Positions 1-64,000 of a DNA stretch of 64,000 nt are shown here, piece by piece. The stretch's first letter is position 1; each line of letters starts with the position of its first letter. The notes below the pieces were generated by a model. That model was given only the letters and a program-made list of their open reading frames with translations, ran no database searches and was not told the origin of the DNA. A program made the position numbers and the translations under genes. The stretch is from Marsupella aquatica (taxonomy: Eukaryota; Plantae; Marchantiophyta). The stretch covers positions 11,968,238-12,032,237 of the forward strand of contig OZ316892.1 of the NCBI GenBank assembly GCA_973895155.1, written 5' to 3'.

Positions 1-3000
1 CATCGTTGAGAAAACCCAGGTGGAGTTTTCCTTGGCGAACTTTGACTAAAACAACCCAAAATTAAAGAAATTAACTTATTTAGGTGTGGTAAGCGTGATG
101 TATTGAAGTGTTTGGCCATAACAAATATGATGGAATGTTTTGACCCCTGAGTTATCCTTTTGCAGAATCCTGTTGAGGTGGAGGGTCTTCCTAACAGCTG
201 CGTGTTCATATCAGCTGGCTATCACCACTCTGCCGCAATCACTGGTATCCTCTTCAACCTGGTCCTCTGCATATGGACCAACTACTCCGTCTTCTCTTAC
301 CTTTAGTAGATAGAAGAGTTCTTTTGCATCACTATTGTGAAAAGGCAACGCAGGTCTATGCACTACAGCTAGTCCTTCATTTGTCAGCTTTTCGTTAGTG
401 GTGGCAAAAGAGTTTTTTTTATATTGAACCCTTCCATGCTCTTAGTCTGTACAGACTAATGACAGCATTGGATGGACTTCTAACCAGGATCCCTTCTATG
501 GTGCTCAACGCATAAATAATAACCTGTTATTTAGTAGGGGCAGACAGGCCAGAATGTTCTCTTGGTATCCATGACCACCCTGTACTCTTAACTTCTCATT
601 CGGTATTTCTACCGAACCAGAGTACTCAAAATTACCAGAGTACTCACTAAATGTTGAATGTTGATTCTTGTAGAGGATGGAGCTGTCTATGTCTGGGGAA
701 GCAACTCACATGGTCAACTTGGCCTCGGAAAGAGTAAGTAAACGAGAATGACTTTCTGTCCATTAGAGACTTTTCTGTTGCTTGGATTCTGAGGCAGAGC
801 TATCCTGCGATTTTGGTTTGCGCAGAGGCTCAAAGTAAGATATGGAGGACAAACAGAGTAGATGCTTTGAAGGACTTTCCGATTAAGATGCTAGCACTTG
901 GATCTGAGCACTCTCTTGCTCTTACTGGTAAGCAAAGGGGAAGTTTCAATAACATGTTTAAGTCAGCACGTCAAAATTAAGCTTCGTGAAAATGTGCTTC
1001 TTGGAAATCGCGTACTATGCACTGCATTGTTGGGCTGCAAGCAAAAGTTTTTGTCATCTGGCCCATACGAGAGCTTTTCTCTCGTAGTGATTTGTCTGTA
1101 GTCATTTTTTCGTGGATTGACCTATTGCACTTGTTTTGTTTTTGGTCTTTTTTTTCTTGTGTTGGTTTGTTTGATGCGTTCCCTACAAGAGGATGGTGAG
1201 GTGCTGAGCTGGGGTTCTGGGCAACATGGACAGCTTGGACATGGCCAACCAAATGGACTATTTCATTACCTGCGAAATGCTAGGTCTGAATCATATGGTT
1301 GTAGTCGTAGAAGTGCATATTATTCAATATTGAAGAACTCCGTATTGGTTTTTGCGCAAAGCAGGGAATTGAGAGAACACACACTAATGGCTTCTTGAAG
1401 AGTCTTTTATGAATTATATCATTTCAGTCATTGCTTTCGTTCTGTCTTTAATTATTAACTTTTGACCATTGCCGTGCATTTCATGGGCACAATTGCTCGC
1501 ACCTTCCAGAAAAAGATTTTTGTCTAAAGTAAAGGTTGAGGAACAACAGACTAAGTTTTTTTTCTCTATGTGCAGCGAATATTATCCCAGGCTGATTGAC
1601 GGTCTCCGAGGAACCCAGGTGATTGCTCTGGTTCAAGAACGAATGAATTCACATCCCTGAAAATCGAATCAATCCTTCTTGAGCCGTCTCTTATTTTTAG
1701 TGCAGCCTTTAGTGAAGTGATATTAGGAACTCAACGAGAGACAAGAAACAGTCTGTCGGTCAGTTATTGTCTCACTCATCTATATTGGTTCAGTTTCGCT
1801 CGCATCTTTGTTTGTTTTTAGTAAGCTGTCATGGGACCAATTGTGCTCCCTGTACTCTGTGAATCTCCTAAGAACACGTTTCTTTACAAAGCTAGATTGT
1901 TGCACCCTTGCATCAAAGTTATGAACTCCCGCGTAGAGAACAGAGGATTATATGTTTCCTACATCGGTTATAATTGAACCGAAGATGTTCACATGCAGGT
2001 GCGTGCCGTCTCAACTGGGTTGATGCATTCTGCTTGTGTGGATCGTAAGTTTCAATTCTAGTTGACCCTTTTTCAACTTAACCCGTGTGCATCATTTAGT
2101 TGTTCTTTGTTGTTGTCCTTCAGTTTTCGGTGGAATAAGTTAGGGGTCGTCCATTCTACAGAGTAATTAAAATATATTGAAAGTTCCAGAACATTTTGGC
2201 ATATCTTACGTAATTTGGAAGGTCTCCTATTAAAAGACCATGGGGAAGATGTGACATCAAGACCCAAACTTCCAAGTACAATACCAAGAAGTCACGTCTC
2301 TTTTAATTCACTTTTTGTTTCTAACTCTATATGAGAGCTGCTTGCCTGTGCAGAACTAGGCAACCTATTCACTTTTGGACAAGGGCGGATGTGCCAGCTG
2401 GTACGGGTGCCTTTCATAGATGTTTGCTGCAAATTTAATCAATCTTTGGGACTTGTGTCTCAGTTTCGGTTAGTTTTTTTCTGGCATTTTCTTTGATCTA
2501 CATTTCTTTCCAACATACCAAGTCTGATGCTCGCTGGTTGTCAGGGTCATGGAGACAATCGTGATTCTTTTGAGCCATTAGCGGTTGCAAATATTCCGTC
2601 TTGCTCTGGAGTTGCATGTGGTGGCTACCACACTGGGGCCATCTCAAGTAAATGTCTCCCACCTTGGCCTGCGTTTCGCCTTCTTGTTTGCACGTCATAT
2701 GTGTTAAATAGAGAAGAAAGTGTCTATATTAGCAACGTAAGAGAGGAATGATCAAGTCACCTTTCAAGCTCATGAAATTTATTTTAAGGTGGCTTTTTCC
2801 CAGAACTGAGTAAGGAAATTTGAATTCGCCCTTTTTTCAGGAACTGGAGATCTGTATATGTGGGGCTCTAATGAATATGGCTGCCTCGGCTTTGGGTGGG
2901 TTGCTCATCTATCGCGCCTAGTCCATCAAATATTTCAGTGACAGGTTAAGTTTACGGTTTATGGTTGGTCAAGGGGATATTTGGCCCGTAATGTTGTAAT

Positions 3001-3973
3001 GGATAACGCACTAAAACTCAAGAGAAATATTCTGTGGTACTTGGGTGGTTAAGCAGATACCAACATACAAACCAAATGGTCTTCCCCCTGAAGGTTGATG
3101 GGGTTCTAGCACAGCTCAGGGTGTCAGAGGTACGTTACCAGCAGATGCTAGTACTGTTTGCAGCAGTTGTGCGAAGTGATTCATCCTCTGCTGTGGTTAA
3201 TGGTACTGATTTCTGACCTGTATCTGACATGTTCAATGGATCGAGGATTGGCATGCATTATACTAATCCGCTCTGTTCGCCTGTAAATATCTGGTTTTAC
3301 TATCAGGTGTCATGTGGTTGGAAGCACACATGTGCGCTCACAGGTGAAGATCCGTTGTCTCTTGTTTTTGCAGCGTGGTAGCTCTTCCTATCTGCAAATT
3401 TTCAGTCCCGATATGAGCCTCGTTTTTGCATTCTGTTTTCTACTGCTTCATTTCAAATGCCGGTGGAATTTTGCCTTTGTATTATGAATATCTCTCCAAC
3501 AATTTGCGAGGCCTTCACCTGTGGAAGCTTCCGCTTTTTTGAAATAGTTGAATCTATAGGAAGTTCTGAAGAAGCCTTTTGTGATGGATTTCAGTCGACG
3601 GACAATTGTATGCCTGGGGTTGGGGAGGTTCTCAAGGGACATATTCAACAGATGGTCGTTCATCTGGAGGGCAGCTGGTGCCTACTTTATTGCTCTTCCT
3701 CATATTCATTGGGACATCTGTCCTATTGTTGCATTACGTCTGTATGACAATAGAAGCACGAACATTGTACAAGGCCTGCTTTTGAGGTTGGGGAATTTTT
3801 TTCAAGCGATTTTGTTCATCACGGGTGTGGTTTAAAAATGTCAGACCGATGTGCAGGGTGTGGGTGATGAATTCGACTATAATGAGCCGACACTTGTCTT
3901 GATGAATAAGATGAGTGCTCAGCATGTATCCTGTGGGTTCAATCATACAGCAGCCATTTTGAGAGAATGGTAA
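1..3973 (+). CDS. RCC1/UVR8-like beta-propeller protein (RUG-type); 5' end lies outside the window
   Basis: Manually spliced GT-AG exons: <1-19, 166-244, 674-733, 826-927, 1190-1283, 1576-1618, 1999-2044, 2354-2400, 2545-2647, 2841-2895, 3057-3129, 3307-3343, 3595-3677, 3857-3973 (TAA). They give repeated RCC1 blades: [129 protein letters not shown]. Confidence 0.92.
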
Positions 3974-5325
3974 TTCTGTATATTCTTCACGCTTACTAGT
4001 ATTAATTCACTACACCTTCCCTAGCTAGAGTGCTCACTTGATTTGTCTGTCTGCATCGATATTCCTTACAAGATGTTCAAGTTGAAATTCACTGTAGTGT
4101 CTATGGTCTGATATCATAGGTAAAAACGATTTGTTCAATCTATTCATTTGAATTGATTGCTTCAACTAAATTTGGAGAAATCATAGCATGCCAGAATTCG
4201 ACTCTGTAATCAGAGCTCGGATATACCTGTAATTCAGCACATTGCTGGTTAGATCAATCACATGAAACGTCCTCAGTCGTGGCGACTAATCGTTTTAGGT
4301 CTGAGATGCTGTTATGGAAAGGCTCATTTATCATTGTGGGCTACTTTACCTACCAATTCGTTCGTTAGACTTGTGTCTACAAGCTAAAAGTTTATGTATG
4401 GACTTTGGACCAAGTAAGTCCCAACAAGTCTGGAGATGATTTTGACATGAAGCAGAGCAATTAGTTTATGCAGTTCTTTCGAATTCGGGATTGTCGCTTG
4501 CAGTTCATTGGCTCGGTCCAGAAATTTGAACTCATTGGACAATGTGAAGGGAAGGAATTGGACGACCCAAAGCCACATTCTCCGAGGCTTCTCCGGACGA
4601 AAGGAAGGCTGGTCTTGAGGCATGGCAAACCCCCTTCAATTGCTTTACTCGACACTCTCTTATGACGTAAACAAAGTATACACTGCCATCTACGAATCCA
4701 GCATACCTACGAGCTTTGGTTCTGAAGGACTCTTGCATGAGTACTAGAATTTCGACATCACGCACAGTAATTCTTCATGACATCTGAGCTTTCATCACTG
4801 AACGTGAAGATATTTGTTAACTCATTGAATTTTCGTCACATTCGAAGCTGGGTACTACGGCGAAACATGTTGACCCCTCCAGTACAGTAGTTTCCGGTCC
4901 ATTTGCACAACTCTCAAATCGCATTCCATCGACGTCCTAGTAGCTCGTGTTGTACCCCTTCACGGTCCGTATTTTCTTGTTCCGAAAAATCCTGTTTCGA
5001 AAGGAAAAACGTTGAGGACGTACAGTACAGTAGTAAGTTGGTGGCCTCCATGAGTCTTATCGATCCATCAGGCCTGGTCCGCTTTCCACCGAACGTACCA
5101 AATCCGTATGACTCGTGTTGCAAATTCTGCACCTCCTTGGCCTTCAAACTCCGTACCTTAGACGGAGATCACTATCTTACAGTCAGGATTTTGCATACAT
5201 TACTCGAGCTATGGGTTATAGACTACTTTAGAGTTTCCTCTAAAACTCTAAGAGCATTCCCAGTTTCCCATTTATACTTGCCATACAAAGGTGCTATCGA
5301 CCAGTGGCAAGTCTGATGAAGACTA

Positions 5326-5608
5326 TTGGGCTTGGGAAGCATGTTGGAAATGAACCACTGTGGAACCAGAGATGGTGTGCTATTGACCAGAGTGGCAAGG
5401 CAGATGAACCAGACTTGTGGGCCTGGGAAGCATGTTGGAAATGAACCACACTCTAACCAGAGTTGGTGTGAGTTGGTGTGCTGTCGACCAGAGTGGCAAC
5501 GCAGATGGGCCTGGGAAGCATGTTTGAAATGAACCACACTCGAACCAGACTTGGTGTGCTATTGACCAGAGTGGCAATGCAGATGAACACTCATGGGCCT
5601 GGGAAGCA
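5326..5608 (+). repeat. Tandem array of about 3.5 units of ~90 bp, each containing the 5' end of the adjacent TRIM LTR
   Basis: Repeated GGGCCTGGGAAGCA-TGTTGGAAATGAACCACAC..GAACCAGAG.TGGTGTGCTATTGACCAGAGTGGCAA.GCAGATG. The TGTTGGAAATGAA..AGATGGTG part matches the LTR start at 5609 and 5803. Confidence 0.85.
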
Positions 5609-5940
5609 TGTTGGAAATGAATCACACTTGAACCAGAGATGGTGCAGGCATGAAGGGCCAGTAGCTCAGTGGTGAGCACAATGATGTACACGGGAGAGTC
5701 CTAGGTTCAACTCTTAGAGGGTCGGTGTTGTTAAGAGTTCCGACATGGTATCAGATCCAAAGATCACGAGTTTTCTTGAGCCAAGTGTGGCTCAAGGGAG
5801 GGTGTTGGAAATGAATCACAATTGAACTGGAGATGGTGCAGGCATAAAAGGCCTTAAGCTCAGTGGTAGAGCACCACCATGTACACAGGAGGGTCCGAGG
5901 TTCAATTTCTAGCCGGTCCATGCTGTTGAAAGTTCCAATT
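5609..5940 (+). mobile_element. TRIM (miniature non-autonomous LTR retrotransposon) with tRNA-derived LTRs, Helenus-like
   Basis: LTR1 5609-5745 (TGTTGG...TTCCGACA); PBS TGGTATCAGA at 5746-5755 (tRNA-iMet type); 57-bp internal region with hairpin CTTGAGCCA-agtg-TGGCTCAAG; PPT AAGGGAGGG 5794-5802; LTR2 5803-~5940. Each LTR has A box TAGCTCAGTGG or AAGCTCAGTGG, a TGTACAC loop and B box GGTTCAA. Confidence 0.85.
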
Positions 5941-8900
5941 GGGTTTCCTTCAGTGTGTGGATTTCTTTAACTTTTGCTACCAGGTGAAAGTGGGTTTGTG
6001 AATAATACAGAGAGGTGTTTAAATTTTGGTGATTATTTGCCAAAATCAATGGCCAAGATCTGACTGTCCAGAGATCTAATTGTTATAATGTAACGATACA
6101 TACTTTTTGCTGAGCAGAGCCTTCTCAGCGCACCGTACCAGAAGTGCCACCTGTTCAAAATGCAAAAGGAAACCTTGGAGCCTTCAGCACGCCAAAAGTG
6201 CCACCTGCTCAAAATACCAAAGGAAAGTTAACCCTTTTGGGCAGAAGAGTGGGAAGGTAAGGTTCACACCCATACCACCAAAGTGTGGGACCACAAGGTC
6301 AAGCCTAGTAGTGTACTACAAACACATTGCCCAACTTGCCTCCTGCAAGTTCCCCCTACATCCAATCTCGCGTGTCCCTACCGAAAGGAGGTCTGATGGT
6401 GGGCATAATCACTGCGGCTATTGGAGGGTAGAAATGGCTCAGCAGGGGTGAATTTAGCTGGGGCAGGGGCATTAGTAGAACCCTATTGAGTTCCAATGTG
6501 AAGTCAGAAATTGAATTCCCAATTAAGCAGAACCCTTCACATTCATTGCCAGCCACCTTGTATGGCGGACGGGTGCAAATACTCGAGCCCCTACACCCCA
6601 AACTCACAATGACTTCAGTTCAACATGAGAAATTTGAGTTTCCTTATACTCTGGGCCCAAACAGGTCTATTCACGAATACTCAGGGTGAAGTGCCTTCAA
6701 CGCACTTGCCTTTCATGTTGGAGCATTTGATATCTGAATTTGGGCATTTGCACAGGGGGTACTGCTCTTCAACGCTGGTTTGCCGATCAATAAGTCCGGG
6801 CAAATCTTGTCCGCTCACCTCACAGAGTGCTTTTCTGTGTCTCACTTGGTGATTCGCACATGAGAAGTCAATAAGTCATCTCTCCCTTAATTTTGGCCTA
6901 AACCCTTGGTGAGTCTCACTTTACTGAAAGCTTTATTGTTTACTGTGGTATGTGCTGAATTTGCTGTGGTATGTCGAGTCTTTGTTGTCAAAACTGGAAA
7001 TGTGCCTTCATTCTCACGCTTAGCGCATGTGACCTTCAATTTCTTAGGGAATCAATAGACTGTGGAAATATACAAAGGACTGCTCTCAACATCCTGGAAA
7101 CTGAGGCCCCAGTGGGCTTAAATATTTGACAACATGTCCAAATGGACTGCAAAAAATAAAATTGGTACTCATATAACACTTTTCTCTGTAAAAAAATCCA
7201 TACTTTTCTGGTCAAGTGTAAGCTGGTCCATCTGAGTTTCCAGGCTCATTGAGTGGTCCAGCTGAGCATTACTTTCCTGTCTGCTGTCATATTTTTTGAA
7301 GTAAAATCTAATTTTCAAGGCATTATAGATAAAAACCTAAAAAAAGCATATTTTCTATGTACTGCCATTTCTTTGATCAAAATCTGATTTCCAAGGAAAC
7401 CAGAAAGGAGAAAAGAATGCTCTGTGTATGCCGTCACTTGTTTTAAAATTAGATTTCTGACATGTTTTCTTGCTAAAATTTGATTTCCCAATGCAAAACT
7501 GAAAATACCTCAAAAGAATATTCTCTGTGTACTGTTATTTATTTCATTACAATTTGGTTTCTGCCATCTTTGCTTATTAAAAAATGATTTCCAAGGCAAA
7601 AAAGAAAAGACCTATAAAGAATGCTTCGTGTCTACAGTCATTCCTTTCAGTAAAATCTGACATTTCTTTTACTGAAATTGGATTTCTGACATGTTTTCTT
7701 CATAAAAATTTGATTCCAAGGGGAAGAAAAAAAAAAGGGTCTATGTGTACACTCATTTCTTTTATTAAAATTCATTTCCAGAAAGGACTGTCCACAGGGC
7801 CGCCACGAAGTATGAGGCTGCCATTCCTAACGTGATTTCCTATCAAGCAATTTGCTTCGAATGGCGTTTCTGCGACCCTTCGTAAGAGTAAGCCGAAGTC
7901 GGCATAGCATCTTACTTTCAGGGCCCCCATCCACTCTAAATTCCCCAAGTCCGGATTACTTTGTGCGACCATCCACTATATATTCCCCAACTCCGGATTT
8001 CCAGGGTAACGTAGTGCTATCCCGATTGGTGCAGAAACTATACGTCATTTTTACACTTTTGGACCTCATAAATAAAATATTGGGAGTGATTGAACAAATC
8101 TTTAAAGAATCTAGTGATGCAAATGCAAGGATATTCTAAGCTCGTTGATGTAGACATTGACTGCTCAGAGTATTCATTACTTTAGACTTATACGGGACAC
8201 AAATCAAATATATTTCGCACAGGGCTTGCGCCAACTGAACACTCTTTGACTTGACTTTGGTATGTGTGGGGCCTATCAAGATCATAATATTATTTTTGTG
8301 GTCAAGCACCCAAAAATGGTCTCTACAAGTGAACCCCGTGGCTGGAGCTAGTCCCAGCAAAAGTTGTGCCTCAGAAAATCATATATATAATTAAATTTCT
8401 TGGATGCATAATACGAAGACTTCTCGGCCATCTCAATGTGCAAGTGTGTGTGTGTGCATGAGGTCTCATGTTCGACTTCAGGCAGCTCACTTCTGTGCCA
8501 GATTAGTGGTGGGTTCCATGCACACTACTTGGGAGTTCGGGCCTGATGCTCCCACCCCCAATGGCAAGAGCTAATAGGTCTAAGTTGCCAGAATTATGAA
8601 AAGATTCTTAAAATTCGCCTAATTTATAAACACCCCTCCTACCTGGACAGTGCGTGTGAGTTCCTTGGCCATTCCAGGACAACATTAATAAATTGAAGGC
8701 ATGGCAATTGCAACAATTGCACCAAACAGGTTCGTGCATGCAAGCATTATGTCAAATTCTCAGTCAATATTGGTCTTAAAGGAATGATTCACTTTGGCCT
8801 GAAAGAATTATTCCTTCACTTTTTTGTCTCAAAAAAACTCAATGAATTTAATTCAAAAAGCCAGCATACAACACGAATGGCCCACAAAAGGGGTTGGCAC

Positions 8901-11900
8901 CCAGGAGGACCAAAGGTTGAAGAAGACCAAAACCGGGGGAGGCCGGCAAAAGGAAAACTAAACCAAAAAGTTTGAAGTGAGAACCAAAAAGGAAAGCTAA
9001 ACCAGAAATATATATATAGCTACTGCAGCGGGAGCGGCAGAGACTCCCAAGGCCGTCCAGTGAACAAGGGACTGGCAGGGAACCTGTCAATGGATCCGTG
9101 ATATAACAACTATTGGTCTAGTCTGCAATGAAGCCTCTAATCCTGCAGGGTGGGGTCCTTCATGGTGGGTGGGCGGAACGGGTGGTACTTGGAGGATAGC
9201 ATGCAGATCCCAAATTCCAATCCAGGAAACATAGTCAAAAGACATAGCCTTGAAGGCGTCACTAAGCGTGGACTTCCCTATAATTCGGATTTTTTAATTG
9301 GTGGTGAGCCCAGGCTCCAAGCCTGTGTGATCCCTTCACTTGAACTGGGGTATTTTTGTAAATTTTCAAGTTTAAAGAGGATTGTGTAAGTTTGGCAGCT
9401 TGTACTGGTAATTTGGTAATTTTTCCTTTGCTATCGGAAAATTTAGTCAAATTCTTACTCAAAATTTGAACTCTTTATTTACCTAAGGTTATAAATGATT
9501 TGTCTGGAACCGCCCACCTTAGTCCAATCCTGAGTCCAATGGTACTCCTTAAATCTTGGAAGATCTAACAGTGCTGATCTCGTATTTGGATAAGGGTTGC
9601 TAATCTTTAGCATATGTGGCAATCATAGACATCAAAATTAAGACATAAATGGTTCCCATGTCACCCAACGTAAGAAAGTTCAATTACTATTAGAGTCTCT
9701 CAGAGCCACTTAAACCACGGCAGCCACTATAAATGGGACCGTGCCCTAATCCGCCACTGTTCATTTGCCTAAGGTGAACAGTAGACCTACGCCTCTCAGA
9801 CTCACTTTAGCAGTATCGTTCTATGCTACACACATTTTTGGCAATTTATTTAGAAGTATAAACTATTATGAAGTGGAGTCTGCAGTTTGAGCATAGATCA
9901 CCGACCTATGGTGAACACTGATACTCAAAAAATTCCAATATACAATGTGATCTTTTGTACACAGATTGTACTCAATGAAAAAGGTGTATGGTATCGTATG
10001 ACTTTACTCAAAGATGGGAAGTCAAAAGTATGACTCATGCCAAGTACTTGTAGGTCAATTGTTTAGTTGGTTACGAGCTTGTAGCTTGGCACCAAGTCTC
10101 ATATGCATGTACCTTGGAGTGAATTTGGCAGTTAAATTAACATGTAAGGGGATTTCAGCAATTGGAGCATTGAACTTTAGTTAAACTTGTTGGTCTTGAC
10201 CCCAATCCCTTCATTTAAAGTTTAAATCCTAGTTGGGTTGCTGATTTAGGCATAGAGTTGAATTGTAGCCCCTTGAGTCTTTTGTTTAGGAGAATACCCT
10301 CTTTGCAAAGTGTCCCTTCCACAAAGAACTTTAGAGTTCATGGTGAACATTGTAACTAGTTGTATTTCTTTGCTATAAAGGAATTGAAGCCATTCATTCA
10401 CTCACTGAGTCGGTGGAATATCAGTGTTGTGAATGATAGAAATTCTACCTTCAATTGCTTGTCTTCCTTCTCAAGTCTTGCAAGTTCATCTAAATATATT
10501 AAAGCCTCCACTTGTTCTGGTCAGTACAATAAATGGGCTACATTTGATAGGAAAGCAGTCCATCTGGTGTGTTAATGTACTCTTAACGTCCCTATTTCCT
10601 ATTTACAGCATCATACTACGGTGAACTATCTCTGTATGCACACTCCCTGGAAGAGCCCCTAACCTTGCACTTATAAGTGGTATGAACTCTGTTACAAGTG
10701 CAAGATTTAAGACCTTGCACTAATCTAAACAACTTATTTAGGTATTGAAAGATGCAATACCTTGCACTTATCAATGTTCATTAGTCATGGCAAGGCCAGG
10801 GGAAAAGTGTATCATCGTCTGTTATTGTGATATAAAATGTATATCCTATTCATTTGAACATTTTGCTTACTTGACTGTTACCTCTATCCTCTATCACCTA
10901 GCCATTTCCCTTGTCATCCTAGGGTCTTGCAGGGACATTTCACTTCACCCTGCAGTTTCCATTGTCATCTTCCCCTGAGCACCCTTTGTTTCTCCCTACA
11001 CATGGACGGATGGGTGGACAGATAACAACATGTGTTTTCTGTCTAGAGCTCTCACTTTGGTCTGGAATAAGATTTAAGACATATTACACTTGTCAGATTG
11101 TACATATACTAAGCTTTACTCCAAAAGTGTGATGCATAAATTCTGAAAATGCCTCAAATATGTAACAATAAGGTTAATGCTTTTATAGGTAATTGTGCAT
11201 GTAGCCTCATAGAGGAATTGCACGTATGATGTTCTCTAAACACTTCTGAAAGCTGGACTGCTGGGACAAAAGCCTTGCTTTGTTGTTTCCATGCAGACAT
11301 TTTGCAGTGGCACTTTGCAGGGAACTGGCCGGTACATTTCAAAAGTTGGGGCCTCAAGGGCTAGAGTGTTCTTTGCCCTTGGATTTTTGCTTAACAAGTT
11401 GCCAAACCTGGCTAATGAGGCAGTTCAGACATGAACCTCTCATGGACAGCCCTACCATCAGTGTAGGGCTGCAAATTGAAGGGTATGTAATATCTATAAC
11501 TATTTAATTGCAATGGAAAGCCATTCTCCAGGCCTACTGTCTAAAGTGAAACCTAGACCTTGACCTTGGTCGCATAACTAAAAGCAGGGGGTGCGGACCA
11601 TAAACATGATTTGGGGGGGGGGCAAGCAATTGGAAAACATATGACAATGAATGATAGTGAATGAATTTTTTACACTGTTATTTTTTTCCTGGACTCTATT
11701 TACCATCAAAAAATGACTTAGGTTAGTGGAAAATAGTTTCTGATTTGTTCCCTGCCTGGATGTGTCTAAAGTCTGGTTCATTCACATCTCCCTATGCACA
11801 CAAACTGTACTAAAGAGTCCCATTCACTTCACTTCTCCCAGACAAACAAGCTGCAATAGCTTTCTCTAGTCTCTATGTATAGCTACCATGATAATTTAAT

Positions 11901-12229
11901 AATAAAGGTGGCATACCGAGCGGGAGCCCTATATGCCATAAAGGCTTAAGTATGCTGCACAGCCTTTTTTGTATTGGCAAAATTTTGACAAATCCTACCT
12001 TGGGATTGGGTAGTGGCTACCTCAACAAAGGAAAGTTTTGAATTTATTTTCCTTGAATTCGCCAAATCCTGAGGTGACAGGAGTGTCTGGTTAGGAGCAC
12101 TCCTGAAGGGTGACTATGTAGGCTCGCCAGTCCCTCCCAAGCCACTTTGGACTTGCTCACCAGTGTCGTACCAGAGAGTTGTATTTGATCGCCAGTGTCC
12201 TGTCACAAAAATGTATTTTACTAGCACCT

Positions 12230-12775
12230 CCTGCTCAAATACCTGTGTATTGGGCTATGTACCAGGTGCGCTCACATACCTGTGTGTTGAGCTAAGTACC
12301 AGGTGTACTCATATACCTGTACTGGGCTATGTACCAGGGAGCGAGGTGCTTGGGGGTAGGCATATTTGGGAGCATGGAGGGGTTCAATTCCCCTACACAG
12401 AACTAGCCCGAGGCCTGTGCATTGCACAAACATGTTGAGGTGAAAAAAGATGTTGGTGTGAAAAAATTGTCGATGAGAGAAAAAGATGTCGAGGTCACGA
12501 AAAAATGTTGGTGTGAAAAAAGTTGTCGATGAGAGAAAAAGATATCGAGGTGAGGAAAAGAAGTCAAAGTGAAAAAAGATGTTGAGGAGAGAAAAGATGG
12601 CACGGTGGGAAAAAGAAGTGAAGATGAGAAAAACATATTGAGGAGAGAAAAGATGTCATGGTGAGGTAAAGAACACAAAAAATGCCCGTGCATGGCACAG
12701 AAGATGTTGAGATGAAGAAAAGATGTTGAAAGGAGAAAAAATGTAGAGGTGAGGCAAAGTTGTTGAGGAAACACC
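12230..12775. repeat. Degenerate purine-rich minisatellite (GAAAAAAGATGTTGAGGTGA-like) within a repeat element
   Basis: Many ~18-20 bp degenerate units from 12435 to 12775, preceded by ATACCTGTGTATTGGGCTATGTACCAGG repeats. A related array in the opposite orientation is at 45955-46340. Confidence 0.7.
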
Positions 12776-14419
12776 AAAAACTGCAGGCAAACTCATTCCC
12801 TATGTGCCGCTAGAAAGATGTTGCATAAAAATGTCATTGTTACAAAAATATTATCATTTTGGTCATTATTGTGAATGTGTTATTATTGAGGATGATAAAG
12901 GTGAGAACAATCATGGAGATGCAAGATAGGTGACAATGGCCGTTACATCACGTAGTTGTAGCATGATCACCCAAAAAAATGATGCAAATTTTATTAAAAT
13001 TAAAATTATTAATATTTATAATACATAAATATATATATACTTATTTTTTAAAATGGGGGCAGGAAAATGATCTCACTTTATCCCCTTCTCTGTTTTTCCC
13101 TATCTTTTTCATTCCCCTCTTCCTTAATTTTGTTCCTTTATATGGACCTCTCCCTTTTTTTACTCCATGCCAATTTCTCGCTACTTTCTCCTTGATCTTT
13201 GGATAGTGCTTTATCTTTATATCTTTATGAGAGTATAATAACTGCACCCTTGTAGAGTTATAGTCCCATGGAAGAGTAAAACGTATAATTCATAATTGTA
13301 CTCTCAAGTACAATTGTTCTTGTTGTCACCTAGACTATTGTAATGTCATTATGTGTTTATGTATACCTTGGCCACGGAACCGGGCATAGTGGAACTATTT
13401 CATACATACTTCTTGTAATCAATTAATAATCAACTGCTTACAAAAAATCACCCAAACGATCTAACGACTGTCATTCATTCCCACCCAAAATGCAATTTAT
13501 AACGGGACAAAGGACAAAAATGAGTGGGATTCAATATTATAGATGTAGATTAATTTACAGTGACAAGGCTAACATATATTGCTTTGAGGTTTAGTTCAGG
13601 TGTCTCTTGTATGAGTTGTTATCCTCACTTATTCTTCTTGGAGGCTTTGGCAATTTTGCCAAAAGCTCTCATACACACCCTAGGCTTCTTGCCACTCAAT
13701 CCCTATAGATGGATATGACTGCTCACCAAAACCATACCTGGGTGGGCAAGAGGTAGTGACCCCTCCTGAGCCATGGAACCATGAGATTGAGACGTCTTCT
13801 TAGGCAAGCCAATGGGGAGTTGCCAAGATGGCTACTTGCCCAAGACCTTAAAAAGAAACTTTATGCTCCATGTGGGAGACCTTACATGCCATAAAGGCCT
13901 AAGTGCATCCTTAGGATGATTGTGTGTTGACCACTATTATATACAGGTTTGTATCCTTCTCACAATATCAAATCCATATTCCATTTTAGTAGGTAATTAG
14001 GAATGTGGTCTTTAATAAGGAATACTTCTACACACATGTCAATATCTCATTAGTGAATATTTTTATTCAGGCAGTCTTCCTTTTATAGCATCTCTTAAAT
14101 TGAGATAATATCATGTGGGTTTCAGACATGAGCCTTCTACCTTTTCTATTATGTCCACTCTGAGCCTCCTTACTCAGAGTGGACATAAATAAGAAAACTA
14201 TAAAGCATCATTTTGTGCTATGAACTTCAATGCATCAGATCTCCAAGGCAAAAGAAGAAGATGCAGGTTTGCAAGGTTTTTTCTTGCATCTTAAATTGGG
14301 CACCCATGCACAGTTTTACCTTGGGAGGGAAAGGAATGGGGCATAATCCTTTTTACCCCAGTTTTTACTTAGGAGTACCATTGAAAATGAACTTCAATAA
14401 AAAAGATTACATTGCAGTC

Positions 14420-14521
14420 TGGAGGTGATAAGCTACTGCTTAGGGTTCACCAAAATTGTATGGTTTACAATGGAGGTGATAAGCTACTGCTTAGGGTTCA
14501 CCAAAATTGTATGGTTTACAA
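14420..14521. repeat. Perfect 51-bp tandem duplication
   Basis: TGGAGGTGATAAGCTACTGCTTAGGGTTCACCAAAATTGTATGGTTTACAA twice (14420-14470, 14471-14521). Confidence 0.95.
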
Positions 14522-14879
14522 CACAATGAGATGAAAAGAAAAATAACAAGGCAACAAGAGGAGCACAGTCTACTGTTAGTTTTGTTGGGGCACCTAATGC
14601 ATATTATGTACACCATATATCATTGGTGCACTATCCTAGCATAATTTCTCATTGTAGTTTTTTTTTTTGTTTTGGCTTGGAACCAAAATAAAATTCAACC
14701 ATGGCAAGACAATCCACTACCCCAGCATTACATTTTGTTGTAGTGTTTTTGTGTTACCTTGGAACTAAGAGGTAATGCATCTATCCTAGACAATTATCTT
14801 TGGAGTATGCAATCCTGTAGGCAATCCACAGTGGAAAACCCAGGAAAAGCTTTAATCAGGGTCACAAAATGGTATGCAT

Positions 14880-15892
14880 GGAATCCCCTACCTTGGAGGG
14901 AGGATTTAACTAGGCTAACAAAGCACCCAGGGGATCCAGTCAGGGATGAGGGGTCCCAGGAGTGGAGATTTAACCAAGGTCACAAAGGGGTACCTACGGG
15001 ATCCCGTACCTTGGAGGGAAGATTGAATCACGGTCACAATGTGGTCACGTAGACTACGGACATGGAGATAATCTCCCCCAATACACCACCATACACCCAC
15101 ACACATTCTCTCTGCACAGTGCAAGTGGACGGGAGTTGAACCTGGGACCTCTTGATTCCAGGCTCATCTTGTCCTTGGAGGGAGATTAAACCAGGGTCAC
15201 AATGGTATCAACCAGACTGAGGACATGGAGATAATCAATACAACACACCAGCAACGCCTCCCACACACATATACCTCCACACCCATCCCAAGTGGACGGG
15301 AATTGAACCCAAGAGCTCTTGGTTCCAGGCTCATCCCATCCTTGAAGGGAAGATTATACCAGGTCAGAAAGCAATTCCTAGGGGATCCAAGTAAGGATAC
15401 CAAACTTTGGACGGAGATGATTAAACCTAGAACGGATTGAAGGGTTAAACCAGGGTCACAATAGTGTCAACCAGACTAGGGACATGGACATGATCAATGC
15501 AGTGCCCACACATACCCTCCTCTCCAGTGCAAGTGGAGGGGGATTGAACCTAGGAGTCTAAGATGGATTGAAGGGTTAAACCAGGGTCGCAATAGTGTCA
15601 ACCAGACTAGGGACATGGACATAATCAATGCCGCACCCATACACATATACCCCCTCCTCACCAGTGCAAGACTGCAAGTGGAGGGGGATTGAACCTAGGA
15701 GGGAGTGAAAGGTTAAACCAGGGTCACAATGGTGTCAACCAGACCAGGGACACGGACATAATCAACGCAGCACCCCCACCGATATACCCTCGTCACCCGT
15801 GCAAGTGGGAGGGATTGAACCTGCGGCAGATTGAACCTGGGACCTCTCAGTTCCAGTCCAGGCCCATCTCTGGCCAACTGAACTAATGAGCC
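14880..15892 (-). mobile_element. tRNA-derived SINE-like element with a tandemly amplified body
   Basis: Minus-strand head 15892-15829 reads GGCTCATTAGTTCAGTTGGCC...GAGGTCCCAGGTTCAATC (Pol III A and B boxes). About 5-6 tandem units of ~130-180 bp follow (plus strand TTAAACCAGGGTCACAAT..GTCAACCAGACTAGGGACATGGA...CAAGTGGA.GGG.TTGAACC). Confidence 0.7.
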
Positions 15893-16456
15893 AGCTGGTT
15901 CTTTCGTTGTAGTGTTGGTGCACGAGCGTCACCTCTCGTTGGGAGGCCTCTCGTTCTCTCTCTCCGTCTTTGCGAGTCCTCGTTTGATTCGCCTGTTCGC
16001 TTGCAGCTACACAAGCATGTCGATGCATTTTGCTAAAGCTCCGCGCAGCAATCTGAGCTCTATTAATTAAGACTGGCTCAGTCAAATCGCTCGCTACCAG
16101 GTCGAATCATTTTCTCAAGCTCCCGCAAAGAAAAATTAAGCTCGATCTGCTCTCTCCCTGTCTCGGTTTCGTTCGCTGTTACATTAGGTTTCGGCATTTT
16201 GTCGAACTCGGCACGGAAATCTTTGCTTTTCGAACACTGTGTCTGTGCACGCGCTTTTCGAGCATTCCGTGATCTTTGAATTGGTTGATCTTTGAACTTG
16301 CCGTGCTAAGTTTCTGCAGAGATGGCTTCTGCAGTTCGCTTGAATGGTTCTGCTGCAATCGGGACTCCCGGTTATCATGGTCTAACAAGCAGCTGACACA
16401 ATTAAAGAATCCCGCACGGGGCCTTCCCGTGTTTCGTGCGATTTCTCCCTGCTGCG

Positions 16457-16575
16457 GACAAGGGCCCTGCAGACGGACAACACTCTTGTTAGGGAGACAA
16501 GGGCCCTGCGGACGGACAACACTTTCGTTAGGGAGACGAGGGCCCTGCGGACGGACAACACTTTTGTTGGGGAGA
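16457..16575. repeat. 3 x 39-bp tandem repeat in the SPL upstream/leader region
   Basis: GACAAGGGCCCTGCGGACGGACAACACTTTTGTTAGGGA three times with few mismatches. Confidence 0.9.
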
Positions 16576-16771
16576 GTCCTCACTTCGCTCGTGAATCTGC
16601 CACCGGAAAGGCGGAGGAGAGAGCGAGTGGGACTGCACAATCACCCTTTCTCCAGGATTTGGGTTCGTAGGGTGCCGTTTTCTTCGAGTATGCGCTTTGC
16701 TCCGGTGAGGGAGGATCGCAATTTCAGTTCTGTATCATCCTTGACGTTTCCAAGCTGACGGTAGACGCAGC

Positions 16772-19700
16772 ATGGAGACGGAGGCAGGCTCACAGATAGC
16801 TCTGGAAACTTTTCCTAGAGCGAGCCCTCCTTTTTTAGCCCACCAGTTCTTTCCAGGGGGTAAGACCCTTGACAATATGAACGGTGGAAGACATGCATCG
16901 CATTCCACTCGCGGCGCTTGTGTCGATTCTTCTCCCACTTCTCACAGATTGGAACCTCTCGAACAGGGGCCGTACAATGGACACAGGATGGATTGGGATT
17001 TGAAGCAGTGGGATTGGGACAGTGTGTTGTTCTTAGCACAGCCTTCCTCGTCTTCGGCGCCGATATCCGACCGGACGACGAATTTTTACCACGATATCCA
17101 GAACGGCCATAGTGACAGGTCCCAACCCTCAGAGTCGAACGGCGTAGGTTTCACAGTCGATGGAGGAGTATCCTCCAGTCCAGACCAGAACGGGTCCAGT
17201 GACCACGATGACCCTCACACGACTCATAGAGGAAAACACCCAGCTAGTGACGAAGACAACTGGCATCCAACCCATTCTGGTAAAGCTCAGCCCTTTCTGC
17301 GAGACGGATCTTCTCCTGAAGAGGACGGCGAGTCTCTCAGCCTCAAATTAGGGGGGCACTCTTATGCTTACTCAGATGAAGGTGGAATTGCTTCGCGGGA
17401 CGCGAAGCGCTATCGTTCATCGTCACCTGGACCGCAATTTCCTTCGTGTCAAGTTGATGACTGTAAGGCAGACCTAAGCACTGCCAAGGACTATCACAGG
17501 CGTCACAAGGTTTGTGAGATGCACGCTAAGGCTGTAAAGGCTCTTGTGTCTCGACTGATGCAACGATTCTGTCAGCAGTGTAGCAGGTTAGTTGACCTTT
17601 CAATTTTATTCCTTTTGCAGACAGTGACTAGTGGTTACTCAAGTGAAACGCGCTGAATTGGAGATTTCGTTTTCATTTAATTCGGTTATAATTGCTTCGG
17701 TTGGCTGGTGATTGTCCTGACCTACCGCATTTTGCACTGCAGGTTCCACCCTTTGTCAGAGTTTGATGAAGGAAAGCGTAGCTGTCGAAGACGATTGGCA
17801 GGCCACAATCGTCGAAGACGAAAAAATCAGCCTGATCCACCCTCAGGCAGAGGATTCGGGGGCCTTGATGAGAATGGGTCAGGGAATGCCCTAGGATTAA
17901 TGGGTTTCTTGAACATCCTCTCTTCTCTTCAAGGTAAGCATCTCCTTCTGAATTGTGGTGGCGTTTCATTGGGTTTTTTGTTCTGTAGTTTCCGTGGTGT
18001 GATCATCAAATGGCATTATATCAGGGTATCATCTCCTGCTATGCTGTTTTAATGCTGAGGAATTTTTCAATTTGCAGCTAGAGCTTGTCACCGGTATTGT
18101 TGGTCTGGGTGCGGGATCTATGATTCCAGAGCTGTGTTCCTTGTTCCCTTTTTCAAGATCATACCAGATCTAGCCGGGCTTGTCTTCTTTTTGTAACCTA
18201 CGGTATTCGTACTTTTCAACAAGGCTTCTTCTGTACAGATATGTCCTTGCAATGTTGTTGTCCTGCAGCACTCCAGCATAGTAGATTTTATTCCCAGGAG
18301 AGTTTGAGCAGTGGTGCTGATGCTGCTGACATTTGGTTTCTGCAGCGGTGAGTTCAGTAGGAGCATTGAACGGGATTATGAATGAGCGTGATGCCCTTCT
18401 CCAGTATTTGAGGAAAGGAGCCCTGTCACCTCCCGCTGGCCTTGACAACTTGACAACTGCCTCCATTGCAAACCTGTTGAATATTGCCGGAGGTCTTGAA
18501 AACGGAAGACCTGATTTAAAGCCACAGTCGTTTGCTACCAACGGTCAACCTCAGACCACGGTTGCGGAAACAGAGGCGTTAATATCTGCTCTGGCTGCGC
18601 CTAAAACCAATGAAGCCCTTTCATTGTTGCTGCAGAATAGTTTGAGGGGCCAATTGACTTCTGCATTGATGAAAGCTGGTGAAACACCTCTGGTACAAGT
18701 TGGACAGAGTACTAGCAACTCCACTCTACCTATGGCCACACCCAGTGCTGTTATTCCCAGTCAAGTGGCCCATACAAATGCCGGCCCAAGCTTATCTCAA
18801 GGGCCTGTAATGGTTGCTAGGCCAATGACACTGCATAATTTTGCATCGTCGTCAAGACCTAATGGCGTGCATCAACAGGTTATGGGTGAGAGTTCTGTTC
18901 AGCGGGTGGATCAATTTCAAGGGCAAGTTACCCCTGCGGCAACGGTACAAAAGTTTTTTCCTCAGGTACAGGCTTCTGATTCTAGAAGCAACGGACGCTT
19001 TCGTCTAAATGTGGAGGACGACAGGGCAACAGAATCAACTTCTGACCTCGATGCACGAGGGTCTATGATGTCATTGCTGGAAGGGCATGACGCACGGACG
19101 TTGCAGGACGTTGTCTCGCATCGGTCACGCCCTGCCATTGATTTGCAGCAGCCCGCACGGCAGTATGACATAAATGAATGTTCACCTTCGGGGTCTGATC
19201 AATCGCCTTCTAGTTCATATGCTGACTGGCAGGTACTTTGCGTTTGTATATTGTGTATGAATTGATGTAAGCTTCCAGTCAATGTCTTTGAGAGATGAGC
19301 CTAAACATTCGTCACTTGTGCCTCTCATTGGCTTTTGACCGTATGTCCCTTCAAGTATTTTACGAAGTTGAATAATTGCGAATTTTTTTCCCGAACTTAT
19401 TAGACGGTCATCTTGTTCTGAATCTATTGGAATTAGCTGGAAGATATCGGGGTATTGACTTGTGTCCTTTATTTCCCTAGGATCGAACTGGTCGAATTTC
19501 TATCAAGTTGTTCGATAGGAACCCTGGAGAGCTCCCTCAGCTTCTACGGTCACAGGTTTGTTTCTACTTTGGCCACGGATGACGAATTGCAGGAGACGCC
19601 GGGGCTTGCTTTAGTGGACAATCTTGTGACTTTTGTAGTCTATCCTATTCATCACAGTTTTGAATTTATGAGGTTTGGTCCTGTGACTCTGAAACTCAAC

Positions 19701-22623
19701 CATGTATGCATTATGGGGTGTACAGATTCTAGAGTGGCTGGCCCATAGACCGTCAAACATGGAGTCTTATATCCGCCCTGGCTGCACTGTGCTTACCGTC
19801 TTCTTGTCCATGCCTACAATGGCCTGGATAGAGGTATATTTCTTGAACTTTTCTCTTTCTAGACGGAGTTATTACTCTTATTCTTCAGAAATGCTCTTAT
19901 CGAGCAGAGAATTTGTCCTTGGTACCTCTAGCATTGTTCTTCCACTATTTACTCTTGCTGTTGTTATGTCTCAAGTCTCATTCAAAAGTTGAACTTTTTC
20001 TCTAACGAGATAAGACAATTTTGTACTGCTTTACTGTTGCTTTCACAACCGTGGCTCTTACTGGTGATATCCACTGGTGGTTCCATGGAAATGTTGTTTC
20101 TGAGATTACATATTAGCTACAACATCTTTGAACGATTGTTATCACTGTCGATGCAGCTTGAAAGGGATTTGCGGATCAGTTTACCAAAGTTGATCGGCAA
20201 TGGCGAATTTTGGTCCCTTGGCCGCATTCATCTTCAAGTTGATCGAAGGAATGCCTATGTGGTGGATGGTGGGTGCTTTCGTCATGTACCCCGTATCGTA
20301 GACTTTGATGATGATTGTTAAACCGCATATATTGTACCAAGTATGGTGTAGAAGTTTTAGGGATGGAGTGTTTGGCAACCCTTAACCTGAATACGGTGTT
20401 CTGAGTGCGAATTTTAAATCTTTGGATGCAGGTAAGATATATATCAGTAAGCCCTTGAAATCAATCTCTGCTCCGCAGCTGCTATTAGTTCGGCCTTTCG
20501 CCGTTGTTGCCGGTCAGCGGACTAACATCTTGTTAAGAGGACGCAACTTGAGGCGGTCTGGAGCTAGGTAAATTGGAAATGAACGATTTTCAGCAACACG
20601 TTTTGTGTTTTTATCCTGTTATTGTGGTCAGATCCTAAGAAACGGAATGTCCAAGTATCTTTGGTGGGACTCCTAGAGGAGTCCTAATTGCCGTCCGGTT
20701 CGAATGTCACAACACTTTGTTATTTGTCTTCGACACAGGATTTTTAGCGCGTTTCAAGGGAATTACAGTGCGAAAGAAATACTCCTCTCGGAGGGGCAAC
20801 AAGGCTTGGAAAGATCCTTAATGACTTCAGCAGACGATGAGATTGGGTACGATGAACTTAGCATCAGCTTTGATGGCGGACCTCCTGATGTGGTGGGCCG
20901 CGCCTTTATTGAGGTAGGTGGACCTTTTGTTTTCTCTACCGGAATCTCTTGGTATATAAAAGGATAACTTGAAGGATAACTCAGCATGAGAGTTGTTATA
21001 GACTCTGCTACCTACCTTTGATTTTTTCCTTCACTATCTCTTTCTTCTCAATGAAAAATATGGAGGGATCTCTTTCTAGAATTTAGAAGCTAAGTTGGTC
21101 TTACGAGGTCTTGTGTTAAATTGAAACTTTCAGGTTGAAAAGATGATGGGTGGTGGCAGTGCCCTGCCTGTTATTGTTGCTGATGGTCCTATCTGCGCTG
21201 AGCTTCAAATGCTAGAGGAAAATGGGACACAGTTTTCAAATGATGGAGGAGAAAAGAGGCCTAATCCCGATGACATTCGTCCCCACACACATGTGACAGA
21301 CTTTCTGAATGAGCTGGGTTGGCTTTTCCAAAGTAGTCAGACTCACCCTCAAATGACAGAGCTCCCTAAGTTTTTACCCTCTCGTCAAAAGCATGTTCTC
21401 ACTTTTGCTGTTAAACGCGATTGGTGTGCGGTTGTCCATAAGATTTTGGATATATTATTTGGACTTGTGCTGGCTTGCCCTGAGAAGACCTCAACGGGGC
21501 TTGCGGAAATTTTTGGAGATGAGATGAGCTTTCTTCATTTGGCTGTCGAAAGACAATGTATTCCCATGGTGCAGCTCCTATTGTCGTACATTCCTCCTAA
21601 GTGTGAACGAGAGAATATTGATCTCAATGATCACTTGCAAGAAATTCGGAAGAATGGTGCACAATTTAAATCCATCTTTACCCCCAGTATGAGTGGCCCT
21701 GAAGGTCGCACACCTCTGCACATTGCAGCAATTATGGATGGTGCAGATGGAATAATTGATGCTCTAACCAGTGATCCCAACCAGGTGAGTGCTAATCAAG
21801 CCGTACACGATTCGGTGTTTGCTTGACCTTAATTTTCTTTTGAATACTGCAATGGGAGTGCATTAATCTGGATTCACGGGGCAAGAGTCCCTGAGGCCAT
21901 CAGGAGTGGCAACAGTTCTTATATGATTCGATTTCTGATAGAATTTAGAGCAATTGGACAGAAGTTCATGTTTAGAAGTTCATGCGTGTCTCCAGTCTTT
22001 TTAATATGTTGACGATCGAGACGATTGTCAGTGGTTGGACGGTTTACAAACATCTATTGGTGTACTGTCGTATTGATATTGGGATGTTTTGCGCTTAACA
22101 GATTGGGCTCAATGCATGGTCAAACGCTCTGGATTCAAAGGGTGAGACTCCCTTAACTTGTGCCGTCAGGAGTGGCAACAACTCTTACATAAAATTGGTT
22201 AGAGACAAGGTTGCTAAGAGAGACGGGTCAGTGGTTGTCAATATTGCACCCCAGGAGAAAATGAGCAGTACAGTTGGCAAGGCAAGTAATGTAGGTGCCA
22301 AAACAAGCAGTACAGGTGGCAAGACGACCTCAAGCCTTCGGAGCACACCCTTGTGTGCACTCGAACTTCCCCTGTGGTCTAGCAAAGGTTTGGCAGAGAA
22401 TTCTGGAGGGGGGAAAGCAGGTTTCTATCCCAGTTCTTGCAGGCACGTGCCACCTACCTTGCGAGGCTACAAAACAGGATCATCGATGCACAAGCCGTTC
22501 TGGATTTCAATGCTTTGTGTTGCAGCTGTATGCGTGTGTGCCTGTATTGTCATGAAGGGGACCCCGAGAGCTGTGTCGCGACGGGCATTTTCGTGGAGCT
22601 CGTTGGGTTATGGTTACAAGTAG
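16772..22623 (+). CDS. SPL: SQUAMOSA promoter-binding-like transcription factor, SPL1/12/14/16 clade (SBP domain, ankyrin region, C-terminal TM helix)
   Basis: Ten exons: 16772-17586, 17743-17933, 18346-19232, 19481-19555, 19726-19833, 20157-20268, 20432-20567, 20739-20913, 21134-21784, 22102-22623. SBP domain [57 protein letters not shown]. Clade motifs [47 protein letters not shown] and [16 protein letters not shown]. Confidence 0.96.
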
Positions 22624-24334
22624 GGCCTTTCCTCTGAGCAACGGGTTGAACTGCTGGAACCAAAACAGATTCTTGTTGGTCACATGCCATTCGTGCTAAT
22701 CAGACCTTACTTTGCAACGAGATATCCAACTGTTTTCCTCACGTTCTCTGTTTTCGTCTTGACGGCCGTCACCTCTTTTGTTCAACCTTGCGCCAATATA
22801 CAGCAGGGAAGGATGATAGGATAAAGGATGACTGGCAATCTCATTTCTGTTGTCTGTGAGGGAATAATGACTCTCCGGGTGCAACAGACCAATGTTTTTA
22901 TGTAGCATTAGTGTACATTTGTAGGAGATCTGTTGTTTCTTAGGAGCCCACGCTCAATGCAATTTATAAGCAATTCAACGTCAGGAATTGACCCATGACA
23001 GTCTAAAGGGTACACTGAAGGACGGGCTTCTTATCTGCTTCAGGTGAAGAAGCCTTAAAGCAGGGTTTTTTTAGATGGTTTCTCCGATATTCCACTGGTT
23101 CTCTGCGTGGTTCTTGCTAGCATTTCACCATGTTAATTCATTTATAGGAGCATCCGCGCATATCTTGTGGTTAAGTGCACCTTCTCTTTTATGTAAAGTG
23201 TTACTCGGAGTTCTTCTCAGTTTCTCTTGGCCGGTGAGGAGGCATGCGTCATTCGCAGAAGACCTCGCGCGAGATGACCTAGATTGGGCCTGCGGTATGC
23301 ACGAACTCGACCCTCTCGGACTGTGCGCAGGCACTTTCTGCAGTCAGGCAATTGCTAGCCATTGCATGTGAATGTAAAATTATAACTTAAATTTGTACAG
23401 TTTGCGAGCATCTTAATCTCCCAGACTACGTCCCAGTTGAAATATCTGATCGTTTTGTTGTGATTTTGAAGCTCGGTTGATTGCTTCCCTGTGAGGCTGA
23501 GTTGTGGTGCTTGACATTTTGCAGCCAAACAGTTTCTGCCTCAGGTGGCTGACATGACATCTGGTGCAACAAGACTGTGCATGGACCCGATGAGTCATAG
23601 GGTGTGGGTAGTACGAGCAGCAAGGCCCTTAGTTCCTGCAATTGTATAAACAGTTTTTGGGATATGAGGGAGTTAAGCAGGTAAATTTATGGAGCAAAGA
23701 TTGGCATTCATGATGTGAAGGTTACCACTCATGTTGAGGACAACGGTCAAATTCCAAAGGGGAAAAAACGAAAAGTGACTAACAATTGAGCTTATTGGGT
23801 AAACTACCCAATCCATAGAAATGCGACAGCAGCCCTTTGATCAAATGTGCAAGGCTTTTGTGAACACTCAAATAAATGGCAATACTCAGGTACGTCTCCA
23901 ACCTCTTAGAACAAATTCCCCGAATAAGATTGGTTCTTACCAGGGGCCTGAGTTGGGCAGCATTCCGCCCAATCTCTGTTCCGCACCTGTGCTATGGCCT
24001 CTAAATGTGTGCCAGCAGCTGTGAAAAAGTCCATCCTGGCGCCAGTTTTGGCCCCTACACTGAGGGCCAAACTTTGAGCAGTGGCCTGCTTAGAGGCCTC
24101 CACGTTCGTCTTCAAGCCATATGTTTCCATCTGTAGTGCCCTGGTTAACTTCCTTTCCCTGCCTTGTGTGTGGCGTCCTGCTTGTGCACTCTGATAAAAC
24201 ACTGCTTGCCTGTCCAACCAAGCACTCTGTTGAAACACCGGAGGGGAAGACAAGACAAACTCGAAACAAAGTGGCTTGGAACTTTGAAACTTGATGGACT
24301 GCCTGAATTCATGAAGCAATAGCTGCCTCCTGGA

Positions 24335-24560
24335 CCACATCTAGATCTAGAGTTTCAGAACCGAGATCTCCATGACAACGTCCAGTACCCTTGACCAATA
24401 GGCCCTTATATCCTCCAGTACTGTATCTAGACCTAGAGTTTGAGAACTGAGATCTCCATGACAACGTGCATTCCCATTGACATATGGGCACTCATATCCT
24501 CTAGTACCAAAGCTAGATCTAGAGTTTGAGAACTAATGTCTCCTTGACAAATAGGCGCTC
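24335..24560. repeat. About 3 degenerate ~87-bp tandem units within a probable TE remnant
   Basis: CTAGATCTAGAGTTTGAGAACTGAGATCTCCATGACAA recurs near 24341, 24427 and 24513. Confidence 0.75.
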
Positions 24561-25981
24561 GTATCTTACAAGCATGACATTGCAAAGATGACAAATTCGA
24601 AATCAAGTGCAGATGGAAGCAATGTAGGCTCCCTGCAAGGATGCGGTGACCATCTAACTCAACCATAAGGTCTAAAGCAGGGTTTCCTGCCGTCAATGAA
24701 AGAAGGTAATCCAATTGTTAGGTGTAATTGGAGATTCTCCTTACAGTGTCACATGGTTATGTCCATCCGGGTAGGTCCAACAAATGTGTGTGTCCACGAG
24801 GGCTTTAAGTTCTGGCTTCCTGTGTGAGGGTTTTCTCTCTGGGCTTTGGGCTATTTGGAATTATGCTGAACCGCGTCCATAGCCAGGGTGTCTTGCCATT
24901 AGGCTATTGTCCCAACACTGGGAAGAACTCCACAATTACGAATTGTAAACCCACTTCTTTGTAATGGTTTTGTGCCGACTGGGCTTCTCCTATTAAGCCC
25001 ACAACCTGCATCATCTCCACAATAAATATAACCATTTCAGTATTGTTTTTAAATTTAACTCAACCAAGTTTGAGGATGAGCATCCTATATATATATGTCA
25101 CAACCATAGTGTTATATATCAGGTGCCAAGGGACAAAAACCAAGGACTGGAGAGGGAGGGACCCAAAGGCAAAGCAATCAAAAGGGAGGGGGAAGGACTC
25201 AAGAAGACCAAAGAGAGCCAAGGAGTCCCCACCACAACAATAGAACAACATCCCACGAACCTGCTAAGTGGCCCAGAAAACTAACACCCTATCACCCTAC
25301 TAGAGAACTGACAAGCGTTGTAGAGCTTGGAGTTAACCACATAGGAGGGTCATGAATTGTCAAGAAGGCCCTAGAACCAATTTTCTTGGCATTATGAAAG
25401 ATAGTAACCTAACCATAGTCTGTCCCAATGCTCCATCAAACTTTCCAAAGATCCAGCCCCACACCCACCTGGACAGGTATCCAAGGACCTGAAATAGGTC
25501 ATACCTGGCAGCATAATCAACCCATAGAAAGAAGAATGCTAGACGCCCTCAGAGCCAGCGACAAGGAGGCTGCAGTAAAAGCCAGGCCCAAGTCAGAGTC
25601 CCAAGCAGGCGCCATGTACTGCCCAGCCTGACGGGCCCAACAGGGTTGGCGCCAGAAACCAGTCTGCGGCAGAATCCATGCAGTATTGGTGCCAACCACC
25701 CACCAAGCCAGCAATGGACTCCGCATGAAGGCCAACAACATCACGCGAGGCCAAGGAGGAAGAGGTGTGGAGGAGGGCCGGCAGCTCGCAAGACCGCAAC
25801 CTCCCCTGGAAAAGTCCAAAGTTGGAGGGTCAGTCCTGGCCTACAACTTTGCCTCTGAGAATCCTGGAGCCCCCTTATTATAGAGCACCCACACTAGGGA
25901 GTGCACTGTCAACTATTTCATTACATCTGTGCTCATTGAAATCATGTATTTGCCACCACAAGATTATCTTTAGATTTGGGA

Positions 25982-27592
25982 TATAACATGTTCATCTTGG
26001 AACATGCTTCATTTTCTGTTTTTTACTGATATGCAGGTGATCTAATTTTTTGGTGGCAAATATAAACAGGACATTGACTAGGAAATACAGTCTATGATAT
26101 TGAAAAGTTGTGCACATAAGGTACAATTGTAAAAGTACACATGTAAAGAAAAGTAATGATGAACAGTACAAGTTTACGTATGGTATTGGGTTGTGCACAT
26201 AATGTACATGGGTAGAGATATTTATGTACTTACCTTAGGTAATGACACTCAAATTAATCAAAACCATAAATCTAGGACACCAAACCATGGAGATATATGC
26301 TTGATGGCCCCCTGGTGAAACTTTTTTACCTGATGGGCCCCTAGGTAACTTTTTTTACCAAGTAGGACCCCTCTTAATGACCAGTACACATGTTCTTGTG
26401 TGGTGCCTACACCTGTCCTTGTGTGGTGCCTACTATGTATGGTGACTCCAAGCAAACTGCACAGTTGAACTGTGCGGTCAACCTTGCATGGTCGACCGAG
26501 AAACCACGGAGATGATTCGGGAGAAACCGCAAAACGCGACTGCCGCTGTCAAAACTGCGATTTGAAGACAATATGCATTATGTCTTCGGATTCACTGGGT
26601 TAATGCCTGAAGACAATGGATTATGTCTTCGGGTTCAAATTTTTACCGTATCGTGGGGTAGTTATTAGGTATGTTTTTCATGTTGCGCACATGGGTTTTT
26701 CATGATGTTTTCATGCCTGTCAGCGTCAGTGTGGGGTACCCCCAAATGTCCACAAAGAATATTCAAGTTCAATGTTCAGAATTTGCCTACTGCCGCCACA
26801 ACAAAAATTGGCAAATGATTGACAATTACCCTCAAAAAATGGTAATACTCCCACGTGCAATGCATACAAACAATTTCAAAAGAAGACGACCCAAAGGTGT
26901 CGGGGTACACCCTAAACCCTAAACCTGGAAACACGGGAAGACATAATTCATTGAGTCTTCAGGCATTAACCCATTGAATCCGAAGACATAATGCATATTG
27001 TCTTCAAATCATAGTTTTGACAGCGGCAGTCGCTTTTCGCGGTTTCTCTCGAATCATCTCCGTGGTTTCTCGGTCATGCGACCATGCAAGGTTGACCGCA
27101 CAGTTCAACTGTGCAGTTTGCTTGGAGTCACCATACATAGTAGGCACCACACAAGGACAGGTGTAGGCACCACACAAGCACAGGTGTGCTGGTCATTAAG
27201 AGGGGTCCTACTTGGTAAAAAAAGTTACCTAGGGGCCCATCAGGTAAGAAAGGTTCACCAGGGGGCCCATCAAGCATATATCTCCCAAACCATGATTACA
27301 ACTTAAAGACACAAGCAGTACACTTTATTCACAAGCAGTACACTTTATTCAGATCATTTCTTCTTCACTCATGAGAATAAGGGCTAGAAATTCCATGAGC
27401 TTTGTGAAAGGGTGGACTATCTTAAATATAGCAAAGATTAAAAAATTTAGAGGGGTGCCAGAATAAATTCAAAATCTAAACTATACAAGGGATGTACCTT
27501 GGTAAGACACATTGAAATAAGATTACATAATAAAAGAATATTGAATAAGACAAAATACTGAAAGTTGCATTCACCATATAGCAACATCAAAA
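25982..27592. mobile_element. Long-target-duplication element, copy B (contains a nested MULE)
   Basis: Starts TATAACATGTTCATCTTGGAACATGC and ends CACCATATAGCAACATCAAAA, homologous to copies at 52685 and 63598. Flanked by a ~46-bp direct repeat (25936-25981 and 27593-27638, 3 mismatches). Confidence 0.75.
26290..27284. mobile_element. Non-autonomous Mutator-like element (MULE) with ~345-bp TIRs
   Basis: TIRs begin GAGATATATGCTTGATGG (26290) and end CCATCAAGCATATATCTC (27284). The arms are near-identical (~26290-26635 versus ~26930-27284). 10-bp TSD CCAAACCATG at 26280-26289 and 27285-27294. A GAGATA terminus and 9-11 bp TSD are Mutator hallmarks. Confidence 0.9.
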
Positions 27593-28568
27593 TTGAAATC
27601 ATGTAGTTGCCACCACAAGACTATCTTTAGGTTTGGGATAACATATGTGATAAACTAGAAGATTTGTGGCAGATCTCACATGGCCAGTATAGTCACTTTT
27701 ATGTGAAAAGAGTAGACTTCCAATGCCCGATTTCTGTGAAAAGAGTATAATGGCCAATCCCTGATATTCTGTGAGAAGGAGTCACAACACCACTCTATTA
27801 AGACAACTTGCTTCAGTTTTGGCAGCTATATTTGCCTGATTCAGTCTATTGTCAACCCGTGGGGGTGCTCTTAGAGAATTTGTACCGGTCTGCCATACAA
27901 GGGAAACGACAGCCTATATAGAGGGTTCCACTCATTCTAGCCTCCATTACCAGCCGTGACTCTGCCTACCATTAGATGGGCAAGATTGGATGTAGGGCTT
28001 TGGCTCTGATGACGGGCATGAGACAAGTTGGGCAATGTGTATGTGGTACACTGCCAGGCTCAAGCTCATGGTGCTACAGTTCAACTACGGTTACACTTTA
28101 GTAGTATGGGTGAGGAACCTTACTGGCGCAGTCTATTACCAAGGCCTGCAAGTGCTCAATCATCCACCTTCAGTTGCCACTTTGGCCAATAGTGGCCTGG
28201 TATGGTCCTATGGGTGGGCTCTTAGAACTTTGTCGGTAATCACACATCAAAATGTGATAATATATGAGGTGCACTAATTAATTTAAAGAAAATAACTAGA
28301 TCTACCATGGTGTAGAAAGATGTCTTACACCACCTTATATGTCATATTTTGATCTGCAATTACTGAGACGCCTCTTAGACTATAAGGTGTCCACCTTGCC
28401 ACCTGTAAAACTAAAGTACTTGGGCTAAAGTTCCTTGTACCGTTTCTCTATGCCTGCTGTCACCAAGAGCCGTGCTGGGCAAGGTTGAATACAGATCCGA
28501 CGGCCAGAGAATTCGTGAAACGACCACCGTCGATCCCTGCCTTTTTGGCGCCTTGGCGCGATATCACT

Positions 28569-28676
28569 GCGCAGTTGGTCTATCCACTGCACTACAGTCG
28601 GCAATGGTTCGTTGTCCGAGACGCGCAGTTAGTCTATCCATTGCACTACAGTCGACAATGGTTCGTTGTCCGAGAC
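28569..28676. repeat. 2 x 54-bp tandem repeat upstream of RPN13
   Basis: GCGCAGTT(G/A)GTCTATCCA(C/T)TGCACTACAGTCG(G/A)CAATGGTTCGTTGTCCGAGAC twice. Confidence 0.9.
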
Positions 28677-29748
28677 GACTGTGCTGACACAAGATTTGCA
28701 GACTGAGAAGCAGCTCTCCAAATTCCTCGAGTTCAGACTGAAGATGAAAAGAGTGTGGTGAACTTTGCTTCGCCTCGCATGCTGTCGTGATTGTGGAGAT
28801 AGCGGTACAGTACTAAATTCGTTTTAGCTTCAGAGAAAGAGAAAGAGAAGAGAGAGAACGAAGGAACGAACGACTTCGGGCTTCCAGGGGCGGGCGACCT
28901 CCCTCGATACGTATTGCTGCATCTTCGGCTCATCTCAAGAAAGGATTCACTTGGGTGAGTTGGCCGAATTAACTTGACAGTGCTACTACTGAACTCGAAA
29001 CTCTTCGAGTTCAGTTTAGTCGCTCGTCGGAGTTCACTTCAGGGTAGACTGAGACGAGAGAGGTGTGCCTTGGAGGAGAGGTCTCGATTCTTGGTTGGAT
29101 ATTCAAGAGGGGCGGGATAGGGAGGGAGGGAGGGAAAGAGGGTGATAATACGAGAGCAAACATCTAGTGGGGCGTGTCCGGTTTTCTGTCTGTTCGTTTG
29201 TCTTCTTCAGGTCACTGTGTCTGTTCTGTGAGACTGAATCAAGTAAGTAAGCAAGGATTGAACCGATGAATTGCATAAAGCATTCATCTCATTTGTTTGC
29301 AATGAATTTGGGATCTGGACCCTAACAGAGGAAATTGTAATGGGCTTTGTGGTCTTGGAGTTAGGAGAGCCAAAACGGAGGAGAGTTATGGGCTGAGAAA
29401 CTTGTCCGAGGTTTGGAATCGAGTCTTAGTAGGCGGGAATTTGCAGTGAATGTTGTAACGCAATGAGAGTAGTTTAGGGTATTTTCAAATTTAGTGATTG
29501 GTGGAAGCCGCATCTGCTAGAAGAGTTTGGGAAAGGCGCTATAGTCGACTCTCGAATCAGGAACTACCGGTACTGTAGTTTGAATTTAAGTTGGTTACAG
29601 CTGTTGGTAATCTTGCCGGGCATTGTTCCATAAAGGCAGTGGAGGGGAGTGTTGTTGTTGGCTGGGGTCAGTTTTCTCAAAAGGGAGGTCTTCACGTGAA
29701 TTGCACTAATATTTTCGTTGTCACAGTTCAGCTGTGTCCGAGCTACAA

Positions 29749-32700
29749 ATGGGTCTGCTTCCTTCACCAATCGAGTCCTTGGAGCCAGAAGAAAATCCTC
29801 AAACGGTAATTTTTCGGGAAACGATGTACTTCGCTCGTCCTCTTGAGGATTTATCGGCATTCTTGGTAGGGTCTAGGACAGCATCAGTGTATGGGCACTG
29901 TAGTCAGACGTAGCTCCGTCATGCTCGCCTTTTTTCATTTTACAACTAAATCTAGCGGGACCGACTTGCATTGTCCCGTGTTCGTTTCCTACCATGCCTA
30001 GGTATCTTACCTAGTTATCGTAACATTATTTAAACCCCATTTTCCGGCTGGCAAATTGGTTGGGTGAGTGGATGGTTTTAAAGTTCAAGCCTATTATGGT
30101 AGCGCTCGTTTTGGGTCTTGGACCTTCCGTTTTCTTGCTCTAATTTCAAAAGTTTCTGCAAAGGGTAGTTGTATTTTTAATGAGTACTACATCCCCAGAG
30201 ACACCGTAGGACAGAGAGGCCAGCGCTGACTCACGATTCGATGATTTCAGGAAATATTATTGGAATTCCGGGCTGGGAAAATGGGTTTGGACGGTACGCG
30301 TGTACATGCTGATCCAAGAAAGGGCTTGGTTCGACTCGTCAGAGTGAGTTTCCCCCAGATTCCAGTTATGTGCTGTAATACAAGCAACGAGATATGCTAC
30401 TTGAGCGAAGGCTGCTGTACTAGATTGCAGCTGTTTAGTTTGGTTTAGAATAGAGAACTTTGTGAGTGGAATGAATTGTTGGTTGCATCCGAATGAAGGT
30501 TTGCTAGCTGACTCTTCTTGTGGGATAAATGCAAGTGGGAGACACATTTCTAATTTAATAAACTGTTTTTTTTCTAGAGTTTGTTCGTTCTCACTTGACC
30601 TTCAATCTTACTGTTGTGCATGAACAGTCAGATGATAGCCTCTTGCACTTTCAGTGGGTGGACGTAGTGGTGAATACCATTGAGGACGTATCCTTTGGAA
30701 GCGCGCTATTTGTAGCTTGGCTGCATGGGGATCTGTAATTGAAAAAATAGTGGTCGTCTAATACAAATCTTCTGCTTTTTAGAGGACATCCTGGAGAGTC
30801 GGCAGTCTAAGATTTGTGACAAATAGCTAGGCTCCATTTATCTGCAGCCTTACGTCTGTTGGAAATAGTGGCCCTTGGTATCACCAGATGGCTTGGCTTA
30901 ATTTGTAGTGCTCTTAGCTATCTTCCATTAATCACCAATTCATATAGTAGAGCTTTTACGTTAGTTTTGGATCCCTTGTGATAGAAGTCCTACGTTAGAT
31001 CCATTCTAAATGTGCGCAGGGTAGAGAGCTGAACTTCATAGCCCGTTTCCAAGGTTTGTTCAATGGAAGTTGTCCCAGAGCAGCATGACTTGTCATATGA
31101 GTAATGATTCGTACAGCACCAGTGTTAGGGTTGCAGTTCATCCTTAAACAAATGACACAGGATCAGATTGTACTTCCGGATGACGCAATTTTTGAGAAGG
31201 TATGTCGACTTCTGCTGCAAGTGCTATTCCTGTGGAGTCTACCAGAAGAGTTTTGTAACTGCTGGTTGGTTTATGAAACACATCATGGTACTTGATAGGT
31301 TGGCATATCCTAATGGTCTTGTTCTTTGTCTCCAGGTGTCACAATCTTCCGGGCGGGTATATATTCTAAAATTCAAGCATGATGATCGAAGATTTTTCTT
31401 CTGGATGCAGGTATAGTAGAATGTCACATTTTAACGACATTGCAAGAAAGAGACCTCGCTATTGTAATTTTATTAATGCTACTTGTTGAAGAATATGAAA
31501 TTGCTTGCAAGCAAGCCAGGGAATGGCAGACGTTCATTTTCCCATTCTCATTTTCGGATTAAGGACTTAGAGTCACATTGTCTATTGGATTGGTTGGCTT
31601 GCAACTCAAGGTTTTCTGACTTAAAGTGGTTGTGTCCGTGAATGTCAATTTCCCACATCTTTTGACACTTGCTACAGAAATGGGCAAGTCTTTGGCAATC
31701 GCATCTGGATCATTAATGCTCTGTTGTACTATTGGCAGGGTCCTAGCGTCGAGGACGATCAGCAGTTATGCGACAATGTCCAACATCTTCTCAATCAGCC
31801 GTTATGTATGCTTCTTGCATTGGCTTCATGTGCTTCTCATTATTCCAGGTTCCATATAATGACAAAGACACTGTAAATTCATGGTATAATTGAGTAGGAG
31901 ATCGTCTTTCTTTTGACGTCAACAGATTCTGACGAGGAGGAAGAGGCAGTACCTGAGTCATTGTCTGCGGCGTCGGAAAGTAGAGACGGAACAGAGGCTT
32001 CTGCAAGGTATTTGTTTTGTATGTCTCATTTTTTGCTTTCTTGTATTGAGCCAGGGTGATTCGGAGAGCGAATGTGGACTCCATACTCCTTGTTTCATGT
32101 TTCCAAATCTAAGCTTTTCAAATAAGATTCTCCAGTATTGGAGTGCAATCTCACTATTTGAACTGATAGCGAATGTGGTTCAGGGATGTTAATATGGTTG
32201 GTTACCCAAACGAAATTCTGCCGTCTACGGGAGCTGTACAGATGGCTGATCTTCAGAGAATCCTTCACGGGCTTAGCGAAGTGCCAGTTCCGCAAGGTAA
32301 TCCAGGTCACGTGCAAAATTTAAGATTAATCTATTCTAAAAGCTTACGATCGAAAGAGCATCAACGTAGAGAGGAAGAGAACAACGTTTGAGACGGGAAC
32401 TGTTGAGGTAGGTCGTGTGTCTTTACCTTTCCTTGGGGGTCAAATTGTAGGACCAGTGTCAGGGCTTTTCAGAGCGTGGAAAAAGTGAAATTATAGTCAT
32501 TTTACAAATTTTGAGCTGGAGTAAATGTTTGCAGACAAGAGTGATACTTGCCGGGCAATGCTGCCTTAAGTAGATTTTCAAGTAGTAGATCACGACCTGG
32601 TGTCCAGCTGTGATGGAAGAAAGTGCCTTTGCAGCTTAGTTGACTGGTGATGACCGGATGTCTTTACCTGACTATTGCAGGCTTTCTGATTATGTGCAGC

Positions 32701-33900
32701 TGCAGCTGAAGACTATTTCCGAGACACAGGTCTGTCATCTGATTATGCTAATGTGACGACTAAATGTGTTTACTTACTATACCTGCCATCAACATTTAAA
32801 ATACGATGATTGAATTTGTACTTCACTTTCTCGTCCAATTTCTCCTACGAACGCTAAGTGCAAATGTTGCGCAGGACCAAGCTTTACTGACATATTTAAG
32901 CCGGAGATGGTCTTACCGTTATTGGATTCAAGAAGTTTAAAAGAGCGACTTGTCCCTCTTCTTCCGGAGGTGTGTAGATTTTGTTTTAGAAGCGTTGTAT
33001 TTTTCCCCACGTATAAACTGTCTAATGAAAGCAAGTGGAGTCTAAAGAGCGGTGACGGCCAGTATTTTAATACTTGGGTGGCAAAACGGTTGTTGGAGGT
33101 TCAGATCTCTCAATTAAATTATTCTCATACATGTCCGTTGTAGGGTGTGGAAACTCCAGAGGCTCTTGGGGACCTTATGCGGAGTCCTCAATTTCAGCAA
33201 CAATTAGATATGTTTGCTCATGTATGTCCATTTCTTCCTCACTGCTTCTTCCCGTTTATTTTGCATTCGATTTCATCTTGGGGATAGTTTTGGAGTTATT
33301 TTTTGGTTTTGTTCATGGCATTGATCTTGATCTCTTTCCGTTGAACTATTCATACTTCTGACTGCGATGCTCCTTTCGTTCAGGTGTTAAGGAGTGGCCA
33401 ATTGGACTGGGCTCAATTTGGCATCAATCCGAGTAACTGTAGGTTTCTTTGATCCATACTCATTGATAATGACGGTCGTTTTCTTGATTTTCCCTCTTTT
33501 TGTTGAAGTCTTATGCCACTGTTTCTGTTTCAGTACGTGTAAAGTTGAGTACTCTTGCAATAGTGACTTTTGAGGTTGGTGTTGTGAATGCACTATTGCA
33601 GTTTATATGCGTAACTGAGAAATATCAGGCCAAACAGGGAAAAACAATCGTGAATTAGAGGTTTTTGTGTTTCGTCTATGGCGCATCTGAACTTGGGCAT
33701 TTGGCACATGTGCAGATAACTTCACTGTTTCTTCTTTCTTGGAGGCAATTGAAGACCAAACGATAAGTACTTCAGAGTCCAATTCTCCATCCACTGCACC
33801 CAAGACTGACAAAAAGCCTGAGAATGAGCACGATAGCGATGGGCAAAAGGATGATAAAAGGACTACAAAAGACAATGACCTCATGGAAGAAGGGTTGTAA
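29749..33900 (+). CDS. RPN13: 26S proteasome ubiquitin receptor RPN13 (Pru and DEUBAD domains)
   Basis: Exons 29749-29805, 30251-30343, 30628-30687, 31161-31199, 31336-31410, 31739-31805, 31926-32007, 32184-32296, 32706-32729, 32875-32969, 33144-33221, 33384-33438, 33716-33900. Pru motifs [61 protein letters not shown] motifs [32 protein letters not shown]. Probable 5'-UTR exons end near 28953 and 29242. Confidence 0.94.
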
Positions 33901-34990
33901 TGCTACTTATTCGGTAGTGAACTTGAGTTTGGTATAATTATCAATCTGGCTGCCACCGAGAGGGAAGTACGTCTCCTCCTGGAGTGTTACAGTAAGGTGA
34001 GGTGTGCTTCCAACTGGCAATTTAGTGAATGTCAAGTGCGACATTTGACCTGTCGCTGAAATTGAAAAGCAGCTTGAATTGGGAATTCACGAAGGTAAAG
34101 AGTGGCTTCTCCTACCGTCTTTTGTTGAATATGGAGATGGTTTCTACTGGCGAGTCATTAAACCAGAGAGTGACTTACATAGCTTGTCAGGAACGGGAAG
34201 AGTGGCTTCCTCTATGCTATCCTCGAAAGTGATTTAGTGGCTACTCATTGAAGACCACAAATAGGCTTCCTCTGTCCAGGAATTGAAAGTAACAGTGCGT
34301 ACGTACGTCTGCAAGAGACATTTCTCGAGAAACAAAGAAGCTAAGTGGGAGGGATTATAGAACAAGGGAGTAACGTAGACTACTTCTAACTCGAGAATAA
34401 TCCTTATTATCTTCATTTTGTGTTGTCTTGAAACGCGCCACAGCATATTGCGCTAGTACCAATCTGACTCGTACAGGACTGTGATCCTAGGACCAAGGGC
34501 CATCCACTCATTCCCGCCATGTCTTACGACCCAGAATTAATATGGCCTTAGGAAGATTCTCGTTAGCCAATTGTTTCTATAAGTCTTCGTCCATTAAAGA
34601 TCCTAAAGTAAAACGTATTGTCCAATTTTCCTAACGAGGGCCGAGATCTACAGCAAGTCCGAAATGGTAAATTGGAGATGCATATGAGGGATACAAAGAG
34701 ATTGATTCACTCTGGCTGCAATGTTCCCGATGCCGATCACAAAGTGTCACCATTGTGAAAATTTGTTGAGGGAGCGGGAAAATGGCTTGCAGGGGGAAAT
34801 CCTTGGTTCATCATATCTTTGATTCCGAATGAAGCACGATCTTCGTCACGAAAATGATATCGATTGATCTGCCTAAATCAGGCCTGATGCAGTGGACATC
34901 TCAGACTGTCAAACAACAAAACGATGATGGATGGAGTCAGCCGAGTCTGGGCAACCTGGACCATGCCTTAAATCTACTACTCATTAAGGT

Positions 34991-37145
34991 TAAATTTACA
35001 ACGCATTGGGGCTCTCCAGGTTCAGTGGCAAACCGCATGCTGCCCGTCACTGAACCCAATGCAACCTACCTGTACCTGTACCCGTTGTAGATGTGGGTTT
35101 ATATTCTACCACACCTCCTGTCAACCATGATTTCCATTCTGTCCTCTGTCCGTCCGATTTAAAATCGGGCGAGAGCCCGACGCCAACCGTACCACGCTCT
35201 ACAAACCCTGCCACCTCCCAAAGTTGATTCTTGCCTTGTGAATCATGGTTGCTGTAGTGAGTGGATTCCTACTGAGTGGATTCCTACAAGCATACACAAA
35301 CCAGATTATTGTCTGAATAGCAAAACATAAACCAGGACTCATTGGAATAAGCCCATACCCAAACATGAACCAGCAGTCAAATTTACAAAATGAAAGCAGA
35401 ATCAATAGAAAACTGCAAACCTTTGGCATGCCGCCGTTTTGGGACACCCAACCGGACATGGTTCTGGATTCATGCGATGTGCTGATTGCATATGATCCAG
35501 AAAGGCCTGCTTTTTCACAAAATGCTGGCATGAGTCATCCGTCATGACTTTGCAGAAAAAACCTGACCCTGACGTTCTTAGGTGGGATGGATTCTTGGCT
35601 CTCATTCAATGATTATATATCTTGGCTGTTGGGAATTTCACCCATTTTGCCTCTGGTGGAAAACAAGGCTTCCCCTTCCTATGTCCTACAGCACATGCCC
35701 GAGGCGGCATTCCCTACATGAAAGTTTGCAGCAATGAGTAGAACATAAACCATAAACCTAAAATATGGGGCGGGGTGAGACATTGATTGAAACAATCCCA
35801 GAAGGCCTACGCCCGCTAATACCACATACAAAGCAATTAATTGTATGACAGACGGCGATAAAGTGAATGAAAGTGCATACTTGAGCAAGACGTCCAGGTC
35901 AGTTGTCGAGCTTCATTATAAGAATGCTTGGGATGTTTCGAAAGCAAATCAAGCATAAACGTGACAAAGCCTAAACAATGAGACACTAGTTGCAAATGAG
36001 AAAAAATTGCTACACTGTTTCTAAAGCCCTAAACGCCCTGGAAATGAAGAGGCACTCAGAGGTTGCTTACAGCAGAGGGCCAAAAGTACTCGCGAGTTAT
36101 TGGCGATGAAGCGTGCAGCCACCTCAAAGCTGTATGAATTGGAGCCCACCGTAGAAACATGTTCAAGAACCCACGATCAACAAAAGAACATTGACGACTA
36201 CTCAGGTCCAAATGCGCAGTATACAATATCCAAGAGCTAGGAGCTCCAATTTGAACCCCAGACCTATTGGTTCCCAGTTGGTAGTTTTGACTAGCATAAT
36301 ATAATTCAAATGTTTGGTTCTTCCTCTATCATGATCCTTTGTGGACAACTTTGCGTCTTGCTGTTGAGTTGATTGGTGCAAAAGCACATAAAATGACAAC
36401 TAATTGTTGTCGAGAATGGTGTCCCATTGTGTAGCAACATCAAATCCTTATGTACATACTCCTATATGTATTGGACAAAAAAGTGGAATGTGGATGAGGC
36501 CTAAGTGTTAGCTCATCTATCTCCAGTGTACATAGATAGATGCTTGGGATTTGACATTTGATCACACCCAGGTACTTTATTTCCATGTACTCGGGGTCTG
36601 ACTTATTGGAAACACTTTCCAGATCTATTAGTACTCTTGCCAATGTACCCTGACCTTATCCCAGGGGCCAACGGAATGTGGTTACGCACCTGGTTGTGCT
36701 AACAAGAAGAGTCGTTGTACTACTTAAAGCCCTACAATGTTGAGCAAATTTATAGTCTTAAGGGTCAGGACCAGTCCACATTTGACGATGCTGAGAGTGG
36801 AAAATGGAAAGAATGATCCGCAAGAATCCCTGTTCTGACAAGTAAACAGTGCCAATGGATTGTGCAACGGCAGTCAACATGCAATTTAGTAGTTTGCACT
36901 CGTCTGTCAAGTACAATACAGGGCGTTGGCAGGGCTAGTGGAGCGTGGTACGATTGGGCATCGGGCTCACACCCAATCTTGACTGGACGGATGGAGGACG
37001 GAAAATGGAAATCATGGTTGACGGCGGGTGTGGTAGAGCATAAACCTGCATCCTACAACAAGAATGGGCAGGTTGCATTGGGTTAGTGATGGGCAGAGTG
37101 GGGTTCCCCACTAAACCTGGGGAGAAAAAATGTGTTGTAAATTTA
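34991..37145. mobile_element. Decayed ~2.15-kb TIR element with ~230-bp imperfect inverted repeats
   Basis: 34991-35220 (TAAATTTACAACGCATT..CCAGGTTCAGTGG..CTGCCCGTCACTGAACCCAATGCAACC..GTCAACCATGATTTCCATT..CGTACCACGCTC) is the reverse complement of ~36920-37145. No clear TSD. Confidence 0.75.
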
Positions 37146-37149
37146 GTTC

Positions 37150-38130
37150 AAGGTCCAACCTGGGACCAACTTTATAGTTCTTCAAGATTCGCTCATCATA
37201 TTTCACATAACGTTTCATCCGAGCCCAATTGAAAGTCAGTCCTAGCAAGGAGATGCAACTTGGCACCTCCTTGAATGGCAAAGCAAAACAATAGAAAGTA
37301 GACTCCCCAACATTGATGGCCTCGAGGATGAATAGTGGCAGTGCATGAATGAGCCAGGATTGTGGCCTCATAGATCAGCTAAGGAAATCACAGAGTCCTT
37401 CTTCCACGGCAAATGTGCACCATTCCTCTTGGATCATTCCAGTGCTAAAACACAAGCAACCCTGACCTGTTTAAACAATGGACTCTCACGCATGTGCAAA
37501 ACCGGGTCATCCTTTTCGCTATGACTTACCCTGACCTCTTGCTTGCGTCTAATCACTCTGGAAAGCATGATATAGTCCAATCAATGTATGCGTAGGGTAA
37601 AGTGTCCCATCCTTTGTACAAACCTGTTTGAAGATCTTCATGCACAGCGCGCTGCATTCGTTTGCAGGAAGATCCTCAAAACCAACACTATTTCCCCAAC
37701 CCTTGAACTCTCGGAAACAATTGACTATATTCACAGCCCATCGATCAACAGCTGCTCTTGGATTTGGGTTCTCTTCAAGAAACTCTACGGGCGCTTGACC
37801 AGGAACTATAATAACAAGTGGTTGCTTCTTCAGATGCTTGTCAGCAAGTAGTGAATCAAGAGTGTCATGAAGCACCTGCAACCCTGCCTCGCATTGGTCA
37901 TTGAGGTTGTCCGCATCAAGATTGAGCTCAATGTTGCTTACCAATGAGATGCTAGACTTGTCATCCTCCTTTGGGTCTGTGATACCCTTGAGCTTGGACA
38001 TGCCGATACTAAACAATGGCTTGGCCATAATCGAGCAATCAAAATACGCAACATATGGTAATGCAACAAGAATCTTTGTTGCAAAAATTGAAACACAAAC
38101 TCTTCTTGCAAAAAGCGCGTCAGTCTCCAT
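37150..38130 (-). pseudogene. Decayed Crypton-type (DUF3504/ZMYM-like) tyrosine recombinase
   Basis: The ORF reads ..DRWAVNIVNCFREF..SALCMKIFKQVCTKDGTLYPTHTLIGLYHAF. It continues through frameshifts and a stop as RVIRRKQ..PLFKQVRVAC..KKDSVISLAD-EATILAHSCTATIHPRGHQCWGVYFLLFCFAIQGGAKLHLLARTDFQLGSDE-RYVKYDERILKNYK. This follows the Crypton YR pattern (VRKxDGxxYPxxTL; FxxRGGxExxxLxxxDF; YxxYxExxSKN). Truncated by the TIR element at about 37145. Confidence 0.72.
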
Positions 38131-38247
38131 TGATCTATTCTCAATGAAAATTGGCAGTCACATGTCGACGAGAGACAATGACTTGTCCTGCAAAGAGTGT
38201 GTCGGTCATCGAGTCAACTAACAGATTGTTGACACCAGGTTCGACAA

Positions 38248-38370
38248 TGTGACAAACGCCTCCCACACCTGCAAATCGTTGTGACGAACACCTCCACACC
38301 TGCAAATCGTTGTGACAAACACCTCCACACCTGCAAATTGTTGTGACAAACACCTCCACACCTGCAAATC
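38248..38370. repeat. 4 x 31-bp tandem repeat
   Basis: TGTGACAAACACCTCCACACCTGCAAATCGT four times. Confidence 0.9.
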
Positions 38371-39886
38371 ATCGATACAACTATGCAAATCGTCAATACC
38401 ACACAATGGCAGGCAGATGCCGAATGCAGGTACGGGACACATGATGCGGGACGCAAAATCAATAGTGTACCCAATGGAAAGTGAGATTGGTGGGTCCACA
38501 TTCCATCTCTTATAGGAAGCCACGTTGCTCATGGCCAGGACAGATTCGAAAGACACTGTCCGATCTTGACGTCTACCACCTTTAATCTGGACCGCTCATA
38601 GGATTCACGCTCCTACACCTTAAAGTTGAATAGGGGCTCGCCCTCTCCCATTATGGGGTACCGGTCTGCACTCATGCGTTGGCCCACAGGGCCTCCACAT
38701 ACGCTTGGCTCTATATCCCATAATGGGGCCGGTCAAGCCCTTAATCCTATACATTGAGGTTGTCAAACATTGACAAAATTTACTTTGCCATGTGTGCTAA
38801 CAACATCCTGAACATCTAGCTAGTGTGCTGTCCAACATATTAGCCCAGCAGACACTATATTCATAAGTTTCTAATGAGATAGAATACTTGAAAAATGTGC
38901 TATATTCATAAGTTTCAAACATATTAGCCTAGCAGACCATATATTCATAAGTTTCTAATGAGATAGAATCCTGGATAAATGTGCTATATTCATAAGTTTC
39001 TAATGACATAGAATCTTTGAGAAATGTGATCTTAGGGTGTGAGTGAAGCAGAACCTGAATTGAATACCAGACTATATTAAGGGAATTCTAGCAGCCCACA
39101 AAAACTGGCACCACAAAAACCTGAATTGAATACCAGACTACCTTAACGGAAATCTAGCAGCCCACAAAAACTGGCACCACACTTTGTCTCGTTGAGTTCT
39201 GAAACTAAATGTTTCTCTCCTACTTGTTTATGTAATTGTGGCGATGTTCGACGCTCTGTTCAAAGTTCTGTTCCAACCCATAATATCAACCAGGTGTCAC
39301 GGTTCGAAAAGCACCATTATGCGACGGTCCACGTGCACTGCTACATGTATAAAGTGTCACTTGTAACTTGCTGCTCGTGCATCGCAGCGTCTGTCTCTAG
39401 ACTCTCTACACTCTACCAACTGGTCAAGGACCTTAGTACCACTTGTTACCCAACTACTCGTGTTCTTCCTCGCTGCATCGATTAGTCTCTCCGAATACCT
39501 CGAGCTTCATCATGAAGATTTAGGTGTCGTCATGTCCTGCTACTGTCATAAAATTTATGAAATGCTGAAGTGGCCATTCCCGATTTGCTGTTGCGCACGG
39601 AGATATCAGATGCATTTTCCTGCGATAGCTTCGTATGTCGATGCTCTTCTGCCACGCTTCTTCGTGGTGAACTTTCTACCTGCTGCTCGAAAGAGAGAGG
39701 ATTCAGATCCATGTGGGAACAGCACTTCTGTGCACGGGAAAGCTCACTTAACGATGACCATCACCTAGTCTGTGACAGAGACGTCTCGAAGGAAAATCTC
39801 GCTCTGCATCGAATGCATTTCGCCGTGAAAAGTGTGTTATTGTCGTTTCCCATCTGGCTATCTCGATTTCTCATACATTGTGTACC

Positions 39887-41422
39887 ATGACTACTGCCAA
39901 CGCCATGAATCGCAATATTCCTGCACTGTCGTCATATCGATGGTCATGCGATGATGAATCACAAAGAGTCGCAGTCGAGAATCCGGCAACGGGCAAGGTC
40001 CTGACCGTAGTTCAGGCCGGAAATGCGTGCACGGCCAGCAAAGCTATTGAAGCTGCACAGAAAGCCTTCGAGACAGACTGGCGCTGGCGAGCTCCTTCCG
40101 AACGGTCCGCCTTGTTACTCCGCTGTGCCGATGAACTGGAAAAGCATAAAGATGAGCTCGCAGAGCTACTCTGCTTGGAGAACGGGAAACCGAAACGAGA
40201 CGCCCTGGGCTTTGACATTTCCTTTCTCGTAGGGGCTTTTCGATATTTTGGCTCTCTGGTCGACAAGCTCCCGACACAATTCTACGACCAAGGAGCATTT
40301 TATTGTGCGATCGTATACGAGCCTTTTGGAGTGTGTGCCGGCATTTTGCCTTTCAATTGGCCGCCAATCCACACGGGAGGCAAATTAGCGCCATGCCTCG
40401 CTGCTGGCAACACCATGGTTCTTAAGCCAGGCGATCAAGCGCCTCTCACCGTCATGAGGATTGTCGAAATCGTCAACACCGTCCTCCCACCAGATGTTGT
40501 CCATGCGGTACCCGGTGTCGGCCCGGAGGTTCCGAACGCACTTGTCACTCATCCTCTTGTCAAGAAGGTGTCCTTCACTGGCTCCACTGCCTCAGGGGCT
40601 GCCGTAAGCAAGAGCGCGGCTGCAACAATCACTCCCTCAACATTGGAATTAGGTGGTAAGAATGCTTTCATCGTCTTCGATGACGCCGACCTCGACCAAG
40701 CCGTTCGGGACGCGCTGGCTGGCGCTTTCTTTAACAAGGGCGAAGCCTGCACGGCCTCGTCACGGATGCTCGTCCAGGAGGGGATCCACGAACGCTTCGT
40801 CTCAAAGCTCTCCGCAGCTGTACTGAAGCTGCGGGCTGGGAATGGGCTCGACGATGGCACGCACATTGGACCGTGTGTATCTCTAGCTCAGCAGCAGAGA
40901 GTCCTGAGCTACATCAAATTGGGCAAAGAGGAAGGAGCAGAGATCTCTGCACAGGCAGAGCTACCTCGCGATCCCGATTGCAGTAAGGGATTCTTTGTCC
41001 CGCCTACGTTGTTCACAAACGTGACGAGGACGATGAGAATTGCGCAAGAAGAGATGTTCGGGCCCGTGGCGACAGTCACGCGCTTTGCTACGGAGGAGGA
41101 GGCCCTCTCCATTGCGAATGAGTCGCGTTATGGGCTGGTGGCCGCGGTGTACACTGGAAATCTGGAGAGGGGCCTTCGATGCGTTCGAAAGATTGACGTA
41201 GGGTTGGCGTTTCTTAATAACTACCACAGACAGCTTTTGGGAACGCCGTTTGGAGGTACGAAGGACAGTGGCTATGGGAGAGAACATTGCATTGAAACTC
41301 TTCATGACTGGACGACGGCTAAGAACATCCGCATTCCCTCGGGATTGGGGGAGAAGCCGCGGGCTTGGAAGGCCGTGGTAGACATCTTCGGGGAGGAGGG
41401 AAGCGAAGTCAAGGCATCGTGA
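39887..41422 (+). CDS. NAD(P)+-dependent aldehyde dehydrogenase; intronless, fungal/actinobacterial type
   Basis: Single 511-codon ORF from ATG 39887. ALDH motifs: ENPATG, PFNWP, APCLAAGNTMVLKP, SFTGSTASG, catalytic Glu in TLELGGKN, catalytic Cys in FFNKGEACTASSR, EEMFGP, PFGGTKDSGYGRE. Confidence 0.95.
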   Translation: MTTANAMNRNIPALSSYRWSCDDESQRVAVENPATGKVLTVVQAGNACTASKAIEAAQKAFETDWRWRAPSERSALLLRCADELEKHKDELAELLCLENGKPKRDALGFDISFLVGAFRYFGSLVDKLPTQFYDQGAFYCAIVYEPFGVCAGILPFNWPPIHTGGKLAPCLAAGNTMVLKPGDQAPLTVMRIVEIVNTVLPPDVVHAVPGVGPEVPNALVTHPLVKKVSFTGSTASGAAVSKSAAATITPSTLELGGKNAFIVFDDADLDQAVRDALAGAFFNKGEACTASSRMLVQEGIHERFVSKLSAAVLKLRAGNGLDDGTHIGPCVSLAQQQRVLSYIKLGKEEGAEISAQAELPRDPDCSKGFFVPPTLFTNVTRTMRIAQEEMFGPVATVTRFATEEEALSIANESRYGLVAAVYTGNLERGLRCVRKIDVGLAFLNNYHRQLLGTPFGGTKDSGYGREHCIETLHDWTTAKNIRIPSGLGEKPRAWKAVVDIFGEEGSEVKAS

Positions 41423-41945
41423 TAATTAAGGACTTTGCAGTACATGCGATCTAACTATCCTAAATTCAACATTGTACAGAGGCAACGCGTCTTAAAAAAT
41501 CTTCTACATTACTGATCTCAGATTGCAACAAGGCCAATAAACTGAAATCGATCAGTGCCTTTGTCCTCGACATGTGCAAAATTTTCATAATTTCTAGGCT
41601 GTACACATTCCAGTATTTACTGAAAGTATGATGCTCCTTTAAGACACTTCGGGAAAGCTAAGTGTGATGTCAATAAGCTTTAGCTTCTCCCACATGAAGG
41701 GAGTTCTCAAAGCAAGCGTCAGCAGCTTGTCGGAAGGTTCATCGATTTCGCCTGATCGGCGTCAAGGGCGCTATAGCTCTTTAGACTTCACTAGTACTCC
41801 TAGCAATCGACTCCAGAGTCTCGTATCTGTTCTCTGCTAGCTTGGCGACGCTAAACAGTCAACAAGGTTTCGGAGCTAGTAATCCCAATGCTATACTATA
41901 AAGATTATCAGCCAGCTTGGACAAAATAAGCTTGCTTCGGTCAAA

Positions 41946-42260
41946 TCATGCAGCCTTAGCAACAGTCGGAAACCATATTCCTGCAGCATCAACCGTATTA
42001 ACAGGCACAGTCTTAAACATCAACTTGGCCTGCGGTGCACTCGTTCGCACGATGTCCATAATCTTCTCCATAAAGTGCGTCAAATCCATCTTGCTGCGGA
42101 TCCCATTGCCTATGACGACTGCGTCGGGACGCTGCAATTCCAATTTCGGGCTGCAGTGAGGCCAGGCCTTCCTCGGGCAACTCTGGCTCCAATTCACACT
42201 AGATGCCGCATCGGCAATTTAAGCGGGCACGTCCGCGAGGCCCTTGGCAATAATGAGAAG
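41946..42260 (-). pseudogene. Frameshifted third copy of the 130-aa unknown protein
   Basis: The C-terminal half is intact (PKLELQRPDAVVIGNGIRSKMDLTHFMEKIMDIVRTSAPQAKLMFKTVPVNTVDAAGIWFPTVAKAA). The upstream homologous part (IADA..GI*CE..EEGLA) has stops and frameshifts and no in-frame ATG. Confidence 0.88.
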
Positions 42261-42274
42261 TTGAATCTTTGCAG

Positions 42275-44795
42275 AGCGAAGATGCCGTGGATTTTGTTTC
42301 GAGCGTTGAGACGTATGGGTGGATTTTGTTGAGTGCCGTAACTCTCGACGTCACACCGGAGGGAAGTATTAAAAGTGATGTGGGCATAATTGATCATACA
42401 TGTATACATCGTAAGAGCGAAAGAATTCCAAAACCTTAGAGGGTTCCGAAGGAGCGAAGCCAGGGGAAGATTGACAAGCACCAGGAATAAGAAAGGTCGC
42501 TGGAAGTATCGAGGGAACCTTTTGTTGTTTGCCAGGTCCACAATTTCACCTTATATTTTGATCTTACTGAAAGTAAACAAGCATGAATGTTGTCACATCT
42601 AACAGCAAGTTAGCTATGTCATATCGCGAGTACATTCTGACTGTTGGACTTCATTTGACTGACGAAAACGAATTCTTTCAGCACTGACTCTCTTCTCAAA
42701 ATGAATGTTCCGTGATGTGGTATTACATTCATCGTCTCACGGCGCTGATTCAACAGACCTGCTACCCTCCTCCCGGCATTCCTGCTCAACGAAAAGTCGG
42801 CCGAGAGCATTCTGTAGCGGCCATACTCCCAACTCGATCACTAAGTGTCATTGGCTACTTCGAATCGAGCGCATTCAGATGACTGATTGCCCCAGTTTTG
42901 TCTGGCCACTGCAAAACTTTCTATTAATCCTGCAAACTGATTACCAGTTTGAAGCACATTTCGAAGGCAAGTTAAATTTGATTGACAGAAAACTACGACA
43001 TCAATCAGCTTCAACGATGTCTCCCTCAATTTCCAATAACGTTCATCGTTCTAAAGATAGTTTTTCGTTATTTCCAGTTTTGATTTCTTAGCTCATTTTG
43101 AGTTTTGTTTGTTACTCTCATGTTTGGCTAACGTTTGTCTAAGAGAATTTTAGGAAACGCATCTTTTGTGGCACTCAAAACTTGATCAGCTGCGTATCAT
43201 TGAAACCATTCAAAGGTGTCTATTTTATTTTGGTTCGTACTTGTGACTGCAATGCTATTCGTTGAGCAACCGTACTTTCTGAAGTACCTTCTCAACAAAC
43301 AGGGGAGACGGACTTGAATTGAGAAAGCGAAGGAGAATTTTGAAGATCACAGAACGTAGAAGGGGCCACTTTATATCGATTCGTCAACGTGAGCTGAAGA
43401 CATTCTTTTCATGATAACCTATGTAGCAATCCACTTCCGAGTGTGATCTCTGTTCCCTGAAATGTCCTGGCTTCTTCAACGCTAAACAACAAGGCTTCGA
43501 AACGAGTAAAGCTATCCATCGACTTCCGAGTGCGGTCCCTCCCCTCTGTAAAGAACTGGCATTTCTCGCCACAAGGTTTTGAAAGAGTAATCTACACTCT
43601 GTCCTACAGCAATACTATCCCTTCGGCGACAATCAAGCATCCGACAAAACATCCTACTCTGTACAGCAATATTCAGCCAAGCTTGAACAAAATCAAGTTG
43701 CTGTATCCAACTCATGCAGACTTGGCAGCAGTCGGAAACCATCTTTTCACGGCATCAACCGAATCCGCAGGGCTAGTATTGAACAGCAACTTGGCCTGTG
43801 GCGCACTCGTTCGCACAACTTCAATAATCTGCTCCATGAAGTGCGTCAATGCCATCGCACTACGGATGCCATTGCCGATGATGACTGCGTCGAGATGCTG
43901 AGACTCCAATTTCGGGCCGAGAGCGGCCAGACCTTCCTCGAGATCCACTGCCACGAATTCGTACTCGATCCCCGCATCGGCCATCTGAACTTTCAAGGCC
44001 TCTAGTAAATTGGCAATAACAGGTTGCACGTGAAGAGGAACCACACTATTCTTGGGTGACAAACCGATCAACACCGCACGAACAGGAGTAGCAGAGGATG
44101 CCATGTCGGGTAGCAGAATCGAGGAAGGAAGGGCTTTACTTTGTTGAACGATGAGACTCTCACAATTGGTACAGTAGTGGGACTAGGACGAGAAGCATAA
44201 AGAATGAAGACTTGTTCCCATTGATCGGTATGATTGAAACCTTACAGAGCATATATATTGAGAAGACCGAAAGCATTCTAATTAGCTCCAAACCTATACG
44301 CGAACATTCCACTGTCAACGAGACATTACCGTTACCTAATGGAGAACGGCAGGTGGAAGCTGCGCAGAGGGACAGCGCAATGGTGTGTAGAACTTTCAAC
44401 CAGAAAAGGTGGAAACAGACATTCTGGCAACAAAACAAGGAAAGATCAGAGGAAGGACGCTTCTCCAGTAAATGGCTCCCACCGAAACGCACCACGTAAG
44501 TTCAGGATTTCCTGAAAGGTTTACTCTCAGTAATCAGGGAAGTATACCTTTCAACAAAACGCTGCTGCAATCATGACCCATTTTGCATCGAGAGCACTCA
44601 ATCGGACTGCAAGAATCAACCGGACAGACGAACAGAAACACAGGTTTGAGCAATGACGCACTTGTCGGCATTAATTTTCCCCGTGACGTGTTGCTCATGT
44701 CAGTATGTCACCCTATCCCATGGCGCTGTTAGCAAACAGACACGATGAGCTTAGCTGGCTTCTTGGTAGGTGGAATCTCCGAAGTAGTTTCCTCC
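42275..44795. repeat. Local segmental duplication, block 1 (paralog of ~50308-53000)
   Basis: Collinear shared blocks: GAAAGAATTCCAAAACCTT, TGTTGTCACATCTAACAGCAAGTTAGCTATGT, GGGAGACGGACTTGA, the small gene, TGGCAACAAAACAAGGAAAGATCAGAGGA, GCAAACAGACACGA.GAGCTTAGCT. Confidence 0.9.
43712..44104 (-). CDS. 130-aa protein of unknown function (small alpha/beta fold; microbial-type family), copy 1
   Basis: Intact intronless ORF with good ATG context (ACATGG). 79% identical (103/130) to 51563-51955 with the frame conserved. Motifs DAVIIGNGIRS and APQAKLLFNTSP.DSVDAVKRWFP. Confidence 0.88.
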   Translation of the reverse strand: MASSATPVRAVLIGLSPKNSVVPLHVQPVIANLLEALKVQMADAGIEYEFVAVDLEEGLAALGPKLESQHLDAVIIGNGIRSAMALTHFMEQIIEVVRTSAPQAKLLFNTSPADSVDAVKRWFPTAAKSA

Positions 44796-44984
44796 CCGCC
44801 TTCCAGTTCAGCCAAAATGCCGAGAGTACTGTCGAGCTACCACACAATTTACTTAAATCTGGTCAACTATAATAGGGCGTCTTAAATATGTGTATTTTGC
44901 GAGCGGGACCACCCCCAAGAGTGTCATGGGTCGGGCACCAAATGTCACGCCTGACCAGTCATGCCCGAGATTTAGTGTCTGGTA

Positions 44985-45231
44985 GGAAAAAGGCCCGTTG
45001 AAAAGTCGACCAAGCTCTGTCGTTGCCCCAAGGGGTCTCGGCATAGGGGTGACCAAAGCCAAGTAAACGGCCTCGACGATTTTAAGTTAAAAAGCTTATA
45101 GTCACCAAAAAAAGTGGGGTAACCAATGGGGTTCCAAGATGCAAGGAGTAAGACAAAGGCCTATTGAAAAGTTGGCCAAGCCGTGTCGTTGCCCCTAGGG
45201 GTCTCGGCATTGGGGTGGCCAAAGCCAAGTA
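44985..45231. repeat. Direct repeat pair (~80 bp), probably TE subterminal sequence
   Basis: AAAGGCC..TTGAAAAGT.G.CCAAGC..TGTCGTTGCCCC.AGGGGTCTCGGCAT.GGGGTG.CCAAAGCCAAGTAA at ~44988 and ~45156. Confidence 0.75.
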
Positions 45232-45954
45232 ATCAAACATGCATGGGTTTGGGGGCAAGAGACACAACTCCTAGAAGCGGGAGGAATATTGCCAAGTCCG
45301 ATGGGTGGGTCAGAGGAGGGGGCCTCTATAGGATGTATCCTTGATGGATATTGGGCTCCTAATATCTCATGTCTCTTGCAATGGTGTGGGCCAACCGGCA
45401 TTCAACTTACTTAGGGTCTATTGAGTTTGGAATTGGGCATGTAAATTTGAATGACTAACAATATATGTGAGTTGGATGCAGACAATGGATTATGGACAGG
45501 AATATAGAGTAATTAGGGGTTTTTTTGTTGTTGAGGGGACTCTTGTCAACATGCCTCCTCCTGACCAGGTATTGGCAGCTTGGCGTGAGAGGTACGCCAA
45601 AAACAAAGATACCATAAATCAAAGGTGTCGGGAGAGGCAAGCTCAATGTCGGCAACAACAAAATGGGGTGCTTGGAAATAATGGAGGGACTGTCGGGGCT
45701 CCAATTGATGGGGTTCGGGCAGAAGTGAGCACTCAACCAAACTTGGTGGCGCGCGCCAATAGTGGGAGATATCCGGGGGATATAGCTTTGTTGTGAGGCT
45801 CGAGGTCAAGGGCAAGCATTGGAAAGACCCCGTACCATTTCCAATAGTCGTGTCGGTGATCCAAACACATTGGTCCTTCAACCCATGGTTCCCTGTGACC
45901 CACATGTATTCGATGAAGGATTGATGGCTCATTCAAGGTGCTTTGGATGAAAGT

Positions 45955-46340
45955 GCCGACATGACATCTTTTTTCTCAACCACATCTTGGCCAACACATC
46001 ATCTTTTTTTTCAACGACCTCTTGGCCGACATGACATCTTTTTTTTCAACGACCTCAAGTTGGCTAAGACGACATCTTCTTTCTCAATGACTTCTTGGCC
46101 GACACGACATTTTTTTCTCAACCACATCTTGGCCGACATGAAATCTTTTTTCTCAACAACCTCAAGTTGGTTAACACGACATCTTCTTTCTCAACGATTT
46201 CTTGGCCGACACAACCACATCTTGGCCGACATGACATCTTTTTTCTCAACGACCTCTGACTTGGCCGACACAACATCTTTTTTCTCAACCACATCTTGGC
46301 CGACACGACATCTTTTTGTGCAACACACAGGTATTGAGCT
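45955..46340. repeat. Degenerate minisatellite TTTTTTCTCAAC(C/G)AC..CTTGGCCGACA(T/C)GACATC
   Basis: About 10 units. Reverse-complement relative of 12435-12775, with a shared flank (CACACAGGTATTGAGC). Confidence 0.8.
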
Positions 46341-47057
46341 AGTTGCCTATAATACCTGCACTTGAGGGTGGATGTTTCCATATTACCAACTGTTGGGACA
46401 CCGTCAACCTTACCCATAGCTGATGCTACATTGAATGCAGTGGGCCCCAAGTCTTGCTTACATAGAGCACATTTTTGTCCCAAATTTTAGACCACCTCTC
46501 TTGGAGGTTTCTTCTTTTGGCCCCTTGGTACATTCCTAGTTTGAGTGATTTGTATTAAATGTGAGCTCACAAGTGCTTCATAATATCAACTGTTGTAAGG
46601 GCTAGAAAGACTCTAGCCAAAGAATACCATTAAGGTGGAGTGGGTCCCTACCCTGTCTTTTAGCAATTACAGTGATTGAGGATATATACACTCCACTCCA
46701 ATTACCACTCCAATTACTAGCACGCGTTAAATCTACGATGTATTAGGGGATGTATTAAGACCCTCCAAGATGCCGGGCAAGTCGTACACTGCCCGCGCCA
46801 CTCCCAATGCTGCCTGCCCGTTGTACCACCCAATGACAGGTTATGTTTTACCACCGCCCCACATCTGATTAAAGACAAAAGCCAATCTCGAGGATAATTA
46901 ATGCTAATCCGCATTAATTACCCCATCAATGCTGCCCGCTGCTCGTATGTACTACGTCTGATTTTAGGATAAATACCTGGTGTGAAGGATTGTTGTCACA
47001 AATTGTGGAGAGACTCAATGGTAGCACAGCTCAGTTAGGGATTGGGAGGTCCCAGGT

Positions 47058-47535
47058 TCAAAACCAGTTGTGTCAAAGAATGTTTTTTAACATTCACCCC
47101 ACCCAAAAAGTGGGGATCATTCACGCTACTTACATTCAAAAAAAATGTGAAGGGGCGGGCAGTAGGCGTGGGCAGGTGTGTACCCAAGGCTCTTAATGAG
47201 CCTCGAGATTGCCTTTCGTCGCGAATCACATCTGTCGACAATGAAAACTTTTCATCCAATTCAAATTGCCAATAGTGCGGGTACAACACCCAGCGCTCAA
47301 AACCAGTTGTGTCAAAGAATGTTTTTTAACATTCACCCCACCCAAAAAGTGGGGATCATTCACGCTACTTACATTCAAAAAAAATGTGAAGGGGCGGGCA
47401 GTAGGCGTGGGCAGGTGTGTACCCAAGGCTCTTAATGAGCCTCGAGATTGCCTTTCGTCGCGAATCACATCTGTCGACAATGAATACTTTTCATCCAATT
47501 CAAATTGCCAATAGTGCGGGTACAACACCCAGCGC
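47058..47535. repeat. Near-perfect 239-bp tandem duplication behind a SINE-like head
   Basis: 47058-47296 and 47297-47535 differ at one position that I could see. They are preceded by GACTCAATGGTAG...GAGGTCCCAGGTTCAAAACC (A/B-box-like). Confidence 0.92.
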
Positions 47536-48361
47536 ACAACCATCTTGCACTAGCACCCACACTCGCCCTACATTGTCCATGACAGCCTGGGCAGAGTTTG
47601 TGCAGAGAAGTACATGCACGGATTTCTATGTGGAGATACTGACCAAGATCTAGGATAGCGGTGGTGAGTTTCACTCAAGAAACACAATTTTTTCCAACAT
47701 TGCTATATGGTGAATCTTTGTTTCAGTCTTCCTAGTTCATTTTTGTTTTGTCATTATTTTAATTTTAATTTGACCTATGAGGGCTGTCTTCTTTGTTATT
47801 CCATCAGTTTTGAATTTATCTCAGACCCCCTATATGTTTTTGTTATTTCAAAATCCTTTGTTTTTCTTTTTTGCACTTGTACACCTTTCCACAATTCTTA
47901 TATAATTTTGCCTTTCAAAATTATCTTGATGTAAAATAATTGTTACTTGCAGGGCTCAAACCCCCAACCCACCAGATCCCGGACAAGGCCACCACCACTG
48001 TGCTACAGTGGTTGTGCTGCACATTAGGCTTCTGACATGATATTTATTATTTAAATTACTTAAATTTATAAATTCTATGGCTTGTACAATGCACGCTGTC
48101 TATGAGCCTCTATTTCTTCACAATAAATTCATTTCTGTACTTGTATTCAAATGATTACTTTAATAGACTCAAATATGATATGATAAGATCATTTTTACAT
48201 CATTTTCAATAAGTTAAAATAGCAAAGTGTTAGAACTGTGTAGCTATATGGAGTGGTGAGTGGGTGTGCACGGGCTTGGCATTGACATGAGATTTGCCAT
48301 CAATCGCAAGCCAACATTGTTCTCTTGGTTTGTACTTCCGGTGGGAGCTGTGAGCTAGCGC

Positions 48362-48978
48362 GTCTTTCAACTACGAATGCGGCACTTTGCTATAAGGTTT
48401 CTATGGCACTTTTGCGTCCTTGCAATCTAGCAGTGATTCCTTTGAGGTTTAAAGGTTTTACGCACTGCCTGCCTTCGTTGCTTGAAGGTCCAGGGGGGTT
48501 TATGTTTTGTCATAGTTGTTTACATTTGCATTTGGTTTTCCACAACCGTAGATTAAGGTTCATATGAGGTTGGGCATGATTCTTGAAGATTCTAGGTTTA
48601 TAGATTCGTTGCTGGAGTATTGAATGATCTGTGTCATGTTGGATTGCTTGTGGTTTAGGGGTTTATGAACTGTCTGCCATTGTTGCTTGAAGGCCCACGA
48701 GGGTTTATGTTTTGTCATATTTGTTTGCATTTGCTACCGGTTTTCCACTGTTAAGCTTAGTTGAAGGTTAAATTGCATATGAACCTTAAATTAAGCTTGT
48801 GGAAAACCAAATGCAAATGCAAACAAACATAACAAAACATAAACCCTCTTGGAGCTTCAAGCAACAACGGTAGACAATGCGTAAACCTTTAAACCCCAAG
48901 GAATCACAGCCAGATTGAAAGGAGGCAAAAGTGCCATAGAATGCTTACAGCAAAGTGCCGAGTCCGCAGTTGAAAGTG
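48362..48978. mobile_element. Foldback / MITE-like element
   Basis: 48362-48565 pairs with 48777-48978 (GGCACTTTGCT..CTATGGCACTTTTGC..GTTGCTTGAAG..GGTTTATGTTTTGT..TAAGGTTCATATG versus its reverse complement). An extra partial direct copy is at ~48640-48750. Confidence 0.8.
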
Positions 48979-51562
48979 CTCTACCCTAAATCTTGATTGG
49001 CTGAACTTTAAGTTCAGCTTTGTGGTGGGGGCCCGAAAATGACTCTAAACATTTTTTCTGCACATACGTTTCTCCGCATACGATTGTGTGCATACTATTC
49101 TGAAAAATACAAGATACCCTCTCCAACAGTCGTTAAGTCCTTGTTAATAGGTATTGAAGTATACCTATTAACAATATACTATCAATGCCCCTCTTAGTGT
49201 ATACTACCATCAATGGCTCACTCATACTTTATTCTCTCCAACTGGGGCTCCAACTTTCAATGTGGTTGTTTTTTCTTTTTTCTTTTTTCTTCTTTATTTT
49301 TTAATTTCTTTTTCCTTTGGGTGGATCGAAATGGGTCACCTGTGACACTCTTTTCAAGAGGCTGAATAAGAGGGGCAACTCTGTTTAAGGGACCTTTTTG
49401 TGTGGGACCATTCCATGTATTTGCTTATCCTTGTTTTAATTTTATTCTTTTTTATTTCTTTTTCCTTTGGGTGAAATGGGTCACCTGGAAGAGGGACTAC
49501 AATTTTTGAAGGGGCTAAATAAGAGGGGAGGAATAAAAAGGAGGGGAGGAACAATTGTTAATAAATTAAGAAGTTTTATTCTGCACCTGGAAAAATGCTT
49601 CCAAGCTCTTTTCTCCGCAGACTATCTTCACAAAAATAACTTATACTCTGTCCCTCAACCAAGTATAGTTTATGCATTTTGGGTACATAATACCTTCAAG
49701 AATGTAATCCATGATAAGATCCTATTACCTGCTAATTGTTTACATGGTTGTGAATTATTACCATGCTTGTATGCCGAGTGTTAGATATAAAATTGAAAGA
49801 TCAAAGAGGACAATAAAGTGGGGTGAAAGCTTTAAGGTTTACCAAATGTGTGTTCAAATTGTTGTCACTCTTTAGTCAATTTGGTTCCAAATCCGAGTGC
49901 ACTACAAAATAAGTTGTTAAAGAATGAGTTGACAAATGTTTTGATGCAAAGAACCAATCCTCTAAGATAGAGGAATTCATTTTTCAAGTATTCCCGAAAA
50001 ACCAAGAGTTATTTTAGAGGACAATGCAGGGCGCACTGGGGGGGGGGGGGGGGGTTGCCGGCCAATGCCAGATGGCTGTGCGCCAGGTGTTGTACCCGCA
50101 CAAGTTTTCATTGTAAAGGGATGTGGGGTCGTGGCAAAACATTAACCGTAGTTGGGTGGTGCAGCGGGCAGGCAGCATTGGGAGTGGCACAGGTGGTGTA
50201 AGACTTGCCCGACAGCTTGGAGGGTCTCATTGCGGCATAAATTAACGTGCAATTCAACATAGTGCGAACCGGAGTAGCAAGAGGTTGCCACATTGGGTAC
50301 TAAATCGAGGCAAAGATGCAGTGAATTTTGTTTCGAATGTTGCGACATATCAGTGGATTTTGTTTGATGCTGAGACCATCAACCTTACACCCGAGGGAGA
50401 CTAAGAACATAAGTGTAAACAATGACTTGTGTGGCATGATTGATCATACATATATGCTCCGTAAGAGGGAAAGAATTCCAAAACCTTGGAGGGAACCGAA
50501 GGAAAGAAACCAGGGGAATTTTGGGAACCGACAGTAATAAGAAAGGCCGCTGGAAGTACCAAGGGAAACATCTTCTCTTGAATGTACAATGGAGTAGATT
50601 GAAGACAAAACAAGGAATGGTGAGAGGAAGGAACGTACTGACCATATATTATCATGATTGTAGGGCTGGACCGCACCGTTTGTAGTTTGCCATATCGTTA
50701 TTGCAGGAATGGACCACACCTTGTGTTGTTTGCCATATCGTTATTGCAGGAATGGACCACACCTTGTGTTGTTTGCCAGGTCCGAGATTGCAGTATGTAT
50801 ATTCATTTTACTGAAATGTAAACTAACCAGCAGATGTTGTCACATCTAACAGCAAGTTAGCTATGTTGCATCGCAAGCACTCATTCTAACTATTAGATTC
50901 AATCTGACTGACGAAAAGGAATTCAGGTTTGAGCACTGACTCTCTTCTCAAACTGACTATTCCGTGGTGTGGTACTAAATTCATCGTCCCACGGAGCCCA
51001 TCCAAACAGACCCCGTACCTTCCTCCCCGCCCTTTCTGCTCAACGAAAACTCCGCCGAGAGCACTGTCTAGCACTTGGTGGCCGCAATGCCACTGCGGTG
51101 AGCAAAACTACTTTCTGAACTACATTGCTTAAAAAACAAGGGAGACGGACTTGAGAAATCGAAGAAGATTTTTGAAGTTCACAGAACGTAAAAGGGGTCA
51201 CTTTATATCGATCCGTCACCGTAAGCTCAAGACATCCTTTTGGTGATAATCTATGTAGCAATCGACTTCCGAGTGTGGTCCCTGCTCTCCTGCAACATCC
51301 TGGCATTTCTTGCCGCTTCGACGCTAAACAATGAAATTCTGAAACGAGCAATTTACAGCCATCCATCAACTTCCCCGTGTGGTCCCTGTTCTCTTACAAT
51401 GTACTGGCATTTCTCGCCGCTTCGACGCTAAACAACAAAGTTCTGAACGAGTAATCTACACTCTATCCTACAGCAATATTATCCCTTCAGCGACATCCGA
51501 TAAAGAATCCTACAGCAATAATCCGCCAAGATTGAACAAATAAACTTGCTGCTGCATCCAAA

Positions 51563-51955
51563 TCATGCAGACTTGGCAGCAGTCGGAAACCATCTTTTCA
51601 CGGCATCAACCGAATTGTCAGGCCTAGTATTGAACAGCAACTTAGCCTGCGGCGCACTCGTTCGCACAACTTCAATTATCTGCTCCATGAAGTGCGTCAA
51701 TTCCATCGTGCTGCGGATCCCATTGCCTATGACGACTGCGTCGGGATGCAGAGACTCCAATTTCGGGCCGAGAGCGGCCAGGCCGTCTTCGACAGCCACT
51801 GCCACGAATTCGTACTCGATGCCCGCATCGGCCATCTGACCTTTCACGACCTCTAGGAAATTGGCAGTAATAGGTCCCAAGTGAGCAGGAGCAACAGCAA
51901 CCGTGGGTATGAAACCGATCAACACAGCACGAACAGGAGTAGTAGATGATGCCAT
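51563..51955 (-). CDS. 130-aa protein of unknown function, copy 2
   Basis: Intact ORF MASSTTPVRAVLIG...DAVVIGNGIRS...APQAKLLFNTRPDNSVDAVKRWFPTAAKSA; paralog of 43712-44104. Confidence 0.88.
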   Translation of the reverse strand: MASSTTPVRAVLIGFIPTVAVAPAHLGPITANFLEVVKGQMADAGIEYEFVAVAVEDGLAALGPKLESLHPDAVVIGNGIRSTMELTHFMEQIIEVVRTSAPQAKLLFNTRPDNSVDAVKRWFPTAAKSA

Positions 51956-52684
51956 GTCCGGTAGCAGAATCGAGGCAAGAAGGGTTTTACTTTGTTGAGT
52001 GCTGAGACTTTACACAATTGACATTGGAGTGAGACTAGAACGAGAACCGAAAATAATGAAACGGACTTATTCCAATCGATCCGTATGATTGATATCTTAT
52101 AGAGTACATACACCTAAACTACCGAAGGCATTCTAATCAGCTCCAGATACTCCTATTTGCGAACATTCCCCAGTCAAGGGGATTACCGATCACCTACTCC
52201 AGAAGGGTGGAAGCAGCGTCCGAAATTCCGAATCGAGGTGTAGAACTCTCAACCAGAAAAGGTAGACATAGAGAGACTGGCAACAAAACAAGGAAAGATC
52301 AGAGGAGGGACGCTCCTCAAGTAAACGGCTCCCAACGTACCACGTAGGTTGAGGCTTCTGTGAAAGGTGGAAGGTATACTCTGATCAGTGATCACGCAAG
52401 TATACCTTTCGACAGAACTCCGCTCGTCAATGAGCTAACGACGAAACGCTGCTTCGATTGCCTGTTTTGCATCTAGAGCATTCATTCCGACTCCACGATT
52501 CAACCGGACTGACGAACAGCAACACACAGGATTGAGCACTGACTCACTTGTCGGCACGATTGTGCCCGACACATACTACTACTCAAGTCACCCTGTCCCT
52601 TACTCAAGTCACCCTGTCCCTTGGCCCTGATGGCAAACAGACACGACGAGCTTAGCTTGCATTTTGCTATGTGGCACTTCCTAA

Positions 52685-52968
52685 TATAGCATGCTCATAC
52701 TGGAACATGCTTGATATTTTGTCTTGTAGTGATATGTAAATGGATAAAATACAAGAGTAAAATTATAATACATATTAAGTGTGATAAATCTAAGAGGGCT
52801 GCCAAAATGAGTTCTAAATTCTGTAAGATACCAAAAATTAAAGGGGTCCAAAATTTAATTTAAAATCTGCATGATGCAAAGAATGCCCCTTGATAAGGCA
52901 CATTCAAATAAAAATAGATGACACAAAAATATGAATAAGACCAATGTCACCATAGAGCAGCTTCAGAA
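52685..52968. mobile_element. Long-target-duplication element, copy A (284 bp)
   Basis: TATAGCATGCTCATACTGGAACATGC...CACCATAGAGCAGCTTCAGAA, flanked by a perfect 21-bp direct repeat TTGCTATGTGGCACTTCCTAA (52664-52684 and 52969-52989). Confidence 0.85.
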
Positions 52969-53694
52969 TTGCTATGTGGCACTTCCTAAGTACTAGCCTC
53001 ATTACCCATTCCTTGAACTTAATCCCTTTAGCTATTTTGCCGTTTGTATTTTGAGGGCAGTCTGGAGCATAAAGGCCCAGTCAAGATCTGGATCATCAGT
53101 TTAGTAAGATTCTCGTGGACATTTACTGAAGTTAGAAAAAATAAAAATCTGTCAGGCCTTTAAACCCCACTAGCCATGACAAAAACCTGGATCTACCAGG
53201 TTTCACCATATATATCCTTTTCCTGAAATTGTGGAGCAAAATGGAATAGGAGAACATGAGAAGAATGAGTGCAATGGCAAAAGGGGAGACATCTTGGACA
53301 CTTCCCTCTTTCATATGGGTATTGGCAGGGTAAACCACACCTGCCCATATAAAAGACCTATTCCTTGCCAAGTTGTTGCTCATTCCTGTCTTGTGGTGCA
53401 CATATCACCATACCAGATAGAGCATTCAGCACAAAAGGTGGAGCTCAAGCCCATTCCTAGTGAAACTGAACATATAACGAGAGCACTGAGGCTAGGTCTT
53501 GTTTTTGGAACACTATGGGCAGTAATATAGCCCCTCAAAACTCGAGCTGAACCTCTCTTTTTTGGAGACAGTATATCCCATAATGCCTTCCAAACAGGAC
53601 TTTATTGTACAAATAACTTTGTATACATAAAATAAAGAGGTGGAGACAAAAAGAAATATTTTGAAAAAATGACTTCTATGCTATTTTGAATTTG

Positions 53695-54900
53695 TATTTG
53701 CCCCCATCCCTGTTTTTTGCCCACCCTCACTTCCAGTTTTGTCCTTATTTAGAGTCACGTTCCATTTTGTCTCTATTGAAAGTTATGGTCTGGAGGCTTT
53801 GAAGACCGTAGCCCTCGAAAGTAGGTTTGTATCCCACTTTATTAGTAAGATAGGATAATGGCGGGGAGGTTACTAGCATGTAACCTTGAGACCAAAAAGT
53901 GCGGAAACTGTGGCCGAGAAACTTTTCTGAGTTTTCTTGGAGCAGGGTTAAGGCTAGAACTCCAACCCAGACCTCCATTATAGTAAGTAAGTAGTGTCCA
54001 AAAAAGGTTACTTTTGGATAAGAGCTTAATATGGGAATAACAGGTACCTTCCAAAGTGGTTACACAATCATCAGTAACTTGCATTCCCAGAGCAAAAAGT
54101 ACAAACTTTCCTCCCCGTCTTCCGGTTCTACCATGTTTTCTCCCTTTTATTGGGTTTTTGTTGGGATCTTGTTGTCTCCTGGTTGGGCACTTTTTGTTTT
54201 TTAACAGTTTAATATATACCTTCATTGCCATGTACTACCTGTTTCTTTTCGTCAAGTTTGATATACTACCATAGCCTGACTACTTGTTCTTGAACCCCGT
54301 CTTCAGGTTCTCCCATGTTTTCTCCCTTTTATCTGCACCCTCATTTGCAGGCACCCCCACTTTCTCCATCGGCAGGGTCTTGAGGCTTCACTCTACTAGA
54401 CAGTAGGCCCAGAAAAAAAAATCTTGATTGAGATTATGTACTTGGTAGCCTGATTAACCTCCCTTTGAAAGTAAGTAGAAATAACAAAAGAAAAGGATTC
54501 CATGCTAGTTTCTCTTTACCTTGCCCCCACTTTCAGTTATGCATCCTCACTTTCAGTTATGCCCTGATTTAGATCACGGTATGGAAGCTTCACTCTAAGT
54601 GCCCTCATAAGTGCCCTCATCCCTGTTTTTATTGTTTGCATCCTCACTTTCACTCATGCCCTTAGTTAGTTTCATGGCTTAGAGGTGTCACTCTAGACAG
54701 TGGGCCAGGAATTATAAGTAGCATTCTAAGGCTTATATTCCTTCTGGCCAGATTACTTGGTCCTTGAACTTAAAGGTATTCCATGCTATTTCCTGTTCAG
54801 CTTGCCCCCATCTCTGTTTTTCTCTGCATCCTCACTTTCAATTATGTTCCCAGTGAGAGTCAAAGTCTAGACTCTTGACTCTAGACAGTAGGCCCATGGA
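53695..54900. repeat. Degenerate satellite-like tandem repeats
   Basis: Recurrent TGCCCCCATC.CTGTTTTT, TGCATCCTCACTTTCA and CACTCTAGACAGTAGGCCCA motifs. Confidence 0.6.
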
Positions 54901-56818
54901 GTAGCTTTTGATTGCCCTTTATTAGTTAGATAAATAGATACCTTTTATTGTCCATCTACTACTTCAGTTACAAAGCTGGCTGAAATTTAGACTGATGTCA
55001 TCAATTTTGTAGGGCAGTTGCAGAATCTTCTCGTGACTACTTGCAAACTCATTAGCCATGTGAAGAACACTTCCAAGGCAAGCTCAGATTCTTGGACAGA
55101 TAAATGACTACTTCAATCACCTTGAATGATATGTTCTCGATAGTCATTGACATTCATCAATTTGTAGAGTCATTCTTATTCCCACTTTTATTTTCTTGCC
55201 TCATTTTGATTCTTGCCTATTGATTTCTTAGCGAGTGTTTTGGTGAAGTCTCTCTGTTTCTTAAATGAATTTTTGCAAGATCAAATAATTTCAGAGGGGC
55301 CACTTTATATAGATGCGTCAGCGTGAGCTCAGGCCTTAATTTGAAGATATCTTATAAACAGTTGAACTGAAGAGTAAAGCAATTGCTGCCCATTCATAGA
55401 TCTAGGTATTGGAGACAGAAGGTGGTGCTCACGCCCATGTTCATTGTTTTCATTGTTGGTCCTTGGGACCTGGGGAGTCGTTGAAAGTCGAGTTTGAAAA
55501 AAAACGGCTGTGAGGGGATGCTAATTAACTACTTGACAATTGAATGCAGTACTACGATGTCCAAGCCCTTGGGTGGGTCTAGGTGGCTATGCACTGGCCA
55601 TCAGTACGACGGATACAACATCTGCTGGACTACTAGGAGCTTGAGACGTTATAAATGAATTGCTGGAATAGATTGCAGACCACATACCGAAGGAATGATT
55701 GCCCTGAAGTGACAACAATAGCCACAACATTCAAGAGACAACAGTTCTTCTTTAGATGAACCGATGAATTCGTTTGGTTGAATATTTAGTGGAGGAATTA
55801 ACACTCCTGTGGTAAGGCTTCCAAGGGTGAGTCTTCTACCTGTGTGCTGTAAGTTATCCCCATCTTTTGGTCTTGGTTTCATTTTCATTTCCCCAGAATA
55901 GTCCATGGCCAGGGCTATGGGAGACTATTTCACAAGTTCGGTCTACCACGTCATGTTGTGCCCTCTGGTAGGGGCGCTAGGCGCCACTACTACACCTCCA
56001 AATCTGCTCCACACTGCGGTCCTTGCTCACTAGGATAACTGAGAATTGAGCCATACACAGGTAGACTGAACCGCAGTTACTAAATATTTGTGGAGCAAGA
56101 ATTATTTATCCACCTTCCTGAATGTCTTTACTTTTACAAATATCATACGAGAACGACGAGTTCATCATCTCCAGAAAGATATTATGTATGTTTAGGAGAC
56201 ATGAAATTTCACATAATTTCGACGACAAGATGTTATAACTTATAATTTTAGAAAACGTCCGTTCTTTGAGAAATCACCAGTGGATTTGCTCGGGTAACTT
56301 AGGAGTGTCTTGTTGTAGGAAAGCTGCCCATCTTGGACCTTTGGATGTACAAGTTTCGGTGTGGGGCACGATTTGCTTTTACATTCAGGTACTGTGTTCG
56401 TTGACGTATTATTGAGTCGTGTTACTTGGTCTTGCAGAAGCGTCTCGGATCATGGAATGAGAAGGGTAGACGGGTAAGTGGTGAGTATATTCCCCACCTG
56501 GAAATTCTGTATTGCTCCTCCACCATCCCAAACAACATCCACTACGAAAATGTCATTCTAAACCTGGCCAGGAATCACATACCATGTCCTCTCTGTTACA
56601 ATCTTCACCCCTACAACAGGACACACTGCACCAGAGGGTACCACGTGAGTGCACGAGTGCACACGAGGAAGCGACCATAAGAGCCTTGCACTTGAACTTC
56701 TACTTGCTACGCTGATTTCAGCAAATTCAGCCAGCTTTGTATTTATGTAACACTTCCCGTTTCTCGACATTCAAAACTGCGCGGACAAAACGTTGCTTAT
56801 GGCATTACCACGTCTATA

Positions 56819-59800
56819 TCATTCTTTTGCACCCAATGCCAAACTAGGCCCGGGACCAGCCCTAGGAAGTCTTTGAGTTACTCCTTGCTGACTTGATGCG
56901 CTAGCTGGCATGGAGGAACTTGATTCTAGTCCAGGGGTTGCAATGTAGCCAGCAGCTGGAGCAGACTGTCCAGTTGGTCCAAAGGTGAACACTGCAGGTC
57001 TTGGTTGCGCTCCTAAATTTACTGAATGTGATGAGGTTTTCGGGTATGCTGCTGCTGCTGCTGATGATGAAACTGTTGACTGCAGCTGGCTAACACTTGA
57101 AGCGGAGCCTAGACGAGATGCCATAATTCGGGCTCGTTCAGTATAGACTTTCGCCCGAGCTTTTTCAGCTTGCTCACATTCTTTCCCCAGCAATGATTCC
57201 AGCTCACTAAATTGCTTCAACTTCAATTCTAGCTTCTTCAGCTGCAATAAATCCACAACAAGTAGTATCAAAATAGTGCAATTCAAGAAAAAATCCTGGC
57301 ACATTGTAAAATCAATTAAGCTAACCTGATTTGCTACAGCTCTCGCCACACATATCTCCAAGAGAAAATGTTTACAGGGCTTCATTTCATCTATTATAAA
57401 AACAGATTGGGAAGTATAGTCCATCTGGATCGCTAGGAAACCTCGAGGACTGCGCAGTCAGAGAATTCTGCGTAGATGCTCAACGAATCTCAGATTGGCT
57501 AAATCTCTTCAGAAGTCTTCTTTTAAATGCTCACGATGACTGCAAAATCAAAGTCCAGTTCTAAAGGACTAAGTTCAAAGATAGATATTGATCACTTCCC
57601 TGACTGCCTGCCTCAAAGTGCTTAAGTTTTAGTCAGGAGCATACCTCCAAAGGAAATGTCCCTTTAATAGGTCATAGGATGGTTCCTCACAAACCCTTCT
57701 AGGCGCAGTTGGTATTTAAAAGTCTCAGCTACCTCTCGCTCCGGGTGTAACTTACAGGTGTACAATCAATTTGGAGACACACTCGAGCAGCTATAGGTTT
57801 GAGAGCATCCCTGAGACTCGTTAGCTAAAGCACTCTGTCCAGGATTGAACCCATTTCCCAACCCATCGTAGACAGGACAGAAAGAAAAACTCTGAAGCAT
57901 TCTAGGAGATACGTATGTGTTCAAACCCAGTCACTATTCTTACTCTTCTACCATATGGTAGATTTATGCCAACGTGAAGTTTAAGATCCCTGTGGCTCCT
58001 TAGCTAAAGCACTGTGTACAGGATACAAACCCATTTTTCAATCCATCATAGACAGGGGACAAAGGAAAAATCTGAAAAATGTCAGGAGATGACTAAAAAA
58101 ACTCTAGAACCTCTCAGCAGGTGACTGTATTTAAAAAACCATGTTACTATTCTTACTCTTCTACCACATTACAGATTGATGCCAACGTTAAGTTGAAGTA
58201 CCTGATTCTCAATAACACCAGCCACAAGTCGCTGTATTTCTCGTTCTTCTTGGTCAGCAAGAAGCTTTGCTTTCACTGCAGCCGAGGCTAGTGCGTTGGC
58301 CGCAGCAGTCCGAACTTTGGCTATGGACGGCATATCTTGCTCTGCAACTAGAGAATTTGTGGAGGCATTTCCTTCCGACTTTTGAGCAGTCTTAGCTTCT
58401 TGACCTGCAAACGATTCTTTCACTGATGATAGGCAAGGAGATTGAAAACAAGAATCACCAACAACGCAAAATATTGTCACAGGCCATTTTGACCGACATT
58501 TTACCTGCAACTTTCTCCAGAGTCCCCGCTGCCACCTTCTCATCGGCAGTTTTCGTTATTGCCTCCTCTGCTCCTTTTGAGGTAGACTTGCTGTCGGAAG
58601 CCACTGTGGGGCCCTCAGTAGAGCTCACCAATGACATTTCAGTTGATTGCTGTCCACTGGATCTAGAAAATTTCACAGACAATAAAGTCTTAGTACAAAT
58701 AAGATAAGACCGGACAGACTAATGCCAAGAGTTCAACACTAAATAAAACGTCAGCTTTAGCTCGTGACGCCTGACTAGATCAGTCTCCATATCAGGACGG
58801 TCAGGCGCAGCGGCTTGCACATAAGCTTCAGCCTAGCATCTTGCCAGCAGCGCCCAGGATTTATTCTCTTGTTAAAGGCTAACAAGACCATGAAAGGAAG
58901 GCGATATAACCTTTCGAGACAACCAGAAGCCAAAGTCGTATCGTTAGTGGCTGAACCATCTAGAGCAAAGGAGTTCTTCACAGACAGAAAACCGACAGGA
59001 TCATCTTCAGCCAAGGACTTCAAAGCTGCCTGTGCTGCAGCTGCTGCCACACGTGGACCAACCATCGCCGCAAGAAATGCTACCTGCAAAGACAAGCATA
59101 ATTAAAAAAAACAACTTGAGATCCATCCGGACGTAGGTCCTAAGCAGACAGTGACTTACGAGAAGGGAGAAAATATGAGCACCGTCGAAAAAGACCCAAC
59201 CGGGTGAAAACCTTTGCAATTTTGTCATTCAAGAGCTAACATTGATCTTTAAACGGGGCATTAGACTGAAAGACAATGTTACCTGTGTCATGACGGGGTT
59301 GCCGGCATCCGCAAATGCAATTAAACCATCGGGTCCAGCACAGCCTGCGCTTTCAGAGGCAGCAAAGAGGGGATGCACATCGCTGGAATCTTTAACCTTA
59401 CTAACTACTTTGGATACATCAGCCTCGTCTTTTCCCCCTTTTTTTGGTGAAGATGGCTCAATCCCTTCCGTCCTAGTCTCGGCTGGTCTGTCTTTCTTTC
59501 CTGTTTCTGTTAGGGCAGAGGCATCCTGCTCAAGAATTGATGAAACAGCCTCAACAGATTCACTTAATGAAGGATGTTCGTTGTCAGCAGTTCTAGCTTG
59601 CGCAACTTTGTCCTTTGGAGGAGTCGTGTTCTGATTGTCAGACACGACTGTGGCAGGAGGTCGAACTGTCAACACGGTACTAGATGCTTCCATATCTTCC
59701 AAGAATGGGTCTTCTATTGGTAAGCGAATAAAATGTAAAATGCACTGAGCCTTCGATTTTGTGGCCACATGCTCTGCTATTTCAGTCCAGTTATCACCAT

Positions 59801-62444
59801 AAAGCTCCAATGCCTCAAGTAGCAACAGAGTTTCTTGATCTGACCAACCACCACCATTAACATCTGCAGTCTCTGACAACGCATCCATACGGAGAAAATC
59901 TGTTCCTGACATGCCGTGCCCAAACTTCCCATCATTGTAGCAATCTGGACAAAGGTCAAAATCTGCCTGCACAAGTCCAAATAGGTTGGCACCATGAAGT
60001 AGTTAGCCGTTCAGTTCCAGCCACTGAAGGACCAGTCTTAGAAGATTGACAACTGCTCCAACGCCAGTAGTGTTCACTGATTTTCTCCATCATTCAAGTT
60101 TTTCATTAAACAATGCTGAACCATCCTTCGTAAGAGATAATCTGGTGTTAGCTCCTTCGTTTCCGGAAAGTAATTACGAGAACAGATTGAATGTGAAACA
60201 GATCCTCGTACTTTGACTACCACCCATGTCATGTTAGTTCAGGTTGGAACCTTGACATGATGTATTTGTTGTTGACCCCCAGCTTCAATCAGAGGGTAAG
60301 TGTTATTGGATTGTTTTGTCAATACTTGGGAATCCAGACTGACATGGTTTGGTGGAACCTTAAGATGTAACTGTGAGCGAGGATGAGAAAGGAAAGAAAT
60401 TTCACAAGAGTCTCTCTGTTGCAGCCAGAAATTTTCTTAGAGTCGGTACAGCATAATGTATGAAAACTACCGTTTGAAATTCAGAAAGGACGTCTAACAG
60501 GAGAAAAATGTATCTCCACACGTTGGCACCCAAAGTTCATTAATTTCCGGTGACAGATGGAATCAGAATCAAAAGAACTTACAGCAGAAAGGGTCTCATG
60601 GATCAAAACTTCCTCTTTCCTGAAATCGTGGAGATGGATAACAACATTAATTTTACCTAAGCCAACAGCATGCCATCCTTCAGCCAATATCTGGTAGATA
60701 GTTTGAAACTGACATTGACCTAACCTCAGGTTGTCAATTCGTTTCGGTTGAACATAGAATTATCCAGCATCACCTCTGTAAGCTTGTGCCTTCTTAAAAG
60801 AGGCACATATAGCGATCATGTGAGTTGTTGTTTACTTTCCTGCTTCAAGAGAAGTAGATTTGTGGAAAATTTGAGCCTAGCTGAGATTGACTGGATTCAA
60901 TTTCATTTCTTGGTAGAGTATTTGTTGTGTTGCGTGCAGTGGACTTGATAGTTACACACTCACCTGCTTTTGGCAGTGATATCGTCGCTTAGAACAGTCG
61001 GCTTGACAAGAGTTGCAATGGTACTCAACGGCAGGAGCTGCCAAAGATTCTTGAACTGAAGCTTCTGCTAAACTCGATATAGGCAAATTGCTCGCAGGAC
61101 TAGGGGAAATGGCGAGCGGTTTATGTGCAGGTGCCAGGGCAGGGGCCTCGAAATTGAACAAGTTGGCCAAAGCTGGTTTCACCGGAGGACTAGCTGACAA
61201 TGCACCATTACTTGTTTCTTCTAGTCTGCCCGACGGTCCTCTTGATAAAAATGGGGAGAAATCGGTGATGGCCTGATAATTGATAAGACCCCAGTGATCT
61301 AAAAATCCGAATAGACGAACCGCACCACTCACATCACCGGTGAGCAAATCTCTCACATCTTCGAACTTCAGCAGCTTTTGAGGGTTCTCTCGGTACTTTT
61401 TCATTATGCAAGTTCTCTGCTCTATGTACAGTTCCGCCGTCTTCTTGTTGGTGTCCTTCGCCACAAAATATTCCGGAAGAGCAGCTCGTTCTAGCTGATG
61501 TACTCTCTCCCACTGAAACCAGCCTGCCAAAACCCTCAGAATAATTATAACCAGAAGGACGAGATGCATGTCTGAACATTGTATCCTGAGCGACACAACG
61601 GGCCCACAGTGGAGTACCACTACAGCAACTCACCGGCGTGACTCGGGACGAGATGCGGTGTTGCCGACGACTGAGCCTCACAATCTTTGGTCAGAGCCAC
61701 GGCCAGTCCAGAGGTCTCGGGAGGAGGCTTAGCCCGAAACGGGCTTTCCTGTCCATATGACACATTCTCCACAACAATGGGAACTCTGTTTTGAAGTGCA
61801 TCGACATCCTTTTCAAATCTCAATCGGGCCGACTCTTCGGGACCTAGCTCCTCATTTTGTCCCGAGGCGGGTTGCTTGCTGCTGGCACGAGCGTCGCCTG
61901 CGGGTGGAAACGATTTCCCTGCCACAATTTTCCTCGGGGGGGCTCCCTCCACAGGCTGCTGCTCACTACTCGAGGGTTTTGGCAATTCCGCTTCCTCCGA
62001 TGCCCTCTTCTTACTCGGCGCAGGCGATTCTGGTGGAGTAGTCCGCTTCCGCTTGAGCAAGCCCATTGCAGCAGGAGCAGGAGCAGCTCCTGCTGCCCCC
62101 TCGCCACTCTCTCCCCCTGCGACTGCTGCTGCTTGAGCCGTCGACGATTTTCCTTGTCTCGCCGGCTTCACGTTACCACCTGCACATCACCACCATTCCG
62201 CACAACACACAAGCATCAATCGCACGCTCTGCCTCAGCACTCCGCTCCTCTCGACACAATCCATCATCGAGAAACGCATCAGCCACGCCACGGAATGCCA
62301 TCCCAAGCCAAGCCGACCAGTCAACAAGAACAATACCATCCATCTTTCTCATTTATGCAGCTTCCACCATCTCCTCGCCCTCCCAGCAGAGACCCACCGA
62401 CCTGCGACTACTGACCTCTGCGGCGGGACCATCCGTTTATCCAT
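56819..62444 (-). CDS. SWI3D: SWI/SNF chromatin-remodelling subunit SWI3D (SWIRM, ZZ zinc finger, SANT, C-terminal coiled coil)
   Basis: Minus-strand exons: 62444-62402, 62179-61634, 61523-60964, 59966-59283, 59083-58911, 58662-58505, 58404-58202, 57241-56819. [32 protein letters not shown]; [32 protein letters not shown]; [50 protein letters not shown]; [16 protein letters not shown]; [31 protein letters not shown]. Confidence 0.95.
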
Positions 62445-62549
62445 AAAACTCTACTGAAATCAAAAATCATCATCAACACAACGCAACACAGGTCTGCTCC
62501 GCTCTCCTCGAAGCGCGAGGAGTATCGAGTACACTCGTATAGTGGTACT

Positions 62550-63045
62550 GCAACATTATTACACACACTCACACACACACACGGTACTAGCTCCCACCAC
62601 TCTCCTACAACAATAATATTGTCCCGTAAGCTTTCCTTACAGCATCTCGAACATTAAGCCAACATTATTAGACAGACACACGCGGTGTTAGCTCCCACCA
62701 CTCTCCTACAACAATATTGTCCCGTAAGCTTTTCTTAGAGCATCTCGAAAATTAAGCCAACATTATTACACACACACACACGCGCGGTACTAGCTCCCAC
62801 ACTCTCCTACAACAATATTGTCCCGTAGGCTTTCCTTAGAGCATCTCGAAAATTAAAAATTAAGCCAGGATGGACCGAGTAGTTTGTTTTGCTCATCTTG
62901 TCTTGTCTTGTCTTATCTTATCTTACTAATCATCAAGCGCATCAACTCTAAAACTAAGCCACGATGGACCAAGGGATTTATGTTTTGCCCATCTTACTAA
63001 TAAAGTGCAACATCTCAAAAATTAAGCCAGGATGGACCGAGGGCT
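62550..63045. repeat. 3 x ~108-bp tandem repeat with (AC)n plus trailing sub-repeats in the SWI3D promoter
   Basis: ACATTATTA(CA)n..GGTACTAGCTCCCACCACTCTCCTACAACAATATTGTCCCGTAAGCTTTCCTTAGAGCATCTCGAAAATTAAGCCA three times, then AA(A/C)TAAGCCA.GATGGACC three times. Confidence 0.9.
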
Positions 63046-63597
63046 TTGTTTTGCCTTACTAGTACAGCTTTGATGAGAAGCTAGAGTTGGGGTCTAGGCT
63101 TCTAGAGTGAAGACTCTAGACCATGACTCTAGGGCCCCACCCAAATTTATGTGGATGTAGAGGATGGGATATTAACTATGTCAAAATGATGATCTTTGTC
63201 ATAATGCCATTAACATTCAAAGAGTAGGCATTCAGGCTGGTCCTCATGACTCACACACACATTGCCTCACTTTACACCCTAAATTGAAATTCACACTAAA
63301 CTCAAATTCACGGATTGCTTTTGGAACGAAGCCTCAGTTTTGAGGACACCCCAAGTAGTTTTCCAAGGCAACCAGGCCAACTATAAAATGCTGGTTTTTG
63401 GCAGAAGTATGGATCTAGTCTTTGGCAAAGTTGTGTATTATTTGGATAACTTTGGGATCTGTATTTAAGCTCAAATATTTCCAGCATGTTGTCTGACTTT
63501 CATTCTATTACCTGACAAAGTTTGATGTTTTTCTGAGATCATTTACTCCATTGCCAATGAGTGCAAACATGGTCAAATTTTATAAACCAATTTCTGA

Positions 63598-64000
63598 TAT
63601 AGCATGCTCATCCTGGAACATGCTTTATTTTTTTTGTCTTGTAGTGATCTGAAAGTAAATAAAATATGAGAGCATAGAAGTGCTGTTATATAAGTAAAGT
63701 GTCTGTCAAGAAAAGCACAATGACCAAGAAAAGGTACACTCAGTCAAATGATGCTACGATGTGTGCACTTAACTCAGGGTGCCTTATGAATGACACTCCT
63801 TTCAATAAAAACCATAAACCTAGGAAAGAAAAACATGAGGAGAACTTAAGAGGCTATGCATTCATGTTCTTCAACATCATTTCTCTCACTTGTGGTGGTG
63901 GAGCCTTTGGTTTCATCTCTAAGAAAACACATACTGTGAAAGGGGGCTGCCAAAATAAGTTCAAAACACTCTAGAATACCTAAAACTAAAGGGGTCTAAA
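63598..64000. mobile_element. Long-target-duplication element, copy C (runs off the window end)
   Basis: Begins TATAGCATGCTCATCCTGGAACATGCTT..TTGTCTTGTAGTGAT. Shares GGGCTGCCAAAAT.AGTTC and AAAGGGGTC.AAA with copy A, and AATGACACTC..AAAACCATAAA.CTAGGA with copy B. Confidence 0.8.

What the first reader, a model, noticed from the sequence alone, without database searches (positions are those of the whole stretch)
39887..52000. Candidate horizontally acquired metabolic module: intronless microbial-type ALDH facing a triplicated 130-aa unknown protein
Seen: every other gene here has 8 or more exons, yet the ALDH and the two intact small genes have intronless coding regions and are CpG-rich. The ALDH is tail-to-tail with the small-gene array, and the nearest (pseudogene) copy ends about 520 bp from its stop. 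Recalled, not searched: the ALDH signatures FNWPPIHTGGK, GAFFNKGEACTA and GREHCIETL..RIPSG resemble a subfamily I know from ascomycetes and actinobacteria rather than plant ALDH families. The small-protein motif D.V.IG.GIR...FE/ME..I..V...AP.AK..FNT.P..S.DAV.RW resembles an uncharacterised fungal/bacterial family. Inference: a co-transferred two-gene detoxification or secondary-metabolism unit, now domesticated. The island shares a mobile-element family with the plant part of the window (52685 versus 25982 and 63598), which argues against contamination.
Basis: partly seen in the sequence, partly recalled or inferred. Interest (0 to 1): 0.85.

Follow-up and report, generated by a model that had tools for sequence, protein, structure and literature searches.

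The report
Fungal aldehyde dehydrogenase in a liverwort
A plant genome, likely a leafy liverwort's, carries an intact aldehyde-oxidising enzyme gene that likely came from a fungus; it sits beside a small duplicated gene of an unnamed microbial-type family that probably arrived separately, so this is likely one more case of the gene borrowing already known in liverworts and mosses rather than a co-transferred two-gene module.

Summary
The genes are there as described. The 511-aa ALDH (39887-41422) is one intact ORF with all catalytic residues. It nests inside a fungal clade named after citrinin CitD/Mpl4 (100/99 support, AU p=0.011). Of its 120 best hits, 36 carry an organism name: 34 fungi, 2 bacteria, no plants. 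Contigs from runs of two studies cover it at the depth of the flanking plant genes, so contamination is unlikely, though no single piece bridges it to RPN13 or SWI3D. The 130-aa gene (two intact copies, a pseudogene, a remnant) groups with Calypogeia fissa proteins (99/97). It belongs to an unnamed flavodoxin-like family found in bacteria, archaea, amoebae and some fungi; its donor is unresolved. The module reading found no support: no ALDH of this subfamily in 68 homologue loci or 36 homologue-bearing prokaryote genomes, and no Calypogeia protein among the best ALDH hits. Fungal genomes could not be searched, so co-transfer is not excluded. Best reading: two separately acquired detoxification-type genes that became neighbours in a repeat-rich interval. 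The ALDH likely oxidises aromatic aldehydes using NAD+. This is a new member of a known kind.

The parts
39887..41422 (+). Intact single-ORF aldehyde dehydrogenase, 511 aa, of the fungal/bacterial subfamily whose members are named CitD/Mpl4; Asn157, Lys180, Glu254, Cys288, Glu389 and Phe391 present
41943..42250 (-). Pseudogene copy of the small gene: no start codon, N-terminus missing, two compensating 1-nt indels; stop 521 bp from the ALDH stop
43712..44104 (-). Intact small gene, copy 2: 130 aa, unnamed family, predicted flavodoxin-like alpha/beta fold
51563..51955 (-). Intact small gene, copy 3: 130 aa, 79% identical to copy 2
43239..44773 (.). Duplicated unit (gene plus both flanks), 77% identical to 51073-52674
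50228..51072 (-). Fourth remnant: copy of the pseudogene's 5' flank (42276-42818, about 80% identical), cut at the right end of the inverted-repeat element
44792..50227 (.). High-copy host repeats between copies 2 and 3, including an element bounded by 123-nt inverted arms (46758-46880 and 50105-50227)
52675..52757 (+). High-copy host repeat, also at 25972 and 63588; it begins right where the duplicated unit ends
29750..33900 (+). Left flanking multi-exon plant gene, read as RPN13 (name from recall; bounds approximate)
   Evidence: no Pfam hit on one 30-aa exon
56819..62400 (-). Right flanking multi-exon plant gene, SWI3-type (SWIRM, Myb, SWIRM-assoc_1; bounds approximate)

Best explanation
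An intact single-ORF aldehyde dehydrogenase gene, likely acquired from a Dikarya fungus, lies beside a duplicated 130-aa gene that likely entered the liverwort lineage earlier and separately, so the two are probably neighbours by insertion into one repeat-rich interval and not a co-transferred module. How the ALDH likely works: the standard ALDH mechanism (Cys288 attacks the aldehyde, hydride passes to the cofactor, Glu254 activates water), probably with NAD+ (acidic residue 183; rule recalled) and probably in the cytosol (only 7 residues longer at the N-terminus than its closest relative). The substrate is likely a bulky aromatic or ring-cleavage aldehyde, turned into the acid, either to detoxify microbial or the plant's own reactive aldehydes or to tailor a liverwort metabolite. 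The subfamily itself probably passed from bacteria to fungi first. The small protein is predicted to be a stand-alone flavodoxin-like domain with an invariant GxGxR loop, likely a small-molecule-binding or catalytic stress/detoxification accessory. It is kept by purifying selection in its core and was amplified by local duplication. Shown: ORFs, residues, tree positions, depth, and lack of co-occurrence in prokaryotes. Inferred: host lineage, direction and separateness of the transfers, substrate, and any function of the small protein.
For: ALDH origin: 36 of the 120 best hits carry an organism name, 34 fungi and 2 bacteria, no plant. In IQ-TREE (61 rows) the window protein lies inside nested fungal clades at 100/99 (38 rows), 100/99 (35 rows) and 96/91 (26 rows), with the bacterial rows basal (the same in FastTree on 127 rows). 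Excluding it and P0010 from the fungal group is rejected, p-AU 0.011 (29 rows). Integration: in run X1 one 3202-nt contig with no differences spans 38920-42121 (ALDH plus the pseudogene of the Calypogeia-type family) at depth 16.4, against 12.6 at RPN13 and 14.4 at SWI3D. In X3 (another study, with many differences in the flanks) the ALDH contig is at 49.9, against 43-46 at RPN13 and 61-67 at SWI3D. Function: the catalytic residues are invariant in 71 of 71 rows, and so are the subfamily marks Trp158, His162, Arg448 and His467. The closest solved structures are 4o6r and gamma-hydroxymuconic semialdehyde dehydrogenase, which shares Arg448. CitD oxidises the C-12 aldehyde of a citrinin precursor to the acid (PMC5968754, passages). 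A Shinella plasmid member sits among TRAP, cyclase, amidohydrolase, CoA-transferase and VOC genes. Separate history: the small gene forms a clade with Calypogeia fissa (99/97), which has 6 listed proteins on two scaffolds but no protein among the best 120 ALDH hits. No co-occurrence in 0 of 68 loci, 0 of 5 plasmid loci and 0 of 36 genomes with a positive control. dN/dS is 0.32 for codons 42-130 of copies 2 and 3 (Fisher p 0.018).
Against: No listed contig bridges the ALDH to RPN13 or SWI3D, and X1 may be the assembly's own sample. The ALDH subfamily is rare in the bacteria sampled (0 of 401 in one order, only 3 candidates scored per genome), so its absence from 36 genomes says little about fungal donors, which could not be searched. 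Only 32 of 65 loci had at least 3 kb on both sides. Only 120 of 1334 ALDH hits were shown, and Calypogeia could have lost the gene. AU tests do not reject grouping the small gene with chytrids (p 0.29) or the Naematelia pair (p 0.32), only with the Athelia group (p 0.028). I did not compare the ALDH with Monascus CitD itself: the link rests on database names for four hits. The split at codon 41 was chosen after seeing the alignment.
Confidence: 0.7

Rival explanations
1. The two genes came together from one fungal donor as a detoxification unit, and the ALDH was later lost in Calypogeia (the first reader's module).
For: They are adjacent, tail-to-tail, single-ORF and CpG-rich. The small family occurs in some fungi, and a fungal donor for it is not rejected. 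Its prokaryotic neighbours are detoxification-type genes.
Against: No named ascomycete among the small protein's relatives, while the ALDH's named relatives are nearly all ascomycetes. No co-occurrence in 68 loci, 5 plasmid loci or 36 genomes. The copy next to the ALDH is the dead one.
Confidence: 0.1
2. The genes arrived separately, but their adjacency is now selected: a newly assembled, co-regulated detoxification cluster.
For: Both look like stress or detoxification genes. The island is present in runs of two studies under two organism labels.
Against: The intact copies lie 2.3 and 10 kb from the ALDH, separated by high-copy repeats and transcribed convergently, so they share no promoter.
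Confidence: 0.1
3. The small gene is an old eukaryotic gene kept patchily by vertical descent, and only the ALDH is a transfer.
For: It falls outside the main bacterial clade (100/98), in an unresolved group with chytrid, amoebozoan, archaeal and acidobacterial rows.
Against: Calypogeia is the only named plant, so many losses would be needed. The host copies are intronless and CpG-rich. This rival does not touch the ALDH conclusion.
Confidence: 0.15
4. The ALDH is fungal contamination joined into the assembly.
For: The named best hits are fungal, and no listed piece bridges the ALDH to the flanking plant genes.
Against: Its depth equals that of host genes in runs of two studies, one contig joins it to a Calypogeia-type sequence, it is flanked by host repeats, and its closest relative is only 81% identical.
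Confidence: 0.04

Closest known systems
CitD/Mrl4/Mpl4 aldehyde dehydrogenase of fungal citrinin biosynthesis (PMC5968754; passages seen)
   Same: Same ALDH subfamily by database names (P0021, P0030, P0033 and P0100 are named mpl4 or citD; 61-66% identical), with the same signature residues.
   Different: Here it sits in a plant genome with no PKS or other citrinin genes in the interval. It does not group with the Penicillium/Aspergillus subclade. Not compared with Monascus CitD itself; substrate untested.
gamma-Hydroxymuconic semialdehyde dehydrogenase (PDB 4go3/4go4) and ALDH 4o6r
   Same: Closest solved sequences (E 3e-105 and 7e-110), sharing the Arg at position 448.
   Different: Far more distant than the fungal subfamily (E below 1e-200); they lack the WPPxH motif and the C-terminal extension.
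Fungus-to-bryophyte gene transfers: YANB, EUPF, RDS1, FB lectin (PMC12513842, section 8 read), MTPSL tandem cluster (PMC12890914, passages), BlaNAS (PMC12454661, passages)
   Same: Lineage-restricted, intron-poor microbial genes between plant genes, near repeats, often tandemly amplified; secondary-metabolism enzymes are among them.
   Different: This ALDH subfamily and the 130-aa family are not named in the text seen. The HGT lists in Supplementary Data could not be read and may include them.
Plant ALDH families (14 families; PMC7823795, passages)
   Same: PF00171 domain and catalytic residues.
   Different: Plant members in the PDB score far lower (best ZmALDH, E 1e-95), and no named plant is among the 120 best hits. 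No tree with plant ALDHs was built.
SGNH/GDSL-like hydrolase BT3161 (PDB 4h08; SGNH label recalled)
   Same: Top hit for the small protein by Foldseek (E 7.9e-4, TM 0.54) and by HMM (E 0.0086); 2 of 49 members weakly hit Lipase_GDSL_2.
   Different: The small protein has no Ser nucleophile after strand 1 and no conserved C-terminal His, and is about 70 aa shorter.

Membership tests
ALDH superfamily (PF00171) | Full-length profile match above the cut-off | tested here: met
   503.7 bits against a cut-off of 23
ALDH superfamily (PF00171) | Catalytic Cys, Glu and Asn; cofactor Lys, Glu/Phe and FTGS motif | tested here: met
   Asn157, Lys180, FTGST 230-234, Glu254, Cys288, Glu389 and Phe391; residue roles recalled
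CitD/Mpl4-named fungal ALDH subfamily | Nests within the clade and carries its invariant motifs (NWPPxH, FNKGEACTA, NNYxR, GREH, PSG..W) | tested here: met
CitD proper (citrinin pathway) | Lies in a cluster with the nr-PKS CitS and tailoring genes | tested here: not met
   No such ORFs in 36-56 kb; the flanks are plant genes
CitD proper (citrinin pathway) | Oxidises the citrinin C-12 aldehyde | not testable with these tools
   needs an enzyme assay
NCBIfam ALDH equivalogs (BADH, HpaE, HMSA-DH and others) | Score above the curated cut-off | tested here: not met
   0 of the 25 shown (45 matched) reach their cut-off; BADH 441 against 669
Vertically inherited plant ALDH families | Closest relatives are plant orthologues | tested here: not met
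   0 plants among 36 named of the 120 best hits; a tree with plant rows was not built
Horizontally acquired, integrated gene | Host-like depth in independent samples and plant flanking genes | tested here: met
Horizontally acquired, integrated gene | A single molecule bridges it to a native gene | tested here: inconclusive
   Only short-read contigs, broken at repeats
Horizontally acquired, integrated gene | Expressed | not testable with these tools
   no RNA run was available to lay
Co-transferred two-gene module | Homologues adjacent in prokaryotes | tested here: not met
   0 of 68 loci, 0 of 5 plasmid loci, 0 of 36 genomes
Co-transferred two-gene module | Homologues adjacent in fungi, the ALDH donor group | not testable with these tools
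Co-transferred two-gene module | Both genes point to the same donor | tested here: inconclusive
   ALDH in Dikarya; small-gene donor unresolved, fungal donors not rejected
SGNH/GDSL hydrolases (small protein) | Catalytic Ser after strand 1 and a C-terminal DxxH His (features recalled) | tested here: not met
   Column counts over 98 rows show no conserved Ser or His there
SGNH/GDSL hydrolases (small protein) | Flavodoxin-like alpha/beta fold | tested here: inconclusive
   Model pLDDT 93.5; 4h08 is top in Foldseek, but the VIA Z scores of 8-9.5 are ties among receiver and solute-binding domains

The most novel reading that the evidence does not exclude
A liverwort holds a working two-gene aldehyde-detoxification unit: a CitD-type fungal ALDH and a member of a wholly uncharacterised protein family that spans all three domains of life. 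The unit was either co-transferred from a fungal symbiont or assembled afresh from two transfers, and the small gene is diversifying at its N-terminal lid to handle different microbial metabolites.
Probability: 0.12. Interest if true: 0.7.

Novelty: new member of a known kind. Interest (0 to 1): 0.35.

Why it matters
It adds a fungal secondary-metabolism-type ALDH outside the 14 recognised plant ALDH families to the liverwort toolkit, with a likely bacteria-to-fungi-to-plant route and a simple enzymatic test. It also flags an unnamed family (1070 clusters at 50% identity, no Pfam or NCBIfam model) that leafy liverworts keep in tandem arrays. Transfer of microbial genes into bryophytes is, however, well known: about 229 per species on average in PMC12513842. 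The extra claim that would make this striking, a co-transferred module, was not supported.

Tried and rejected
No whole genome is held for the window, so other copies and synteny in the host could not be checked. No RNA holder was listed, which is no evidence on expression. The complex prediction of ALDH with the small protein gave no verdict (score 0.00, alignments not used) and is not counted either way. Contig-length matching between ALDH hits (131 lengths) and small-protein hits (46 lengths) found no coincidence; this is weak, since only the longest contig per cluster is shown. The ESM Atlas did not hold the window proteins; a homologue returned only 'hypothetical protein' clusters scoring under 0.9. 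Pfam and NCBIfam give no family for the small protein. The AU test joining the liverwort rows with all four named fungi (p 0.0003) was set aside because those fungi are not one clade themselves; the separate tests are used instead. Positive selection on codons 1-41 is not significant (dN 0.28, dS 0.10, p 0.07). The bacterial promoter/terminator scan is irrelevant to a plant and found nothing above chance. Literature: searches listed no paper on this ALDH subfamily in liverworts (listings and abstract starts only). The Supplementary Data HGT tables of PMC12513842 were too large to read, and Sun et al. 2020 (New Phytol, title only) is not held, so 'not in print' is not established. Four look-ups of earlier scan findings returned nothing. 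Tree sampling: the small-protein trees left out rows under 100 or over 180 aa and most of P0200-P0293; the careful ALDH tree used 61 of 127 rows. Neighbour ORFs were called greedily, and 132 were scanned, most from the 213 picked and a few being the homologue ORFs themselves.
Full report
What is there. Between a multi-exon gene read as RPN13 (about 29.7-33.9 kb; name recalled) and a SWI3-type gene (SWIRM, Myb, SWIRM-assoc_1) lies one intact ORF for a 511-aa aldehyde dehydrogenase at 39887-41422(+). Facing it on the minus strand are a pseudogene ending at 41943, 521 bp from the ALDH stop, and two intact 130-aa genes at 43712-44104 and 51563-51955 that are 79% identical. Self-comparison shows a segmental duplication (43239-44773 against 51073-52674) and a fourth remnant: the pseudogene's 5' flank repeated at 50228-51072 and cut at an inverted-repeat element. 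High-copy repeats fill 44.8-50.2 kb. CpG o/e is 0.93-1.00 in the island genes and 0.42-0.80 in nine native exon segments. The host is likely a leafy liverwort, inferred only from land-plant flanking genes and from Calypogeia fissa being the closest named source of the small protein (61-66% identity).

Is it integrated? Five runs of three studies hold the stretch; four of them, from two studies, were laid. In X1, which may be the assembly's own sample, a 3202-nt contig with no differences spans 38920-42121 at depth 16.4, and overlapping pieces continue towards 45047; the RPN13 and SWI3D contigs are at 12.6 and 14.4. In X3, from another study and with many differences in the flanks (32 in a 1484-nt RPN13 contig), the ALDH contig has 1 difference in 1545 nt and depth 49.9, against 43-46 at RPN13 and 61-67 at SWI3D. 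A variant at 40699 is synonymous. No listed piece bridges the ALDH to either plant gene, because contigs break at repeats. Still, equal depth in two studies and physical linkage to a Calypogeia-type sequence make contamination unlikely.

Where the ALDH comes from. Of the 120 best of 1334 hits, 36 name an organism: 33 ascomycetes, Mycena and two bacteria; none is a plant. Four are named mpl4 or citD. The closest two hits are unnamed (81% and 70%). An IQ-TREE analysis of 61 rows places the window protein with those two (98/96) inside fungal clades supported at 96/91, 100/99 and 100/99, with Noviherbaspirillum, Saccharothrix and Shinella outside (one search agrees on 127 rows). Forcing it out of the fungal group is rejected (p-AU 0.011, 29 rows, three unnamed rows counted as fungal). 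The bacteria are basal, so a bacteria-to-fungi-to-liverwort relay is the simplest reading (inference). No NCBIfam equivalog cut-off is reached among the 25 shown, and plant ALDHs in the PDB score far lower; I built no tree with plant rows.

How the ALDH likely works. Asn157, Lys180, Glu254, Cys288, Glu389 and Phe391 are invariant in 71 of 71 aligned members, and the window protein departs from only four well-conserved columns, all mildly. It is therefore likely active. Asp183 keeps an acid at the cofactor site, which by a recalled rule favours NAD+. The invariant Trp158, His162, Arg448 and His467 mark the subfamily, and Arg448 is shared with gamma-hydroxymuconic semialdehyde dehydrogenase, among the nearest solved structures. 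CitD turns the C-12 aldehyde of a citrinin precursor into the acid (PMC5968754, passages). A Shinella member lies among genes I read as aromatic-acid catabolism. I infer oxidation of bulky aromatic or ring-cleavage aldehydes, for detoxification or for tailoring the plant's own metabolites. No PKS lies in the interval, so this is not a citrinin cluster.

The small protein. It has no Pfam or NCBIfam family, yet a profile finds 1070 clusters at 50% identity. Named members are bacteria of several phyla and Nitrososphaerota archaea, two chytrids, two basidiomycetes and two amoebozoans, and six Calypogeia proteins on two scaffolds, in line with that genome's recent duplication (10.1101/2025.04.01.646537, passages). 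No named ascomycete or other plant appeared, but most members are unnamed. The window copies group with Calypogeia and three Logan proteins (99/97). Beyond that the tree is unresolved, apart from lying outside the main bacterial clade (100/98). AU tests reject a place with the Athelia group (p 0.028) but not with chytrids (0.29) or the Naematelia pair (0.32). AlphaFold gives a confident four-stranded alpha/beta domain (pLDDT 93.5). The best Foldseek and HMM match is the hydrolase 4h08, but the Ser and His of SGNH hydrolases are missing, and the wider search gives only ties among flavodoxin-like domains. Gly14, Asp72, Gly77-x-Gly79-x-Arg81, Glu91, Phe108-Asn109 and Arg121 are conserved. Prokaryotic neighbours vary. 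Among 132 ORFs scanned, HxlR regulators recur in five Bacteroidota loci (related organisms, not independent), RibD_C in three, LysR in three, luciferase-like and ABM monooxygenases in two each. Fusions to glyoxalase and alpha/beta-hydrolase domains also occur. I infer a stress or detoxification accessory that binds or converts a small molecule. The core of copies 2 and 3 is under purifying selection (dN/dS 0.32, p 0.018); the faster N-terminus is not significantly above neutral (p 0.07; region chosen post hoc).

Is it a module? No ALDH of any kind was found in 68 loci around small-protein homologues (535,685 bases, with the window as positive control), although only 32 of 65 had 3 kb on both sides. 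None was found in five plasmid loci either. No member of this ALDH subfamily was found in 36 genomes that carry the small gene, while the Shinella control was positive. In the plasmid collection 2 records carry the ALDH and 13 the small gene, with none shared. Calypogeia has the small-gene arrays but no protein among the best ALDH hits, which run down to 59% identity. Against over-reading this: the subfamily is rare in the bacteria sampled, fungal genomes were out of reach, and loss in Calypogeia is possible. The module is unsupported, not excluded.

Comparison and verdict. Bryophytes average 229 acquired genes per species, which are intron-poor, near repeats, and include fungal secondary-metabolism enzymes in liverworts (PMC12513842, section 8). 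Tandem amplification after transfer is described for Marchantia terpene synthases (PMC12890914, passages), and a single-liverwort acquisition flanked by plant genes for NAS (PMC12454661, passages). Plants have 14 recognised ALDH families, with liverworts little studied (PMC7823795, passages). My searches did not list this subfamily in liverworts, but the HGT supplement that could hold it was unreadable. The finding is a real, probably unreported, fungus-derived ALDH beside an older array of an unnamed family: a new member of a known kind, interest 0.35.

Noticed in passing
window 37549-38130 (-): A 193-aa ORF with host-like GC and CpG and no Pfam or NCBIfam match, just left of the island; possibly a repeat-derived frame or an unknown gene.
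   Followed up: partly
window 42881-43107 vs 54990-55215, and 43338-43395 vs 55271-55329: Pieces of the island's intergenic sequence recur 3 kb beyond the last small gene, so the duplicated tract may once have reached further towards SWI3D.
   Followed up: no
window 34991-37145, 26306-27267, 48364-48976: Further elements bounded by long inverted arms (MITE or foldback-like); the 26.3-kb one is 95-97% complementary over about 310 nt.
   Followed up: no
window 16745-22623 (+) and 1-3960 (+): A multi-exon SBP-box plus ankyrin (SPL-type) gene, and a many-exon gene read as RCC1-repeat type from recall.
   Followed up: partly
P0006 (Calypogeia fissa): A 93-aa family member that starts at the Met equivalent to residue 42, the same place where similarity of the window's pseudogene begins; short forms may recur in these arrays.
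   Followed up: no
L009, L011, L012 (Nitrososphaerota) with P0187 (Bryobacteraceae): Archaeal and acidobacterial members fall among the eukaryote-like rows of the small-protein tree, not with other prokaryotes (100/99), a hint of repeated cross-domain movement of this family.
   Followed up: partly
P0210; L074 6395-7216: The small domain occurs fused to a YycE/glyoxalase domain and to an alpha/beta-hydrolase-fold protein; some members carry two copies of the domain (P0159, P0204, P0253).
   Followed up: partly
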